Assembly: GCA_965203905.1 (NCBI GenBank)
Contig: CBDBDQ010000005.1
Coordinates: 4,384,001-4,448,000 of the forward strand
From: Spirochaetia bacterium
GTDB lineage: Bacteria > Spirochaetota > Spirochaetia > SZUA-6 > Bin103
Reading direction: 5' to 3'
DNA: 64,000 nucleotides
Positions 1 to 64,000 of this stretch are shown piece after piece. Within the stretch, counting starts at the first letter, position 1. Every line of letters begins with the position of its first letter. The notes beneath the pieces were generated by a model. That model was not told the origin of the DNA. It ran no database searches and saw only the letters and a program-made list of their open reading frames with translations. A program made the position numbers and the translations under genes.

Positions 1-781
1 GCAGGGTGACCTCCGCCGCCGGAGCCGCTTCCTTGATGCGCACCTGCAGCGGGGTGAATGCCACGACGTACAGCGTCACACGCGGCACGAAGCGGCTCAC
101 GGTGCAGGCCAGGGAGTGTACCTTTTCTTCCGCCTCCGTCGAAGTGAACGGGTAGGAGTGGAAGTACACGGCGTCCAGCGCCAGTCCGCGGCCTCCCATC
201 AGGTACCCGGCTACCGGCGAGTCGATCCCGCCTGACAACAACAGCAGGCCGCGCCCGGAGCATCCCACCGGCAGCCCGCCCGGCCCGCGCCGCTGCTGGG
301 CGTAGGCGTAGATCCGGTCGCGCACCTCCACGTTGACCGTAACCTCCGGCCGGTGCACGTCCACGGCCACCTCGGGCATCCGCTCGCGCAGCAGGTCACC
401 GAGCAGGTAGGCGATGTCATAGGAGGTGAGGGCGAAGCTCTTGTCCTCGCGGCGCGCCTCCACCTTGAAGCTGCGCGGCGCCGGGCCGGCGGCCAACTCG
501 GCGGCGAGCGCATCGGCGGCTTCCGCGAATACCGATTCCGTCTTGGGAAACCGCAGCACGCGGGCGAACGAGACCACGCCGAAGGTGGCGGCCAGGAGCT
601 GTTCCGCGGCGGCGGCGAACCGGTCGTCCACCGTGATGAACACCCGCCCCCAGGTGCGGCGCGCGCGGGCCGTCCCGCGCGGCAGCCGTGAGGTTATGTT
701 GCGGATCAGGCGCTGCTCGAATGCCGCCCGGTTGGCTCCCTTGAGCGAGATCTCGCCGTACTTGACCAGAAACTCGGTCAT
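1..781 (-). CDS. thiI: tRNA 4-thiouridine synthase ThiI (3' end beyond window edge)
   Basis: Manual minus-strand translation: MTEFLVKYGEISLKGANR at the start, THUMP region, then GGLPVGCSGRGLLLLSGGIDSPVAGYLM PP-loop; ATG overlaps the desulfurase stop (ATGA). Confidence 0.93.
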   Translation of the reverse strand, partial: MTEFLVKYGEISLKGANRAAFEQRLIRNITSRLPRGTARARRTWGRVFITVDDRFAAAAEQLLAATFGVVSFARVLRFPKTESVFAEAADALAAELAAGPAPRSFKVEARREDKSFALTSYDIAYLLGDLLRERMPEVAVDVHRPEVTVNVEVRDRIYAYAQQRRGPGGLPVGCSGRGLLLLSGGIDSPVAGYLMGGRGLALDAVYFHSYPFTSTEAEEKVHSLACTVSRFVPRVTLYVVAFTPLQVRIKEAAPAAEVTL

Positions 782-1956
782 CGGGCCACCGCGCGCAGAG
801 GCGGCAACTCGCGCTCCAGGGCTTGCAGCAGGCGGCCGATGTCGCCTTCGCTCGTGGTCCACCCCACGGACACGCGGAAGGCACCGCCGGCCACATCCAC
901 GGGGACGCCCATGGCACGCAGCACCGGAGAGATCCTGTTGCGGCCGGAGGCGCAGGCGGAGCCGCGCGACACGTAGACGCCCCGGTCGCTGAGCACGCGC
1001 ACCAGCACCTCGGCCGGCACCCCGGGTGCCGCCAGGCAGGTGATGTAGGGTGAGTAGCGCTGCGGCAGGTCGCGGCGCTGCTCCGGCACCACCTGCAGTC
1101 CCAGCCGCTCGGCGCCGGCAGCCAGTTGCGCCTGCAAGGTGCGCGCGTGGCACAGATGCCGCGCGGCCGCCGGTGCCAGGGCGGCTGCCTGGCGGGCGAA
1201 GGCGGTGATCCCGGCCACGTTCTCGGTGCCCGCGCGGCGTCCGCCCTCCTGTCCACCGCCGCGGGTGAGCGGCTCGAACGGCACCTGGCCGCGCAGCCAC
1301 AGGGCGCCGACGCCGACCGGGCCGCCCAGCTTGTGCGCGCTGACGGCGGCGCTGTCGGCGGCGGTCAGCGGTACCTCGAGACCGCGGCACAGGGCCTGCA
1401 CGGCGTCGGTGTGGAAGTGGACGGGGCGGCCGCGGCGTCGCGCGTGGTCGCGTACCAGCTCCAGTGCCTGCCCCAGCGGCTGGATCGCCCCGGTCTCGTT
1501 GTTCACCGCGATCACCGCCACCAGCCGGGTGTCGTCGTCCAGGCAGGCGGCCAGATGGTCCAGGTCGACCAGGCCGTCGGCGCCGACCCGCACCTCGCGC
1601 ACGGGGAATCCGATCCGTGCCAGCAGCCGCGCCGGCTCGGCCACCGCCGCGTGCTCCACGGCGGAGTGAACGACGCCGCGGCGGAAGGCCGAGCGGGCAT
1701 CGCGGCGCAGGTGTGCGAGCGGGGAGTAGAGCACCAGGTGGTCCGCCTCCGTGGCGCCGCCGGTGGCCACGATCTCCTCGGGTGGGCAGCCGAGCACCGC
1801 CCCAAGCCGGGCCCGCGCGGCGCCGAGCGCCTGGCGCTGCTGCCGCCCGCAGGCGTGCGCGGAGGAGGGATTGCCGAGCCGGTAGTCGGCCGGCTCCGGG
1901 GCCTGCGGCGGCGCCGTGGCCGCCCAGTCGAGGTAGGTCATCGCTGCGCTCGCCAT
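778..1956 (-). CDS. iscS: Cysteine desulfurase, IscS/NifS family
   Basis: YLDWAATAP, GNPSSAH, SAVEH, HTDAVQ, SAHKLGGP (PLP lysine), RAGTEN and GSACAS motifs; coupled to thiI. Confidence 0.9.
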   Translation of the reverse strand: MASAAMTYLDWAATAPPQAPEPADYRLGNPSSAHACGRQQRQALGAARARLGAVLGCPPEEIVATGGATEADHLVLYSPLAHLRRDARSAFRRGVVHSAVEHAAVAEPARLLARIGFPVREVRVGADGLVDLDHLAACLDDDTRLVAVIAVNNETGAIQPLGQALELVRDHARRRGRPVHFHTDAVQALCRGLEVPLTAADSAAVSAHKLGGPVGVGALWLRGQVPFEPLTRGGGQEGGRRAGTENVAGITAFARQAAALAPAAARHLCHARTLQAQLAAGAERLGLQVVPEQRRDLPQRYSPYITCLAAPGVPAEVLVRVLSDRGVYVSRGSACASGRNRISPVLRAMGVPVDVAGGAFRVSVGWTTSEGDIGRLLQALERELPPLRAVAR

Positions 1957-1958
1957 CG

Positions 1959-3494
1959 TCAGCCGAAGATCTTCGATCGGTTGTCGATGATCTTGATGAT
2001 CAGATCCAGCAGCACGGTGGCGAAGCCGGCAACGACCACCACTTCGCCGAGAACCTGCTTGGTGCTGCTCCAGGCGTTCCGTTCGGCAAGAATCGTGGCG
2101 CCCGGTTCCGGCTGCGTATACAACGTGCCGTGGCTGCGCCGGTGGTCGCTATCGATCACCGTAAAACGGGGAGCGCCGTCTTCGGTCAGGCCGCCCGCGC
2201 TGCGCAGGTAGTCGCCGATCGTGTGCCCCGCGACGTGCGGCACCGCGCGCGGCGTGTTCACCTCGCCTCCGAGGTACACGTTGAGGTCGCGCATCGGCAC
2301 GTGGAGCTGATCGCCGGGCTCCAGCGGAAGATCGAGCCCGCGGTCGCGGGTCTCCCAGAGCAGGCCCACGTTGACCGGTACGCGTGCGCCGGTGGCGGCG
2401 CGCAGCACGGTGCTCCGTTCCGGCTGCGCCAGCGGGGTGGGACCGCCCACCAGGTCCAGCACTTCCAGCACCGACATTCCGCCGTGGAACGGGAGCAACA
2501 GCACGAGTTGCCTGGTGGGGAGCTGGACCGGGGAGTCGACGGCCGTGGGCTGGCCGAACAAGGCCCCCTGGACCAGAACCTGGCGTCGCGGGTGGGCGGC
2601 CGCCGAGACCGTGACCCGGTCGCCGGTTACCAGGCGGAAGGCGCGGCGCTCCGCGGCCGTGAGGCGCAGCACCTCGGGGACCCCGGCACGGGCACGGATG
2701 ACGGACAGGGAGATTTCGCCCGCGGCCGCGAGCACCCCACCGGCGAAACGGATCAGGTCGTCGATCCCTTCACCGACCAGCAGGTCGAAGGCGCCGGGAA
2801 AGGCCACCAGGCCGTCGATCGTCACCAGCCGTTCGGCACGCGGTACCCGCACCCGATCGCCGGGCGCCAGAGTTGGGTTGGCAGCCAGCTCGCCGCGGGT
2901 GGAGAAGCGCGTCAGATCGAGCGCCGCCACGCCGCCGTCGCGGGTCAGCTCGACACGCCGCAGACTGGCGCCGACCTGCGGTCCCTTGGCGGCGGTGACC
3001 AGGTCGGAGACCCGCGACAGCGGGGTCATGGTGTAGATCCCCGGGTTGACCACACCGCCGAAGATGAACACGTCGAACAGCGCCGGCTGGCGCAGCACGA
3101 AGCTGGCGAAGCGTACCGTTCCCTGGGACTTGATGCGGCGCACCACCTCGCGCCGCACGTCGCTGAACAGCCTGCCCTCGACCGCGATCGTCCCGAGGTA
3201 CGGGATCTCCAGCTCGTAGTCGTCCTGCAGCACCAGGGGAAAGGTGGCAACCCGCTCGGAACCGACCTGGATCTGCAATTCATAGGTGTCGCCCGCCGTC
3301 ATGCGGTAGCTGGTGGCGCTGAGGATACGCTGGCGCAGCATCTGGGCGTTCCCGGTGATGGCGCCAAGCGGCACCTGCTGGCGGAATTCCTCTCCGTCCT
3401 GAGCCGGGAGAGGACTCGCGGCGGCCAGCAGCGCCAGACCGACCACGGCCAGCCGCTGCCGCAGGAGGGTTGCCAGGTCGCGCGTCGCAGCCAT
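1959..3494 (-). CDS. SLBB-repeat polysaccharide export family protein
   Basis: Signal peptide after MAATRD; repeated SLBB units (FIFGGVVNPGIY, IDGLVAFPGAF, YLGGEVNTPRAV); C-terminal TM helix. Confidence 0.75.
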   Translation of the reverse strand: MAATRDLATLLRQRLAVVGLALLAAASPLPAQDGEEFRQQVPLGAITGNAQMLRQRILSATSYRMTAGDTYELQIQVGSERVATFPLVLQDDYELEIPYLGTIAVEGRLFSDVRREVVRRIKSQGTVRFASFVLRQPALFDVFIFGGVVNPGIYTMTPLSRVSDLVTAAKGPQVGASLRRVELTRDGGVAALDLTRFSTRGELAANPTLAPGDRVRVPRAERLVTIDGLVAFPGAFDLLVGEGIDDLIRFAGGVLAAAGEISLSVIRARAGVPEVLRLTAAERRAFRLVTGDRVTVSAAAHPRRQVLVQGALFGQPTAVDSPVQLPTRQLVLLLPFHGGMSVLEVLDLVGGPTPLAQPERSTVLRAATGARVPVNVGLLWETRDRGLDLPLEPGDQLHVPMRDLNVYLGGEVNTPRAVPHVAGHTIGDYLRSAGGLTEDGAPRFTVIDSDHRRSHGTLYTQPEPGATILAERNAWSSTKQVLGEVVVVAGFATVLLDLIIKIIDNRSKIFG

Positions 3495-3583
3495 CTGGCG
3501 CGATCCTACCTGCCAGCGGCGGCGTCCGGCAATGGATTGGACCGCCGCCGCACCCACCGCGCGCGATCCGTTGCTGCGGGGGA

Positions 3584-4726
3584 TCAGCGGTCCTGGGTCG
3601 GATCCGCGGCGTCTCTCAGCCCGTCGCCGACGAAGTTGAAGCAGAGCACGGTGACGATCACGAAGATGGCCGGGATCAGCAGCCAGGGAGCCAGCGAGAC
3701 GCTGCGGAAGTTCTGCGCCTGCTGCAGCAGCACGCCCCAACTGACCACTGGAGCACGCAGGCCGACGCCGATGAAGCTGAGCGCGGTCTCGCCCAGGATC
3801 ATCCCCGGTATCGCCAGCGTGAGGTGGACGATCAGAAAGCTCATGAATCCGGGCAGCAGGTGGCGGCCGATGGTGCTCAGCTCGGTGGCGCCCGCGATCT
3901 TGGCGGCGAGCACGTAGTCCTCGACCCGGAGCTGCAGCAGCTTCCCGCGCACCACCCGCGCCAGGCCGGTCCAGCCCACGATCGAGAGAATGACGGTGAT
4001 CATGAAGTAGACCGCGATCGGATCCCACTCGCTCGGTACGGCGACCGCCAGGGCCATCCAGATCGGCAGGGTGGGAAGTGCGGTGAGGAACTCGATCAAA
4101 CGCTGAATCAGCATGTCGACCGGCCCCCCGAGGTAGCCCGACAGCCCCCCGAGCAGGCAGCCGATGACGAAGCTGATCGCAACCCCGACCAGGCCGATGG
4201 TGAGCGACACGCGCGCACCGGCGACGGTGCGCGAGTACATGTCGCGTCCCAGCCGGTCGGTCCCGAACAGGAACAGCGTGCCCGGTTCGTCCACCCCGAT
4301 GAAGCGCAGATCGGTACGCACCACGCCGAGGAGCTTGTACGCATCGCCGTGCACGAAGAAGCGGATAGGGTAGACGGTCTTGCCGTCCTCCACGTAGCTC
4401 CGGCGGTAGGTCTCCGGGTCGACCGCGACCTCCAACCCATAGACGAAGGGACGCTGCAGCGTGCCGTCGTGGAGCAGCCGGATTCGCTGCGGCGAAGCGA
4501 GCGAGTAATCGCCGAACCGGCGCAGCGTGTCGTGGGTGGAGAAGAACCCGGCGAACAGCGATCCGACGACGTAGAACAGCAGCAGCACGCTGCCGCCGGC
4601 CAGCGCCATGCGGTGCTTGAAGAACTTGCGCCGCATCAGCGTCCAACTGGATGCGACGTAGTAACGTTCCGCCTCCCGTTCACGGGCAGCCGAACTCACC
4701 CGCCGGCGGCCGCGCAACCGATTCAT
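3584..4726 (-). CDS. ABC transporter permease, DppC/OppC-like
   Basis: FGTDRLGRD, EDYVLAAKIAGA (EAA loop), ETALSFIGVG, FNFVGDGLRDAADP. Confidence 0.92.
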   Translation of the reverse strand: MNRLRGRRRVSSAAREREAERYYVASSWTLMRRKFFKHRMALAGGSVLLLFYVVGSLFAGFFSTHDTLRRFGDYSLASPQRIRLLHDGTLQRPFVYGLEVAVDPETYRRSYVEDGKTVYPIRFFVHGDAYKLLGVVRTDLRFIGVDEPGTLFLFGTDRLGRDMYSRTVAGARVSLTIGLVGVAISFVIGCLLGGLSGYLGGPVDMLIQRLIEFLTALPTLPIWMALAVAVPSEWDPIAVYFMITVILSIVGWTGLARVVRGKLLQLRVEDYVLAAKIAGATELSTIGRHLLPGFMSFLIVHLTLAIPGMILGETALSFIGVGLRAPVVSWGVLLQQAQNFRSVSLAPWLLIPAIFVIVTVLCFNFVGDGLRDAADPTQDR

Positions 4727-5721
4727 GCCGTGGCCTCCCGCGCGAACCTGATTCGCGGGTCGACCAGCACCAGCAGCAGGTCCGAGATCAGCATCCCAAT
4801 GATGGCCAGGGCGCTCAGCAGCATCACCAGGCTCCCGGCGAGGTACATGTCCTGTCCCTGCTGCGCCGCCAGCAACAGCGGTCCGACGGTGGGCAGGCCG
4901 AGCACCAATGCGGTGAGCGTTTCCCCCGAGATGATCGCGGGAAGGAGCCAGCCGACCGTGCTCACGATCGGGTTGATCGCGATACGGAGCGGATACTTGA
5001 ACAGCAGGCGGCCTTCCTCCAGGCCCTTGGCGCGGCCGGTAAGCACGTACTGCTTGCGCAGCTCGTCGAGCAGTGCGGCGCGCATCACGCGAATCAGGCC
5101 CGCGGTGCCGGCGGTGCCGACTACGATGAGCGGAATCGGCAGATGCTTCATCAGGTCCACGATCTTGGCCAGGTTCCACGGGGAAAACTCGAACTCCGGG
5201 GAGAACAGTCCGCCGACGCTCCAGCCGAAGTACTTGAACACGATGTACATCAGGATCAGGGCGAGCAGGAAGTTGGGGGTGGCCAGACCGATGAAGCCGA
5301 ACGCGGTAGCGGCGTAGTCGGTAAACGAGTACTGATGCGTGGCCGAGTAGATGCCGATCGGAATCGCGATCACGTAGGTGAGCACGAGGGTGAGCAAGGC
5401 GATGGTGACCGTGAGCAGCAGGCGCTGGCCGATCAACTCGGTCACCGGCTGGTTGTAGGCGAACGACTCTCCCATGTCGCCGCGCAGCAGGTTGCCGAAC
5501 CACTTCAGGTACCGCTGCATGAACGGGAGGTTCAGGCCGTAGCGCTCCTCCAGATCCCTGATCTGCTCCACGTCCACCTGCACGCCGGCGTTGCGCAGCT
5601 GCTGGATCAGGTTGTCGAGGAAGTCGCCCGGCGGCAGCTCGATCAGCACGAAGGAAACGAAGGAGAGCAGCAGGAGGAGGACCGCCATGTAGACGATCCT
5701 CTGGACGATGTAGCTCAGCAT
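4723..5721 (-). CDS. ABC transporter permease, DppB/OppB-like
   Basis: LPPGDF, GDMGES, YVLTGRAKGL, SDLLLVLVDPRIR. Confidence 0.93.
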   Translation of the reverse strand: MLSYIVQRIVYMAVLLLLLSFVSFVLIELPPGDFLDNLIQQLRNAGVQVDVEQIRDLEERYGLNLPFMQRYLKWFGNLLRGDMGESFAYNQPVTELIGQRLLLTVTIALLTLVLTYVIAIPIGIYSATHQYSFTDYAATAFGFIGLATPNFLLALILMYIVFKYFGWSVGGLFSPEFEFSPWNLAKIVDLMKHLPIPLIVVGTAGTAGLIRVMRAALLDELRKQYVLTGRAKGLEEGRLLFKYPLRIAINPIVSTVGWLLPAIISGETLTALVLGLPTVGPLLLAAQQGQDMYLAGSLVMLLSALAIIGMLISDLLLVLVDPRIRFAREATA

Positions 5722-7253
5722 CTCCCGCTCGGAAGCTCGGCAATGCGTCCAGAATACGATACCACGCGTCCGAGCGCGATCCCGGCTCCGTCGCCGGCGG
5801 GGTTGCGGCGCCCGGTGACGCGGACCTCCAGCTCGTGCTCGCCGTCAGCCAGCCCGGTGACCCACACCGCCGTGCACTGGCAGGCATTTTCCCAGTGCCG
5901 GGGATGGTACATGTCCCGCGTCTGCACCAGCTCGCCGTCGATCCACGCCTCCAGCACGCCGTTGCTGCAGTGCAGGTCGCCCTGTACGTAGATCACGTTG
6001 CCGCGAAAGGTGACCTGCAGCGAGTCTCCCGGCGTATCGCTGTGCCGCAGCATCTCCCCCTTTTCGCTCGGGCGCCAGGTTCCGCGCCACGCCAGCCGCG
6101 GGTCGCCGTCAACGAACACGTCGACCGGTTCCAGCCCGGGGAAGGAGACCTCCGCCGGCCAATCGCAGTGGAACGGCTGGCGTCTCACCAGTACGTCGGA
6201 ACCCTGCTCGCGTCCGCCGTGGGCCACGACGTTGGCCAGCGCCAGCCGCACGCACTCCTCGGAAGCGGTGACGATCGAATAGTCGGTATGGCGGTAGACC
6301 CGGTTGAGGTAGGGCCACATCTGTTTCCTGACCCGGTCCGGCAGCCCCTCGTAGCCCACCAGGGTTCCCATGATGCCGCCGGTGTTGGCCACGTTGCTGT
6401 CGGTGTCCTGCCCCGCGCGGGTGGTGATCTCGATCGAGCGGTAGTAGTCGCCGTCGCCGTAGAGCAGGCCCAGGGCCACGTAGGAGCCGTTGAAGCTGGC
6501 CTGGATGTTGAACCTGCCGCCGGGCTCCGTCGGCCCCCACGGGCACAGGTCCCGGTTCCACTTGCGCTCGATCTCGCGCCAGGCCGCGCGCCAGTCGCCG
6601 GGATGCTCGCGGTGCCAGCCCAGCAGGTCGTCGATCAGCCGCCCGTAGTTGCTGTCGGCCGGGATCGCGCGCCGCCCCAGCTCGACGACGCGCCGGGGAT
6701 CGCTCTCGAAGTACGCGGCCGCGTACATGGCGGTGAAGAACATGCCGCCGTAGATGCCGTCGCCGTAGTTCACCACCCGGCCCTGGCGCCGGCACAGGTC
6801 CTGGGCCGCCTCCGGCAGCCCCGGCGAGATCATGCCGATGTAATCGCACTCGATCTGGAAGTCGATGTCGTCGGCATGCGGGTTGTAGGCCGGATGCCCG
6901 GACAGCTCCGCCGGTATTCCCTCCAGGAGGTTCTGGCGCGCCTGGCCGTTGGCGTGCCACACCAGGAACGCCGCCTCCCGATAGGGCGTGGCGAAGTCTT
7001 CGGAGGTCGCGCCGAGACCCTTGGCGGCGACCACAGCGAGCATCCCCATGTTCATGTAGAGGTCGTCCTCGTTGACCAGCCAGTCGCGCAGGGCATGCTC
7101 CTGCACGTCGACGGCGCCCTCGAAGGTGCGGCCGTTGAAGGCGAACTCCAGCGGCTCACCCATCGCGGCGCCGTACGACTTGCCGACCCAGGCGCCGAGG
7201 ATCCGGTCCTCCAGCACGAACCGGGGGATGCGGGTCAGCGGCTCAGGTCTCAC
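5715..7253 (-). CDS. ADP-ribosylglycohydrolase family protein with C-terminal beta-sandwich domain
   Basis: GAWVGKSYGAAMG, NEDD, DDIDFQIE, GQDTDSN motifs; C-terminal GDSLQVTFRG carbohydrate-binding-like segment. Confidence 0.82.
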   Translation of the reverse strand: MRPEPLTRIPRFVLEDRILGAWVGKSYGAAMGEPLEFAFNGRTFEGAVDVQEHALRDWLVNEDDLYMNMGMLAVVAAKGLGATSEDFATPYREAAFLVWHANGQARQNLLEGIPAELSGHPAYNPHADDIDFQIECDYIGMISPGLPEAAQDLCRRQGRVVNYGDGIYGGMFFTAMYAAAYFESDPRRVVELGRRAIPADSNYGRLIDDLLGWHREHPGDWRAAWREIERKWNRDLCPWGPTEPGGRFNIQASFNGSYVALGLLYGDGDYYRSIEITTRAGQDTDSNVANTGGIMGTLVGYEGLPDRVRKQMWPYLNRVYRHTDYSIVTASEECVRLALANVVAHGGREQGSDVLVRRQPFHCDWPAEVSFPGLEPVDVFVDGDPRLAWRGTWRPSEKGEMLRHSDTPGDSLQVTFRGNVIYVQGDLHCSNGVLEAWIDGELVQTRDMYHPRHWENACQCTAVWVTGLADGEHELEVRVTGRRNPAGDGAGIALGRVVSYSGRIAELPSGRC

Positions 7254-9235
7254 TATCCCTTGATGAACATCTTCGCGGCGTACACCAGCAGGTCGCCCTT
7301 CCAGGACATCGAAGGCCCGTACTCCAGCGGGGCGTTGGCGACCCTGTCCTTGACCACGTAGAGGTGCGGCGTGATGCCGACGGTGCCGATCAGGTAGACG
7401 TTCTCGGCGTGGAAGTCGAACACCTTGGTGAACGCCTCGACGTAGTCAGGGTCGCCGGGCCGGCCATCGGCCCAGTCGTTGATCCAGCCGTAGAGCTGCT
7501 TGATCTCTTCCGGCGGTTCCTCACCGGGGAGCTTGCCGTCGGCGAAGTCGTCGAGCGTCTTGGCGCCGCTCTCCACCTCACCGTTGGCGACTATCCAGTT
7601 GTGCCACTGCCGGGCCCAGGCGAAGTCGCGGCCGCGCCAGTTGTTGCCGTCAACCATCCACGATCGGAGCTCCGGCGATGCCAGCCGGTCGGCGTAGAAG
7701 TCGTGCTGCGCGGCATCCGCGCGCACATTGAGCGCCGAACGTTCGTAGAACTTGATCTCGGTCTTCAGTCCGACGTCCTCCCAGTACTCCTTGACCAGTT
7801 CCAGCACGGGGAGGTGGCCCGCGAACACGTGCTCGATCACGTGCAGGAAGGCATCGCCATCGGGCGTGAGCCGGAAGCCGTCACGGTCGCGCGCGGTGAG
7901 CCCGATCTCGTCCAGCATCACATTGGCCCGTTCCGGGTCGTAGGCCGCGTACGACTGCGCCCACTGGTCCTGGAAGTAGGGACTGTCGGACACGATCGTT
8001 GCCTGCCGTGGCACGCCGACGCCGAAGTAGACGGTGTCGTTGATCTCTTCCCGATTGATCGCCAGCGACAGGGCCTGGCGGAACCGCTTGTTGCGGTACA
8101 TCTCGCGCTTGAACGGGTCGAGATGATTCTGGTTGGGGACGACGATCACCGCTCCGCCGAGGCCGCTCGGGATCTGGTTGACGTGGTACTCGCCGGCGGC
8201 GGCGTTCTCCTGGTACAGGGTGAAGTTGTCGAACGAGGTCCCCAACAGGGCAACGTCAGCCTCACCGGAAATAATCTTCAAGTGGTAGGTCTCCTGGTCG
8301 ACGATCTGCGCCTGTATCTCGTCGACGTAGGGGAGCTGGTTGCCTTCCGGGTCGACTTCCCAATAGTAGGGGTTGCGCTCGTAGCGCTTTCCGGTGGCGG
8401 TGGCCTCGGTCATGATCCACGGGTGGTGGGTCGGCTTGTCGAGGTCCTTGAGCGGGCTCCACCAGTAGTGGTGGTGGAACGCCTTGTCCCACGACTCGAA
8501 TCCCTCCTCCTTGGCCAGCGCCGCGGCGTCCGGGTTGTATTCGATGTGCCACTTCTCCAGGTAGTGCTTGGGGTGGAACACGTTCCAGCCGCCGCCTTCG
8601 ACGGTCGACATCTTGTAGTACATCAGGACGTACGGCACGTCAGTTTCCAGGCGCACCGTGTAGTCGTCGATCTTGATCGCCCGTCTGATCTGGGGAATCC
8701 AGTTCCAGGTGGGCACCAGGTCGTTGAAGTGCAGGGCCTCGTACATGAACACCACGTCGTCGGCGGTCATCGGGTGGCCGTCCGACCACTTGAGCCCCTC
8801 GCGCAGGTGAACGGTCAGGGACATGGCATCGTCGCTGAACTCCAGGGCCTTGGCCATGCTCGGCACCACGTCAAGCGAGCCCTTGACCATGCGGCCGAAG
8901 TAGCCGCCGGTCTCGGTTTCCTCGGCGAGGTCGTTCCAGGGGGAATCGTTGGTGTGGAACACGGTGAACGTGCCGCCGTAGGTGCCGATCACATCGCCCG
9001 GCGCAAACCATGCGACCGCCGGCTCGATCGGCAGCCGTTCATCGACCGGCGGCAACTCGCCGGCAGCCACCAGGGCGGCCAGCATCGGCGCTTCGTTGAA
9101 GCGCGTATCCGGCATGACCGCGGCGGTCTCGCCCGCGGTCGCGTCGGCCCCGTCTTCCGATCCGCCGGCCGCCAGGAGCGTGATCGCCGGCAGCAGCAGA
9201 AGCAGGAACGCAATACTTTGAATGCTCTTACGCAT
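7253..9235 (-). CDS. ABC substrate-binding protein, family 5
   Basis: Signal peptide; EAPMLAALVAAGELPPVDERLP, LKWSDGHPMTADD, ERNPYYW, GNQLPYVD. Confidence 0.92.
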   Translation of the reverse strand: MRKSIQSIAFLLLLLPAITLLAAGGSEDGADATAGETAAVMPDTRFNEAPMLAALVAAGELPPVDERLPIEPAVAWFAPGDVIGTYGGTFTVFHTNDSPWNDLAEETETGGYFGRMVKGSLDVVPSMAKALEFSDDAMSLTVHLREGLKWSDGHPMTADDVVFMYEALHFNDLVPTWNWIPQIRRAIKIDDYTVRLETDVPYVLMYYKMSTVEGGGWNVFHPKHYLEKWHIEYNPDAAALAKEEGFESWDKAFHHHYWWSPLKDLDKPTHHPWIMTEATATGKRYERNPYYWEVDPEGNQLPYVDEIQAQIVDQETYHLKIISGEADVALLGTSFDNFTLYQENAAAGEYHVNQIPSGLGGAVIVVPNQNHLDPFKREMYRNKRFRQALSLAINREEINDTVYFGVGVPRQATIVSDSPYFQDQWAQSYAAYDPERANVMLDEIGLTARDRDGFRLTPDGDAFLHVIEHVFAGHLPVLELVKEYWEDVGLKTEIKFYERSALNVRADAAQHDFYADRLASPELRSWMVDGNNWRGRDFAWARQWHNWIVANGEVESGAKTLDDFADGKLPGEEPPEEIKQLYGWINDWADGRPGDPDYVEAFTKVFDFHAENVYLIGTVGITPHLYVVKDRVANAPLEYGPSMSWKGDLLVYAAKMFIKG

Positions 9236-9329
9236 AAGGCTTCTCCTCTTGCTCGAACCCGTTCGATCTCGCCGGCCCGCGGTTGCAGGCCGGCGACCAC
9301 TGGTGGCCGTGCGGCCGTGCCTGACGGCC

Positions 9330-11306
9330 CTACGGCTGTCTGATGAACAACTTGTCGGCGGAGGTGAGCAGGTCTCCCGGCCAGGTGGCCTCCGGCTTGT
9401 AGAAGGTCGGGTAGTTGGCGACCCGGTTCTTGTAGATGCCGAGGGTCGGCGTGACCCCCACCGAGCCGATCAGATAGAGCTGCTCGGCGTGGATGTCGAA
9501 CACCTTCCGGAACGCCTCGATGTACTCGGGGGATCCGTAGGCGCTGCTGCCCCAGGCGATGACCGCGTCGTCCAGCTCCTTCACGATGTCCGGCGGCTCT
9601 TCCCCCGGAATCTTGCCGTCGGCGAAGTCGTCCAGGGTCTTGGCTCCGCTCTCCAGGTCGCGCGTGGCCCGGATCCAGAGGCCCCAGTTCACGGCGTAGA
9701 AGCGGGAGTCGTACTCCGTGGCCTTGGCGGCGTCCGTGTACTCCCTGAACTCGGCCGAGCTGATGGTTCCGGTGAGGATGTTGTCGGTACCGGCGTTGTG
9801 GCGCTGCCAGAGATCGCCGCGCAGCCTGATCTCGGTCTTCAGGCCGACCGCCTCGAAGTGCTCCTTGTACAACTCCAGGACCGGTACGTCGGCCTCGTTG
9901 TTGTGCTCCAGGATCTGCAGGAACGCCTCGCCATCCGGCCTGGTACGGAACCCGTCCTCGTCGCGGGCGGTCAGGCCGAGCTCGTCCAGCAGCGCGGACG
10001 CCGCATCGGGATCGTGCTGCGCGTAGGCCTGCTCCCACTCCTGCTTGAACCAGGGATTGGTGGAGACGATGGTGGCCGAGCGCGGCACGCCGACACCAAA
10101 GAACACCAGATCGTTGATCTCGTCGCGGTTCATGGCCAGCGACAGCGCGCGCCGGAAGCGTACGTCGCGGTACATCTCCCTGGTGAACGGATCCTCGTGG
10201 AACTGGTTGGGAATCAGCACGCTCGCTCCCACCACGGGAGCCGGTATCTGCACTACCCGGTAGTCGCCGGCGGCCTCGTTCTCCTTGTACAGGGTGAAGT
10301 TGTCGAAGCGGGTGCCGAGCACCGCGAAGTCCGCCTCGCCGGCGATGATCTTGAGGTGGTAGGTCTCGCCGTCGACGATCTGCGCCTGGATGTGGTCCAC
10401 GTAAGGCAACTGGTTGCCGGCCGCATCCACCTTCCAGTAGTACGGGTTGCGCTCGTAGCGCTTGCCGGTGTTGGTGCGCTCGGTGAGGATCCAGGGATGG
10501 TGGGTGGGCTGCTCCAGGTCCTGCTGCGGGGCCCAGAAGAAGTGGTGGTTGAAGGCCTCGTCCCAGGTCTTGAAGCCCTCTTCCTTGGCCAGCGCATCAG
10601 CCTCCGGGTTGTGGTTGATGTGCCACTTCTTCAGGTAGTGGAAGGGGTGGAACACCTGCCAGCCGCCGCCGGGCGGGCTGGCATGCTTGGCCAGCAGCGC
10701 GTGGTACGGCTCATCGGTCTCGAAGCGTACGGTGTAGTCGTCGATCTTGATCGCGCGCTTGATCTGCGGGATCCAGTTCCAGGTGGTGACCTTGTCGTTC
10801 CAGTGCGCATCCTCGTACATGAACACGTAGTCGTCGGCCGTCATCGGGTGTCCGTCAGACCACTTCGTCCCCTCGCGCAGGTAGAATGTGACGCTCATCG
10901 CGTCGTCGGCCATTTCGGCGCGGCGCACCAGCAGCGGCTCCAGCGCGTTGGTGTCGGGATTGGCGCGTATCACGTAGCCGCCGATCTCCGTCTCGTACCC
11001 GAGATCGGCCCACGGATTGATGCTGGTGTGGAACACCGTGAGGGTGCCCCCGTATGAGCCGATCTGGTCGTCCGCGGCAAAGTAGACCAGCGCGGGCTCC
11101 AGCGGCAGGCGCTCGTCGACCGGCGGCAGCTCGCCCGCGGCCACCATCGCGGCCAGCATCGGCGCTTCGTTGTAGCGGCCCAGCGCCATATCGTCCGAGG
11201 TCTCGGGTGCGGCGCCTTGTTCGCCCTCGCCACCGGCGGCCACCCCTGCCAAAGCCGGCAGCAATAGCAGCGCACCGATGCACAGGTACATAACGGTCTT
11301 GTTCAT
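9330..11306 (-). CDS. ABC substrate-binding protein, family 5 (tandem paralog)
   Basis: Same motifs as the neighbouring SBP, with long identical peptide stretches. Confidence 0.92.
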   Translation of the reverse strand: MNKTVMYLCIGALLLLPALAGVAAGGEGEQGAAPETSDDMALGRYNEAPMLAAMVAAGELPPVDERLPLEPALVYFAADDQIGSYGGTLTVFHTSINPWADLGYETEIGGYVIRANPDTNALEPLLVRRAEMADDAMSVTFYLREGTKWSDGHPMTADDYVFMYEDAHWNDKVTTWNWIPQIKRAIKIDDYTVRFETDEPYHALLAKHASPPGGGWQVFHPFHYLKKWHINHNPEADALAKEEGFKTWDEAFNHHFFWAPQQDLEQPTHHPWILTERTNTGKRYERNPYYWKVDAAGNQLPYVDHIQAQIVDGETYHLKIIAGEADFAVLGTRFDNFTLYKENEAAGDYRVVQIPAPVVGASVLIPNQFHEDPFTREMYRDVRFRRALSLAMNRDEINDLVFFGVGVPRSATIVSTNPWFKQEWEQAYAQHDPDAASALLDELGLTARDEDGFRTRPDGEAFLQILEHNNEADVPVLELYKEHFEAVGLKTEIRLRGDLWQRHNAGTDNILTGTISSAEFREYTDAAKATEYDSRFYAVNWGLWIRATRDLESGAKTLDDFADGKIPGEEPPDIVKELDDAVIAWGSSAYGSPEYIEAFRKVFDIHAEQLYLIGSVGVTPTLGIYKNRVANYPTFYKPEATWPGDLLTSADKLFIRQP

Positions 11307-11494
11307 AACGGGACTCCCCCCTTGGATGAATCGAGGATCGCCGGTACTCGCAGGCAGTCCGCGACACCAGCGGTTGCCGCAGGAACTGTACCACCCGTCG
11401 GGAAGGGCCGCAACTAACTTGGGATTGTGCGGTCCTCGGCGACCGGGGCAACCGACCGGTTGCCGTGCCGATCCCGGTCCGCTACACTGCGGAC

Positions 11495-11920
11495 ATGTGG
11501 CCGGCGTTCGGGTTCTTCACCCTGCTGCCCATCCTGTTCATCTTCCTGGTGCTGCACATGGTGCGCGTCGCACTGCGCGAAACCCGCACCCAGCGTCGGC
11601 CCGAAGCGCCGTGGGGCCGCGACCATGGGGAACAGAGGGCAGTGCACGAACGGAGGGCAGGGCACGAAGCGCCACGCCGCAGCCGCCTGGAGAACCGGGT
11701 ATTCCGTCTCGCCTACCGGCTCGGCGGACGCCTCACGGTGTCCGACCTGGTGGTCGACCTGGACTTCAGCATTGAGGAGGCGGAGAGCTTTCTCAACCGG
11801 CTCGTCGACAGCACCCGCGTCACCATGGAGGTGCGCGACGACGGCCTGGTCTATTACGAGTTCCCCGAGATCATCGCCCGCCGGAACCGCGACGACGACG
11901 ACCTGCCCTCCCGCATGTAG
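11495..11920 (+). CDS. Hypothetical single-TM membrane protein with C-terminal winged-helix-like domain
   Basis: Hydrophobic N-terminus (FGFFTLLPILFIFLVL); RVFRLAYRLGGRLTVSDL...EEAESFL...LVYYEFPE; host-like codon usage. Confidence 0.7.
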   Translation: MWPAFGFFTLLPILFIFLVLHMVRVALRETRTQRRPEAPWGRDHGEQRAVHERRAGHEAPRRSRLENRVFRLAYRLGGRLTVSDLVVDLDFSIEEAESFLNRLVDSTRVTMEVRDDGLVYYEFPEIIARRNRDDDDLPSRM

Positions 11921-11988
11921 TCCCCGCGGTCGGCGCCCCTGCCGGAGCAGCCCGGCCGGAGTAGCACCGGCGCGACCGTTCAATACGC

Positions 11989-12135
11989 TCACTGGGGTTC
12001 GGTTTCGATTGGTTCGGATTCGTCGCGATCGTCGATGCGGTCGTCCTGCACGCTGAATGAGTCACCTAACAGGAGCGGGATGATGATCATTACCGCCGCG
12101 ACGCCTACACCCACAAGCCAGAGGAACTCGTTCAT
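11989..12135 (-). CDS. Small (48 aa) single-TM protein
   Basis: Manual translation MNEFLWLVGVGVAAVMIIIPLLLGDSFSVQDDRIDDRDESEPIETEPQ*; below the ORF-track cutoff. Confidence 0.5.
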   Translation of the reverse strand: MNEFLWLVGVGVAAVMIIIPLLLGDSFSVQDDRIDDRDESEPIETEPQ

Positions 12136-12304
12136 TACAAGACCCGCGACTGGGGTTCAGCCAGCGCTGCAATCACTACGCGGGACGGAAACAGTGAATG
12201 AGGGGTCGGGGGTTGGACAGTAACGATCCCGGTGAAGAGATGCATACATCCCCCGACGCCTCGCAATCAGGCTACAATCAACCTGCGGAGTCCTGGCACG
12301 ACAA

Positions 12305-12538
12305 TTCGCGAAACAAGCCCATTTGTTCGCGGTTTCGTAAAATGGCGGCTCGTTCGCTCGGGTTGTCCGCGATTTCGCGAGTTGGAGTTCCTGAAATCTG
12401 CAAGATCGCCGGTTGCACGGCTGGTACGAACTCACGCCGCCGTTGCGGTTCGCGCTGCTTCCCTTGGGTGAAGGCGACGGCATACGCGAATTCGCGATCC
12501 AATGCCCTGACGGTGCCGAATCCGTTCGCGAATTCGCG
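12305..12538. promoter_or_regulatory. Cluster of TTCGCGAA-like palindromic motifs, putative LytTR operator array
   Basis: TTCGC(G) starts at 12305, 12326, 12353, 12374, 12449, 12491, 12525; perfect CGCGAATTCGCG at 12485 and 12527. Confidence 0.5.
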
Positions 12539-12712
12539 TGAACTGCATGTAAGAATCCGATCGAGATGTGTCCAGAGCAGTCCATTTGTCGTCTGTGGAC
12601 TGCGTCAGGAGTTGATGTGGGCCGGGTGAATGAGGCACTATTGTTTGCGATGTCTGGACATAGGCAACGTGAGGCAGGTCAGGTTGGTGACGTCGATCCG
12701 CGCAGTGGGATC

Positions 12713-13816
12713 ATGGAGCTGGCGTACCTGGAGTTGCTCAGACCATCGATGATACTGATCATGCTCGTGATGGCCGCCACTGCCGTGGGGGTATTCGCGG
12801 TGCTCGGCCCAATGGGTACTTTCGAGGCGCTTACCCCGCTGCAGCGCTTGTTGTTCGGGACAGTGTATGCCGTAATCGGCTGGCCACTCGGCTATTCCAC
12901 GTTCGTCGTGGCATGTTATTTCATGCGCTTTCGGTCGCCGCTCGAGATGGTTTTCGGGCTGACGCTGGTATCGCTGTTCACAGCCATCCCCTGCGCCGCC
13001 GTGGTCCACACGGTCGAGACGTTGGTGCACCCGGACTACACTGCGGCCGCCGGCTTGGGCCGGGTGTACGTGATGGTGGCGACGGCGGGCGTCGCGAACG
13101 GGTTTCTGGTGGTGTACCTGGTGTACCAGCGCATCAAGCATGCCAGTGCGCTTGCTGCCGCCTCGGCAGAGATTGAGCAGGTAGCTGAGGCTGTCACTCG
13201 CGAGGCCCCGGACGAGGTTCCGGACGAGGCCCAAGAAGAGGCCCCGGACGAGGTTCCGGACGAGCCAGTGCCCACAGTGGCTGCCGCCGAGACCGATATT
13301 GCCAGCGCTACGGCGCGCGCCAGGCGCAGTGCCCCAGACGACACCGGCACGGGAGTCGGCGACCCCGATTCGGACGAATCACCCGGTCGTTCCAACGGTG
13401 CCATGTCCTTCACGCCAGAGACGCCGCGCGTTGAGCGTGCCGAAAGGGTGCCGCGACGAGTCGCCTATCGTCGCAGTGATGGTACGCCCCGCGGGCGTTT
13501 CCTGGGACAACTTCCCGTGGAACTGGGCGACGACGTAATCTACCTCAAGAGCGAAGACCACTACGTCCACGTATGCACTACGGCAGGTTCCAGCCTGATC
13601 AAGATGCGGTTTGCGGACGCCATCGCGGCGCTTGGCGACGCCGGGATTCGGGCACACCGCAGTTACTGGGTCGCTCTCGATCACATGCAGGAATTGACCA
13701 AGCGCGATCGCAAGTTGTTACTGCGTCTCAGCGGTGACCACGAGGCACCGGTGAGTGCTCGATACCTCCCCGCCGTGCGCACGGCTCTCAAGCTGCCGGC
13801 GCCGCCTGTTGACTGA
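12713..13816 (+). CDS. Membrane-anchored LytTR-family DNA-binding protein (start uncertain; ORF open from 12566)
   Basis: About four N-terminal TM helices; C-terminal LytTR domain (YLKSEDHYVHV, MRFADA, RAHRSYWVA, PVSARY). Confidence 0.85.
   Translation: MELAYLELLRPSMILIMLVMAATAVGVFAVLGPMGTFEALTPLQRLLFGTVYAVIGWPLGYSTFVVACYFMRFRSPLEMVFGLTLVSLFTAIPCAAVVHTVETLVHPDYTAAAGLGRVYVMVATAGVANGFLVVYLVYQRIKHASALAAASAEIEQVAEAVTREAPDEVPDEAQEEAPDEVPDEPVPTVAAAETDIASATARARRSAPDDTGTGVGDPDSDESPGRSNGAMSFTPETPRVERAERVPRRVAYRRSDGTPRGRFLGQLPVELGDDVIYLKSEDHYVHVCTTAGSSLIKMRFADAIAALGDAGIRAHRSYWVALDHMQELTKRDRKLLLRLSGDHEAPVSARYLPAVRTALKLPAPPVD
13201..13264 (+). repeat. In-frame duplication in the LytTR linker (EAPDEVPDE x2)
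   Basis: GAGGCCCCGGACGAGGTTCCGGACGAG occurs twice, 36 bp apart. Confidence 0.85.
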
Positions 13817-13904
13817 TACTGAACAACGGCCAAGGGCATGACCGTCGACGACGACGTTGCCGTGGAGCGCGTGTGGCTCCGTACGCTGGTAGCGACACCA
13901 CCAG

Positions 13905-13961
13905 TTCGCGAACTCGCGCTATTCTACGAATTCACGAACTAACGGACGTTTCGCGAATTCG
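13905..13961. promoter_or_regulatory. Second TTCGCGAA motif cluster, upstream of the 14033 ORF
   Basis: TTCGCGAACTCGCG (13905), ACGAATTCACGAA (about 13926), TTCGCGAATTCG (13950). Confidence 0.45.
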
Positions 13962-14032
13962 ACCGATTCAGGCCACCCGATTGCAGTACCATACGTCCAA
14001 CACCGCAACGACGTGATTCTTGTTGCCGGAGG

Positions 14033-14311
14033 ATGGAGCTGGTGCAGGTGGACACAGGGCAAGTCCGACATCGGAACGAACCGGAAGATTCTGTCGCAGC
14101 ACTCGTTGCTGACTTGGCGGCCGGGGTAGCATTCCTGCGTGCCTGCATTCTTCAGAGCAGCGACTCCAGGCAAGCGTACACCACGTTGCTTCATGTCCTC
14201 GGAGTCTTCGAGGAGACGATTCTCGCTGACTCGGATTCATGCAAAGAAATGACTCGGATTCTCGCCTCTTTGGGAATCTGCCTTCCTGGCGAGGGCGAGA
14301 CCTGTGCGTAG
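14033..14311 (+). CDS. Hypothetical 92-aa helical protein
   Basis: Protein-like composition; lies directly after the motif cluster; GGAGG immediately before ATG, so the true start may be slightly downstream. Confidence 0.5.
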   Translation: MELVQVDTGQVRHRNEPEDSVAALVADLAAGVAFLRACILQSSDSRQAYTTLLHVLGVFEETILADSDSCKEMTRILASLGICLPGEGETCA

Positions 14312-14389
14312 CCGCGCAACGCGAGGACGACATGCACCAGGTCTCCACGTCGAGAGATACCGAGCTTGGTGTGGGTGGATCGCGGCGGG

Positions 14390-15202
14390 CTATTCGGCTC
14401 TTGACCACGATCTGCCCTCTGGGGTGTAGTCCTCGCCGGTCGCCGCAGCTGCCCGGCCGGATGCGCCGGTCCAGCGCAGGCCGCCGTCGGCCTGTGCCAC
14501 CAGAGTCAGGTCCACACCGTGGCGCCGCGCCAGGATACGGCGCGTGTTGGCCTCGTCGACCCGGGCGAAGTGGGCCGCGGCATCTGCCGCCGCGCGTCCG
14601 CCGCGACGGTGGCGCGCGACGACCCGCGGCCGCACGGTAGCGAGCGCACACTCCAGGAACAGGCAGAGGTGGGCGTGGGCACGCAACTCGCGCCAGCCGC
14701 GGTCGTCCAGCGCCAGGAAGGTGCCTTCCACCAGCATCACACCGGTGGCGGCCGGAACGATGGCCCCCTGCACCGGGTCGTGGATGCGCCTGTCGTAGCG
14801 CGGCCAGCGTAGCGGCCGGCCGCCCTTGAGGGCGGCGAGGCTGGCGCTCAGTCGATCCAGGTCGTAGGTGTCCGGGAGCCCCTTGCGGGTCGCCAGCCCG
14901 CGCCCGCGCAGTTCCGCGTTGCTGAGATGGAACCCGTCCATGGGCAGAGTCTGCAGCGGCAACGGCGGTCGCAGGCTGCCACCGATCTGCTCCAGGACCG
15001 CAGCCAGCGTGGACTTGCCGCTGCCGGGCGGGCCGGCCAGCAGCACCACGTAGCGTGTCCCACCGGCGTCGCACGCCTGCCGGTAGCCGCGTTCCAGCCG
15101 CCACGCCAACGGCAGGTGCACGCTTTCCATCTGGTTGCGCGACAGGTGCAGCTTCGCGTCGTGGCCCGCCACCTCCAGCAGGAAACAACAGCGCGGCGTC
15201 AC
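14390..15202 (-). CDS. P-loop nucleoside/sugar kinase, YggC/FrcK/PanK-like
   Basis: LAGPPGSGKST Walker A, LPMDGFH, RKGLPDTYD, PRYDRRIHDP, VEG; start uncertain. Confidence 0.85.
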   Translation of the reverse strand: MTPRCCFLLEVAGHDAKLHLSRNQMESVHLPLAWRLERGYRQACDAGGTRYVVLLAGPPGSGKSTLAAVLEQIGGSLRPPLPLQTLPMDGFHLSNAELRGRGLATRKGLPDTYDLDRLSASLAALKGGRPLRWPRYDRRIHDPVQGAIVPAATGVMLVEGTFLALDDRGWRELRAHAHLCLFLECALATVRPRVVARHRRGGRAAADAAAHFARVDEANTRRILARRHGVDLTLVAQADGGLRWTGASGRAAAATGEDYTPEGRSWSRAE

Positions 15203-15243
15203 GGCGCTGGACCGCCGGGCCGCGGTCGGTACAATACTCCCTC

Positions 15244-16227
15244 GTGGAAGCCAACTCGCACCCCGACGCAGCCCGGCAGATGGCTGCGGCGTGCTCCGAT
15301 CTGCTGGAGAGCATGGATGCCGAACAGCGCGCGCGTGCCACCTTTCCCTACCTCGACGGCGAGCGGCTGTTCTGGTACTACCCGCCGCTGAATCGCCACG
15401 GACTGCCGTTGCTGGCCATGAGCGACGAGCAGCAAGGGCTGGCAAAGCGCATCATGGAGGTCTCGCTGTCCGAGAAGGGCTTCGAGCAGGCGTGTGCGAT
15501 CATCGACCACGAGTTGATCCTCGGGGAGCAGGAACGCGCCGAGGGCAGCCTGCATTGGGCCCGCGACCCCGGCCGCTACTACTTTACCATCTTCGGCGAT
15601 CCCCACTCCGCCGACCCGTGGGGCTGGCGCGCGGAGGGCCATCACCTGTCGCTCCACTTCAGCGTGTGGGGGCGGCGGGTAATCTCGATGACGCCGTTCT
15701 TCTTCGGATCCAATCCGGCGGAGGTACTGCACGGCCCCAAGCGCGGCCTGCGCATTCTGGCGCGGCGCGAGGACCTGGCATTCGAGTTGATGGAGAGCCT
15801 CGACCGGGGGCAGCAGTCGAAGGCCATCATCTACGACAAGGCCCCCTACGACATCCTCACCTACAACAGCACGCGGGCGGTGCTGCCGCGCGAGGAGGGC
15901 CTGCCGGCGCGCCGGCTCGACTCGGCGCAGCGGGCGCTGCTCACCGCGTTGGTGGAGACCTACGTCAGCCAGGTGCGCAGCGACGTGGCACGCCACAAGC
16001 TGGAGCACCTGCGCCGCGAGGGGATCGATCATCTCTCCGTCGCCTGGGCCGGTCCGGTGGCGCGGCGCGAGGGCCACTACTACCGCATCCACGGGGGCAA
16101 CTTCCTGGTGGAGTTCGACAACTGCCAGAATCAGGCCAACCACGTGCACTCGGTATGGCGCGACCTGGAGAACGACTTCGCGCAAGACGTGCTGCGGGAC
16201 CATCTGCTGCTGTACCACACCCACTGA
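15244..16227 (+). CDS. DUF3500 family protein
   Basis: YYFTIFGDP, WGWRAEGHHLSLH, TPFFFGSNP, YYRIHG, NHVHSVWRD. Confidence 0.85.
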   Translation: MEANSHPDAARQMAAACSDLLESMDAEQRARATFPYLDGERLFWYYPPLNRHGLPLLAMSDEQQGLAKRIMEVSLSEKGFEQACAIIDHELILGEQERAEGSLHWARDPGRYYFTIFGDPHSADPWGWRAEGHHLSLHFSVWGRRVISMTPFFFGSNPAEVLHGPKRGLRILARREDLAFELMESLDRGQQSKAIIYDKAPYDILTYNSTRAVLPREEGLPARRLDSAQRALLTALVETYVSQVRSDVARHKLEHLRREGIDHLSVAWAGPVARREGHYYRIHGGNFLVEFDNCQNQANHVHSVWRDLENDFAQDVLRDHLLLYHTH

Positions 16228-16277
16228 GCGCGGCCGCACTTCGAGGCCCGGCGCCGTGCGGATCAAACTGCTGCGTG

Positions 16278-17747
16278 CTATTCTTCTGTCAGCTCCCCCT
16301 GCGCGAGTGCGGGACGCGTCGCGGCCCACGGCCGGGCGCTCTCGAAGGCGGCTGATGCCGCCAGCACGGTCATCTCGTCCTGCATGTCGGCCACGATCTG
16401 CAGGCCGACCGGCATGCCCTCGGAGTCGAAACCGCAGGGCACGGAAGCCGCCGGGTTGCCGGTCAGGTTGAACAGGTAGGTGAACGGAGTGAAGCCGAAG
16501 CGGGAGTGGGCCACCGGTTTGCCGCCGACGGTCCGGGGATAGTCGCCGATCGTAAACGCCGTGGTCGCGGTCGCGGGGGTCAGCAGCAGGTCGTGAGTGG
16601 CGAAGAAGCGCGCGGCGTGCGCCCGGTAGCGGCCGATCTTGTTGATGCAGGTGAGGTAGTCGGTCGCCTGCGCGCGGCGGCCCCGCTCCAGGTCCTGCGC
16701 GAAGTAGTCGGTGAGCAGCGCCGCCTTCTCCGGGTCATGAAGCTGGACGCTCCAGCGCCCGTACCCCCGGATGCAGAACAGGTCCAGAAACGCTTCCTCG
16801 ACCACGGCGTGCTCCTCCGGTGCGTACTGGACTTCCTCGACCTGGGCCCCGAGCTCCGCGAAGGTGCGCGCGGCGTTGGCCACCGCCTCCCGCACCTCCG
16901 GCTCGCAGGCGGCGCCACCCAGGTGGCTGGTGTCGAGACCGATGCGCAGCCCGGCCACCCCACGCGACAGTGCGGCCGTGAAGTCCGGCGGCTGATCCGG
17001 AATGGTGCCGTACTCCGCATCGTCGGCCGGCCCGGCGAGCAGGTTCAGGAAGATCGCGGCGTCCCTCACGTCCCAGGTCATCGGGCCGACCGACGAATTG
17101 TTGAAGATGCTGAAGGAGTGCTCGTCAGCATGCCTGCGCGGGACGCGGCCCTGGGTAGCCTTGATGCCGTAGATGCCCGACAGCGAGGCGGGGATGCGGA
17201 TCGAGCCGCCGCCGTCCGAACCCTGGGCGATGGCGGTGACGCCCGCGGCCACCGCCGCCGCAGCGCCGCCGCTGGAGCCGCCGGGAGTACGCGCCGGGTC
17301 CCAGGGGTTGCGCGCCGGCCCGAACACCCGGTTCTCGGTAGTGCCGTTGTGCCCATGCTCGGGGGTGTTGGTCTTGCCGACGATGATCCCCCCGCCGGCA
17401 CGCACGCGGTCGGTGCACAGCGCGTTGGTCGACGCGGTGGCGTCATCCACCAGCGATCCCTGGGAAAAGCGCACGCCGGCGACGGCCTCCAGATCCTTGA
17501 TCGGCACCGGCACCCCGTGCAGGGGACCCAGCTCGCGGCCCTGCATCACCGCCTCCTCGGCGGTCCGGGCCGCGCGCATGGCGTGGTCGGCCATCACGGT
17601 CACGAATGCGCCGAGCGACTCGTTGAGCCGTTCGATCCGGTCGAGGGTGAACTGCATCAACTCCACGGGCGAGAGCCGCTTGGAAGCTATCAGGTCGCGC
17701 AGCACGTGCGCAGGGGTGTAGGCAAGATCGGGACTGGACGCTGGCAT
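16278..17747 (-). CDS. Amidase signature family enzyme
   Basis: GPLHGVPVPIKD, GKTNTPE, PGGSSGG, GSDGGGSIRIPAS. Confidence 0.93.
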   Translation of the reverse strand: MPASSPDLAYTPAHVLRDLIASKRLSPVELMQFTLDRIERLNESLGAFVTVMADHAMRAARTAEEAVMQGRELGPLHGVPVPIKDLEAVAGVRFSQGSLVDDATASTNALCTDRVRAGGGIIVGKTNTPEHGHNGTTENRVFGPARNPWDPARTPGGSSGGAAAAVAAGVTAIAQGSDGGGSIRIPASLSGIYGIKATQGRVPRRHADEHSFSIFNNSSVGPMTWDVRDAAIFLNLLAGPADDAEYGTIPDQPPDFTAALSRGVAGLRIGLDTSHLGGAACEPEVREAVANAARTFAELGAQVEEVQYAPEEHAVVEEAFLDLFCIRGYGRWSVQLHDPEKAALLTDYFAQDLERGRRAQATDYLTCINKIGRYRAHAARFFATHDLLLTPATATTAFTIGDYPRTVGGKPVAHSRFGFTPFTYLFNLTGNPAASVPCGFDSEGMPVGLQIVADMQDEMTVLAASAAFESARPWAATRPALAQGELTEE

Positions 17748-17833
17748 GGCGAATCGACCTCCGAATCACGGGTAGAGTGGGTGGCTCCCGCCGGGGCTTG
17801 CCGGCATGCCGCCGACCGACGATATCATGCAGC

Positions 17834-18919
17834 ATGGTGGAGATGGAGCCTCTTTCCGCGCTGGTGGTCGGCGCCGGCAGCGGCGGCACCGGCAGCATTC
17901 GGGCGCTGGCCGCCTCACCCCGCTACCTCCTGCGCGGAGTAGCCGACATCGCGTCCGCCGCCCGGCAGCGGGTCGCGGCGGAACATCCCGGTGTGGCGCT
18001 GTTTGCCGACCACCGCGCGGCGCTGCAGACCCTGCGGCCCGACGTGGTGTGCGTGTCCACCTGGCCGCCGTCACACGTTCCGGTGGCGCGGGACGCCCTC
18101 GCCGCCGGATCGCTGCGCGGAATGCTGCTGGAGAAGCCGATCTCCCACACCTGGCAGGACGGGCGGCGGCTGGTGGATGAGTTGCGGGGCCGCGACCTGC
18201 CGTGCGTGGTTCCCCACGGGCTGGTGGTCAGCGCCCAGGGAAGGGCGGTGATCGACCAGGTGCGGGCCGGCGCAATCGGCACGCCGCGGCTGGTGTGGAT
18301 CGAGTGCCGCGGGTGGGACATCCTCAACGCCGGGATCCACTGGCTGCACTTCGCGCTGCAGGTGGTGCGCGGGCCGTTCGTGGAGGTGCAATGCGCCTGC
18401 GACCGCTCCACCCGCACCTGGCGCGACGGGATGCAGGTGGAGACCGTGGCCTCGCTCGTGGTCACCACCGCCGATGGCGCGCGCATCGCGCTGCACACCG
18501 GGGACGAGGTGCCGCTGTCGGCGCCGGCCGCCGGGACCCTGATCCGGCTCGTCGGCAGCGAGGGGCTGCTCGAGTTGCCCGGCTGGGAGCCCCGCTACCG
18601 CATCGTCGGCGCCGGTCGCGCCGCGGAGGGAGCGGGCGAGGTGCAGGTGCCGGCCGGCCCGCCGTCGCACGCCGTCTACCTGGACCGGCTCGCCGATCAG
18701 ATTGCCGCCGGCACTCCACAGTGGGAACAGGTGGAGCTTTCCCTGGCCGCGCTTGAACTGTGCGACGCGGCTTACACCTCGGCCCGCGAAGGGCGCGCCA
18801 TGCGCCTCGGCGCCGGCAACGGGCTACGCGCTCCGGCGGCGCCGGAGCCGGGCAACTGGGATCCGGGACGGCCCTACTCGGGCAGCGGCGGCGGCCGCGA
18901 CGGGCGCCGCCTCGGCTGA
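17834..18919 (+). CDS. Gfo/Idh/MocA family oxidoreductase
   Basis: VVGAGSGG Rossmann motif, PDVVCVSTWPPSH, EKP, GIHWL. Confidence 0.88.
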   Translation: MVEMEPLSALVVGAGSGGTGSIRALAASPRYLLRGVADIASAARQRVAAEHPGVALFADHRAALQTLRPDVVCVSTWPPSHVPVARDALAAGSLRGMLLEKPISHTWQDGRRLVDELRGRDLPCVVPHGLVVSAQGRAVIDQVRAGAIGTPRLVWIECRGWDILNAGIHWLHFALQVVRGPFVEVQCACDRSTRTWRDGMQVETVASLVVTTADGARIALHTGDEVPLSAPAAGTLIRLVGSEGLLELPGWEPRYRIVGAGRAAEGAGEVQVPAGPPSHAVYLDRLADQIAAGTPQWEQVELSLAALELCDAAYTSAREGRAMRLGAGNGLRAPAAPEPGNWDPGRPYSGSGGGRDGRRLG

Positions 18920-18977
18920 GCGGGGTGTTCGCCTGACGACTGATGCCAAATCGTCGGTTACGCCACAATGGTGGCGG

Positions 18978-19997
18978 ATGAACGAGATCGAGGGCAGCAG
19001 ACTCTACACGAAGTGTCTTGGATGCTTGGCCGGGGGCATCATCGGCGATGCGCTGGGGGCGCCCTCCGAGGGCAAGAGCCCGGCCGAGATCGAGCAGCAG
19101 TTCGGCTGGCTGGACGACTTCGAATCGGGCGGCACCGACGACACCGTGCTGCGCGACATCCTGGCGCGCTCGCTGATTCGCACCGCGGGGTACGCCACCA
19201 TCGACGACTGGGCCGCCGACTGGCTGGCGGCGTGGAACGACATCTTCGGCGCCAAGCAGGGGAAGTTCTTCATCTCCGTGCTGCACACGGCACGCCGGCT
19301 GCGGGTGCAGGGCGAACCGAGGCTCGCCGCGCTCGGCAACATCCCCTGCTCCAGCTCTGCCATGTGCATCGCGCCGGTGGGGCTGGTGAACGCCTGCAAT
19401 CCGGCGCAGGCGGCGCGGCAGGCCGCGCACCTTGCCTCCCTCATCAACGTGCAGGACGCGGGCTTCTGTCAGGACGGGGCCGCCGTCATAGCCGCAGCCG
19501 TGGCCGCCGCGTGCCGCCCCGGAGCCACCGTGGCGTCGGTATTGCACGATGCCGTCGCCCACCTCCCGGCCACCAGCGGAGCGGCCATGGTGGCGCGGGT
19601 GGAGCAGGCGCTCGCGGCGACCCGCGGCCGCGACTACGGCAGCTTTCGCCGGCACGTGCACGACCACGCGGAGCAGTTTCTGCAACTCCGGAAGGCCAAC
19701 TCCCTGGAGACCGTTCCCCTTACCCTGGCGTTGTTCTCGCTGGCAGCGGGTGAGCTGGAGCAGTGCGTGCTCTACGCCGCGAACTTCGGCGGCGACACCG
19801 ACACCATGGGCGCCATGGCGGGTGCCATCGCCGGTGCCTGGGGTGGCACCGACGCCATCAGGCCGGAGTGGCTGGAGAAGGTAAGGCGCAACGCCGACCA
19901 GGACCAGGAAGCGCTGGCACTGGGGCTGGCGCGGGCGGCCATCGCCAAGCTGCAGCGCGAGCGCGCCGCCGGCGCGGAGTTGGACGAACTGCTGTGA
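18978..19997 (+). CDS. ADP-ribosylglycohydrolase family protein
   Basis: GGIIGDALGAP, GTDDT, NFGGDTDTMGAMAGAIAGA. Confidence 0.9.
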   Translation: MNEIEGSRLYTKCLGCLAGGIIGDALGAPSEGKSPAEIEQQFGWLDDFESGGTDDTVLRDILARSLIRTAGYATIDDWAADWLAAWNDIFGAKQGKFFISVLHTARRLRVQGEPRLAALGNIPCSSSAMCIAPVGLVNACNPAQAARQAAHLASLINVQDAGFCQDGAAVIAAAVAAACRPGATVASVLHDAVAHLPATSGAAMVARVEQALAATRGRDYGSFRRHVHDHAEQFLQLRKANSLETVPLTLALFSLAAGELEQCVLYAANFGGDTDTMGAMAGAIAGAWGGTDAIRPEWLEKVRRNADQDQEALALGLARAAIAKLQRERAAGAELDELL

Positions 19998-20113
19998 AGT
20001 CCGGCGCCGCCCCGGCCGAGGGTGCCGGCCGGCGCACACTTTCGAGAAGTGCAGTAATGGTGGAGTACACTACGGTATTGGCTGGCCCGCGGCGCCGGCC
20101 AAGGGGGGAGGCA

Positions 20114-20320
20114 ATGGCCGATGCGCCCACCAAGGGCCAAGTCACTCAGAAAACGCGGAGCATTTCCTGGGACCCCGCCAAGTGCGCCTTCGAGTTGACC
20201 CTGATGGGCATCGAGTTGGAGCCGGGCGTCGAATACGAAATCCAGACGACCGTCCTATCCCCCGACAAGAAGCCCCAGCAGCAGCCCGTGATCCAGAAAA
20301 TGAAGGCGGAACAACGATGA
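20114..20320 (+). CDS. Small hypothetical protein (68 aa)
   Basis: GGAGG RBS before ATG; MADAPTKG...; normal codon usage. Confidence 0.6.
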   Translation: MADAPTKGQVTQKTRSISWDPAKCAFELTLMGIELEPGVEYEIQTTVLSPDKKPQQQPVIQKMKAEQR

Positions 20321-20348
20321 GCACGGTCACTCCGTGAGACGGAATACC

Positions 20349-20903
20349 ATGACAGCGGCGCATGGAACGGTGCACCGTGGCCGCCATTATCGGACCAGTT
20401 CTCTGGTCGTGCCACAATATCTCCCGCCCTCGGAGCAACTCGATCGCCCCTTACCGCCGGTGGCGGACACGATACTGCTGCCCGCATGCGAGACGTTCCA
20501 CTCATCCTTGGACCATCAGATCAGGGTGCACTCGACCAAGGCGCATGAGGACGACATCAGGGAGCAGATCAGCAACCTGGGCAGTCTCCAGGATGGATGG
20601 CTCGACGGAACCGGGAAGGCGTGCGACCGCAATGGATTAGCCAATCTGGCGGAGCAGTTGATCAGCCACTACCCTTTGGACGCACCGGAACTGCGTCTCT
20701 ACCCCACCGGGGACGGGAGTGTCCAGGCGGAATGGTGGACCGAAAACTACAACGCAGTCCTCGAGGTATTTCTCGATGGGACGACTCCCGCCGAGTGGTC
20801 CGATTTCAACCTCCGGACGAAGGTGGAGAAGGTGCGCCCGATGAACATCAACAACGAGCAGGATTGGGAGTGGGTTGTCCAACGCCTTCGTTCTCTCAGC
20901 TAA
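20349..20903 (+). CDS. Hypothetical protein (LQDGWLDG...LYPTGDGSVQAEW type)
   Basis: Intact ORF with protein-like composition in an AT-richer patch. Confidence 0.7.
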   Translation: MTAAHGTVHRGRHYRTSSLVVPQYLPPSEQLDRPLPPVADTILLPACETFHSSLDHQIRVHSTKAHEDDIREQISNLGSLQDGWLDGTGKACDRNGLANLAEQLISHYPLDAPELRLYPTGDGSVQAEWWTENYNAVLEVFLDGTTPAEWSDFNLRTKVEKVRPMNINNEQDWEWVVQRLRSLS

Positions 20904-21004
20904 ACACCGGCGCGCTCCTCCTCCGACAGGTCAATCCCAACTGGTTCGTGAAGGGCACGACGAGCATCGCAGCCTTCAACCCGAGCAAGGAGTTTATATG
21001 CTGA
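20900..21004 (+). pseudogene. Start-less N-terminal remnant of an ART-fold-like protein
   Basis: Overlaps the upstream stop; reads LNTGALLLRQVNPNWFVKGTTSIAAFNPSKE, then is cut by the next gene. Confidence 0.4.
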
Positions 21005-21579
21005 ACTCAACAAGGTTTATCGTGATCGCACTGTGCTTCGTCAGCGCGTTGGCTGAGGCGCGGGTCCTGGATGGCACGCACTTGGTGGGTACCGAGATCA
21101 AGCCTGGGGTGTACACGGCTCCGGGTGGGGAGCACTGCTTCTGGTCACGGATCCAGAAGGGTGATGAGAACATCACGGGCGCTGGGAGATCGCCGGTTGT
21201 CGAGGTGAAGGCGTCTGACCTTGCATTTCACTCGTCAGGTTGCGGCATGTGGACTCCTTTGGACCTGGACGGGGCGACTCTATATCAAGCCGCCAACGTC
21301 TTCCTGGCAGCCATCATCAACACGGTGGCGATCTACTTACCGGAGGGGCCGGCGCGGGATGATTTCTTTGATCAGGTGTTCAAGACGGTCGCGCACCTCA
21401 TGACCTACCCCGAGTGGGAGGACACGTCGTGGGACGCGGTAGTATACCTCATAGGACAACTTCCCAAAGTGCAGATACCGGCACACGCACGAGAGGATGC
21501 TGTGCCCAGGCCAGAGGTGACCCCGGCCATGCCGACCGCCGAGGCGGCGGCAAACCGTAGGCGCCTGAGCGGAAACTGA
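20998..21579 (+). CDS. Secreted hypothetical protein
   Basis: AAGGAG RBS; signal peptide; DGTHLVGTEIKPGVY...CFW...SSGCGMW domain. Confidence 0.75.
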   Translation: MLNSTRFIVIALCFVSALAEARVLDGTHLVGTEIKPGVYTAPGGEHCFWSRIQKGDENITGAGRSPVVEVKASDLAFHSSGCGMWTPLDLDGATLYQAANVFLAAIINTVAIYLPEGPARDDFFDQVFKTVAHLMTYPEWEDTSWDAVVYLIGQLPKVQIPAHAREDAVPRPEVTPAMPTAEAAANRRRLSGN

Positions 21580-21703
21580 CCCCCTATCGGGGCCGGATTC
21601 AAATCTGACGCACTACCCGAGTGTGCCGATGGACGGCATGCCGCTACGATAACCGGCCTCGTTGGGCTATGCTGTCGAACGTGTGAGAGGAGGCGAGGGA
21701 AGA

Positions 21704-22726
21704 ATGGCCACGGTTGCGTTCGTAACGGAGCAGGGGGCCGCGCACCGCAGGCACTACCAGGAGGCGATGCGGGACAACGCGCGGATAGAGCAGGTGGTGC
21801 TGATGGATCCGGAGGGCGCCACCTTCGAGAAGGGACGGCATGCGTGCGGCCCCAAGGTGCGGGCGACGGAGACCACCGTGGACGGACTGCTCGGCCACGG
21901 CAGGCCGGACCTGGCGATCGTGTCCCTGATCGCGGCGCACGCACCGGCGGTGATCGAGCCGTTGCTCGACGCCGGCGTCCACGTGATGGCGGAGAAGCCT
22001 GCCTGTTTGCATCCGGACCAGTTTGCACGGCTGGTGCAGGTGGCGGAGCGGCGCGGCGTCCACCTGATGCTGGCGTTCGCCCAGCGCTGCCAGCCGGCGA
22101 AGGAGGACGCGCGGCGCATCATCGCCGCTGGCGGCATCGGCTCGCTGTACGCGGTGCAGGCGGTGCAGGTGGACGATCAGGGGCGCATCCCGGGCCACGT
22201 TGCCAGCGGCAACTGGACCTTCCGCAAGCAGCTCGCCGGCGGCGGCCACCTCACCTGGCTCGGCATCCACACGCTCGACCAGATCCGTTTCCTCACCGGC
22301 GCCGAGATCGAGGCGGTGCAGGCGATGACCGCGGTGGTCGGCGGCCAGCCGATCGACGTGGAAGACCTGGCCCTGGTCAACCTCCGTTTCGGCGGCGGGG
22401 CCCACGGCTCGCTGTTCTCCGGCTACCTGCTCGACGCCAAGCCGGGTCCTTCCGGCATCACCGTGTTCGGCTCCGCCGGCTGGCTGCGCATCAACGCCGC
22501 CGAGCGGGGGCTGCTGGAGTGGAGCGCCACCGGCTCACCGCGCAGGGTGGTGCACTACTCGGAGCCGGGCGGCGGCTACAGCCGCTGGGTGGAGCGGACC
22601 CTGGCGGCCTGTCTCGGGGAGGCCGATCCGCCGGTAACCGGCCGCGACGGGCTGGCGGCGCTGCGCGTCGCTCACGCCGCCTACCGCTCGGCGGCGGAGG
22701 GGCGCACGGTCGAGGTCGGACCATAG
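21704..22726 (+). CDS. Gfo/Idh/MocA family oxidoreductase
   Basis: HVMAEKP, GGGHLTWLGIHTLD, DVED, AAYRSA. Confidence 0.9.
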   Translation: MATVAFVTEQGAAHRRHYQEAMRDNARIEQVVLMDPEGATFEKGRHACGPKVRATETTVDGLLGHGRPDLAIVSLIAAHAPAVIEPLLDAGVHVMAEKPACLHPDQFARLVQVAERRGVHLMLAFAQRCQPAKEDARRIIAAGGIGSLYAVQAVQVDDQGRIPGHVASGNWTFRKQLAGGGHLTWLGIHTLDQIRFLTGAEIEAVQAMTAVVGGQPIDVEDLALVNLRFGGGAHGSLFSGYLLDAKPGPSGITVFGSAGWLRINAAERGLLEWSATGSPRRVVHYSEPGGGYSRWVERTLAACLGEADPPVTGRDGLAALRVAHAAYRSAAEGRTVEVGP

Positions 22727-22754
22727 CGACCGAAACCGTGGCCTGCCCGCGGCG

Positions 22755-23945
22755 TCATCGATCATTGTCGCGCAGGGCCTGTTGCTTGGACTGGCCGACG
22801 CCGCGCAGGAACGAAGGGTCGAGCCACAGATCGAGGGCAGCCGTCTCGTAGCCGCCCGGCAGTCGGCCCTGGGCGGCGAGCTCGGCGATCTGAGCCCGGG
22901 TGAACCATGCCGCCCGGGCCGTGGCAGGAGCTTCGCCGGCCGGCAGCGGGTAGCCGAACACCCGGCAGCGGCGGCCGGCATCGTCGAAGTCGCCGATGTA
23001 GCTCGCCCATGGCAGGTCGATGTCGAGGTCGCGGCGCGCTGCGTGTTCGAGCGCATTCAGGTGATTCGTATCCGGGCTGCAGTCGTCTCCGGGCAGCTTC
23101 CAGGTGCCGCTGCGCGCGCCCGGCTGGTTGCCGTGGCGAAGCAGCAGGAAGGCACCGTCCCGCTCGACCACCAGTCGCAGCACGGTGACCGGCCGCTCGC
23201 CGTGGTGCGGCAGCAGCGAGCGTCCGTGACACACGACCGCGCGGTGGGCCGCGTCGCTGAACACGATCGGCCCGCAGCCCGGAGGAGCGGTATGCGCGCG
23301 GTACTTGTTGTAGACCCCCAGCCGGTTTTGGCGCGACCGGTTCGCCCCGCCGGCGTGCCAGGTGAACATGTTCATCAGCAGCAGGTCGCCGCGCCGCAGT
23401 CGTGCGTCCACCAGGGGGGCCATGGTGTCGGCCCCCGCTCGTTGCACGCGCCGGACACGACCCTCACCTGCGACGATTCGGCTCAGCTTGTGCGATCCCG
23501 GCGACACGAACAGGGGGCCGGTCTCGGCATCGAGATCGACCATGGACATGATCGCGAACAGCCAGTTCAGCGAGGAGCCGGCGTTGTGGTAGGGCTTGTA
23601 GTCCTGGTGCGCCTCCGGGTGCGAACCCGAGTAGTCGCCCCCCGTGCCGCCGGCCCCCGGCGTCTTGAGGTAGGCCACGAAGGTCGCCATTACCGCCGCA
23701 CCGCCGAGCAGCGTCTCCACCGCGTGGACGATCACCGGGTCGCTCGCCAGCGCCGCCAGTGGCGGCTCTGCCACCACGTCGGTCAGCAACACGTAGCGGC
23801 TCGCCGGTTGCGGGTCGCCATGCTCCCGCCGCGCCGCTTCCATCAGCGCTTCGGTAATCGGTCGCAGCTCGGTCTCGCCGTAGAGGCCGCGGATCACGAC
23901 GTACCCGTGATCGTGGTAGAGCTGAACCTGGCGCGGCGTCAACAT
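22755..23945 (-). CDS. PhyH-family Fe(II)/2OG dioxygenase fused to a degenerate Nudix-like domain
   Basis: YHDHGYVVI, HQD, VSPGSH, WHAGG; C-terminal DGAFLLLR...WKLPG...AARRDL. Confidence 0.8.
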   Translation of the reverse strand: MLTPRQVQLYHDHGYVVIRGLYGETELRPITEALMEAARREHGDPQPASRYVLLTDVVAEPPLAALASDPVIVHAVETLLGGAAVMATFVAYLKTPGAGGTGGDYSGSHPEAHQDYKPYHNAGSSLNWLFAIMSMVDLDAETGPLFVSPGSHKLSRIVAGEGRVRRVQRAGADTMAPLVDARLRRGDLLLMNMFTWHAGGANRSRQNRLGVYNKYRAHTAPPGCGPIVFSDAAHRAVVCHGRSLLPHHGERPVTVLRLVVERDGAFLLLRHGNQPGARSGTWKLPGDDCSPDTNHLNALEHAARRDLDIDLPWASYIGDFDDAGRRCRVFGYPLPAGEAPATARAAWFTRAQIAELAAQGRLPGGYETAALDLWLDPSFLRGVGQSKQQALRDNDR

Positions 23946-25342
23946 GAACGTTCCTCGGTCACGAACCTGGCGCCGAACACCTTTATGTTGTCGCCGTAGA
24001 CCTTGATCTTGCAGTATCTGCCCGCCAGCTCGTCCAGGCTGCGGCCATGCCTCCAGCGCACGGCGCCCGCCTTGTCGTCTCCGGTCAGCGGCATGCAGTC
24101 GTCAGCGGTGAAGCCGGCGATCGGCCTGCCGTAGCCCGGATACTTCAGCTCGACGCGCACCTCGTTGCTGCATCGATAGTTGAGCTCCAGCCTGCCGCCC
24201 GGACACAGCACCGGGACCGAGGCAAACCAGCCGCCGAGTTCCGACTGCTGGCCGACCAGGCGGTCGGTCGGAAACCAGGCTCGGGCAATGCACTGCTTGA
24301 GATGCTGTGCCTGCTCGCTCGCTCCGCTGTCATGGGGATGCGGCGCAGCGAAGTAGTAGACCCACGTCCTGTCGCCCTCCACGACAGGCTCGGAGAGTCC
24401 GCAGTACACGCCGCCGCCATCGATTGCGCCGAAGTCGCCCTGCCGCAGCACCGCGGTCTTGCTCGGAAGGCGACTCCAGGAGAGGCCGTCCGGGCTCTCC
24501 ACGAGCTCCAGCCACGACATCTGCGTGGTCACGTCATAGACGTTCAGGAACCCCATGCAGCGACCGCTCAGCGTGAACGCCGTCTGTTGATAGAAGTTGG
24601 TGCCCTTGTTGTCGCCCGAGTCCGGCTTGAACAGGACATGCGGCTCGCTCCAGGTCCTGCAATCCGTGCTGTAGCTCAGCATCCGGATCCGGTTCTCGCC
24701 GTAGCGCTCCTTGAGAAACGCGAGATAGCGCCGGTGAATCGGATCGTACCACAGGCACTCGGCATCCTGGGTAGGGAACACCTGACCGGTGAACGTGAAG
24801 TCGATGCCGTCGGGCGACGTGAACAGGCACCCTCCAGTGACCGAGGGGTCGTCGTTGTCCTGGTGAAACACCAGCATCTTGTAGCGGCGCGCGGGGTCCG
24901 GATCATTCGCATCCTCGATCACGGAAGGCGAGTCCAGCAGGAACCCGTCCCAATCCAGCACGATGTTGTTGCCGGGGAAGAGGTGCACCAGGAACCGGTT
25001 CAGCACCGGACGCGTCCAGTGGATGCCATCGTCACTTTCCGCGAAGCACACTACCTTGCGCCACGGGAAGTGGGTGGTGTTGTCGATCACCGTGGCGCCG
25101 CCTGCCGGCTCCCGCCGGAACCCCGATTGATACCACAGCCGGTATCTGCCATCGAGCTTCGACTTGATGATCGTGGCCCACTGGATTCCCTTCTCGATCT
25201 CCCACGGAGTCTCGACCGACAGCACCGGTGCAGGATCCTTGCGCAACGGCTCGACGTAGTCGTAGCTCTTATGATTCTCGGTGATGTTCAGCGGCGAGAA
25301 CAGCACTTCCTTCACGCTGCGTTCAGGTGTCGCCCGGCTCAT
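23939..25342 (-). CDS. Five-bladed beta-propeller glycosyl hydrolase-like protein
   Basis: AESDDGIHW, DPDPARRYKM, TSPDGIDF, SPDGLSW repeats; lies in a sugar ABC operon. Confidence 0.75.
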   Translation of the reverse strand: MSRATPERSVKEVLFSPLNITENHKSYDYVEPLRKDPAPVLSVETPWEIEKGIQWATIIKSKLDGRYRLWYQSGFRREPAGGATVIDNTTHFPWRKVVCFAESDDGIHWTRPVLNRFLVHLFPGNNIVLDWDGFLLDSPSVIEDANDPDPARRYKMLVFHQDNDDPSVTGGCLFTSPDGIDFTFTGQVFPTQDAECLWYDPIHRRYLAFLKERYGENRIRMLSYSTDCRTWSEPHVLFKPDSGDNKGTNFYQQTAFTLSGRCMGFLNVYDVTTQMSWLELVESPDGLSWSRLPSKTAVLRQGDFGAIDGGGVYCGLSEPVVEGDRTWVYYFAAPHPHDSGASEQAQHLKQCIARAWFPTDRLVGQQSELGGWFASVPVLCPGGRLELNYRCSNEVRVELKYPGYGRPIAGFTADDCMPLTGDDKAGAVRWRHGRSLDELAGRYCKIKVYGDNIKVFGARFVTEERSC

Positions 25343-25355
25343 GCGCAGGTCTCCT

Positions 25356-25386
25356 TCGCCCAATCGCCCAATCGCCCAATCGCCCA
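25356..25386. repeat. Tandem repeat (TCGCCCAA) x about 4 abutting an RBS
   Basis: Directly read; next to the GAAGGAG RBS of the hydrolase gene. Confidence 0.9.
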
Positions 25387-25443
25387 CCGGGCCAGCCCCA
25401 CGGGCCGACCCGGCTGGGTATCCGATCAGTCCTTTCAGTCTGC

Positions 25444-27039
25444 TCAGTCTACGACGAAGACCTCGTTGGCGCGCTGCAGGTAGCGCTCGCCGCCGCCCTG
25501 GTGCCACTTCGCCACTACTTCGTCGAAGTATTCCAGGGGCTTGATTCCGGTGATGATCTGAGCGGCCATCGTTTCCAGCGCCTCGTTCTCGATCTCCAGC
25601 AGGATCGGATCGTCGTTCTCGTCCAGGATCGGGAACAGGATCGCCGATGCGGTGTAGTTGTGGGTATTTCGGTCCCAGGTTCCGCCCGGTCCCAGGAACA
25701 CGTTCTCGGCCTTCTTCTCCTCCTGGTTGGAGGTGAACGCTCTGAAGTCCTGATTCCACAGGCCATCCAGCGCGTACCAGTCCCAGATGTTGCCCCACTC
25801 GTAGCGCAATTCCGGCCGTGCCACGATGGTGTAGTCGAGGGTGCCGTCTTCACGCCACCGGTAGCCCTCGCCCTCGCGTCCCCAATGGGTCAGCAGGTAC
25901 AGCTCCTTGTCCGTGTTGAGATCCTGCCCCAGCTTCATGATGCGGTACATCTTGTCGCGCTCCTGCTCCAGGTGCACGCCAAACGACATTCCGGTGTTGG
26001 TGATGTTGGGAAAGCGCAGGTGGCGGTATTCATACCCCTCCTGGCGCAGCGGACGCGGCGCCACGACCACTTCCGCACCCGGGTCTCCCGAAACCTCCCG
26101 GACGGTGTTTTCCAGACCCATGTAGAAGCGGCCGAAGCCGGTCCAGTTGTCGGTCAGGGTGAGTCCCTCCTCGAATGCTCCCGCCTTCGCCTGGGCATCG
26201 TTGGTGATCCACTCCGGATCGATGTACCCGTTTGCATACCAGTCCCGCAGCACGGCCAGCGCCGCTCGCGTCTCCGGCAGCACCGAGCCGTACACGACTT
26301 CGCCGTCCTTGTTGTAATACTGGTTCCAGATGGTGCCGTGGGCATAGAACACCTCGCTGAAGCTGCGCGAGAAGGTCATGCCGCTGCCGGTGTACGGGTA
26401 CTTGTTCGGGTTGGCTTCCTTGAACGCCGCGAATACCTCGCTCATGCCGTCGATCGTGGATGGCGGCTCGTCGAACCCCAGGTCTCGCAGAATATCCATC
26501 CGCCACACGTAGAAGTGCACCGAGTATTGCCCCGGGCGATACAGCAACAGGGGAAATACCTGCATGTGGCCGGGATGGATGGAGGACATGTTGGAGATCG
26601 CCGCGTCGCTTCCCAACGCTCCCAGCAGCATCTTGTATCCATGCGGCCGATGCTGCTTGAACTCCTCCATGGTGACCCTGGCGGCACCCTGCTGCACCAG
26701 CTTCGAGGTCCTGTCGCCCGCTCCGAAGAACACGTCCGGCATGGTGCCGGCCGCCAACAGCGTCGTCAGCCTCGGGATGATGTCGGAACGCGACGGCACC
26801 GACGTCATCTTGAAGGTGACGTTGTAGCGCTCTTCCACCTCCTTGATCACGTACGCGTCCGGACTCGGCGCCCCCCGATTCAACAGCCAGAAGATCTCGT
26901 AGTGTTGATCCTCCGGCTGCGCCGCCGTCTCCGCCGCCGTCTCCCCGGTGGCGGCGGCGAACAGTGGACCGCCGAGGAACACCAGGTATGCGGCCGCGAT
27001 CAGCAGACAGCGTTCATGTCTCACAGCTATGCTTCTCAT
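25444..27039 (-). CDS. Carbohydrate ABC substrate-binding protein, family 1
   Basis: Signal peptide; LLAAGTMPD, WRMDILRDLG, LRDWYANGYIDPE, IITGIKPL. Confidence 0.88.
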   Translation of the reverse strand: MRSIAVRHERCLLIAAAYLVFLGGPLFAAATGETAAETAAQPEDQHYEIFWLLNRGAPSPDAYVIKEVEERYNVTFKMTSVPSRSDIIPRLTTLLAAGTMPDVFFGAGDRTSKLVQQGAARVTMEEFKQHRPHGYKMLLGALGSDAAISNMSSIHPGHMQVFPLLLYRPGQYSVHFYVWRMDILRDLGFDEPPSTIDGMSEVFAAFKEANPNKYPYTGSGMTFSRSFSEVFYAHGTIWNQYYNKDGEVVYGSVLPETRAALAVLRDWYANGYIDPEWITNDAQAKAGAFEEGLTLTDNWTGFGRFYMGLENTVREVSGDPGAEVVVAPRPLRQEGYEYRHLRFPNITNTGMSFGVHLEQERDKMYRIMKLGQDLNTDKELYLLTHWGREGEGYRWREDGTLDYTIVARPELRYEWGNIWDWYALDGLWNQDFRAFTSNQEEKKAENVFLGPGGTWDRNTHNYTASAILFPILDENDDPILLEIENEALETMAAQIITGIKPLEYFDEVVAKWHQGGGERYLQRANEVFVVD

Positions 27040-27163
27040 TTGCAACTCCAGAGCACCCGAAGTACCGCAACGTCGGAACGATCTCACGACAGGGACCGAT
27101 GCGCCATGCTCTAGGACATTCGGGGCGGACCTCCTCTTTGCGCTCTGGCACGCGCCTTCAGGT

Positions 27164-27218
27164 GGCTCATGCGGCGGCTCATGCGGATTGCGGCTCAGGC
27201 CGGTTACGGCTCATGCCG
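27164..27218. repeat. Four GGCTCA(T/G)GC units in the permease-SBP intergenic region
   Basis: Copies at 27164, 27176, 27192 and 27208. Confidence 0.7.
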
Positions 27219-27322
27219 AAGTACTCGGGTGCAGCAGACCCTTGTACCTCATAGCTGCCGGGCTGTCAAATTGGAAACGCGCTGCGTCCGGCGGCGGCAC
27301 GGGCAGCCGTCGCCAACGGCGA

Positions 27323-28225
27323 CTAACCTCGCAACGAGCCCAGCATGATCCCTTTCACGAAGTGGCGCTGCAGAAACGGATAGACACACAGGATCGGAAC
27401 GGTCACCACCATGAGCATGGCCGCCTTCAGGCTCTCGGGGATGATGTAGATGCCCTCCTCCTCCTCCATCATCGCCAGGATGGCCGCATCGTCGAGCAGA
27501 TCCCGCAACAGCTCCTGCGATGTAAGGATCTCTCGGAGAATGATCTGAACCACCTGTTTCTCGGGATCGATGATGTAGATCATGGAATCGAACCAGGCGT
27601 TCCAATGCCCGACCGCGGTCCACAGCACGACCACGGCAATGACCGGCTTCGACAACGGCAGCACCAGGCGAAAGAAAATCGTGACATCGTGGGCGCCATC
27701 GATCCGCAGGCTCTCTTCCAGGCTGACCGGCAGGCTCATCATGAAGTTGCGGATGATGAAGACGGTGAACGGCGATACCAGGATCGGCAGGATCAGCGCC
27801 CAGCGGGTATCGATCAGGCCGAGGTTCCGCATCAACAGGTAGGATGGGATCAAGCCACCCGAGAAGAACATCACGAACACCAGCAGGCTGGTCCAGAGAT
27901 GGCGCAGGATGAAAGTTCGCTTGGACAGCGGGTAGGCCATGGCGGTCATGGTCAAGGTAGCCATGGCAGTGCCCGCCACCGTTCGTATGATGGTGTTGAG
28001 GTAGCCCGAGTACAGTCCCGGATATTCGAGGACTCTGCGATACGCGGTAAACGTTACTTCGGTGGGGAAGATGCGCATCCCCAGCCCCTCGAGGCGTCTC
28101 GCGGGACTCAGCGAAATCGTGATCTGATTCAGAAACGGAACCAGTATGGTGACACTGAACAGCACCAGAAACAGGACGTTGAAAAAGTCGAATACCAGGT
28201 CTCCGCGGGTCTTACCAGACGCCAT
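27323..28225 (-). CDS. Carbohydrate ABC permease
   Basis: AYPLS, FSGGLIP, EESLRIDGA, YPFLQRHFVKG. Confidence 0.93.
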   Translation of the reverse strand: MASGKTRGDLVFDFFNVLFLVLFSVTILVPFLNQITISLSPARRLEGLGMRIFPTEVTFTAYRRVLEYPGLYSGYLNTIIRTVAGTAMATLTMTAMAYPLSKRTFILRHLWTSLLVFVMFFSGGLIPSYLLMRNLGLIDTRWALILPILVSPFTVFIIRNFMMSLPVSLEESLRIDGAHDVTIFFRLVLPLSKPVIAVVVLWTAVGHWNAWFDSMIYIIDPEKQVVQIILREILTSQELLRDLLDDAAILAMMEEEEGIYIIPESLKAAMLMVVTVPILCVYPFLQRHFVKGIMLGSLRG

Positions 28226-29135
28226 GGCTGGTAGCCCCCTTGACGACCCTGTTGGCGACGATCAGAAGGATGAACGCGATGATCCCATTGAAGACCCCGA
28301 CCACGATGCCCTGCTCGAACTTGCCGCCCGCAAGGCCGACGCGATACACGTACGTTTCAATGACGTCGGATACCTCGAACACCAGGGGATTGTAAAGGTT
28401 GAAGATCTGATCGAAGTTCTCCGTGAACAGCCCGGTCAGGCTGAAGATCAGCAGGATGCTGGTGACGGGAAGCATGTGGGGGAGGGTGATGTGGAGTGCC
28501 TTGCGCAACCGGTTGGCGCCGTCGATGTCGGCAGACTCGTACAGCTCGGGGTCGATGTGGGCGATGCTGGCAAGGTAGATGATGGAACCCCAGCCGATGC
28601 TCTTCCACATTCCGGAGACCACCAGGACGCCGCGGAAGTAGCGCGGATCGGCCAGCAGATAGGGTGATTCCAGGCCCACCAGCCGGGTGAAGAAGGGAAA
28701 GATGCCGCGACTGGGGGAGAGCACCTCGATGACCAGGCCGGAGACGATGATCCAGGACAGGAAGTGGGGCAGGTAGCTGATCGTCTGCACGACGCCCTTG
28801 AACTTCGCGTTGGCCAGCTCGTTGATCAGCAGCGCGAACAGGATGGTGCCGGGGAATCCGACCAGCAGGCGGTACGAGCTGATGATCAGGGTGTTGGCGA
28901 TCAGGCGCCCGAAAATCGGTTGGGTAAAGATCCGGAAGTGACTGAGTCCGACCCAGGGGCTGCCCCAGATGCCGTCGGCGAAGATGTAGTCCTTGAAGGC
29001 GAGCTGGAGCCCGTAGAGGGGTCCGTAGGAGAACACGAATATGGCCGCCATGCCGGGCAGAAACAGGATCAGAAGGAAGCGGTCGCGGTTGGCGTGTGCC
29101 AGGAACCTGCTTAATCTGCTGGTCGTAGTCTGCAT
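28212..29135 (-). CDS. Carbohydrate ABC permease, LplB-like
   Basis: SPWVGL, QTISYLPHFLSW, ELYESADIDGA. Confidence 0.93.
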   Translation of the reverse strand: MQTTTSRLSRFLAHANRDRFLLILFLPGMAAIFVFSYGPLYGLQLAFKDYIFADGIWGSPWVGLSHFRIFTQPIFGRLIANTLIISSYRLLVGFPGTILFALLINELANAKFKGVVQTISYLPHFLSWIIVSGLVIEVLSPSRGIFPFFTRLVGLESPYLLADPRYFRGVLVVSGMWKSIGWGSIIYLASIAHIDPELYESADIDGANRLRKALHITLPHMLPVTSILLIFSLTGLFTENFDQIFNLYNPLVFEVSDVIETYVYRVGLAGGKFEQGIVVGVFNGIIAFILLIVANRVVKGATSHGVW

Positions 29136-29619
29136 GCCGGGCCTTGGGTGCGCGCGGGTTACGGCGTTGCCACAACGTGGAGCGCAGGCGCATGGATGTC
29201 AAGTCCAAGCGGGAGGACGGGCAGGACGCCGGCGGGACGCTGCCGTCAGGAGCCGGGAATCGCTGGCTGGGCACGGTGCAGCGTTTTCGATCCTGGACTA
29301 CTACCACGCAGCTCGGCACCCCACTGAATTAGTTGCCGGCGTGAGGAGTCGTGTGCGTCAGTCGCGTTCGTGGTCGCGGGCGGGCGTAGCTTACGGAGGG
29401 AGCAACCGTCCTGCCGCCCGCGCGCGTCCCCCGCGCAGAGACCTGCTGATGGGCGAGCCCCGGGCCGCGCGGCGGCCAGGTGACAGGATCGCACCGATAG
29501 CACTTCAGGCATCCACCAGCAGGTTCTGTAGTGGTTCACGAGCGTGGGGCACCTGGCTCACTAACTTTGCCAACGCCGGAAGCGTTGCGGAGTCTCGGTG
29601 TTCGATGCGAGAATACCGT

Positions 29620-29847
29620 ATGTCGCCTCCTCCGTTTTCCGACCTCCTGAAACTCTCCGCGAGCGAGCGAGCCGAGCTCGCGATGGTTCTTTGGGAGAGT
29701 CTGTCTGCCGACGAACGTGAAGCCGAACTGGAACTGAGCCCGGAGGAGGCCGCTGAACTAGATCGCCGATGGAGGGAACACGTCGAGAATCCAGATTCTG
29801 CGGTACCTTGGGATGAAGTGCGCCGGAGGCTACTGGATCGCGAGTGA
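29620..29847 (+). CDS. Addiction-module antitoxin, TIGR02574-like
   Basis: LSASERAELAMVLWESL...ELDRR...PWDEVRRRL; overlaps the toxin start. Confidence 0.85.
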   Translation: MSPPPFSDLLKLSASERAELAMVLWESLSADEREAELELSPEEAAELDRRWREHVENPDSAVPWDEVRRRLLDRE

Positions 29848-30136
29848 TCCGTCGCATCGACTTTCGGCCGCACGCCGAGGCGGAAGCTGTTGAGACGCGG
29901 GATTGGTACGAAGGCCGGCGGCACGGACTCGGAGGCGAGTTCCGAGCAGCACTGGAAGAGACAGTCGATAGGATCGTCTCCAACCCGTTCATGTACCCGC
30001 GTGTGCGCGGTGAAACGCGGCGAGCCGTTTTGGAACGGTTCCCTACGCCGTGTACTTCCGTGTGACTGGGGAGGACATTGTGGTACTGGCGGTCCATGGC
30101 CGCCAGAACCCGCGCCGCTGGCAATCGCGATGCTAA
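29844..30136 (+). pseudogene. RelE/ParE toxin with a 1-nt frameshift at about 30040
   Basis: FRPHAEAEA...WYE...LERFP continues in another frame as YAVYFRVTGEDIVVLAVHGRQNPRRWQSRC*. Confidence 0.85.
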
Positions 30137-30252
30137 CGGTCGGACAGGTCGACGCGCCTGCCGACGCCACATCGTTTCGGTGACGTGTGGGTGACGCGAG
30201 CAGGCGACCACGTTCCCGTCGCGATACCTGCAGTGCATCGGGTAACGGACCG

Positions 30253-31032
30253 CTACTGCTGCGCGCGTTGCAGCGGGTCCTGGCGGTAGAATGCCTTGAG
30301 TTGCCGGTAGACGCCGGGGAACTGGCGGTGCAGGGCGGCGGGTTGCTCGAAGAACAGCTCGCTGGTGACGGCGAAGAACTCGGCCGGGCTCTCGGCGGCG
30401 TAGAAGTCGACGGCTCCCTCGCGGCCGCGGCGCTCGTCGTCGCAGAGCCGCTCGTAGGCTTGTCCCAGCTCGCGGTGCCAGGCCGCGGGGTCCATGTCGC
30501 GGTGCAGGGCGGGGCGCCCGTTCATGTCGCCGTCGAGCAGGTCCAGCTTGTGCGCCACCTCGTGGATCACCACGTTGCAGCCGTCACCCCAGCCCGACTC
30601 CTCCACGTCGTTCCAGGACAGGACGATCGGTCCCTCGTCCCAGGCCTCGCCGGCGAGTTCTTCCTCCCACTCGCGCACCACGCCGCCGGCATCGGTCTCT
30701 TCCATCTGGGCGGCGAACTCGCGCGGCAGAAGCACCACGGTGCGCCAGCCGCGGAACCACTCGAAGCCCAAGCCCAGGATCGTTACGCAGGCCTGGGTCG
30801 CCACCACCAGCCGGTAGGGGGCGTCATCCCCCTCCAGGCCGCGTACTTCGAACCGCTTGTGGCGCAGGAAGCGGCCCACCAGCTCCCGCAGCAGCGCGTC
30901 TTCGGCGGGGCTGAGGCCGGCCAGGATCGGATGCTGGTCGCGTATCCAGCGCCACTGCTCTTCCGACACTGACTCCCGCCGGCCGCGGTCGCGGCGCCAG
31001 GGCCAGCGGCGGCCCGATTTACGTTCCGCCAC
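30253..31032 (-). CDS. mtfA: Zinc metallopeptidase M90 / MtfA family
   Basis: GEAWDEGPIVLSW, NVVIHEVAHKLD, YAAESPAEFFAV; start uncertain. Confidence 0.88.
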   Translation of the reverse strand: MAERKSGRRWPWRRDRGRRESVSEEQWRWIRDQHPILAGLSPAEDALLRELVGRFLRHKRFEVRGLEGDDAPYRLVVATQACVTILGLGFEWFRGWRTVVLLPREFAAQMEETDAGGVVREWEEELAGEAWDEGPIVLSWNDVEESGWGDGCNVVIHEVAHKLDLLDGDMNGRPALHRDMDPAAWHRELGQAYERLCDDERRGREGAVDFYAAESPAEFFAVTSELFFEQPAALHRQFPGVYRQLKAFYRQDPLQRAQQ

Positions 31033-31077
31033 GCTGGTGGGCGGGGTCGGGAACGCGCCGGTGGTGGCAACCCGTCA

Positions 31078-31611
31078 TCACCGGGACGGATCCCATTCCC
31101 GGTCCGGCATCCCGGCGGCGTGGTTGGCGACCCGGGCCAGCACGAACAACAGGTCCGCGGCGCGGTTCAGGTAGGCCAGGATCGGCGCGCTGACCGGTTC
31201 CCGGTGGTGCCAGCTCACCACCCGGCGCTCGGCGCGCCGGCAGATGGCGCGGGCCGTGTGCAGGGCGCACGCGAGCGGTGCGCCGCCGGGCAGAATGAAC
31301 CGGGTCAGGCGTGGCAGAGCCGCGTCCGCGGCGTCGATGGTGCGCTCCAGCCGCGCCACCTGCGGTGCCGTCAGGGTGACGCCGGCGGCCGGTGCCCCCA
31401 GTTCGGCACCGATCGCCAGCAGATCCGCCTGTAGCAGACCCAGCTCCCGCCGCAGGGCAGCGTCGTCCGCGTCCGCATGCGCCCTGCCGAGCGCCGCGTT
31501 CAACTCATCCAGATCTCCCAGGGCCTCCACCAGCGGGTCATCCTTGGGTGCCCGAGAGCCCGCGCGCTCGGTTTCCCCGCCGTCGCCGCCGCGAGTATAG
31601 ATCCGTGCCAT
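31078..31611 (-). CDS. pduO: ATP:cob(I)alamin adenosyltransferase, PduO type
   Basis: IYTRGGDGGET, GDLDELN, FILPGG, CRRAERR, YLNRAADLLF. Confidence 0.93.
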   Translation of the reverse strand: MARIYTRGGDGGETERAGSRAPKDDPLVEALGDLDELNAALGRAHADADDAALRRELGLLQADLLAIGAELGAPAAGVTLTAPQVARLERTIDAADAALPRLTRFILPGGAPLACALHTARAICRRAERRVVSWHHREPVSAPILAYLNRAADLLFVLARVANHAAGMPDREWDPSR

Positions 31612-31626
31612 GACTCTGGCGCGAAT

Positions 31627-31666
31627 CTGTCACACTCGGCTGTTTCTCGCAACGCGACCGCTACTT
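31627..31666 (+). repeat. Left copy of a 40-bp direct repeat
   Basis: CTGTCACACTCGGCTGTTTCTCGCAACGCGACCGCTACTT; 39/40 identical to 33433-33472. Confidence 0.95.
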
Positions 31667-32092
31667 GGAACTCTGGTAGCGCTGCTCCGGCTCCTGACGG
31701 CGATGTTCATCCGTATAGCCATAGCGTTGCTTGACCGCTTCCTGTCCCTGCGAGCGCGGCTTGACCACGACCGCTGCGTGCGGCGCCGACACCGACACTC
31801 CGCCACGGGTAACCGTGGCGCAAGCCCCACCGGCTTTCTCGGCGGGTACGGGATCAATGGCTACCTACCAGTCCCCACGTCTCCTTGACACCTACGACCC
31901 AAAACGATACGGTCAGCACAGTGCCGGTAGGTGTATCTGGAAGGAAGTCCTAGTGGACCCTGACCTTGAAGGAATAGACTTGGTGGATCGCATTGCCGAC
32001 GTATCGAAGCGGATGCGTGGCCGTCTGAACGTCTGGCCGATCTCAACGTGTGCGGTTGGCTCGAAACTTGGTGATCCTAAGTAGTTGGCGTA

Positions 32093-32950
32093 ATGTTCCG
32101 GGCACGTCTCCTCGCAAAAATTTCTCATAGGTTGCACACTGATGAAGCGAGAGTCACCGTTTGTCTTGATGGACATGATGTAATCGTAAGTTCCGACCGC
32201 GGCGGGCCAATTTCAAGGTCAGACTGGATCATCTTTGAGGCATGTGGGTTTTCCGATGAGGCGAGCGCATTGGAGTTTGGAGAGAAGCTTCGGACAGCGG
32301 TGGAAATCGCAGGTATAGTGACGTCGCCGGCAGCCGATACTGGCACGGACACCGAGCTGGTCGACTGGGGAGATCACATGAAGGACCATCTGCCGGAAGG
32401 ATACCACCATAAAAGTGAGGTCCACGGGTTACGGGTCTACTCGGATGACGAAAGATCTCTGTTTGCCTCTCTCAATGTTACTTTGGACGTAGTATCCAGT
32501 CCCGCCCACTATTTCAGCCCGATGGAGGAGCTGCTGCCGCAGTCATTAGATGCGATTGATGCAAGCCTCCGGTTCGCGATACGGTCAATCAACTCCGCAA
32601 AAATGACTATCGAGCCTCTGGCCAGAATCGTGGTAGCATTTGCGACCATCGAGAGGTTAGCTTCAAAGACGGACAATCGCATAGCGTATCCGCGTAAAAT
32701 CGTCAGAGAATTGCTGGATGACATTGGACTGACTGAATTGAAAGAAGAATGGAGCAGCATCTATGGCCTGCGCAACAAACTGTTCCATGGAGAGTCATTG
32801 AGCACGGACGTCGTTAGAAAGTTGGCTAACAGATCAATTACGTTCGTCAGCAAGTTGGTGTTGACTATGGTGTCTCGAGAAGGCATTCGTATACCCGAAA
32901 TAGCAGATGTCAACGTGTGGCACAATAAAAGGGATCCGAGTGAGGATTAG
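32093..32950 (+). CDS. HEPN-domain protein (ApeA-like architecture, putative RNase)
   Basis: C-terminal AFATIERL...IYGLRNKLFHG with RxxxxH. Confidence 0.65.
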   Translation: MFRARLLAKISHRLHTDEARVTVCLDGHDVIVSSDRGGPISRSDWIIFEACGFSDEASALEFGEKLRTAVEIAGIVTSPAADTGTDTELVDWGDHMKDHLPEGYHHKSEVHGLRVYSDDERSLFASLNVTLDVVSSPAHYFSPMEELLPQSLDAIDASLRFAIRSINSAKMTIEPLARIVVAFATIERLASKTDNRIAYPRKIVRELLDDIGLTELKEEWSSIYGLRNKLFHGESLSTDVVRKLANRSITFVSKLVLTMVSREGIRIPEIADVNVWHNKRDPSED

Positions 32951-33227
32951 GACCGATATTGTGGTTTGGTACGACCACGAAACTGGCCAGTGGGTATCTG
33001 GTTGTCCATTGTTGGATCTCTACTCTCAGGGAGATTCCAGAGAACAAGCCATCAGGAACATCCGGGAGGCAGCATACCTCTTCCTAACGACCTGCTGTGA
33101 GCTCGGTACCCTAACCCAGGTTCTCCAGGACTGCGGCGTGCAGTCTGATCCAAACGTCATCCCCATTTCAGTGTCTCCAGATACAGAATATCAGAAGGGT
33201 GCCGAAACTTCCGCTTCCCAGTTCTAA
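32940..33227 (+). CDS. hicB: HicB-family antitoxin
   Basis: WVSGCPLLDLYSQGDSREQAIRNIREA. Confidence 0.85.
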   Translation: MRIRTDIVVWYDHETGQWVSGCPLLDLYSQGDSREQAIRNIREAAYLFLTTCCELGTLTQVLQDCGVQSDPNVIPISVSPDTEYQKGAETSASQF

Positions 33228-33432
33228 CCAGTTCAGGAGACTGATGGAGCTGGATGGTTGGTTGTTCAGACACATCAAAGGTTCCCACTTGATCATGACT
33301 AAGCAGGGAGCGATTCGCCCGGTCGTGTTCCCTGCCGATCGCAAGGAACTGTCGAGACACGTCCTCATGAGTAACCTCCGGACGGCAGGTATTTCTCACA
33401 GTAGATACCTTGAACTCATCAAAACCTCGTAG
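33199..33432 (+). CDS. hicA: HicA-family toxin
   Basis: LDGWLFRHIKGSHLIMTK...VFP...ELSRHVLMSNLRTAGIS. Confidence 0.85.
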   Translation: MPKLPLPSSNQFRRLMELDGWLFRHIKGSHLIMTKQGAIRPVVFPADRKELSRHVLMSNLRTAGISHSRYLELIKTS

Positions 33433-33472
33433 CTGTCACACTCGGCTGTTTCTCGCAACGCGAGCGCTACTT
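33433..33472 (+). repeat. Right copy of the 40-bp direct repeat
   Basis: CTGTCACACTCGGCTGTTTCTCGCAACGCGAGCGCTACTT; starts immediately after the hicA stop. Confidence 0.95.
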
Positions 33473-34409
33473 ACCGGGTTCCGGTGCGCAGGGCGTAGCG
33501 GCGTTCGGCGTAGGCGGCGTCCTCCACCCACAGGCGTCGTGCCGAGGCCTGCATCCGGCGCCGTACCAGGGTCGCGGCGCGCCGTGCCAGCCGGAACCCG
33601 AGGCGGTCGGAGAATGCCAGCGTCGCTTCGGTGATGGCGCAGATTCCGGGACGTACCCTGGTGGCGTGGGTTTCCACCACCGAGCCGGTGCCCTCGCCGT
33701 CGACGATTGTCATCACGATGGTGCGCGGGTCGGGACAGTGGAAGCGGGCATCCACCTCCACGCCCATGCGCCGGGTGGCACGGAACAACACCCGCACCGT
33801 GATGCTGTCCTCCTGCTGCTCGATGACCCGAAGCTGGCCGAACGAGTGCGGATGATAGTGGATGCCGTGCCACGGATCGAGGCGGTTGGCGAGCACGTCC
33901 TCCGGTTCGCAGTGCGCTTGCATGCGGATCACCGCGTCGAGGTAGTCCCCGGGGCGGGCGCACAGGTGGGGTCGCGGCGAAGCTGGTTCGGCGCCGTCGA
34001 GGCGCACCCAGAGCAGCACCCCGTCGTCGTGGCTGGGCAGCGGCTTCCAGCCGCCGTGGCCGCCCGGGCCAAGCACCAGCCCGTGCCACGGACACACCAG
34101 GCAGCCGTCCCGCAGCGCGCCGTCGGCCAGCGACGCGCCGAGGTGGGGGCAGGCGTTGGGCGCCACCAGGAGACCCTCCGCGCCGCGCCACACCACCAGC
34201 TCGCGGCCGTCGACCCAATAGCGAAGCGGCCGCTCGCGGATGGCGCGCACGGCGTCGATCACGTGCCAGCCGCCGGAGGGAAGCTGCAGTGCGCGCTGCA
34301 GCGCCCCTCTGATCCAGCGCGGGTCGGACTGCTGCCAGTCCGGCATCGGGCGCGGATCGGCCGGCGGCTGGCGCCCCGTCGGCGGCCGGCCAAAGCGGAA
34401 TCCCTTCAT
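33471..34409 (-). CDS. crtV: Rieske 2Fe-2S protein, CrtV/DUF5914-like
   Basis: CPHLGA and CPWHG Rieske motifs; ANRLDPWHG; position in the crt operon. Confidence 0.8.
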   Translation of the reverse strand: MKGFRFGRPPTGRQPPADPRPMPDWQQSDPRWIRGALQRALQLPSGGWHVIDAVRAIRERPLRYWVDGRELVVWRGAEGLLVAPNACPHLGASLADGALRDGCLVCPWHGLVLGPGGHGGWKPLPSHDDGVLLWVRLDGAEPASPRPHLCARPGDYLDAVIRMQAHCEPEDVLANRLDPWHGIHYHPHSFGQLRVIEQQEDSITVRVLFRATRRMGVEVDARFHCPDPRTIVMTIVDGEGTGSVVETHATRVRPGICAITEATLAFSDRLGFRLARRAATLVRRRMQASARRLWVEDAAYAERRYALRTGTR

Positions 34410-36577
34410 GCGGCCAGCACCGGGAGCACTCCGCGCCGGCGCACGGAGGCCACCGGTTCGGGCGGCAGCCCCCAGCGTGCCAGAATCGCGTTGGCAGCGG
34501 TAAGCCCCGCCGTGGCGGCTCGCTCCATCAGGGCGGCGGGTTGCGCCAGGCGCACGAAGTCGCCGGCCAGGTACACCCCCGGGTAGGGGGTGGCGACGCC
34601 CGGACGCGAGGCATGGGAGCCGGGGGCGAACGCCGGGCAATCGCGGCGCAGGAGGAACACGTCGTCGAGCACCTGCGCCGCGCGGGTCTCCGGGTAGAGC
34701 TGGTGCAGGCCGCGCAGCATCGTGCCCTTGAGTTGCTCTTCGGCCGCGGTCTCGGGCACCGCATAGGCGTGCAACTCCACCACGGAACCACCGTGCGCCT
34801 GGGCCCAGGTTCGGCTTTCGTCCTCGAACAGGTGATACAACGAGATGTTGTCCAGCAGGGGGAACCCGGCGGTACCCGCGAACGGCGCGCGGCCCGGCGC
34901 CGTGGGGCGGTCCAGCCACAGGCGCCACACCGCGAACGGCAGCGTCACCCCCAGGCTGCCGACCTGGGCCGGCCACGAGCCGCCGCCGAAGGGCGACGCG
35001 CGCAGCAGGCGCTGCAGCCCGGGCACGTCCAGTGCCAGTACCAGGGCGTCTCCCACTGCCGGGGCGCCCGCATCGGCCACTACCGCCCAAGACCCTTCCG
35101 TACGCCGGACCGCGCGTGCCGCCGTGCCGGTGCGCACGCGCGCCTGGAGCGTGGCCAGGTAGCGCTGCAGGGGTTGCCAGATCGCCGACGAGAAGGGCGC
35201 CCGCGCCACGTCGAAGATGAGCCCCTCCGGATTCCCCATGAAGTAGAAGTGGAACATCATGAGGAGCTCCGCGGCGGACATCTCCGGTTCGGGGTTGAAG
35301 AAGGAGTGTGCAAACACGTCGAACAGCATGCGCCGCGCCGGGGCCGGAAAGCGCAGCGAATCAAGGTAGGCGGTCGCGGAGCGGTGATCGTGCCGGCGAT
35401 AGGTGTGGAACTGGTCGAAGGCCAGCATCGACAGTGCCGCCCGCAGGCCTGCCCCGCGCAGCGCGGGCAGGGTGAGCTCGGGTGTGCGGCGGGTGAGGGC
35501 GATGAAGTTCCACGGCGCACGGTGCGGGAGGCCGGCAAACGACTGGTGAGCGCCGTCGGGTCCCAGGATGGGGTAGTCGTGCAGCGGAACCAGGAGCTCG
35601 AGGCCGGGCGAAATGCGGCGCAACAGGCTGCGCAGGTTGTAGTACTGGCGGAAGAAGGCGTGAAATCCGCGCTCCATCTGCACGGTCTCGCCGGTGGCCA
35701 ACTCCAGCGGGAAGGCGCCGGCGCGACCGCCGAGGCCGGGTTCCCGCTCCAGGAGTGTAGTGGCGATGCCGCGTTCCGCCAGCACCACGGCGGCCGCCAC
35801 CCCCGCGATGCCGCCGCCCACCACCACCGCCGTGCGAGGAGCGGCCGGTTTGTCTGCGCGACCGGCCTGGCGTTGCGGCCCCGGACGCTGCGCCAGGAAG
35901 GAGTGCACGATGCCGCGCTGCCAGCCGCCCATCGGCATGGTACGCACCGCGGAGAAGCCGGCGATTCGCAGGCGGCGCTCGAAGGCGGCGACGCTGTCGA
36001 AGGCCAGGACACTGCGGCGCAGGTAGGTGAACAGGCTGGCGTCACCGGCCACGACGCGCGCCAGAGGGGTCACGATCAGGGTGGTGACCAGCCGCCACAC
36101 CAGGCTGCTCCAGTGCGAGCCCGCCACCGAGTATTCGTGGAAGCAGACGCGCGCCCCCGGAGCCAGCAGCTTCCGCAGCGCGGTCAGACAGGCGTCCCGT
36201 GCGACCACGTTGCGGATGCCGTAGGCCATCAGGATGCCGTCGAACTCGCCGTCCACCCCCGCGCCGCGTGGGTCGGTGGCGTCGCCGTGGAGGAACGTGA
36301 CGTCGGCCAGCTCGGGGCGCGTGCGTGCCACCTGCAGCATGTCCGCTGCCACGTCGAGTCCCACCAGGGTGGCGTGCGGATAGACGGCGCGCAGCGCCAG
36401 CGTGGACTGACCGGTGCCGCAGCACAGATCGAGGATGCGCGCATCCGGCGCCAGTTGCAGGCGCCGGGCGCTCAGCGTCAGGTGCCTGCGGTACCCCGGA
36501 TTGAGCGCCACCATCAAATCGTAAGCACCGGCGACCCGGTTGAAACCGGTCGCCAGCGTCTCCCGGCTGCGCTTCAT
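34406..36577 (-). CDS. crtU: Fusion of a CrtT-like SAM methyltransferase and a CrtU-like beta-carotene desaturase (isorenieratene synthase)
   Basis: N-terminal LDLCCGTG, AYGIRN, HEYSV; in-frame C-terminal VVGGGIAG, RGFHAFFRQYYN, SAAELLMMFHFYF, LAGD...ALMERAATAG. Confidence 0.82.
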   Translation of the reverse strand: MKRSRETLATGFNRVAGAYDLMVALNPGYRRHLTLSARRLQLAPDARILDLCCGTGQSTLALRAVYPHATLVGLDVAADMLQVARTRPELADVTFLHGDATDPRGAGVDGEFDGILMAYGIRNVVARDACLTALRKLLAPGARVCFHEYSVAGSHWSSLVWRLVTTLIVTPLARVVAGDASLFTYLRRSVLAFDSVAAFERRLRIAGFSAVRTMPMGGWQRGIVHSFLAQRPGPQRQAGRADKPAAPRTAVVVGGGIAGVAAAVVLAERGIATTLLEREPGLGGRAGAFPLELATGETVQMERGFHAFFRQYYNLRSLLRRISPGLELLVPLHDYPILGPDGAHQSFAGLPHRAPWNFIALTRRTPELTLPALRGAGLRAALSMLAFDQFHTYRRHDHRSATAYLDSLRFPAPARRMLFDVFAHSFFNPEPEMSAAELLMMFHFYFMGNPEGLIFDVARAPFSSAIWQPLQRYLATLQARVRTGTAARAVRRTEGSWAVVADAGAPAVGDALVLALDVPGLQRLLRASPFGGGSWPAQVGSLGVTLPFAVWRLWLDRPTAPGRAPFAGTAGFPLLDNISLYHLFEDESRTWAQAHGGSVVELHAYAVPETAAEEQLKGTMLRGLHQLYPETRAAQVLDDVFLLRRDCPAFAPGSHASRPGVATPYPGVYLAGDFVRLAQPAALMERAATAGLTAANAILARWGLPPEPVASVRRRGVLPVLAA

Positions 36578-37542
36578 CCCAGCTCCAGCTCGGCAAACCG
36601 CAGCACGCGGCGAGGGGCCCGGAAGCGGCCACGACCGGCACGCGAGCGGGCCGGCATCTCGGCGGCGGCAGCCCAGGCGGCGCCGGCGGTGGCCCGCAGT
36701 TTGCCGGCGAGGGGCACTACCGCCCGGCCGGAGGTAACGTCGCAACCGGCGGCCCGAATGCGGCCACCGATGGCGGCGTAGATGCTGCGCGCGGCGCGGA
36801 TCGACAAGGCGGCACGCCACGGCAGCGCCAGGAATCCCTCTTCCGCCGAGCCGTAGAAACGCGCCGCCAGATCCAGCGTCCGCGCCACTACGGCGCGCAA
36901 CGGATCGCGCGCGGCGACCGGGAACGGACCTCCCAGCAGTGCCGGCAGGTGCGCGAGGCGGGCCGGCTCCAGGAAGGTCCTCGGCAGGTAGAGCCGTCCC
37001 AGCTCCCAATCCTCGACCACGTCGCGGCAGATGTTGGTGAGCTGCATCGCCATGCCAAGACGCGCCGCCGCCGGCATGGCGGTGTCGTCACGCAGGCCCA
37101 TCACGTGCGACATCATCAGGCCGACGGTTCCGGCGACCCGGTAGCAGTAGTGCAGGAGCGTAGGCAGATTGTCGTAGGTGGGACGCTCCAGATCCATCCG
37201 CATCCCCGCCAGCATCTCGCGCGGGTAGTGTGAGGGCATGCCGGTGGCGCGGGCGACGGCGCCGAAGGCGTCGAGCGCGCGGTCGCCGGTCGGCGTGCCG
37301 GCCGCCAGCAGGTCGAGCTCGCGCTCCAGCGCCGCCAGGGCGCCCGCGCGCGCCGCCGGTGCGGCACCGTCGACCGCGTCGTCCGCCCGCCGGCACCAGG
37401 CGTACACCACCAGCGCCCCGCTGCGGGCGCCCCGCGGCAGCAGGCGCGCGGCCAGCGCGAAGCTCTTCGAGCCCGCCGCAATCCGCCGCCGGCAGTCCGC
37501 CTCCACCTCGGGTGCGACGGCCAGTTGAGGGGCGCGGTTCAT
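36574..37542 (-). CDS. crtB: Phytoene synthase
   Basis: GSKSFALA, YAWCRRADDAVD, YCYRVAGTVG, MQLTNICRDVVED, GRLYLP. Confidence 0.93.
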   Translation of the reverse strand: MNRAPQLAVAPEVEADCRRRIAAGSKSFALAARLLPRGARSGALVVYAWCRRADDAVDGAAPAARAGALAALERELDLLAAGTPTGDRALDAFGAVARATGMPSHYPREMLAGMRMDLERPTYDNLPTLLHYCYRVAGTVGLMMSHVMGLRDDTAMPAAARLGMAMQLTNICRDVVEDWELGRLYLPRTFLEPARLAHLPALLGGPFPVAARDPLRAVVARTLDLAARFYGSAEEGFLALPWRAALSIRAARSIYAAIGGRIRAAGCDVTSGRAVVPLAGKLRATAGAAWAAAAEMPARSRAGRGRFRAPRRVLRFAELELG

Positions 37543-39095
37543 GGTGCCAGGTCGGCAAGCACCAGGTCGGCTGTCGCCCGTGCCGAGTTGAGCACGCCGG
37601 GAATGCCGGCGCCGGGATGGGTGCCGGCGCCCACCAGGTAGAGATTCGGAATCCGCGGATCGCGGTTGTGCATCCGAAACCACGCGCTCTGGGTGAGCGT
37701 GGGCGCCAGGGAGAACGCGCTTCCGCGGTAGGCGTTGAGGTCGCGGCGGAAATCGAGCGGCGTCATCCAGTGGCGCAGCACGACGTGGGCGCGCAGATCG
37801 GGCAGCACGCGCTCCAGTGCCGCCAGGACGCGCTCGGCGTAGGCGCCGGCAATTTCTTCCCACGGCAGCTCGGCGTTGCCCAGGTGGGGGACCGGCGCCA
37901 GCACGTAGAAGGCACCGCAGCCGGACGGCGCCAGCCCGGGGTCGGTCACGTGCGGGGCATGCAGGTAGAGGGAGAAGTCCTCCGGCAGTCCGTCGCCATG
38001 GAAGATGTCGGCCAGCAGCTCGCGATAGCGCGGTCCGAACAGCACGGTGTGATGCGCCACCCGGTCGCGGTAGTCACGGTCGGTGCCGAAGTACAGCACG
38101 AACAGGGACATCGACCAGGTGGAGCGCTCCAGCCGGCGGCGCCGCCGGTCGGCCGCGGCGGTACCCCGATAGAGCGCGGCGTAGGTGTGATGTACGTCGG
38201 CATTCGAGACCACCGCGTCGAAGCGCTCGCGGCGCTCGGCGCCCTCGCTCGCGAAGGTTACCAGGTGGGCCGCGCCGCCGCGGCTGCCGCTGACTTCGAT
38301 CCGGTGCACCGGGCTCTGCAGCAGCAGCCGGCCGCCGAGGGAGGTGAACAGGGTGGCCAGGGCACCCACCAGGGCGCCGACGCCGCCGCGCGGGAAGAAC
38401 ACTCCCCAGCGCCGTTCCAGGAAGTGGATAAGCGTGTAGATGGCGCTGGTCTCGAACGGATTGCCACCTACCAGGAGGGAGTGGAAACTGAGCGCCTGGC
38501 GCACCCGCTCGTCGCGAATGAAGTGCGCCACGGCGTGATACACCGAGCGGTCGGCGCGCAGCGCGGCGAGTTTGGGCGCCACCCGTACCATGTCCCAGAA
38601 GCGCAGGAACGGTGTCGCCGCGAGCTCTTCGTAGCCGGCCTTGAACACCGCGCCCGCGTAATCGTGAAAACGGCGGTAGCCGGCTGCGTCCGCCGGGTTC
38701 CGGCGCGCGATCTCCGCCTCCAGCGCCGCCCCGTCCGAGCAGTAGTCGAGGAAATCGCCGTCCGGCCACAGCAGCCGGTAGAGTGGGTCGACGGCGATCA
38801 GCTCCACGTGGTCCGCCAGATTGCTGCCGGCGAGGTGGAACAGATCCTCCAGCAGGGTGGGATCGGTAATCACCGTCGGACCCATGTCGAATCTGAACCC
38901 GTCCCGTTGCCACACGTAGGCGCGCCCGCCGGGACGCTCGCGGGCCTCCAGCAGGGTGGTCTCGACTCCCGCCGCCTGCAGGCGGATGGCGGTGGCGAGT
39001 CCACCGAAGCCGCTGCCCACCACGGCGACTCGCAACGGTCCCTGCGGCAGCGGGCGTGAGGTTCCGCGCCGCGCGACGGCCGGTGTCACGGTCAC
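37539..39095 (-). CDS. crtI: Phytoene desaturase
   Basis: VVGSGFGGLA, FDMGPTVIT, TQSAWFR, LVGAGTHPGAGIPGV. Confidence 0.95.
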   Translation of the reverse strand: MTVTPAVARRGTSRPLPQGPLRVAVVGSGFGGLATAIRLQAAGVETTLLEARERPGGRAYVWQRDGFRFDMGPTVITDPTLLEDLFHLAGSNLADHVELIAVDPLYRLLWPDGDFLDYCSDGAALEAEIARRNPADAAGYRRFHDYAGAVFKAGYEELAATPFLRFWDMVRVAPKLAALRADRSVYHAVAHFIRDERVRQALSFHSLLVGGNPFETSAIYTLIHFLERRWGVFFPRGGVGALVGALATLFTSLGGRLLLQSPVHRIEVSGSRGGAAHLVTFASEGAERRERFDAVVSNADVHHTYAALYRGTAAADRRRRRLERSTWSMSLFVLYFGTDRDYRDRVAHHTVLFGPRYRELLADIFHGDGLPEDFSLYLHAPHVTDPGLAPSGCGAFYVLAPVPHLGNAELPWEEIAGAYAERVLAALERVLPDLRAHVVLRHWMTPLDFRRDLNAYRGSAFSLAPTLTQSAWFRMHNRDPRIPNLYLVGAGTHPGAGIPGVLNSARATADLVLADLAP

Positions 39096-40357
39096 CGCGA
39101 CCTCTGCGCGGCCCCGGCGGGACGACCGGCGGCCCCTCCGGCAGCGGTGGCGCCGGCAGCGTGCGCCGGGCTGGAGCCAGCGGCACCAGCCGCTTGCGGA
39201 GTCCGCCGCGATCGGTGCCAGGTCCGCCATTGGCGCAGCGACAGGCCCCGCGGGGGGCGCCCGCCGAGGATGCGGATCTTGTCTCGCCGGTTGAGGCGCA
39301 GGCTGAACAGGCGCCGGATGGTGGGTTCGGGCAGGCGAAAGAAGCGGGCGAAGACGGCGCGCCGCGCGGGCGCCGGGTAACCGCGGAACAGCAGCCGGTT
39401 CAGCAGGCAGCAGAAGCGTGCGCGCCGCTGCAACCGCAGCCGGGCGGCCGTGGCGGCCGCCGCCAGCGCCGCGGGCGGGGTGGCGGCCACCAGCTCCGCC
39501 AGTTCCGCGGCCTGCGGCAGCGAGTAGCCGGTGCCGGGGTGGAACCAGCCGCCGCCGTAGCCCCCTTGCACTACGCCGCGGTCGGCCGCCGGAGGCGGCG
39601 GCATCCGCAACGGCATCGGCAGCACGCCCCGCTCGCTGCGGTCGACCGTCTCCGGCTGCCAGCCGTGGTGCCGCAGCCAGGCCGCGATGCCCTCCCGCCG
39701 CTGCTCCACGTCGAGCTCGGGGCCATCGGAGAAGGTAGTATCTTCCAGCAGCGCGCGCCGCGCGTCCAGGGGCAGCACGTACATGAACCGAAACCCGTCG
39801 TGCTGATCGACGGTGGCGTCCATCACGATGGGTCGGGTGAGCCCGTGCGGCGCGCGCAACGTAACCTCCTGGCCGTAGAACTTCTGGTAGCCGCATTCCG
39901 GGTCGGGAGTTCGCGCACCGCGGGCATCGATCACCATGCGCGCTTCCAGCCGGCGGCCGTCGCCCAGGTGCAGGGTGGTCGACTCCAGGTGCCGGACCGG
40001 CGCCCGTTCCCAGAGCAGGGCGCCGCGGGCGCTCAGCATGGTGCGTACCGCATTGCGCAGGCGCGGGCTCGAAATCATGAAGTAGGGCGTGGCCAGTACC
40101 CTTCGATAGCCGGGGAAGCGCACCTCGTAGCTGCTCCAGCTATGGACAACGAACGCACCGACCCAGCGCTGCATCGCGGGCGACAGATCGCCGCCGTAGT
40201 AGCACCAGGTGTGGTTGCCGCCTACCGTCTCCTGCTCCACCAGCGCCAGGCGCCGCCAGGCCTCCGCGCCCGGTGCGGCCCGATGTCCGTGCAGCGCTGC
40301 CACGATGAGCGCGTTCTGCAACCCGCCGCCGCACAGGGCGAGGTCGACCGTTGCCAT
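39092..40357 (-). CDS. crtY: Lycopene beta-cyclase, CrtY type
   Basis: GGGLQN, GGNHTW, YQKFYGQE, MDATVDQHDGFRFMYVLP, FHPGTGYSLP. Confidence 0.9.
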   Translation of the reverse strand: MATVDLALCGGGLQNALIVAALHGHRAAPGAEAWRRLALVEQETVGGNHTWCYYGGDLSPAMQRWVGAFVVHSWSSYEVRFPGYRRVLATPYFMISSPRLRNAVRTMLSARGALLWERAPVRHLESTTLHLGDGRRLEARMVIDARGARTPDPECGYQKFYGQEVTLRAPHGLTRPIVMDATVDQHDGFRFMYVLPLDARRALLEDTTFSDGPELDVEQRREGIAAWLRHHGWQPETVDRSERGVLPMPLRMPPPPAADRGVVQGGYGGGWFHPGTGYSLPQAAELAELVAATPPAALAAAATAARLRLQRRARFCCLLNRLLFRGYPAPARRAVFARFFRLPEPTIRRLFSLRLNRRDKIRILGGRPPRGLSLRQWRTWHRSRRTPQAAGAAGSSPAHAAGATAAGGAAGRPAGAAQRSR

Positions 40358-40380
40358 GGCCGGCAGCCGCCTGGCGTGCT

Positions 40381-41559
40381 TCAGGGACGGCGCGCCAGCA
40401 TGGCGCCGATCATCCGCCGCAGCGACTCCCGGTGCACCGGCTCCACCGGCAACGCCGCAATACGCTCCATCGCCGCGGCCGAAGAACGCTGCAGGTGACG
40501 TCCGATGAGCCCGCGAATGCCCGCGCGGTCGACCGCCGCGCGCACCCGGTGCAGGTCGGCCGGCTGCAGTTCGCCGTTGCCGAACAGCGGCTTGAGCTGT
40601 GCCCACTCGGGTGCGGGAAGCAGGCGGTCGAGCAGAGCGTAGAACAGCGTATGCCGGCCCTCCCGCACGTCCGTCCCTACCGGCTTGCCCAGCGCTTCCG
40701 CGTCTCCGAACAGGTCGAGCTCGTCGTCAATCACCTGGAACATCTCACCCATCGCCTGGCCGATGGCCGCCAGTTCAGCCACCGTGTCCCGCTGCAGCCG
40801 GCCCAGCAGGCCGCCGACGGTGAGCGGCAATGCGCAGGAGTACCCGGCCGTCTTCTGAGCGTATACGTCGAGAATGGCGGCGTCGCTGCCGTTGTGATGT
40901 AGCGCCAGGCGCATCTCGTGCAACTCGCCGAGTCCCGCGGCGCCCACCGTCCGGGTGACCGCGGTGAGGACGCGGCGCTTGATACGCTCCTCGACATCCA
41001 GTTGGGCGAGCATCTCGAAGGCAAAGAAGAAGCCGATGTCGCCGGCGCAGAGGGCCATGCTGCGACCGATGTGGGCGGCCTCCGCGGCACCGCGGGCAGC
41101 CGCGAGCTGCGCGTAGCGGACGTGCCAGGAGGGCTGACCGCGGCGCTCGTCGCTGCGGTCGATGATGTCGTCATGAATCAGCATGGCCGAGTGCAGCAGT
41201 TCCAGGGCTGACGCGCAGCGCAGTACGTCGTCGGTCAGTTGTCGGCTGCCGCTCATGCGATAGGCGAGCACCACCAGCATGGCGCGCATCATCTTTCCGC
41301 GGCCGACGTACTGCGCGTAGCGGCCAGCCACGTCACCGGTCCCGTCGGAGCGCTGTTTGGCCTCCAGAAACCGGTGCAGGTAGGCTTCCACCGCGGCGCG
41401 GTCGTGGCGCGCAAAGAGAACCTGAGTGGCGGGCCGGCCGACGGTCGCTGGCAACCCGGTCACCTCCTGCCGCCCCGAAACCGCCGCCTCGCGGCGCCGC
41501 TTTCGGCCCAGCCCAGCCTCACGTACGGAGTCCTGTCGGATCTGCCGTGGGCGCGCCAC
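40381..41559 (-). CDS. crtE: Polyprenyl (GGPP) synthase; start uncertain
   Basis: GKMMR, LIHDDIID...RRG, KTA, FQVIDDELD, GKPVGTDVREG. Confidence 0.88.
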   Translation of the reverse strand: MARPRQIRQDSVREAGLGRKRRREAAVSGRQEVTGLPATVGRPATQVLFARHDRAAVEAYLHRFLEAKQRSDGTGDVAGRYAQYVGRGKMMRAMLVVLAYRMSGSRQLTDDVLRCASALELLHSAMLIHDDIIDRSDERRGQPSWHVRYAQLAAARGAAEAAHIGRSMALCAGDIGFFFAFEMLAQLDVEERIKRRVLTAVTRTVGAAGLGELHEMRLALHHNGSDAAILDVYAQKTAGYSCALPLTVGGLLGRLQRDTVAELAAIGQAMGEMFQVIDDELDLFGDAEALGKPVGTDVREGRHTLFYALLDRLLPAPEWAQLKPLFGNGELQPADLHRVRAAVDRAGIRGLIGRHLQRSSAAAMERIAALPVEPVHRESLRRMIGAMLARRP

Positions 41560-41571
41560 TCCGCCAGCCTC

Positions 41572-42846
41572 CTACCGATGCAGGGCATACACTCGGTAGC
41601 CATCCTCGCGGATCCGTTCCAGGTAGAAGGAATCGCGCGGAATCCCGCCCATCGCATCCCGACTCGGGGCCGTGTATCCGGAACCGTCGAGGCCGCCGGT
41701 CACCCAGCGGTCGTAGTCGTCGGAGCGGGCGTCCTGGGCGTGGTTGAGCGTGGAGTCCATGTCCCAGCGGCGAATGACCTCGGGCGCCCGGTGTGCCACC
41801 CGTCCGCCCAAGGCCACCGCCGTGTTGCCGGATCCGTAAGACAGCAGCAGCAGGCGTTCTCCCACCATGCGCTCGCCGCGCCGTTGGCAGCGCCGATTGA
41901 GCAGCGAGGCGAGCCCGAGGAACACGGACCCCGAATAGAGGTTGCCGACGATTGCGGCCGGAGCGATCGAGGCGTCGAAGTCGCGCTGTGCCAGGTAGTC
42001 CTGCAGATCGGATCCCGAGAGTCCCAGGTACTTGGTAACCAGCGAGCTCATCATCTCCAGCGGAAGCTGGTGGTAGGGGGCATGGAAGGCGAACAGGTCG
42101 GTCTGTTGCAGAGCCTCCGCCGGCGTCTGATGGGTGCGCCGGCAGTGGTCGAGAAACGCATCCTCGATGGTCTCCTTGTAGCAATGCACCGAGAACGCCC
42201 CTCGCACCCGCGGCGTCTCGGCCCCGATCGGCCGGAAGAAGTCGTCGACATCACGCGAGGCGTAACCCGCACCGGCCAGCTCCAGCTCCACCAGGCCACA
42301 GCCGCGTTCGGCGATCATCGCCACCGCGCCGGCGCCCTGCGTGATCTCGGCGCTGGTACCCGCGTCGTAGCGCGCCACGTCGGTGCAGATCACCAGGCCG
42401 CGTTCGTCGCTGCCGTGGCTGAGGGAAAGCAGGGCGTTGACGCCCAGCAGCGAGTAGGTGCCGCCGGCGCAGGCGTGCTGCGTCTGGAACGTCGCGATGG
42501 CGTCGGGAATCGGGAACCCCGCGGCCCGCAGCATACCGCCGACGTGGGCGGCGATCGGCTTGGCCATGTCGGTGGCGGACTCGGTGCCCACGGCGATGTA
42601 ACGCAGGCTGGCGATGGCGCTGTGATTCATGCGTGAGAGAAGCTGCATCGCCGCCTGCGCCGCCATGGTGACCGCATCCTCCCAAAAGTGGGGAAAGCGT
42701 ACCGAGATCTGCCCGGTCTTGTGGATGGCGCGGTCCAGTATCCGCTTGATGGTGGGGTTGGAGAGGGAGTAGCGCTCCAACAGACGGCTCAGCCGCATCA
42801 GCAGCTTGGGGATGTAGACTGCCATGTCGCCGATTCCAGTATTCAT
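41572..42846 (-). CDS. mvaS: Hydroxymethylglutaryl-CoA synthase
   Basis: GTES, QHACAGG (catalytic Cys), EITQGAGAVA, FHAPY, GNLYSGS, SYGSG. Confidence 0.9.
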   Translation of the reverse strand: MNTGIGDMAVYIPKLLMRLSRLLERYSLSNPTIKRILDRAIHKTGQISVRFPHFWEDAVTMAAQAAMQLLSRMNHSAIASLRYIAVGTESATDMAKPIAAHVGGMLRAAGFPIPDAIATFQTQHACAGGTYSLLGVNALLSLSHGSDERGLVICTDVARYDAGTSAEITQGAGAVAMIAERGCGLVELELAGAGYASRDVDDFFRPIGAETPRVRGAFSVHCYKETIEDAFLDHCRRTHQTPAEALQQTDLFAFHAPYHQLPLEMMSSLVTKYLGLSGSDLQDYLAQRDFDASIAPAAIVGNLYSGSVFLGLASLLNRRCQRRGERMVGERLLLLSYGSGNTAVALGGRVAHRAPEVIRRWDMDSTLNHAQDARSDDYDRWVTGGLDGSGYTAPSRDAMGGIPRDSFYLERIREDGYRVYALHR

Positions 42847-43796
42847 GCTCGCTTCCTCCATGCCGGCTCCGCCGCGGGAACGCTGGCCGTGAGCCGCATG
42901 CGCAGCGTAGCGCGGGTCCCGCCCAGGTCTGCAACCACCGCGCCCCGTCCCTCGATGGCGCGGCGTGCGGCATGCGCGCCCGCGCCGCCGCAGAGCACGA
43001 TCGCGCCCGCCGGCACCGAGCCTACCACGACTTCCAGCGCTTGCAGACGGGTCTGCGGCACCGGGCTCTGGGTGAAGCCGATCAGCACCGCGCCGGCGCG
43101 GTGCGCGGCCAGCGTCGCTACCACGCACCGTGCGGGCGTATCGGTACCGAGGTATATCACCCGCCAGCCCTCCGCCGCGGCGACCACCGCCGCCGCCAGG
43201 GTGCCCAGCTCGTGCAGTTCTCCGCACAAGGTACCGGCAACCGCGACCGGCGCTTCGCGCGCCGGCCGTTGCTGCGCCAGGGCCGCACCGAGGAAGGTCC
43301 GAAAGGCGGCGCTGGCCAGGTGTTCGTGATGGGGCTCCAGGTCGCCGTCGGCCCAGCGGCGTCCAATCCGCTGCATGACCGGTGCGATGAGCGATTCGGC
43401 TACCGCGACGTGGCCGAAACTGGCAGCCGTACGGGTCAGTGTGTCGCTGAGCAGCCAGGGATCCAGGCGCTCGACGGCCTGCTCGCAGGCGCCTGCCTGG
43501 GTCTCGAGGTACGCCGGCGCGGAGCCGTTCCCGGCCTGCTGCAGCAGGCTGATGATCTGGGAATCGGTGAGCGGTGCCAGCTCCGCAATGGAACTGCCGC
43601 CACGCTGGGCGGCACGCAGCAGTTGCAGCCGGCGTACGTCGCGCTCGGAATACCGCCGGTGCCTGCCGCGGGAGCGTTCCGGCGCCACGACCTGGTAACG
43701 GCGCTCCCATACCCGCAGCGTATGTTCGCTGAGACCGGTGCGGCGCACGACCGTGCCGATCGAGTAGTAGCGTGGTGCGGCGTTCGACTCTGCCAC
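42843..43796 (-). CDS. carH: CarH/LitR-type MerR regulator with B12-binding domain
   Basis: MerR HTH (TLRVWERRY, RRYS), W-x9-EH motif (WADGDLEPHHEH), ELHELG, YLG; heads the crt operon. Confidence 0.88.
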   Translation of the reverse strand: MAESNAAPRYYSIGTVVRRTGLSEHTLRVWERRYQVVAPERSRGRHRRYSERDVRRLQLLRAAQRGGSSIAELAPLTDSQIISLLQQAGNGSAPAYLETQAGACEQAVERLDPWLLSDTLTRTAASFGHVAVAESLIAPVMQRIGRRWADGDLEPHHEHLASAAFRTFLGAALAQQRPAREAPVAVAGTLCGELHELGTLAAAVVAAAEGWRVIYLGTDTPARCVVATLAAHRAGAVLIGFTQSPVPQTRLQALEVVVGSVPAGAIVLCGGAGAHAARRAIEGRGAVVADLGGTRATLRMRLTASVPAAEPAWRKRA

Positions 43797-43890
43797 GGTA
43801 CGGAAAAAACTCGCGCAATGTAGAGATTTCGTCAAGGTTTCACGTACAATGAATTTGTCAGTGTTTAGGTCTGGCAGACGGGAGAACGGG
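43797..43890. promoter_or_regulatory. AT-rich divergent promoter region with a putative CarH operator
   Basis: Minus strand shows TAAACA, CTGACA, TTGACG and TCTACA; the last two are 11 bp apart, like CarH TnnACA direct repeats. Confidence 0.45.
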
Positions 43891-44790
43891 ATGAAAATAG
43901 TGCTTACCGGTGGAACCGGCCTGATCGGAACGCACCTGATAAAGAGCCTCGCTGCGCAGGGTCACCAACTGACGCTGCTGACCCGCGATCCGGCGCGGGC
44001 CCCGGCGGGTGTGCCGGCGGCAGCCTGGCAGCCGCTGGAGGAGGCGGCGCCGGCGCAGGCTCTGAACGGCGCCGATGCCGTGATCCACCTGGCGGGCGAA
44101 CCGATCGCCGCCGGCCGCTGGACGGCGGCGCGGCGCGAACGGATCGAAGCGAGTCGCTGGACCGGTACCGCCAACCTGGTGCAGGGCCTGGTCGCTGCCG
44201 AGCGGCGGCCGCGGGTACTGCTCGCCGGGTCGGCCGTGGGCTACTACGGGGACCGCGGCGAGGAGCTGCTGGAGGAGAAGGCCACCCCGGGAGCCGGCTA
44301 TCTGGCCGCGGTCACCGAGCGCTGGGAGCGGGAGGCGGCCGCCGCGGACCAACTGAGAGTCCGCGTGGTGTATCTGCGTACTGGTGTGGTGCTGGCGCGC
44401 GAGGGCGGCGCGCTGCCGCGCATGGCGGCACCGTTTCGCGCCGGGGCGGGCGGGCGCCTGGGCAATGGCCGGCAGTGGATGCCGTGGGTGCACATCGATG
44501 ACGTGGTCGGCCTGATCGAGCTGGCCCTCCGTAACGAGGAGCTGCACGGTCCGCTCAACCTGGTCGCGCCAGGCGCCGCGACCAACGCCGAACTCACCCG
44601 CGCTCTGGGGCAGGCGTTGCGGCGCCCGGCCTTCATGATCGTGCCGGCCCTCGCCCTGAAGCTGATGTTCGGCGGCATGAGCGAGACATTGCTCGCTTCC
44701 CAGCGCGTGGTCCCCGCGGCGGCCGGGCGGGCCGGCTACCGGTTTCGTTATCCGAATCTCGAGGCAGCGCTTGCCGACCTGCTGAGGTAG
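43891..44790 (+). CDS. TIGR01777 (YfcH-like) NAD-dependent epimerase family protein
   Basis: TGGTGLIG, HLAGEPI, SAVGYYG, LRTGVVL, GRQWMPWVHIDD, LASQRVVP. Confidence 0.92.
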   Translation: MKIVLTGGTGLIGTHLIKSLAAQGHQLTLLTRDPARAPAGVPAAAWQPLEEAAPAQALNGADAVIHLAGEPIAAGRWTAARRERIEASRWTGTANLVQGLVAAERRPRVLLAGSAVGYYGDRGEELLEEKATPGAGYLAAVTERWEREAAAADQLRVRVVYLRTGVVLAREGGALPRMAAPFRAGAGGRLGNGRQWMPWVHIDDVVGLIELALRNEELHGPLNLVAPGAATNAELTRALGQALRRPAFMIVPALALKLMFGGMSETLLASQRVVPAAAGRAGYRFRYPNLEAALADLLR

Positions 44791-44796
44791 CTCGGC

Positions 44797-45588
44797 TCAG
44801 AAGGAACTCAGCCAGCCGCCGTCCACGTACAGGATCTGGCCGGTGACGTAGTCGGCGGCGGGCGAGGCGAGGAACACCGCCGCGGTACCGATGTCGGACG
44901 GTGCGCCCCACGCCGCCAGCGGCGTGCGGCCGCGCACCCAGGCGTCGAAGTCGGCATCCTCCCAGAGAGGCCTGGTCAGGTCGGTCTTGATGTAGCCGGG
45001 GCCGATCGCGTTCACGTTGATCCGATACCTGGCCCAGTCCACCGCCAGCGACTTGGTCAGCTGGCGGATCGCGCCCTTGGTCGCGGCATACGGTGCGTTG
45101 TCCTCGCGCACCTGCTCGCTCATCAGCGAGGCGATGTTGATGATCTTGGCGCGTTGCTCCGGCGCGTCCTCCCGTGCCGAGCGCGCGATCTGGTCGCGGC
45201 CGAATTCCTGGCACAGCCGGAACACGGAGTTCAGATTGAGGTCCAGCACGAACTTCCAGTCTGCCGGAGAGATCCGCTCGGCCGGCGCGCGCCGAGTGCT
45301 CCCGGCGTTGTTCACCAGGATGTCCAGGGGCCCGTCGGCGCGTACCCGCCGGTACAGCTCGTCGATGCGGTCGACGTCGGTCAGGTCGTAGGGATACGCG
45401 ACCGCCCGCCCACCGCGGGCAACGACCTGGTCGCAAGCCGCCTGCAGCGCCTCCGGGTCACGGCTCACCAGGGCCAGAGCGGCGCCGGCGTCGGCCATGG
45501 CCAGGGCCACTCCCAGGCCGATACCACGGCTGCCGCCGCTCACCAGCGCGCGCCGGCCGGCGAGCGAAAACGGATCGGATGTTGCCAT
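44797..45588 (-). CDS. SDR oxidoreductase, gluconate 5-dehydrogenase-like
   Basis: SGGSRGIG, NNAG, YAATK, NAIGPGY, VDGG. Confidence 0.9.
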   Translation of the reverse strand: MATSDPFSLAGRRALVSGGSRGIGLGVALAMADAGAALALVSRDPEALQAACDQVVARGGRAVAYPYDLTDVDRIDELYRRVRADGPLDILVNNAGSTRRAPAERISPADWKFVLDLNLNSVFRLCQEFGRDQIARSAREDAPEQRAKIINIASLMSEQVREDNAPYAATKGAIRQLTKSLAVDWARYRINVNAIGPGYIKTDLTRPLWEDADFDAWVRGRTPLAAWGAPSDIGTAAVFLASPAADYVTGQILYVDGGWLSSF

Positions 45589-45680
45589 GGGCCGGATGCT
45601 ACTACGGGCGTCCGCCGGCGAACAGGCCGACGCCCTTTTCGTGTGTAGCTCCATGTGGCTACATGATGGACGGCGTCCAC

Positions 45681-45848
45681 TTACGAGGTGGGACCGACTG
45701 GAACTCCGCCGGCAAAGCCGTCCGGCCCCTTGGCGATGACCCGGTCCAGGTCGGTGCTGAGCTCGGCAAGCTGGTCGTCGTCCAGAATGCGCCCCGCGTT
45801 CAGGAATCCGTCGTCGTGGAACTGCTGCACCTGTTTCTGCGTCAGCAT
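45681..45848 (-). pseudogene. N-terminal fragment of a PhyH dioxygenase
   Basis: MLTQKQVQQFHDDGFL with GGAGG RBS; stops after 55 aa with no HxD motif. Confidence 0.65.
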
Positions 45849-47899
45849 CGTTCGTCCTCCTGCAAGTCGAGCCAGCGTACCTCCTCCGCGGTCAGCGCCA
45901 CATCCAGGGCGCGCAGGCAGTCGCGCGTTTCCGCGGGCAGGCGCGTGCCGATGATCGGAAACACCGGGAACGATTGCTGCAGCACCCAGGCCAGCGCGAT
46001 GTTGATCGGGCTCACCCCATGCCGGCGTGCCAACTCGAACGCGCGTTCGCGCCGGGTGAAGTTCTCGGGGCTGTGGTAGCAGCGCGGCAGGTCGCGGTCG
46101 CGCGGTTGCTCGGCCTCGTTCTCGATGAAGAATCCGGACGCCTGGCTCGACCAGGGCACCAGCACCGTCTGGGTGGCTTCGAACCAGCGCCGGAACTCCG
46201 GATCGGAGGCGCTCTGCCAATGCGGGTAGCTGCCGTCGATGGTCCACCAGGCGTCGATGATGCGCGCCAGGCTGAACTGGTTGCTGACCACGGAGAAGTA
46301 GTTGCGCCCGTTACGGTCGGCGTACTCCCTGGCCTCCCGCAGCCGCGGCAACGACCAGTTGGAGACGCCGAAGATGGTCATCCGCCCGGCCGCCTGGTGC
46401 TCGCCCAGCACGTCGACGATCTCGCCGGCCGGCACCTCCGGGTTGTCGCGGTGCATCAGCCACACGTCGGCGTGGTCGATGCCGAGGCCCTCCAGGCCCG
46501 CCAGCAGCTCCCGAGTGATACCCTCCGGGGTGCCGTTGGGGGGATTGCCGCCCTTCTCGAACACCACCACCTCGTCGCGCACGCCGCGGCCGCGGATCCA
46601 GGCGCCCAGGTTGCGCTCGCAGGCGCCGTCGCGGTAGGCGTGCGAGGTGTCGAAGCAGTTGCCGCCCAGTTCGAAGTACTGGTCGAACAGTACCTCCGTG
46701 TAGGGGATGGTGACGTTGCGATCGGCGCCCTGCACCAGGCGGGCAACCGGCTTGTCCAGTCCCGGGATGGTGCCGTACTGCATAGCCGTTCCGGCTGCGC
46801 CGCCGCGCCGGAGCAGCGGACGGCCCGCGAGCGTGCCGGGGTGGAAGCGCCGCTCCTGCTCGTAGATCAGCCCCGCCTCCTCGCGCCAGCGGTCGAGCAG
46901 CTTCATGTTGCCGATGGTGTCGAGCCAGCTCATCGCCGGCGCCTGCCGCGCCTCCAGGTGCGCGGCCACGGTGTCCGCCTCGTAGGTGAACAGGTCGCGG
47001 TCGACCGCGACGGAGATCGTCTCGGGCTCGGCGGCGCCGGGACGGGTGAGAAGGATCCGGCCCGGCGAAAACCTGGTGTCGGCCGGCAGTGGCTCGGCGG
47101 CGTGGCGGCACGGCGAGCACGGCGTCCACGGCTCCGGCACTTCCAGGATGCCCTCGCTGCCGTACACCGCGAGCTGGCTCGGCACCCGGCAGTCCACGCC
47201 GCAAACCAACTCGGCGACGACGCCGTTGTCGAACTGCAGGGTGGCCGCGGCGTAGTGGTCCACCCCGGTCGGCCCCAGCCGGGCGCAGCCCTTAACCAGG
47301 TGCGGCTCCAGGAACGGCTCGCCGGCGGCCGCGCCCGCGATCAGCCGCGCCGCGGAGGCGGTGTAGCAGCCGATGTCCAGAATGCCGCCGCCGCCGAGCG
47401 CGTTGCCGAAGGTACGCGATTCGGCGGAGAAGCTGCCCTGGTAGCTGAATACCGTCCGGATCATGCGCACCTCGCCGATGGCGCCCGCGCGCACCAGCTC
47501 GGCCAGCCGCTGCGTCTGCGGGTGGCAGCGGTACATGAACGCCTCCATCAGGAACACGTCGTGCGCCGCCGCGGCGTCGATCATCGCCGCCGCCTCCAGG
47601 TGGTTCATGCCGATCGGCTTCTCCACCAGCAGGTGCTTGCCCGCCTCCGCAGCCTTGATCGCCCACTCGGCGTGTGCCGGGTGGATGGTGCTGACGTAGA
47701 CCGCGTCGACTTCGTCATCGGCGAGCAACTCCTCGTAGTTGTCGAACCGCTTGGGAATCGCAAACAGGTCGGCCAGCGTGTCCGCCCGCTCCCGGCTGCG
47801 GCTCGCCACCGCCGCGATCCGCCCGCTGCCCGAGAACCGCACGCCGTTGCAGAACACCCGCGCGATGGTGCCCGCTCCGATCACTCCCCAGTTCAGCAT
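45842..47899 (-). CDS. Gfo/Idh/MocA oxidoreductase fused to an aldo/keto reductase
   Basis: WGVIGAGTIA, EKP, GGGILDIGCY; then FDTSHAY, MHRDNP, GVSNW, PWSSQ, PIIG. Confidence 0.9.
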   Translation of the reverse strand: MLNWGVIGAGTIARVFCNGVRFSGSGRIAAVASRSRERADTLADLFAIPKRFDNYEELLADDEVDAVYVSTIHPAHAEWAIKAAEAGKHLLVEKPIGMNHLEAAAMIDAAAAHDVFLMEAFMYRCHPQTQRLAELVRAGAIGEVRMIRTVFSYQGSFSAESRTFGNALGGGGILDIGCYTASAARLIAGAAAGEPFLEPHLVKGCARLGPTGVDHYAAATLQFDNGVVAELVCGVDCRVPSQLAVYGSEGILEVPEPWTPCSPCRHAAEPLPADTRFSPGRILLTRPGAAEPETISVAVDRDLFTYEADTVAAHLEARQAPAMSWLDTIGNMKLLDRWREEAGLIYEQERRFHPGTLAGRPLLRRGGAAGTAMQYGTIPGLDKPVARLVQGADRNVTIPYTEVLFDQYFELGGNCFDTSHAYRDGACERNLGAWIRGRGVRDEVVVFEKGGNPPNGTPEGITRELLAGLEGLGIDHADVWLMHRDNPEVPAGEIVDVLGEHQAAGRMTIFGVSNWSLPRLREAREYADRNGRNYFSVVSNQFSLARIIDAWWTIDGSYPHWQSASDPEFRRWFEATQTVLVPWSSQASGFFIENEAEQPRDRDLPRCYHSPENFTRRERAFELARRHGVSPINIALAWVLQQSFPVFPIIGTRLPAETRDCLRALDVALTAEEVRWLDLQEDERC

Positions 47900-48006
47900 G
47901 CGCCCTCCTTCTGCGGCAGCTATGCGGCCGCCGGAATTGTCAGTTACCGGGTCAGAAGCATATCATGACCTCTTCGAGAACCCGGAGTCGGAGGAGGGAA
48001 TAAAGA

Positions 48007-50448
48007 TTGTCGAGCGTGAGGGTTGCCTACAATGAGAAAGAGGCGCCGCTGGAGGTGCTGTTGAGGACGATCGACCGCCCCGGAGACTTCTGTACGCAGG
48101 ATCGGATGCTGGTGCCGATGCCGCGCGTCGAGGTGGAAGGGGCGCGCTCTCTCTCCTTCCCGATCACCGAGGAGCAGGCGCATGCGCTCGTCGCGGTGGC
48201 GGAACCGGCGCCCTATGGCAGGGGCGAACAGACCCTCGTAGACCGTTCCGTGCGCGCCTGCCGGCAGATCGATGCGGCGCGGGTGCGAATTACCGGCAGG
48301 GCGTGGCGCGACACCCTGGCGCAGGTCGTCGCACGGGCCGCAACGGGACTCGGCTGTCCGCCCGAACAGACCTCCGCGTGCCTGTACAAGCTGCTGGTGT
48401 ACGAGAAGGGCGGCTTCTTCGCCCCGCACCGGGATACCGAGAAGGTCGACGGCATGGTTGCTACGCTGGTGCTGTCGCTCCCGGTGGCGGGCGCCGGCGG
48501 GGAGCTGGTCATCCGCCACCGGGAGCATGAAAAGGTCGTCGACCTGCGCACCGACGAAGCCTCTGAACTCGCGTTCGCCGCGTTCTATGCGGACTGCGTG
48601 CACGAAATCCGTCCGGTGACGGACGGCTACCGAATCGTCCTCGTCTATCACTTGGTAGTGCGCGGTGCCGCTGCCGCGGTGCTCAAGGCCGCGCCCTACT
48701 ATCGCTCGCAGGAAGAGCAGATCGCGGCCCGATTCAGAAACTGGGAAGCGACTTCGACGGCGGGTGACAAGTTGGTCTGGCTCCTGGAGCACGAATACAG
48801 CGAGGCGGGTCTGTCGTTCGACGTGCTGAAGAACGCCGACGCGGTGTTGGGCCGGGTCCTCGCGCGGGCGGCGGAGCAGGCGAAACAAGTGCTGTACGCG
48901 GCCATCCTCGGAATCTCCGAGTGGGGGACCCTGCCCGAGTTGGCCGAGTCACTGGACTGGGACGAACCCTCCGACGACTGGGAGTCCATGGAACTGGTCC
49001 ACTCTACCCGATCACTGGTCGGACTGGTTGCACCGGACGGCTCGCGTCCCGACTACGGCGAGCTGCCGCTGTTGCCGGGAGAACTGCTCCCCGCCGGGGC
49101 GCTGGACGGCGTGGCGCCGGATCAGGAGGACACCCGCTTTACGGGCAACGCAGGCGTAGAGATGAGCCGCAGCTATCGTCGCGCGGCGCTGGTGCTGTGG
49201 CCCCGGGAGAGGACCGTGGGGACCCTCGCCCGCGGCGACATCGAAGGTGCCCTGGCGTGGTTCGCGGATGACCTGGCGCGATCGCAACGCGACATCCGGT
49301 CGCAACCGCGCTTGTCCGGTCTCGCCGCTCAGCTTATCGCCGCCTGGCCCGAGCCGGACCCCGCTCGATTCCATAGCCGGCATCGCTCGGATTGGTCACA
49401 GCCGGCCTACGGTGAGGCGCTTCGCCTCCTGCACCGGCTGGGGGACGAGGCCACCATCCGGCGCTTTCTGTGCGAAGTTGCCACGCAACACTATAGCGGG
49501 GCGGAAAACGTCGAGTTGCTGAGGACGGCGACGGAGGTAGCTCCCGCTGTCCTGCACACCTGGCTGCCGCAGTTCACGGCGGCTAATTTCTCGCACGCCC
49601 CGGGGGACGTCCTCGACTTGCTTTGGCGTCTGCACCGGCAGGAAGATTCAGGTCCCGACCTGATCCGGCGCTTGGCGCTGGTCGAGGCGGTGCGAGCGGT
49701 CTGCCTTCTGTTGCCCGTTGTGGTGGAGGGCGCAGCCACCGCGCAGCCGGCCGCGGCCCGCTTCCGGCCGGCACGGCGGTGGAACTCCGGCCGGCCGCTG
49801 ACGGCACGGGCGATCCGCTCTCTGTTCGCACTGATCTGGCACTGCGCGCAGCCGGCGGCGGCCGCGGAAGCTGCCGCGCTCCTGGTGCAGCGTCCGGAAG
49901 CGGCTCCCCCGGATCGGGCCCTGCCGCTGGCACTTGCGGAGCTGGCGAAACTGGATGGCATGGCCGGCGATGCGACCGAGTCTGCCGGGTTCGCGGCGCT
50001 CTGGCGGCACGCGGCGGCTTTTCTGCTGGCGCGCAGCCCGGCGCCCCCCGAGGAGCCGCGCGACTGGGTGATCGAGTCCGTTGTCGGGTGCGACTGCCCG
50101 AACTGCGATCGGCTGCGAGCCTTCTGCGCGGACGCGGTAGCCACGACCTTACGGTTCTCGATGCGTCAGGACATGCGCCTGCACATCGAGTCGGTGATCA
50201 CCTTTGGGCGACTCGACATCGACTGCCGGACCGAGCGCGAAGGCAGATCGGATATCCTGATCTGCACCAAGACGCGCGCCTCCTACGAACGACGATGTGC
50301 GCAGTACGCCCAGGATGTCACGCACATGCGGCTGCTGGTTGCCGCGGCCCCCGGCAGCGGCGCTGCGGTGGCCGACGATCTGGGGCAATTGCACGCGGCG
50401 CTTGCGCGCGCCGGACGAGCGGTCAGCCCTTCAGAGAGCCGATCATGA
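48007..50448 (+). CDS. Large 2OG-Fe(II) oxygenase-domain protein with a C-terminal CxCxxC region
   Basis: YKLLVYEKGGFFAPHRDTEK, HEIRPV, RIVLVY; CDCPNC; GGAGG RBS before TTG. Confidence 0.85.
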   Translation: MSSVRVAYNEKEAPLEVLLRTIDRPGDFCTQDRMLVPMPRVEVEGARSLSFPITEEQAHALVAVAEPAPYGRGEQTLVDRSVRACRQIDAARVRITGRAWRDTLAQVVARAATGLGCPPEQTSACLYKLLVYEKGGFFAPHRDTEKVDGMVATLVLSLPVAGAGGELVIRHREHEKVVDLRTDEASELAFAAFYADCVHEIRPVTDGYRIVLVYHLVVRGAAAAVLKAAPYYRSQEEQIAARFRNWEATSTAGDKLVWLLEHEYSEAGLSFDVLKNADAVLGRVLARAAEQAKQVLYAAILGISEWGTLPELAESLDWDEPSDDWESMELVHSTRSLVGLVAPDGSRPDYGELPLLPGELLPAGALDGVAPDQEDTRFTGNAGVEMSRSYRRAALVLWPRERTVGTLARGDIEGALAWFADDLARSQRDIRSQPRLSGLAAQLIAAWPEPDPARFHSRHRSDWSQPAYGEALRLLHRLGDEATIRRFLCEVATQHYSGAENVELLRTATEVAPAVLHTWLPQFTAANFSHAPGDVLDLLWRLHRQEDSGPDLIRRLALVEAVRAVCLLLPVVVEGAATAQPAAARFRPARRWNSGRPLTARAIRSLFALIWHCAQPAAAAEAAALLVQRPEAAPPDRALPLALAELAKLDGMAGDATESAGFAALWRHAAAFLLARSPAPPEEPRDWVIESVVGCDCPNCDRLRAFCADAVATTLRFSMRQDMRLHIESVITFGRLDIDCRTEREGRSDILICTKTRASYERRCAQYAQDVTHMRLLVAAAPGSGAAVADDLGQLHAALARAGRAVSPSESRS

Positions 50449-51313
50449 TGCCCTGCACGAAGTACTTCTGCAGGAACGGGTACACGATCAGCAGCGGCAG
50501 GCTGGCGACCACGATGCTGCCGTACTTGATCAGCTCGGCGGCATGCTGCCGCTCTTTGAGGTCCGCGATATCGGTCACCGTCTCGGGGTCGTCGAGGATC
50601 AGGATCGAGCGCAGCACGAGCTGCAGCGGATACTTCTGCTGGTCGTCGAGGAAAATCAGCGCGTTGAAGAATTCGTTCCAGTGCCCCACGCCGTAGTAGA
50701 TCGCCAGCACCGCGATTACCGGGCGCGACAGCGGCAGCACGATGCGCACGAAGAACGGGATGTGGTTGCAGCCGTCGATCGCCGCCGCCTCGTACAGCTC
50801 GTCGGCAATGGTGGTCTGGAAGAAGGTGCGGGTGACGATGATGTGCCACACCATGGCCGCACCCATGATCACCATGATCGCCCGCGTGTCGAGCAGCCCG
50901 AGCGATCGCACCAGCAGGTACTTGGGGATGAGGCCGCCCTCGAAGTAGAGGGTGGCGAGCAGGAAGATCATCAGCACGTAGCGGCCCGAGAAGCGCCGCG
51001 ACGACAGCGGGTAGGCGACCGTCACCGTCATCGTGATGTTGAGCAGCGTGCCGAGCACGGCGTAGAAGATGGTGTTGGCGTAGCCGCGCCAGATGCTGGC
51101 CGTGTTGAAGATGCGCTCGTAGCCGGCGAAGGTCAGGCCGCGCGGCCAGAGCCACACGTTGCCGGCGTAGATGGCAGCGGGGTCGGAGACCGATGCGATC
51201 AGCACGAAGTAGAGCGGGTAGGCCACCAGCAACAGGGCCAGCGTCACGCACCCGTTGACGATGGCGAGGTTGATCCGGTCCTCGCGGGATGGCTTCATTG
51301 CGTGCGCCGGCAT
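50423..51313 (-). CDS. Carbohydrate ABC permease
   Basis: AYPLS, GGLIP, ELYEAAAIDG, YPFLQKYFVQG. Confidence 0.93.
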   Translation of the reverse strand: MPAHAMKPSREDRINLAIVNGCVTLALLLVAYPLYFVLIASVSDPAAIYAGNVWLWPRGLTFAGYERIFNTASIWRGYANTIFYAVLGTLLNITMTVTVAYPLSSRRFSGRYVLMIFLLATLYFEGGLIPKYLLVRSLGLLDTRAIMVIMGAAMVWHIIVTRTFFQTTIADELYEAAAIDGCNHIPFFVRIVLPLSRPVIAVLAIYYGVGHWNEFFNALIFLDDQQKYPLQLVLRSILILDDPETVTDIADLKERQHAAELIKYGSIVVASLPLLIVYPFLQKYFVQGIMIGSLKG

Positions 51314-51327
51314 CGCGATTCGCCCCG

Positions 51328-52302
51328 CTACCAGAGGGTGTTCTGCCGCAGCGCCCGCGCAATCTGGTTGACGCTGATCAGCAGGACCATGTTGATGACG
51401 GTGTTGAACAGGTTGATCGCCGTCGAATAGTCGTACTGGGCCTTGATCAGCCCCACCTTGTAGATGTAGGTGGCGATGATCTCGGAGGCCTCGGCGTTGA
51501 GCAGGTTCTGCAGCAGATACGCCTTCTGAAAGCCCACGTTCATGATCTGCCCCAGGCTCAGGATCAGCAGGATCACCGCGGTCGGCATCAGCAGCGGCAG
51601 GTCGATGTGGACGATCTTCTGGCGGATGGTGGCGCCGTCGATGCGGGCCGCCTCGTACAGGGTGGGGTCGATCCCGGCGAGCACCGCCAGGTAGATGATG
51701 GCGCCCCAGCCGGCGTGCTGCCACACGCTCGACAGCACGTAGATGGTCTTGAACCAGCGCGCCTCGGCAAGAAAGTTCACCGGCTCGCCGCCGAGCAGCA
51801 CCAGCAGGTGGTTGACCATGCCGCTGACCGGCGACAGCAGCACGTAGAGCATGCCGGCGAGCACCACGATGGAGATGAAGTGGGGGGCGTACACGGCGGT
51901 CTGCACCACCCGCTTGTACGTGGCGGCGCGCATCTCGTTGAGCATCAGGGCCAGGATGATCGGCACCGGGAAGCCGAGCGCCAGCTCGTACAGGCTGATG
52001 CCGAGGGTGTTGGTGATGACGCGCCAGAACAGGAACGAGTTGAAGAACTTCTTGAAGTGGACCAGGCCGGCCCAGGGGCTGCCGGTGATGCCGAGGGTGG
52101 CGACGAAGTCCTTGAACGCCAACTGCACCCCGTACATGGGCACGTAGTGGAACAGGATGAAGTAGGCGACGGCGGGCGCCGCCAGGATCCAGAGCTGGTG
52201 CTCGCGCCGGAGCGTCTTGACGAGTCGGCCGATGCCGGTGGCCGGCCCGAGGCGGATTTCGCCCGGCGGTGTCGCGCCGGCCTGCCGGGTGGCGCCGCTC
52301 AG
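51328..52302 (-). CDS. Carbohydrate ABC permease, LplB-like (start uncertain, possibly CTG)
   Basis: YVPMYG, SPWAGL, YAPHFIS, LYEAARIDGA. Confidence 0.9.
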   Translation of the reverse strand: MSGATRQAGATPPGEIRLGPATGIGRLVKTLRREHQLWILAAPAVAYFILFHYVPMYGVQLAFKDFVATLGITGSPWAGLVHFKKFFNSFLFWRVITNTLGISLYELALGFPVPIILALMLNEMRAATYKRVVQTAVYAPHFISIVVLAGMLYVLLSPVSGMVNHLLVLLGGEPVNFLAEARWFKTIYVLSSVWQHAGWGAIIYLAVLAGIDPTLYEAARIDGATIRQKIVHIDLPLLMPTAVILLILSLGQIMNVGFQKAYLLQNLLNAEASEIIATYIYKVGLIKAQYDYSTAINLFNTVINMVLLISVNQIARALRQNTLW

Positions 52303-53093
52303 CGGCCCATCCAGCGCAGCTTTCCGGGCTCGAACACGCGCCCCGGCTCGCCGTAGTCGTTGCCGGCCAGGTCCTTGCCGCGCAGCAGGTAGACGGTGTG
52401 CCGGCCGCGCTGCCTGGTGGGGTTGAACTTCACGTCGGTGGTCATGTAGCGCATGGTGTAACCGCAGCGGCGGCGGCGACTGGTGTTGGGGCTGGAGCTG
52501 TGCATCAGCTTGGCGTGATGCACGTGACACTCGCCGGCGCGGATCGCCAGGTCGACCGCCTTGCTTTCGTCGAGCTGGTCGGGGCGGATGCGGGTGCCGA
52601 ACACGTGCTGCGAGTGGTCCACCTCCTCATACTCCGAGAAGCCGTGGTGGTGGGTGCCGGGAATCACCCGCATGCAGCCGTTCTCGGGCAGCGAGTCGTC
52701 GATCGCCAGCCACACCGTGACCACCTTGTGCTCGCTCAGGCTCACGTTCCAGTAGGCGGAGTCCTCGTGCCACGGCACCGCCAGGCCGCGCTGCGGCAGC
52801 TTGCACAGGAAGTGGCTGGCCCACAGTGCGATGTTGGGCCCGATCAGGCGCTCCACGAAGTCGAGCACCTCCTCCGCGGCCAGCCACTCGAACAGCTCGG
52901 GAAAGGCAAAGTGCGGGACGTCCATCCCCTCCGGGCGCGCATCCTCCGGCAACTGCGCCAGCATGCCGTCGAAGAAGCGTTGCAGGCGTCCGAACTTCTC
53001 TGCCGGAAAGAGCTGGTGGTGATAGACCAGGTAGCCCTGCTCGGTGAAGAAACGCAGGTCGGTGTCGGTCAGGTGTACCGGGTGTCGATCCAA
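52299..53093 (-). CDS. PhyH-family Fe(II)/2OG dioxygenase
   Basis: PWHEDSAYW, WLAIDD, ENGCMRVIPGTH, HSSSPN...RRC. Confidence 0.93.
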   Translation of the reverse strand: MDRHPVHLTDTDLRFFTEQGYLVYHHQLFPAEKFGRLQRFFDGMLAQLPEDARPEGMDVPHFAFPELFEWLAAEEVLDFVERLIGPNIALWASHFLCKLPQRGLAVPWHEDSAYWNVSLSEHKVVTVWLAIDDSLPENGCMRVIPGTHHHGFSEYEEVDHSQHVFGTRIRPDQLDESKAVDLAIRAGECHVHHAKLMHSSSPNTSRRRRCGYTMRYMTTDVKFNPTRQRGRHTVYLLRGKDLAGNDYGEPGRVFEPGKLRWMGR

Positions 53094-53151
53094 CTTAGGA
53101 ATGCTCCTTATGTGCTGCTACCACAATTGGTTTCTGAGGTCAACCGGAACC

Positions 53152-53179
53152 GGTACTCGGGGGTACTCGGGGTACTCGG
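53152..53179. repeat. GGTACTCGG x3
   Basis: Copies at 53152, 53162 and 53171, upstream of the PhyH-permease operon and at the island edge. Confidence 0.85.
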
Positions 53180-53720
53180 CGTCGGCGACCTGGCCGTCCG
53201 CCATCCCGGTCGTCTCCGGCTCATCGGAGCCCCTCGCCAGTTTCTCGGTGGCGCTCCACGGCCGTCGAACTCACCTTGAACCTAAGCACAGCCTCCCGTC
53301 CGTAAGCTGTTCTCGGGGGCTTGCTCTGCTACTCGGTTTCGCACCCAGGCGACTCAACAAATACGAGCGAAAAGCTTGTGGAAGAAAGAAAGGCGGGCTA
53401 CAGTGTCCAAACGGAGGGAGGGACACCGCAGACAACGGAGCTACGATGGAGCCGGCCACCTCCACGCCGACTTGAGCGTTGGGGCTCAGAGTGGCGCATC
53501 CAGCAACCAGGGCGGGCGCGCCACAGGCCGTTCGACAGTCGCACAGCGAACAGGGTCGAGGTCGGTCAAGACAACCCCTAATGATTCCCGGCGGCTACTG
53601 TAATCTTCTTCGCATTCATGATCTACTTGCTCTTCATGTGGTACGGCGTAGGTAGAGCTTCCCATGCGTCCCAGGCGATGATTCCTTACCCTCTGATCAC
53701 TTCGTAGGCGGTGAACGAAC

Positions 53721-54845
53721 GTGACCGACCAACGTCGCCTCTCCCAGGTGATAAGAAACCTGATCGCCCGGAAGGGCGAAGGAGTCCATTGGGACTTCAA
53801 GCGCAAGCATCAAGAACTTAGCACGGACTTGGTCCACGATGTACTCTGCCTCGCTAACGCCGAACATGTCGGCCCCCGGTTCCTGATATTTGGTGTCGAC
53901 GACGTTGACTATACGCTCCACGATATTCAAGGAAGCAAAGGGCGCAGGACCCAGGCCGACATCGCCGGCCTATTTCGTGACAATGCCGATAAGTTCTTCC
54001 AGTCGAGGTTCCCGTCGTTTCATCTGCGCGACGTACGGATTGATGGGATACTGGTAGACGTGCTGGTCATCGAGGATGAACCAAAGAAGCCTTACCACTT
54101 GATTGCAAACATCGAAAAGGTCCGGGCCCATCACGTTTACACGCGCGTATGCGATACTAACACGCCGGTCAACAGGTCCGCCCAGCCGCATGAGGTCGAA
54201 CGGATGTGGCGCGAGCGGTTCGGGCTCGATGTACCCGCACTCGAGAGAGCCAGACGGTGTCTTGAGGAGTCGGCCGCGTGGACCATACAGGAGGAGAACG
54301 GCTTCGTCTGTTGCCACCATGACGTGTTGCCTGAATTCACGCTAAGGGCGGCGAGTGCGGAGTTCCCATTAGACAGCAGTCAGGAGTGGACGCGTGGTGA
54401 GATCGCGACTGACGCCAACCATGCCAATTGGTACGAACTACGCTGTCATCAGACGGTGTTGCGTCGCATCCATTATGTGAGTTTCGACAAGCGCAAGAAG
54501 AACATTGTGGCCCCCGATTGGGAGCCGATTGGCAAAGGACGGTTCTACTTCTACAGGGCGGGCAGCGTCGAGCACGCAGTCCAGCAGTTCTGGACCGAGC
54601 GCTACGGACGGGATGACTCCGTGGGGCTACAGATTCGAGGAGACAGCGAATCCGCACGCGAGGCAAGACTGAGGTGGCGTCGCGGCCTTAGCATTCCCGT
54701 TGTCGAGTCCTGGGAGCTGGACGGATTCCTGGTCGGTCGAAGATGGCAGTCAACCCGCGGCCCCGACCCATCCACTGATCCGAACGAACAGTACGAGCTA
54801 TTCCTGCGCAATCTTCTCGATTTTGACGACTGTCGGCACGCTTAA
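53721..54845 (+). CDS. Schlafen/AlbA_2-domain protein with unknown C-terminal domain
   Basis: EGVHWDFKR, DVLCLANA, LIFGVDD, KPY, VYTRVCDTN. Confidence 0.8.
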   Translation: MTDQRRLSQVIRNLIARKGEGVHWDFKRKHQELSTDLVHDVLCLANAEHVGPRFLIFGVDDVDYTLHDIQGSKGRRTQADIAGLFRDNADKFFQSRFPSFHLRDVRIDGILVDVLVIEDEPKKPYHLIANIEKVRAHHVYTRVCDTNTPVNRSAQPHEVERMWRERFGLDVPALERARRCLEESAAWTIQEENGFVCCHHDVLPEFTLRAASAEFPLDSSQEWTRGEIATDANHANWYELRCHQTVLRRIHYVSFDKRKKNIVAPDWEPIGKGRFYFYRAGSVEHAVQQFWTERYGRDDSVGLQIRGDSESAREARLRWRRGLSIPVVESWELDGFLVGRRWQSTRGPDPSTDPNEQYELFLRNLLDFDDCRHA

Positions 54846-54857
54846 GAGGACTGACTT

Positions 54858-55487
54858 ATGCGGTCGGACAGAGATGCCGCGTGGATCGAGATGGCGGGAA
54901 TCGCCCGCCCGGATGGCGCACTAAGCGACGGGAAATGGGCTACGCTGAGGTACCGAGTCGACGTAGCGAGAGCGCGGCTCGCGTCCGCCGAAATGCGCCC
55001 TAACAGGAGCATGTGCCGTCTTCTCCTAGTGGGTGAAGACCACAGGATCGCTCTACATCCTGGTGTGGACCCACTTGCGCTTTGCCGGGCGTTGTGGCGG
55101 ACTTATGGGCGCGGGCGCCGCGAAGGCGGGTCCACGGTGGCTATGCAGCTAGTACGAGTGCTTACGGATCGCTTCGAGAGGAGTTGGCGGAGGAAGGCTA
55201 ACGAGATGTTCCTCGCGATACACTTGGCGCGCCATGTGCCAATCGACGAGTTGCCGGCGCTCTATCTTTCTGTAGGCTACTACGGGTGGCGTATGAATGG
55301 CTTTGTCCAAGCATGCCGCCGATTGGGTGTCGACCCGGAGATTTGTTCGCTTCAGGAGTCGGCGTCGGTGGTTGCGCGTCTCAAGTATCCGGAACCAAAA
55401 AGCTGTACGGCGTCGAGACGACTCCAGATAGCTCGAAGGTCCGAGTACCTCATGGCACGGTTGGAGCACTATGGCCGAAGGTACTAA
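54858..55487 (+). CDS. Stand-alone GT51 transglycosylase-like domain without membrane anchor
   Basis: EDHRIALHPGVD, GGSTVAMQLVR, RKANE, LYLSVGYYG; GAGGA RBS. Confidence 0.8.
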   Translation: MRSDRDAAWIEMAGIARPDGALSDGKWATLRYRVDVARARLASAEMRPNRSMCRLLLVGEDHRIALHPGVDPLALCRALWRTYGRGRREGGSTVAMQLVRVLTDRFERSWRRKANEMFLAIHLARHVPIDELPALYLSVGYYGWRMNGFVQACRRLGVDPEICSLQESASVVARLKYPEPKSCTASRRLQIARRSEYLMARLEHYGRRY

Positions 55488-56166
55488 AGCATTCGTTATC
55501 GATCCGCAGTTGGCCAAGCTAATGGGGGCGTATCCTTGCCCGCAGGACCTGCTTTCGGCCGCCGCGGCTGGGCCGCGTGAGAGGGCGATCCTCGCTCGGC
55601 TGTGGATTTCCGAAGGGATTCCGTTTGCGTTCAGTAGATGCCCGGGTGTCTATGAGGAAGTGCGCGATTCACTCGCCAAGAGACTGAGACTGGACGCGAA
55701 GCAAATCAGCATGGTCGGTAGCGGTCGGATCGGGTACTCCTTGGCACCCAAGAAGTGGGGTGAAGAGTACCGGGCAGAGTCGTCCGACCTAGATCTGTTT
55801 GCCGTGTCCGAACGGTTGTTCGAGAGATTGCGGGAGGACTTCGAACGCTGGCGCGACGACTATGCTCGTGGCGACATACAACCTAGTACGGGACAGGAAA
55901 GATTCTACTGGAACGCGAACCGAAGGGAGACGCCAATCTCCATTCAAAGAGGTTTTATCGATTCGATCCGCGTGCCGAATCGACAGCGTTACGCGGTCTT
56001 CTTGGCAATGAACAGCTGCCTCGCAGACGTCCGGCTCAAACTACTCGAGGCGGGCGAAGGTCCGAAGCCACGAAGCAGGTTGACGCTCAGGTGCTACAGG
56101 CACTGGGACTCGTGCGAACTCCAGATGACCATCAGCTTGAAAGCGGTCGTGGATTATCTGACCTAA
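55471..56166 (+). CDS. Pol-beta-superfamily nucleotidyltransferase-like protein
   Basis: MVGSGRIGYSL...SDLDL (GS plus DxD signature); overlaps the upstream gene by 17 bp. Confidence 0.75.
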   Translation: MAEGTKAFVIDPQLAKLMGAYPCPQDLLSAAAAGPRERAILARLWISEGIPFAFSRCPGVYEEVRDSLAKRLRLDAKQISMVGSGRIGYSLAPKKWGEEYRAESSDLDLFAVSERLFERLREDFERWRDDYARGDIQPSTGQERFYWNANRRETPISIQRGFIDSIRVPNRQRYAVFLAMNSCLADVRLKLLEAGEGPKPRSRLTLRCYRHWDSCELQMTISLKAVVDYLT

Positions 56167-56493
56167 TCAGTTGGTTGGCATCGAGATCCTCGTGATGACC
56201 TGAAGGCGGCGGATAACAATGATGATATGATAATGAGAAGGAAGAGCCACTGGAAGCGATCCAGAATCGGCCAGGCCCTCACTGTCGCTTTGGAAGCGGC
56301 GCTGGAGGCCGGCTCGGTTCTCGCGCCGGTAGCCGGCGGTTGACGGCTTGGGCGACGGTCGGAGTGGGTCATCGCGCCGTTTGCTGGAACGGATCCGGCG
56401 CTCCCCAGATTCGATCACCTCGCTCGCGGACAGCCACTCGAACACATGCTTCTGAATAAATGGAGTCATCGCCTTGCTACGCGTTCTACGGGG

Positions 56494-57345
56494 TCATCCT
56501 GAGCAATTCCGCAGTCTCTTCAGGAGGGCTTGATAGCGATTCGCTGTTCCTGAACTCACAACCGACTCGGCCAACATCATTTCGTGTTCTTCAGATTTGT
56601 ACCGTACGTCGTAATACCCACTCAAACTGGTCCGATAAACCTCCAGATCCCCCGCTGGAGCGATCTCAGTAGCGTCTACGTATAAAATGTACTTGTACTC
56701 TCCACTCGAAAAATAGAATCCATGATTTCCTATTGTACCCTCCATGTTGTAGGTGCCATTGTCGATCACTATATCCGGCTCGCTGTCGTGTAATCTGTGA
56801 ACTTTCCATGAGGCGTAACGGTATCCGTGGTCAACACGGTCTACTCTGATACGATAGGTGCAGGTCTCCCATTCTAGAACGGGAGAGCGGTAGTCTCTTA
56901 GACTCTCGTGCAACTCACGTCTTTCCAGATCGATCAACCGATACCTCTCGCGCTCTTCGAGTTCTGACTCATAGTTTATATTGCGTATTCGACCATCACT
57001 ATCGAACCATACAAGTCCACCGTGCAGTTGAAGCCCGCGCCATCCGATCCGGCCGCATTTGTCGTTGTCTGACGAGACGATGAGCCTCACAAACTCGTCG
57101 TCAAATATCTCTCCATAGCGCTCCATAAACTCGTCACGAGAAATACTTGGAAGCGGATGCCTCCTTCGTAGCGGGAATCTAATTGCTTCCGCTAATCGAT
57201 TCTTGTCTCCATCGCGCACTAACGCAATGAATCGATTGACTATCGATACGTCATCTTCTTCTTGATCCACACAAGAATCTACTTGCGCGGGCACCATCAC
57301 CGTGCCGAGCAAGAGGAGTGGACCGATGAGCACTACGATTCTCAA
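56494..57345 (-). CDS. Secreted hypothetical protein, AT-rich (foreign-looking)
   Basis: Signal-like N-terminus; FPLRR, IGWRGLQL, YRIRVD, YRYASW; start uncertain. Confidence 0.7.
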   Translation of the reverse strand: MRIVVLIGPLLLLGTVMVPAQVDSCVDQEEDDVSIVNRFIALVRDGDKNRLAEAIRFPLRRRHPLPSISRDEFMERYGEIFDDEFVRLIVSSDNDKCGRIGWRGLQLHGGLVWFDSDGRIRNINYESELEERERYRLIDLERRELHESLRDYRSPVLEWETCTYRIRVDRVDHGYRYASWKVHRLHDSEPDIVIDNGTYNMEGTIGNHGFYFSSGEYKYILYVDATEIAPAGDLEVYRTSLSGYYDVRYKSEEHEMMLAESVVSSGTANRYQALLKRLRNCSG

Positions 57346-57377
57346 CGGTCCGCCGAGCGTCCCACTTTGGTTCGCCT

Positions 57378-58994
57378 TTAATCGCTCAGGTGGCGGTCGT
57401 AGACCTTCTGGTAAATCTCCAGCAACCGCGGCAGGCCCATGCTGTCGAGCCGCTGCAGGTAGCCCTCCCAGTCCTCCTCGATGCCGCCGTCGACGATCCA
57501 CCTGGCGCCCATCTCCTGGGTGAACTGGTTGATCTCCGGCGCCAGGTCGGCGATCTCGTCGTTCTCCTCCTCCAGCATGTAGACCAGCGGGAAACGCACG
57601 TAGCTGGCGATGTAGGGCGCGTACTGCTCGTTGCCGGCGAACTTGTCGAGCTGGTCGGCGGTGGGCTCCATCAGGCGCATCACCTCGACCGGCAACGCAT
57701 AGATGCCCATGCCGCGCGGCACCGACTGGTTCTTCCAGCTGATGCGGCTCTCGAACCCGTCGGGGATCTCGGCGTGCACGTAGGTGCCGTCGCCCTTCTC
57801 GAGGATCTGCTTGCCGATGATCCCGAACCACGACTGCAGCGCCCAGGTCGGGTCGTACTGCAGGTCGGCCCAGCGCACCGCCGCCTGCGGGTACTCGGAG
57901 GCGCTGGTGACCGTGAACGCGTTGAGGAAGTAGCTCGGCGGATCGCCCGGCCAGCGCCGGCCCGCGGGCCCCTCCAGCGGATCCATGGTGACGTAGCCGC
58001 TGTCCACCCCCTCGCCGAACAGGTAGGCCGCGCTCCACGCCGTGAACGAGCCCAGGATCGGCGGGTCGAGCTGGCGCTGCTTGGCGGTCAGCTCGGCGTA
58101 GGAGTGGGAGAACGCCTCGATGTCGATCAGCCCCTCGGAATAGAGGCCGTGGAAGTACTCGATGCCGTCCCGGTAGGCGTCGGTGGCGGCCACGTAGATC
58201 ACCCGCGTCGGGTCGTCGCGGTCGATCGAGATGCCCATCTCCTCGCCGAGGTGGTGCTGGCGGTCGACCCCGAAGCTGCTGAACAGCGGGTACACGCCCA
58301 GCCAGCCGAAGGTACGGAAGGAGAGCGGGATCTCGTCCGCCTCGCCGTTGCCGTTGGGGTCGCCGTGCTTGAAGGCGCGCAGCACCTCGCGGTATTCGTC
58401 GTAGTTCTGCGGCATGTCGAGGCCCAGCTTGTCGAGCCAGTTCTTGTTGATGAAGAAGTGGAGCTGCGGCTCGGCGCCCGACTCCCAGATGCCGGGCATG
58501 GAGTAGATGTGGCCGTCCGGAGCCTGCATCGCAAGCCGCACCTCGGGCCGGTCTTGCAGGATGCGGTTCAGGTTCGGCGCCCACTGTGCGAGGTCGTCCT
58601 CGATCGCCCGGAACACGCCCTGCGGCGCGTGCGTGAGGATGTCCGCCGGGTCCAGCGTCTTGTGCATGAAGAACGCGTCCGGGTAGTCGCCCGAGGCGAA
58701 CAGCAGGTTCTTCTTCTCCTGGTACGCCTCCTCCTGGATCTGGCGCCACTCGACGTGGATGTTGGTCTTCTCCTCCACCATGTCGAAGAACTCCAGTCCC
58801 TCGTGCGGATAGGTCTTGTGGCCGATCACCCCCACCATCTCCAGGGTGATCTTCTCGGTAGTCACCGGGTAGCCGGAGTCGGTGTAGATGTCGGCAGCCG
58901 CCGTCCCCGTCTCCTCGGTGGCGGCGGCGAACGCGCCGCCCGCTCCCAGCGCGAGCAGGACTGCGGTACTCAGCAGCGTGCGAACCTGTTTCAT
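57378..58994 (-). CDS. Carbohydrate ABC substrate-binding protein, family 1
   Basis: AAGGAGG RBS; signal peptide; ASGDYPD, INKNWLDKLGL, DPNGNGEADEIP. Confidence 0.92.
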   Translation of the reverse strand: MKQVRTLLSTAVLLALGAGGAFAAATEETGTAAADIYTDSGYPVTTEKITLEMVGVIGHKTYPHEGLEFFDMVEEKTNIHVEWRQIQEEAYQEKKNLLFASGDYPDAFFMHKTLDPADILTHAPQGVFRAIEDDLAQWAPNLNRILQDRPEVRLAMQAPDGHIYSMPGIWESGAEPQLHFFINKNWLDKLGLDMPQNYDEYREVLRAFKHGDPNGNGEADEIPLSFRTFGWLGVYPLFSSFGVDRQHHLGEEMGISIDRDDPTRVIYVAATDAYRDGIEYFHGLYSEGLIDIEAFSHSYAELTAKQRQLDPPILGSFTAWSAAYLFGEGVDSGYVTMDPLEGPAGRRWPGDPPSYFLNAFTVTSASEYPQAAVRWADLQYDPTWALQSWFGIIGKQILEKGDGTYVHAEIPDGFESRISWKNQSVPRGMGIYALPVEVMRLMEPTADQLDKFAGNEQYAPYIASYVRFPLVYMLEEENDEIADLAPEINQFTQEMGARWIVDGGIEEDWEGYLQRLDSMGLPRLLEIYQKVYDRHLSD

Positions 58995-59005
58995 GGCTTC
59001 TCCTC

Positions 59006-59035
59006 CTTGATCGGACTTGATCGGACTTGATCGGA
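59006..59035. repeat. Perfect tandem repeat (CTTGATCGGA) x3 overlapping the RBS edge
   Basis: Directly read. Confidence 0.92.
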
Positions 59036-59258
59036 GCCTGTCGGGTACACCAAACCACGGGCACACCACGCCGTCAAGGACGTGCAGTCGGCGTGGTCGG
59101 CGTCAGGACATCCCCCGGATTACGCGGAAACCCGGCGACTCCCCGCGAGCGGTCGAACTGGTAGGTGCGCTCGCCACGCCACTGCCACTTGCGGAACGGC
59201 AGCACCTTGAAGCCGCCGCCGGCCAGCGCTGGCGATGCTCCCGGCCGGCGGCAGGCGG

Positions 59259-59710
59259 CTAGCGCCTCGGCGCGGAGCGCGGCAGCCGTTTCGCGTTGCC
59301 CGGCGGCGAGGTTGCGCACAGCAGCTCGCGGCCGCCGTTGGCGAAGAACAGGTACTTCCAGCGCGGGTCGCGGACCATCACCTTGAAGGCGTCGGTGCCG
59401 GGCAGCCCGTAGTAGCCAACGAGGACCTCGCGCGGCGCGGCCGCTCCCGCCACCATGCCCAGCACGTCGCGGCCTTCCCGGACTTCCGGGTGCCCGGCGG
59501 CGGTGGTGGCGATGCCGAACAGGTCGGTGAGGCACACCAGCTCGGTACGGCGCCGGTCGCGGGGCAGCCGCGCCGGCCAACTGACCAGGAACGGGATGCG
59601 GGCGCTGGCGTCGAAGAAGCTCTCCTTCTGCCAGGCGTGGTGGTCTCCGAGGTGATCGCCATCGTCGGAGAAGAAGCAAATCAGGGTGTCGTCCGCGTCC
59701 GGTCGCGCCT
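59259..59710 (-). pseudogene. Internal/C-terminal sulfatase fragment
   Basis: DTLICFFSDDGDHLGDH...KESFF...RIPFLV...WKY; the N-terminal CxPxR half is absent. Confidence 0.7.
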
Positions 59711-59853
59711 TATGCCGAATGACGACGATCACTGGTCGACGATACAATCCGTTGGCAACGTCAGAGCCCTCGGCGCATCGGACGCGAGTAGTAGCTGTCG
59801 GCTCAAAACCTGGTGGGAGCCGGTCAGCCGTTGGCATTGGAGGAGATACTTGA

Positions 59854-60441
59854 ATGCAAGAGATCGGGTTTCGCCGAATTGTTGAATCTGGAGTCTTCGT
59901 ATGGCCATGGAAGGAGCCGCAGGGTCTGCTGGTTATGAGCGGGGCAGCAGGTGGTGGTGGTGGCGGTGGCGGAGCATTCTGTCTCGAAGGCCTGAATCTT
60001 TATGGTGCAGGCGGCGGCGGCGGCGGCGGCGGCGGCGAGGAAACCCGCGTGATACACGGGAATGCGCACTATAAGGCGGCGGGTGGGGATGGCGGAGTCG
60101 GTGGTGACGGCGGCGGTCTTCACGAGGGCAAGCCTGTCGAAGGCCAGCATGGAAGAGGGTGCCACTACGGCGATGGCGGCCATGGCGGCTACGGGGCAGT
60201 CGTACCTCCGGTCGACGGCCGCCTTGCGTCAAACGGCGGCAATGGCGGGAAGGGCTTTCCGGGAGAGACTCGGATAGTTGAACTTGCCGATCTGACTTCC
60301 GGTGATCGTTTCGAGATCAAAATCGGTAGAGGTGGCAGTGGCGGTGGTGGCGGCCAGGGGTTCGCGGCAGGCGCTGGCGGTGCCACAGGAGCCGATGGAT
60401 TCGTACTGTTTGTTCCCGTACTTTCAGAAAAGGGGAAATAG
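59854..60441 (+). CDS. Glycine-rich-domain protein (phage tail-fibre-like)
   Basis: GGAGGAG RBS; FVWP...GAAGGGGGGG...IKIGRGG...DGFV architecture. Confidence 0.65.
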   Translation: MQEIGFRRIVESGVFVWPWKEPQGLLVMSGAAGGGGGGGGAFCLEGLNLYGAGGGGGGGGGEETRVIHGNAHYKAAGGDGGVGGDGGGLHEGKPVEGQHGRGCHYGDGGHGGYGAVVPPVDGRLASNGGNGGKGFPGETRIVELADLTSGDRFEIKIGRGGSGGGGGQGFAAGAGGATGADGFVLFVPVLSEKGK

Positions 60442-61094
60442 TGCTGCCTAGACGGGCCGCCGCCGGACATGCGAGCAGGCTAGACAGTCTGCCGATGGCA
60501 ATGGACTTGAAAGGATTTCGTGTTCAGGGAAACGGATGCCTACGCATCACCGAAGACCGTCACCCTCCAAGAATGACATGGAGTTCCAGTCGGCATGTCG
60601 ACAAAGTCGAAGAGACACTCCAAGCCTTGGTTGCGATGGGTGGAGCACGCAATCTCGGCGATATGCTGAATGTTGATCCTAATGAAGAAGCACACCCTGA
60701 GCGCGCCTACATGTCGCGCCTGAAGTTCCTGCAGGACGAGGCGGCACATGACGGGTACGTACTGAATCCTACTTCCGAAGTCGATTTCTGGCAGTTTGTT
60801 CGGTCCGCGCCCGACATTCGGAAAGGCAACCTGGTATTGATGGACAACGGTAACCTTAGAGCGATTTGGAAGGATGAACAGGGAACGCGCCTAGGCTTGC
60901 AGTTCCTTGGTGAAGGAATGGTGCAGTTCGTGATCTTCAAGCAGCGCAAGCAGGGACAACCGATTTCGAGGGTCAGTGGACGCGATTCTTTGGACGGACT
61001 AAAATGGATGATTGTCACCTATGAGCTCCATTCGTTGCTTTACCCAGGAAGCGCGACAGTGTACCGACAGGAGGCCACATCGTTCGTTACGTAA
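60441..61094 (+). CDS. Hypothetical protein; start uncertain, probable original stop at 61047-61049
   Basis: Protein-like core (LVLMDNGNLRAIWKD, LGLQFLG, ISRVSGRD). Confidence 0.7.
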   Translation: MLPRRAAAGHASRLDSLPMAMDLKGFRVQGNGCLRITEDRHPPRMTWSSSRHVDKVEETLQALVAMGGARNLGDMLNVDPNEEAHPERAYMSRLKFLQDEAAHDGYVLNPTSEVDFWQFVRSAPDIRKGNLVLMDNGNLRAIWKDEQGTRLGLQFLGEGMVQFVIFKQRKQGQPISRVSGRDSLDGLKWMIVTYELHSLLYPGSATVYRQEATSFVT

Positions 61095-61504
61095 AGCCGA
61101 GCATGATCCAAGAAGATGGGGCTGCGGATGGTTCAGACTTTCGTGTGCGCTCCACACGACCAGAAGAAGCAGGATTGTCCGTAAATTGGCTCGAGGTATT
61201 TGGACCGGACAAGGTCCATCAGCTGGACGAAGTGCGCCGTTTGTGCCGTCTACACTTGAGGCCAAACGGACGTTTTGCAGAAATAAATGTTGGCACGGTC
61301 ATACACCACGTAGCCACAGAGTTGGACTCGCTGCGCATCATCCATGATCCACTTGAAGCAACGGATCGTTTCGATGCCGACCCATCGCACGCGGAGATTA
61401 CCGGTCTGCCTCCGGGCGATTCGGATCAGGCTGTTTTGGTCGGCGATCTAATCGCAGAGTGCGTCATCGCGATGCACCCGGCCGGCGTCGGGGATGACGG
61501 CTGA
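61046..61504 (+). CDS. Putative ART-fold (R-S-H) protein; start appears mutated (AGG); first ATG at 61103
   Basis: HIVRYVKPS lies upstream of the first ATG; GLSVNWL; DPSHAEITG. Confidence 0.55.
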   Translation, partial: RKRDSVPTGGHIVRYVKPSMIQEDGAADGSDFRVRSTRPEEAGLSVNWLEVFGPDKVHQLDEVRRLCRLHLRPNGRFAEINVGTVIHHVATELDSLRIIHDPLEATDRFDADPSHAEITGLPPGDSDQAVLVGDLIAECVIAMHPAGVGDDG

Positions 61505-61791
61505 GACCAAGTTCGCATGATGCGAGCATGACGGGCCGCCGTTCAGTCTCGGTACCCCGGAGAGGCTCGACTCGTTCACGGCCCACAAGGCGACGGGCAT
61601 AAACCAGACAGGCGAGAAAGTCCTCGCGTATCCAGCCACGGGTAACCCTGGAGCAGGGTATCATGATCATCGCCAGCCGCCAGCATACCCAAGATATGTT
61701 CCTCCGCAAGGCGGCGACCTCGAATGATCGGCTTGCCCCCATAGATCCGTGGATCGACGGAGACTCTCTCCAACAGATCGGTTTCGTTCAC
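61464..61791 (-). pseudogene. DUF433 antitoxin, frameshifted at about 61630
   Basis: DPRIYGGKPIIRGRR...GYPWL continues in another frame as REDFLACLVYA. Confidence 0.8.
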
Positions 61792-62158
61792 GGCAGCCTC
61801 GGTCAGCGATTCTACTGGCGAAGCACGCTTGTCAATGTCGACTCACGAGGCCACCTGCCATGAGCGTGGCACGACCCGATAAAGGCTATGTCCCGCTGCG
61901 CAGACCTGGAGTCGGGCGGACGTGATCCGCGGCGGTCCGTTCGCCACGGTGGCCATCATCGGTGGTCGCGGTCGCGTCGGGCGGAAAGCCGGCGGCCAGT
62001 CGGAGCCAGCGCGTCGCTTCGTCCAGCACTTCCCGCGGGCATCGTGATGACCACCGCAAAGCGCCTCAAGCGTCAGCACGCAGCGATCCGACCAGGGCCG
62101 CGGCCTGCGGGAACGCGCGACAGATGCTCGGCAGCGTGCTATGTTACGCGCTTGCCGC

Positions 62159-62622
62159 ATGATGTATCACCAGACGCTGTTGTTCGAGAACGGGACGGGA
62201 GGCCACCGCGCCTACACCACGCCGACGCTGCTCACCACCGCCAGTGGCGCCATTCTGGCGATCTGCGAAGGCAGGAACAGCGACCCGAAGGTGATGGGGG
62301 GCGACTCCGGCGACATCGACCTGGTGATGCGGCGCAGCCTCGACGGCGGACGGAGCTGGGAGCCGAAGCGGGTGATCGTGCGCATCGGGCCCGACACCGA
62401 CGGCAACGCGGCGCCGGTGCTGGACCGGGAGACCGGTGCCGCTCCTGGAACGCCGGCAGGGTGGTGTACGAGGACCACGCCGCCTACTCCGACCTGTGCG
62501 TGGCGCCCGACATGAGCATCTGCTGCCTGTTCGACCACGGCTGCGGCACCGGCTACGACGGTCTGGCCCTGACGCGCTTCGACCTGGCATGGCTCACGGA
62601 CGGCGAGGATACGCTCGCCTGA
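62159..62622 (+). pseudogene. Sialidase (BNR) with large internal deletion
   Basis: N-terminal EGR...DIDLVMRRSLDGGRSW...PVLDRETG joined out of frame to C-terminal AAYSDL...FDLAWL. Confidence 0.8.
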
Positions 62623-62663
62623 GCGGGGCAGGACTGGCAAGGCTCGAGGGACGGAGCTGAGCG

Positions 62664-63020
62664 ATGGTGAGCTACCTGGTGCGGCGGGTCGTCTACATGC
62701 TGCTGCTCCTGGTGGTGCTCTCGTTCGTGTCGTTCGTGCTTATCGAGCTGCCGCCCGGCGACGCGCTGTCCACCATGATCCAGGAGATGTGGGCCAGCGG
62801 GCGCTCGGTATCCGCCGAGGACATTGGCTACCTGGAAGAACTGTACGGTTTGAACCGCCCGTTCCTGCTGCGTTACGGCAAGTGGTTCTTCAACCTGCTG
62901 CAGGGCGACATGGGCCAGTCGCTGATCCACGGCATGCCGGTGAAGCGGCTGATCAGCGAACGCTACTGGCTCACGGTAACGATCAGCTTCGCGTCGCTGC
63001 TGTTCGTGTTCGCGGTGGGA
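62664..63020 (+). pseudogene. 5' fragment of a DppB-like permease
   Basis: Resembles the N-terminus of 4723-5721 (ELPPGD, GDMGQS); similarity stops after LLFVFAVG. Confidence 0.8.
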
Positions 63021-63565
63021 TATTCGCGTACATCGAAGTCCTCCTCGAGGTCGATCACCACGGAGAACACGAAGATCAAGCGGTCCTCGCTGCCATAGCG
63101 CAGCTCCCATTCGAGATCATACGCCGGGGAGCTTGGAGACAGACCGGAAACGAAGTCTGATCTGATCTGCTTGGCCGCGCGCACCGCCGCAGTCAATGCC
63201 CCCAGATACTCATCAGCGCTCCATTCATCTGCCGGTGCACCGGTCATCAGGTCGGCCATGCTCGTGTGAGTATCGAATGTCCGCATCTGGTTGAGCGCGG
63301 TCTGCCACACGATGATTTCGTCTTCCGGCACATCGCGTACTGCAATTTCTTTCTCCGCCCGGCCCCCGTCGAGGGCGGCAGCATTGCGGCTTACGTCGGC
63401 CAACGCGACCTTGCGGTAGCGGAAGACGTGCTGACCTGGTTCATGCGAAGTTATCGACCGGAGCTGGTAGCCGTCGCCTCCAACAGTGGCTGAACGCCGC
63501 CTCGTAGAGGACTGGATCGGGAAGGTGGGAGTGCCGGGAGTCCCGAACCCAATTTCGCGGACCAT
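62963..63565 (-). CDS. Hypothetical protein in the sequence replacing the permease 3' part
   Basis: 200-codon ORF with protein-like composition; last codons run antisense into the permease fragment. Confidence 0.45.
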   Translation of the reverse strand: MVREIGFGTPGTPTFPIQSSTRRRSATVGGDGYQLRSITSHEPGQHVFRYRKVALADVSRNAAALDGGRAEKEIAVRDVPEDEIIVWQTALNQMRTFDTHTSMADLMTGAPADEWSADEYLGALTAAVRAAKQIRSDFVSGLSPSSPAYDLEWELRYGSEDRLIFVFSVVIDLEEDFDVREYPTANTNSSDAKLIVTVSQ

Positions 63566-63580
63566 CTCGGTGATCGACTC

Positions 63581-64000
63581 TCACGTGGCTCCATTCCCTG
63601 GTCGATGGTGGGAGGGGATCCAGTGGCGGGGCGGTGGCGCGGGCTGCTGGCGGCGGGCGTTGGCGTAGTCACTGGCGCACAGCACCTCCTCGAACAACAT
63701 CGCTTCCAGCTCGCGCCGAGTGCTGGCGTAGTCGGCGTCGGCGTAGCGGTTGTGCGTTTCGGCGCGATCTTCGATGCGGTCGTACAGTTCGCCGTGCGCG
63801 CCCCCGGCGTACTTGGTCAGGCGCCAGCGCTCGGTGGTGAGCGTGCGCATGCGCGCCGGCATCATGTCATCGTCGTTCTCGGTCAGCGCGGCCGTGCGCC
63901 GGTAGGGACCGGTGCCGCGCAGCGCCGGTGCGAACGAGATGCCCTGTACTCCCTCCGGTTCCGGCACGCCGGCGAGGTCCCACAGGGTGGCGGCGATGTC
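63581..64000 (-). CDS. Sulfatase C-terminal part (5' end beyond window edge)
   Basis: DIAATLWDLAG...VQGISF...WRL...GELYD...ETHN. Confidence 0.8.
   Translation of the reverse strand, partial: DIAATLWDLAGVPEPEGVQGISFAPALRGTGPYRRTAALTENDDDMMPARMRTLTTERWRLTKYAGGAHGELYDRIEDRAETHNRYADADYASTRRELEAMLFEEVLCASDYANARRQQPAPPPRHWIPSHHRPGNGAT

What the first reader, a model, noticed from the sequence alone, without database searches (positions are those of the whole stretch)
53721..56166. Candidate undescribed defence operon: Schlafen/AlbA_2 + anchor-less GT51 transglycosylase + nucleotidyltransferase
Seen: three intact co-oriented genes in an AT-richer island, with a 12-bp gap containing an RBS and then a 17-bp overlap. 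Gene 1 has a Schlafen/AlbA_2 N-domain, gene 2 has GT51 motifs, and gene 3 has the GS...DxD Pol-beta signature. Known: Schlafen domains are RNases used as anti-phage effectors, and Pol-beta NTases are signal makers or toxins in CBASS, AbiE and Hailong. Inference: the NTase makes or attaches a nucleotide signal, and the GT51-like protein and/or Schlafen acts as effector. I know of no described system that pairs a peptidoglycan transglycosylase fold with an NTase.
Basis: partly seen in the sequence, partly recalled or inferred. Interest (0 to 1): 0.82.

Follow-up and report, generated by a model that had tools for sequence, protein, structure and literature searches.

The report
Anchorless cell-wall polymerase paired with nucleotidyltransferase
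A peptidoglycan-polymerase-type enzyme that lacks its membrane anchor is almost always encoded just ahead of, and sometimes fused to, a small nucleotidyltransferase-like protein; this mobile, undescribed gene pair is probably a toxin-antitoxin or anti-phage module, and the Schlafen-like gene beside it is a separate neighbour.

Summary
Three intact co-oriented genes lie at 53721-56166, with a 12-nt gap and a 17-nt overlap. They sit in a 4.3-kb lower-GC insertion that three same-genus genomes lack.

- **Gene 2** is a true GT51 domain (Pfam Transgly, 8.8e-26). Both presumed catalytic Glu are invariant and it has no membrane anchor.
- **Genes 2 and 3 form the conserved unit.** GT51 lies directly upstream of a gene-3 homologue in 38 of 40 genome loci. 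A gene-3 homologue lies directly downstream of GT51 in 74 of 80 loci. Five fused forms exist.
- **Gene 1** is Schlafen/AlbA_2-like and already matches the PADLOC single-gene candidate PDC-S50 (2.4e-66). It is absent from all those loci and co-occurs only in about six close relatives.

The pair was not found in 60 of 60 relatives searched, spans many phyla, and often lies beside restriction, TIR, transposase or integrase genes.

My best reading (confidence about 0.4) is a two-gene toxin-antitoxin or abortive-infection module. A cytoplasm-facing GT51 would attack the lipid II pool and the nucleotidyltransferase would gate it. Function is untested. I found no published description.

The parts
53110..57381 (.). 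Lower-GC insertion of about 4.27 kb, holding four genes, between the PhyH-like dioxygenase gene and the ABC solute-binding-protein gene
   Evidence: blastn against three same-genus genomes (G007, G009, G010): similarity stops near window 53109 and resumes near 57382. In those genomes the two flanking genes are adjacent. GC profile.
53721..54845 (+). Gene 1: Schlafen/AlbA_2-like protein, equal to PADLOC candidate PDC-S50. Probably an independent single-gene neighbour that is co-transcribed here.
   Evidence: PADLOC PDC-S50 at 2.4e-66. 111 of 120 listed homologues carry PF04326. AF2 pLDDT 82. Foldseek top hit is the SLFN13 N-domain, E 3.7e-4, prob 1.00. phrog_29016 at 4.5e-43. Absent beside the pair in other genomes.
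54846..54850 (+). GAGGA ribosome-binding site for gene 2, directly after the gene 1 stop codon
   Evidence: Read from the sequence
54858..55487 (+). Gene 2: anchorless GT51 (peptidoglycan glycosyltransferase fold) with all canonical motifs
   Evidence: Pfam Transgly at 8.8e-26, 90.8 bits against a cut-off of 27. Best NCBIfam hit is PBP_1c, far below its cut-off. E60, D61 and E116 are invariant in 42 sequences. Highest 19-residue Kyte-Doolittle hydropathy is 0.92, so no TM segment.
55463..55487 (+). Coupling junction: GGAG, gene 3 ATG at 55471, gene 2 stop at 55485-55487 (17-nt overlap)
   Evidence: In 27 intact pairs the overlap is 14 nt in 12, 17 nt in 3, other overlaps in 8, and a gap of 5-22 nt in 4.
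55471..56166 (+). Gene 3: unnamed family with a G-S...S-D-x-D motif, probably a minimal (MNT-like) nucleotidyltransferase core with helical insertions
56494..57345 (-). Fourth gene of the insertion: 283-aa protein with a hydrophobic, signal-peptide-like N-terminus and no family
   Evidence: Start candidates. No Pfam, PADLOC or PHROGs hit. Not found among the conserved neighbours of the pair.

Best explanation
The functional unit is genes 2 and 3, not all three genes. It is a mobile two-gene cassette, occasionally a single fused gene. Gene 2 is a catalytically intact GT51 glycosyltransferase with no membrane anchor, so it works on the cytoplasmic side. Gene 3 is a small MNT-like nucleotidyltransferase. 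I read the cassette as a toxin-antitoxin or abortive-infection conflict module. In this reading (inferred), GT51 is the effector: from inside the cell it acts on lipid II or another undecaprenyl-PP-linked precursor, polymerising it on the wrong face of the membrane. That would trap the lipid carrier and stop wall synthesis. The nucleotidyltransferase, made by translational coupling in fixed proportion, would hold GT51 in check by nucleotidylylating it, as MntA does to HepT in type VII toxin-antitoxin systems, until infection or loss of the cassette releases it. Gene 1 is a separate Schlafen-like single-gene defence candidate (PDC-S50) that travelled in the same small island and is probably co-transcribed here. 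Shown: pairing, fusion, coupling, motif conservation, lack of an anchor, horizontal acquisition. Inferred: cytoplasmic topology, substrate, direction of control, defence role.
For: Pairing: GT51 lies directly upstream on the same strand in 38 of 40 distinct genome loci found through gene 3. The two misses are a contig end (L037) and a degraded copy (L003). A gene 3 homologue lies directly downstream in 74 of the best 80 loci found through GT51, out of 138 relatives. Fusion: 4 of 4 long representatives tested (P0271, P0352, P0355, P0300) have Transgly at the N-terminus and a gene-3-like C-terminus. One isolate genome (L118, Vibrio mytili) has a single 404-aa ORF holding both domains. Coupling: 23 of 27 intact pairs overlap. 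Co-inheritance: Mantel r 0.66, with 0 of 2000 permutations as high. No third conserved neighbour: no other cluster occurs in more than 3 of 40 loci. Enzyme intact: E60, D61, G90, S92, T93, Q97, R112, K113 and E116 are invariant. Cytoplasmic side: 115 of 120 homologues have no hydrophobic segment. The 5 that do have net charge 0 or -1 before the helix and +1 to +4 after it. In the fused forms no predicted TM segment lies between the GT51 domain and an NTP-using domain. NTase: invariant G-S...D-x-D, and the top three structural rows are MNTs. Mobility and conflict context: the pair lies in a 4.27-kb insertion absent from 3 syntenic same-genus genomes. Gene 3 was found in 0 of 60 relatives and is single-copy in this genome. 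About 8 of 40 loci have clear defence neighbours within two genes (type I, II and IIG R-M, Dsr1, PRTase-CE, PDC-S69, S45, S05, S02 and S31, PD-DExK with CARF), and about 6 more are ambiguous. Transposase, integrase or IS genes adjoin in L039, L041, L042 and L046. On plasmid pM830MA the pair sits among bSEFIR/TIR, PDC-S21, a PtuA-like ATPase with HNH, Hp1-3, PLD and DUF4365 genes.
Confidence: 0.4

Rival explanations
1. Same two-gene conflict module, but with the roles reversed. The nucleotidyltransferase is the toxin or effector (as AbiEii and MenT nucleotidylylate tRNA). The cytoplasmic GT51 is the antitoxin or sensor, reading the state of the lipid II pool or a phage lysis protein that blocks it.
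For: The gene order (NTase second) matches antitoxin-then-toxin operons (recalled knowledge of AbiE and MenAT). GT51 is the constant partner, while in 2 of 80 loci the NTase is replaced by a membrane protein that could be an alternative effector. All pairing, fusion and island evidence applies equally.
Against: An antitoxin or sensor would not obviously need every catalytic GT51 motif invariant. Gene 3 hits no AbiEii or other PADLOC NTase model at E<=0.1, and its nearest structures are MNT antitoxins, not DUF1814-type toxins (weak).
Confidence: 0.2
2. Not a conflict system. The pair is an accessory envelope or glycan pathway. The soluble GT51 would build or trim a lipid-linked glycan on the cytoplasmic face and the NTase would decorate or activate a substrate. 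A further variant is a resistance pair against GT51-targeting phosphoglycolipid antibiotics, with a decoy plus a modifying NTase, as KNTase and Lnu modify antibiotics.
For: Both proteins look like working enzymes. Many neighbours are ordinary metabolic or envelope genes, including a PBP transpeptidase gene in L007 and an SLT gene call in L030. RefSeq names the gene 2 homologue 'biosynthetic peptidoglycan transglycosylase'.
Against: No biosynthetic partner genes (flippase, sugar-nucleotide enzymes, polyprenyl transferases) are conserved beside it: no cluster occurs in more than 3 of 40 loci. The distribution is rare and patchy (0 of 60 relatives). The pair lies in a small foreign insertion, among R-M, TIR and IS genes on a plasmid, and copies often decay. 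All this fits selfish or defence cassettes better. A cytoplasmic decoy could not meet an antibiotic that acts in the periplasm (inference).
Confidence: 0.2
3. One reading: a three-gene system in which the Schlafen-like gene 1 acts together with GT51 and the NTase, for example as the RNase effector.
For: There is a 12-nt gap with the RBS abutting the gene 1 stop, so co-transcription is likely. All three arrived in one insertion. Six close relatives seem to keep all three on one contig: matching longest-contig lengths 31167, 38967, 281500, 16758, 6821 and 2966 appear. In other loci a variable, co-oriented, sometimes nuclease-like gene sits just upstream: HNH-like in L015, PDC-S69 in L010, PD-DExK in L042, DUF4062 in L034.
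Against: A gene 1 homologue is beside the pair in 0 of 40 and 0 of 80 loci. 114 of the 120 listed gene 1 homologues share no contig length with the pair. Gene 1 is already modelled as a stand-alone candidate, PDC-S50. Many loci have a housekeeping or divergent gene upstream, so the pair does not need a third partner.
Confidence: 0.07

Closest known systems
Type VII toxin-antitoxin HepT/MntA (HEPN toxin plus minimal nucleotidyltransferase antitoxin)
   Same: Two small adjacent genes. One partner has the G-S...D-x-D minimal NTase signature, and MNT structures (1no5, 8xeh, 1wot) are the top three structural rows for gene 3. The control logic I propose, enzyme-on-enzyme nucleotidylylation, is borrowed from this system (recalled knowledge).
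   Different: The partner is a GT51 glycosyltransferase, not a HEPN RNase. Gene 3 is 231 aa with an extra conserved N-terminal motif (LW-x-SEGIP-x-AF) and long helical insertions. It fails the Pfam NTP_transf_2 threshold. The gene order is reversed (NTase second). No modification has been shown.
Class A PBPs and monofunctional transglycosylases (GT51: PBP1a, PBP1b, PBP1c, MtgA)
   Same: Gene 2 matches Pfam Transgly over profile positions 25-176 of 178, and all motif residues are invariant. The best NCBIfam hit is PBP_1c.
   Different: It has no N-terminal membrane anchor and no transpeptidase domain, and is only 209 aa. It scores far below every NCBIfam equivalog cut-off (for example 93.9 bits against 494). 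Its predicted location is cytoplasmic. It is accessory, rare and horizontally mobile rather than core.
PADLOC candidate PDC-S50 (single-gene phage defence candidate; Schlafen/AlbA_2-like)
   Same: Gene 1 matches its model at 2.4e-66 over residues 6-296. It has the AlbA_2/Schlafen N-domain fold.
   Different: This concerns gene 1 only. The two papers that mention PDC-S50 (search listing only, not read) are genome surveys, so I know of no mechanism. The model covers 299 of 387 profile positions, so the C-terminus differs.
Zeta/PezT toxins (toxin-antitoxin toxins that poison peptidoglycan precursor synthesis from the cytoplasm)
   Same: They are a precedent (recalled, not tested here) for a toxin-antitoxin toxin that kills by acting on cell-wall precursors inside the cell.
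   Different: Zeta toxins are kinases acting on UDP-GlcNAc and are neutralised by a binding antitoxin. There is no sequence or fold relation to GT51 or to gene 3.
   Same: They are Pol-beta-superfamily NTases used in bacterial conflict systems.

Membership tests
GT51 peptidoglycan glycosyltransferase (Pfam PF00912 Transgly): gene 2 | Score above Pfam's gathering threshold over most of the domain | tested here: met
   90.8 bits against a cut-off of 27, E 8.8e-26, profile positions 25-176 of 178
GT51 peptidoglycan glycosyltransferase (Pfam PF00912 Transgly): gene 2 | Two catalytic glutamates and the conserved motifs (E-D...H-x-G; G-G-S-T; R-K-x-x-E). The motif definitions are recalled, not from a call. 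| tested here: met
   E60, D61, H67, G69, G90, S92, T93, Q97, R112, K113 and E116 are invariant in 42 family members
GT51 peptidoglycan glycosyltransferase (Pfam PF00912 Transgly): gene 2 | N-terminal membrane anchor placing the domain outside the cytoplasmic membrane (canonical architecture, recalled) | tested here: not met
   No hydrophobic segment in gene 2 (maximum Kyte-Doolittle 19-residue value 0.92) or in 115 of 120 homologues. The 5 with a helix have the positive charge after it. Fusions to an NTP-using domain exist.
GT51 peptidoglycan glycosyltransferase (Pfam PF00912 Transgly): gene 2 | Polymerises lipid II | not testable with these tools
   Needs an enzyme assay
Named aPBP/MtgA equivalogs (NCBIfam) | Score above the equivalog cut-off | tested here: not met
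   Best hit PBP_1c at 93.9 bits against 494.2. mono_pep_trsgly at 31.2 bits against 182.65.
Pol-beta-type / minimal nucleotidyltransferase (Pfam PF01909 NTP_transf_2): gene 3 | Score above the Pfam threshold | tested here: not met
   No hit for the window protein at E<=1. 5 of 42 members hit below threshold (best E 0.031). The related MdcG family hits in 3 of 42.
Pol-beta-type / minimal nucleotidyltransferase (Pfam PF01909 NTP_transf_2): gene 3 | G-S ... D-x-D signature on strand-turn-strand (definition recalled) | tested here: met
   G83, R86, G88, S90, D106 and D108 are invariant, and S84 and S105 are in at least 90% of sequences. They lie on and between strands 79-82 and 108-112 of the model.
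Pol-beta-type / minimal nucleotidyltransferase (Pfam PF01909 NTP_transf_2): gene 3 | Fold similarity to solved NTases | tested here: inconclusive
Type VII toxin-antitoxin HepT/MntA | HEPN (Rx4-6H) toxin partner | tested here: not met
   The partner is GT51 in 38 of 40 and 74 of 80 loci. No HEPN family hit.
Type VII toxin-antitoxin HepT/MntA | The antitoxin nucleotidylylates the toxin | not testable with these tools
   Needs mass spectrometry of co-expressed proteins
Schlafen / AlbA_2 (PF04326): gene 1 | AlbA_2 domain by profile | tested here: inconclusive
   The window protein has no Pfam hit at E<=0.1, but 111 of 120 listed homologues (55-89% identical) carry a precomputed PF04326 hit
Schlafen / AlbA_2 (PF04326): gene 1 | Schlafen N-domain fold | tested here: met
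   Foldseek: SLFN13 N-domain at E 3.7e-4, prob 1.00, 115 columns. SLFN14, 5, 11 and 12, RecG-related AlbA_2 (2kyy) and the SAMD9 tRNase follow. Only the N-terminal third aligns.
Schlafen / AlbA_2 (PF04326): gene 1 | RNase active-site acidic residues | not tested
   No residue-level superposition is available from the tools
PADLOC PDC-S50: gene 1 | Match to the PADLOC model | tested here: met
   PDLC05032 at 2.4e-66, 222 bits, residues 6-296 on profile positions 4-302 of 387
Any named system in PADLOC-DB v2.0.0: genes 2 and 3 | Match to any of 5027 models | tested here: not met
   No family for gene 2 or gene 3 at E<=0.1. None for the fused L118 protein at 1e-5. DefenseFinder could not be run.

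The most novel reading that the evidence does not exclude
The pair is a new kind of abortive-infection or toxin-antitoxin module whose killing enzyme is a peptidoglycan polymerase turned to face the cytoplasm. When the coupled nucleotidyltransferase stops masking it, GT51 polymerises lipid II on the inner leaflet. That strands the undecaprenyl carrier and collapses wall synthesis. It would be the first immune or addiction effector that works by misplacing an essential biosynthetic reaction rather than by degrading something.
Probability: 0.25. Interest if true: 0.85.

Novelty: new variant of a known kind. Interest (0 to 1): 0.66.

Why it matters
GT51 enzymes are known only as anchored, outward-facing cell-wall synthases and as antibiotic targets. 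Here a family of them has lost the anchor and kept every catalytic motif. It is locked by gene overlap or fusion to an NTP-using enzyme and hops between phyla in small islands. If it is a toxin or defence effector, the lipid II cycle joins the list of targets of bacterial suicide systems, and a natural 'inside-out' transglycosylase becomes available for studying lipid II supply. If it is biosynthetic, it points to an unknown cytoplasmic glycan reaction. Either way, the pairing makes a clear, cheap experiment possible. The finding also corrects annotation: RefSeq calls the gene 'biosynthetic peptidoglycan transglycosylase'.

Tried and rejected
- **Complex prediction of gene 2 with gene 3** (alignments A2 and A1). 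The verdict was 'no answer', score 0.00 in two runs, with no controls folded. This says nothing either way about binding.
- **Foldseek of the gene 3 model against the PDB.** Nothing at E<=1e-3.
- **Profile search of gene 3 against PDB sequences.** Best E was 1.2, with unrelated proteins.
- **hhalign of the gene 3 family against 12 MNT-type proteins of this genome.** Only the S-D-x-D strand aligned.
- **ESM Atlas.** All near clusters were 'hypothetical protein'. One of 30 had NTP_transf_2 on 11% of its members.
- **Terminal repeats or att sites at the island ends.** None convincing. No tRNA gene in 45000-64000. Promoter and terminator scans were at chance level.
- **Phage records.** No gene 3 homologue in 50,697 records. 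PHROGs gave only weak hits to families of unknown function for genes 2 and 3.
- **Same site in G001 and G004.** Synteny differs there and there is no island, so it is uninformative.
- **Earlier notes of this scan.** Nothing for this genome region or sequence. The 8 of 13 'transglycosylase nucleotidyltransferase' notes that were shown all concern TGT/DpdA base-exchange enzymes of phages, which are unrelated.
- **Literature.** Six searches and passages of one preprint gave no description of a GT51-NTase pair. Subscription journals and bioRxiv supplements were not searchable, so lists of candidate systems there may still hold it.
- **PADLOC hits rejected after a Pfam check**: mad3 in L027 is the chromosomal SMC, mad2 in L024 is a TRAM-tRNA methyltransferase, and the L022 hit is UvrB.
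- **A required third gene.** I considered and rejected this: no neighbour cluster spans more than 3 of 40 loci.
Full report

Yes. One search lists three co-oriented ORFs at 53721-54845 (374 aa), 54858-55487 (209 aa) and 55471-56166 (231 aa).

- Gene 1 stops at 54843-54845.
- GAGGA follows at 54846-54850, and the gene 2 ATG is at 54858, giving a 12-nt gap.
- GGAG lies at 55463-55466, and the gene 3 ATG is at 55471.
- Gene 2 stops at 55485-55487, giving a 17-nt overlap.

GC content falls to 0.56-0.62 (0.48-0.55 at 56500-57500) against 0.63-0.76 around it. Each gene has many homologues: 403, 429 and 127 clusters at E<=1e-3. These are genes, not chance ORFs.

**2. The island**

The flanking genes are a PhyH-type dioxygenase (52299-53093, minus strand; Pfam 4e-28) and what I read as an ABC solute-binding protein (57378-59069, minus strand).

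In three same-genus genomes (G007, G009, G010) the orthologues of these two genes are directly adjacent. Nucleotide similarity to the window stops near 53109 and resumes near 57382. So about 4.27 kb was inserted.

The insertion carries genes 1-3 and one minus-strand gene (56494-57345, 283 aa). That gene has a hydrophobic N-terminus and matches no family. I found no terminal repeats, tRNA or integrase at the ends.

The gene 3 family is single-copy in this genome. It was not found in any of 60 relatives searched: 10 in the same genus, 13 in the same family and 37 in the same order.

**3. What the three proteins are**

*Gene 2* is a true GT51 domain.
- It matches Pfam Transgly at 8.8e-26, covering profile positions 25-176 of 178.
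- The nearest NCBIfam model is PBP_1c, far below its cut-off.
- In 42 family members E60, D61, H67, G69, G90, S92, T93, Q97, R112, K113 and E116 are invariant. From recalled knowledge of GT51 motifs, these include both catalytic glutamates.
- It has no hydrophobic segment: the best 19-residue Kyte-Doolittle value is 0.92.

*Gene 3* matches nothing in Pfam, NCBIfam or PADLOC.
- Its family has invariant G83, R86, G88, S90, D106 and D108, nearly invariant S84 and S105, and a very conserved N-terminal block around W45-Y61.
- The AlphaFold model is confident (pLDDT 93.3).
- Foldseek finds nothing.
- Sub-threshold NTP_transf_2 hits occur in 5 of 42 members, and MdcG hits in 3 of 42.
- hhalign against twelve MNT-type proteins of this genome aligns only the S-D-x-D strand.

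I take the NTase core as probable, at roughly three in four. It is not proven.

*Gene 1* matches PADLOC's single-gene candidate PDC-S50 at 2.4e-66.
- 111 of its 120 listed homologues carry PF04326 AlbA_2.
- The best structural matches of its model (pLDDT 82) are Schlafen N-domains: SLFN13 at E 3.7e-4, then SLFN14, 5, 11 and 12, a RecG-related AlbA_2 domain and the SAMD9 tRNase.

**4. Which genes belong together**

Searching the genome collection with gene 3 gave 40 distinct loci.
- A GT51 gene lies directly upstream on the same strand in 38 of them.
- The two misses are a contig end (L037) and a copy broken into three pieces (L003).

Searching with the GT51 family found 138 relatives, and the best 80 were kept.
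- 74 have a gene 3 homologue directly downstream.
- 2 end at the contig edge.
- 1 is cut by an IS21 element (L046).
- 1 stands alone (L110).
- 2 (L061, L121) carry a TM-anchored GT51 next to a different partner. That partner is a membrane protein with a shared C-terminal domain.

Fusions exist.
- All four long representatives tested have Transgly first and the gene-3-like domain second.
- One isolate genome (L118) encodes both in a single 404-aa ORF.

In 27 intact pairs:
- 23 overlap, by 14 nt in 12 of them and 17 nt in 3.
- The pairwise identities of the two genes are correlated: Mantel r 0.66, with 0 of 2000 permutations as high. Shared host ancestry contributes to this figure.

No other neighbour is conserved: no cluster spans more than 3 of 40 loci.

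Gene 1 homologues are in none of these loci. The only sign of a recurring trio is indirect. Six close relatives of gene 1 (73-89% identity) have the same 'longest contig' length as listed gene 2 or gene 3 homologues. I could not fetch those contigs.

The unit is therefore the gene 2-gene 3 pair. Gene 1 is a neighbour that moved with it in one sub-lineage and is probably co-transcribed here.

**5. Where the pair lives**

By record titles, the pair occurs in Acidobacteriota, Alpha-, Beta- and Gammaproteobacteria, Desulfobacterota, Campylobacterota, Chlorobiota, Nitrospirota, Bacteroidota, Ignavibacteria, Gemmatimonadota, Latescibacterota, Poribacteria, Verrucomicrobiota and one Bacillota MAG. 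It is rare: 138 hits in about 185,600 species genomes by a pattern-limited scan.

I scanned up to two genes of at least 120 aa on each side of the pair in the 40 loci, 137 proteins in all.
- About 8 loci have clear defence genes:
  - L010: PDC-S69
  - L016: type IIG R-M
  - L017: PRTase-CE
  - L020: type II R-M and Dsr1
  - L023: PDC-S45, PDC-S05/RhuM and type I R-M
  - L026: Mrr-like PDC-S02
  - L032: PDC-S31
  - L042: PD-DExK and CARF
- About 6 more are ambiguous: L005, L024, L033, L034, L038 and L040.
- Three strong PADLOC hits turned out on a Pfam check to be SMC, a tRNA methyltransferase and UvrB.
- Many neighbours are plain housekeeping genes.
- Transposase, integrase or IS genes adjoin in L039, L041, L042 and L046.

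The one plasmid hit (pM830MA of Aliarcobacter cryaerophilus) places the pair inside a dense defence island. Its neighbours are a PtuA-like ATPase with HNH, Hp1-3, IS21, DUF4365, a PLD-like gene, bSEFIR/TIR (1.4e-83) and PDC-S21 (4.9e-118). No phage record holds gene 3.

I ran no matched control for the background rate. The defence association is suggestive, not established.

**6. How it most likely works**

Two facts point to the cytoplasmic side.
- The fused proteins join GT51 to an NTP-dependent domain with no predicted TM segment between them.
- In the 5 of 120 homologues that have an N-terminal helix, the positive charges follow the helix. By the positive-inside rule, that puts the GT51 domain inside the cell, the opposite of canonical PBPs.

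Lipid II is completed on the inner leaflet (established knowledge). A cytoplasm-facing, catalytically intact GT51 could therefore consume it there. The product could not be exported and the undecaprenyl carrier would be trapped, which should be strongly toxic.

A coupled or fused MNT-like enzyme is then best read as the brake, by analogy with MntA nucleotidylylating HepT. This gives a toxin-antitoxin or abortive-infection module with a new kind of toxin. My confidence is about 0.4 for this whole reading, and about 0.25 for the specific inner-leaflet polymerisation mechanism.

The main rival keeps the module but swaps the roles, with the NTase as toxin and GT51 as sensor or antitoxin (0.2). It is favoured by gene order and by GT51 being the constant partner. 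A non-conflict enzymatic pathway is at 0.2.

**7. Comparison with known systems, and novelty**

- **Gene 2** is a member of GT51 by profile and motifs, but it fails the canonical architecture: no anchor, not outward-facing, no transpeptidase domain.
- **Gene 3** works like, and may be, a minimal NTase. It fails the family's profile threshold and has the wrong partner for HepT/MntA.
- **Neither gene** matches any of PADLOC's 5027 models.
- **Literature:** six full-text searches and passages of one preprint gave no description of the pair. I could not run DefenseFinder or see subscription journals and preprint supplements.

I rate it a new variant of a known kind: a two-enzyme toxin-antitoxin or defence cassette with an unprecedented component. 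It would move towards 'categorically new' if the inside-out polymerase mechanism holds.

**8. Verdict**

- Interest is 0.66. The comparative evidence for the pair is strong and the architecture is surprising for cell-wall biology, but function rests on inference.

Noticed in passing
L061:2815-4818 and L121:2336-3495: In two genomes a GT51 of this clade has an N-terminal TM helix. It is paired not with the NTase but with a membrane protein (356 aa downstream in L061, 170 aa upstream in L121). The C-terminal domains of the two membrane proteins are visibly alike and match no Pfam or PADLOC family. This looks like a second partner type for the same GT51 clade.
   Followed up: partly
window 59854-61791: A second lower-GC patch (0.53-0.55 at 60500-61500). 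It holds three co-oriented ORFs with no Pfam, NCBIfam or PADLOC hit: a Gly-rich 195 aa (59854-60441), 217 aa (60441-61094) and 133 aa (61103-61504). A 71-aa DUF433 gene lies on the minus strand (61576-61791; Pfam 1.4e-13). It may be another small accessory island.
   Followed up: partly
window 48007-50448: An 813-aa protein with a 2OG-Fe(II) oxygenase domain near residues 128-213 (Pfam 7.3e-8; PADLOC '2OG' CRISPR-associated model 1.6e-9). The rest is unassigned.
   Followed up: no
window 56494-57345 (minus strand): The fourth gene of the insertion encodes 283 aa with a signal-peptide-like N-terminus, has the lowest GC of the region (0.48), and matches no family in Pfam, PADLOC or PHROGs. It is not conserved beside the pair elsewhere.
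   Followed up: partly
L027:7937-11620, L024:4390-5670, L022:7656-9749: Strong-looking PADLOC hits (mad3 at 7.5e-68, mad2 at 3.4e-18, and mREase_IV/PbeA) fall on the chromosomal SMC, a TRAM-tRNA methyltransferase and UvrB according to Pfam. This is a caution for neighbourhood scoring with PADLOC models alone.
   Followed up: yes
L004:6246-7699 (same place as L115): In a Bryobacterales MAG both genes of the pair are each split into two adjacent same-frame pieces (GT51 6246-6797 and 6801-6998; gene 3 homologue 6992-7201 and 7205-7699). That means single in-frame stops in both genes, from decay, assembly error or read-through.
   Followed up: no
own genome (loci L133-L147): The genome holds 15 matches to PF01909 at E<=1e-5, most of them 104-126-aa MNT-type proteins. 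It is therefore rich in HEPN/MNT-like modules apart from gene 3.
   Followed up: partly
genomes G001, G004, G007, G009, G010: Each same-genus genome has 40-67 matches to the PhyH-type dioxygenase that flanks the island. This family is unusually expanded in the genus.
   Followed up: no
L132 (plasmid NZ_MK715471.1, 121703-140356): The plasmid has a dense defence island around the pair: a PtuA-like ATPase with HNH, PADLOC Hp1-Hp2-Hp3, IS21, a DUF4365 protein, a PLD-like gene, bSEFIR/TIR, and DUF4917 (PDC-S21).
   Followed up: partly
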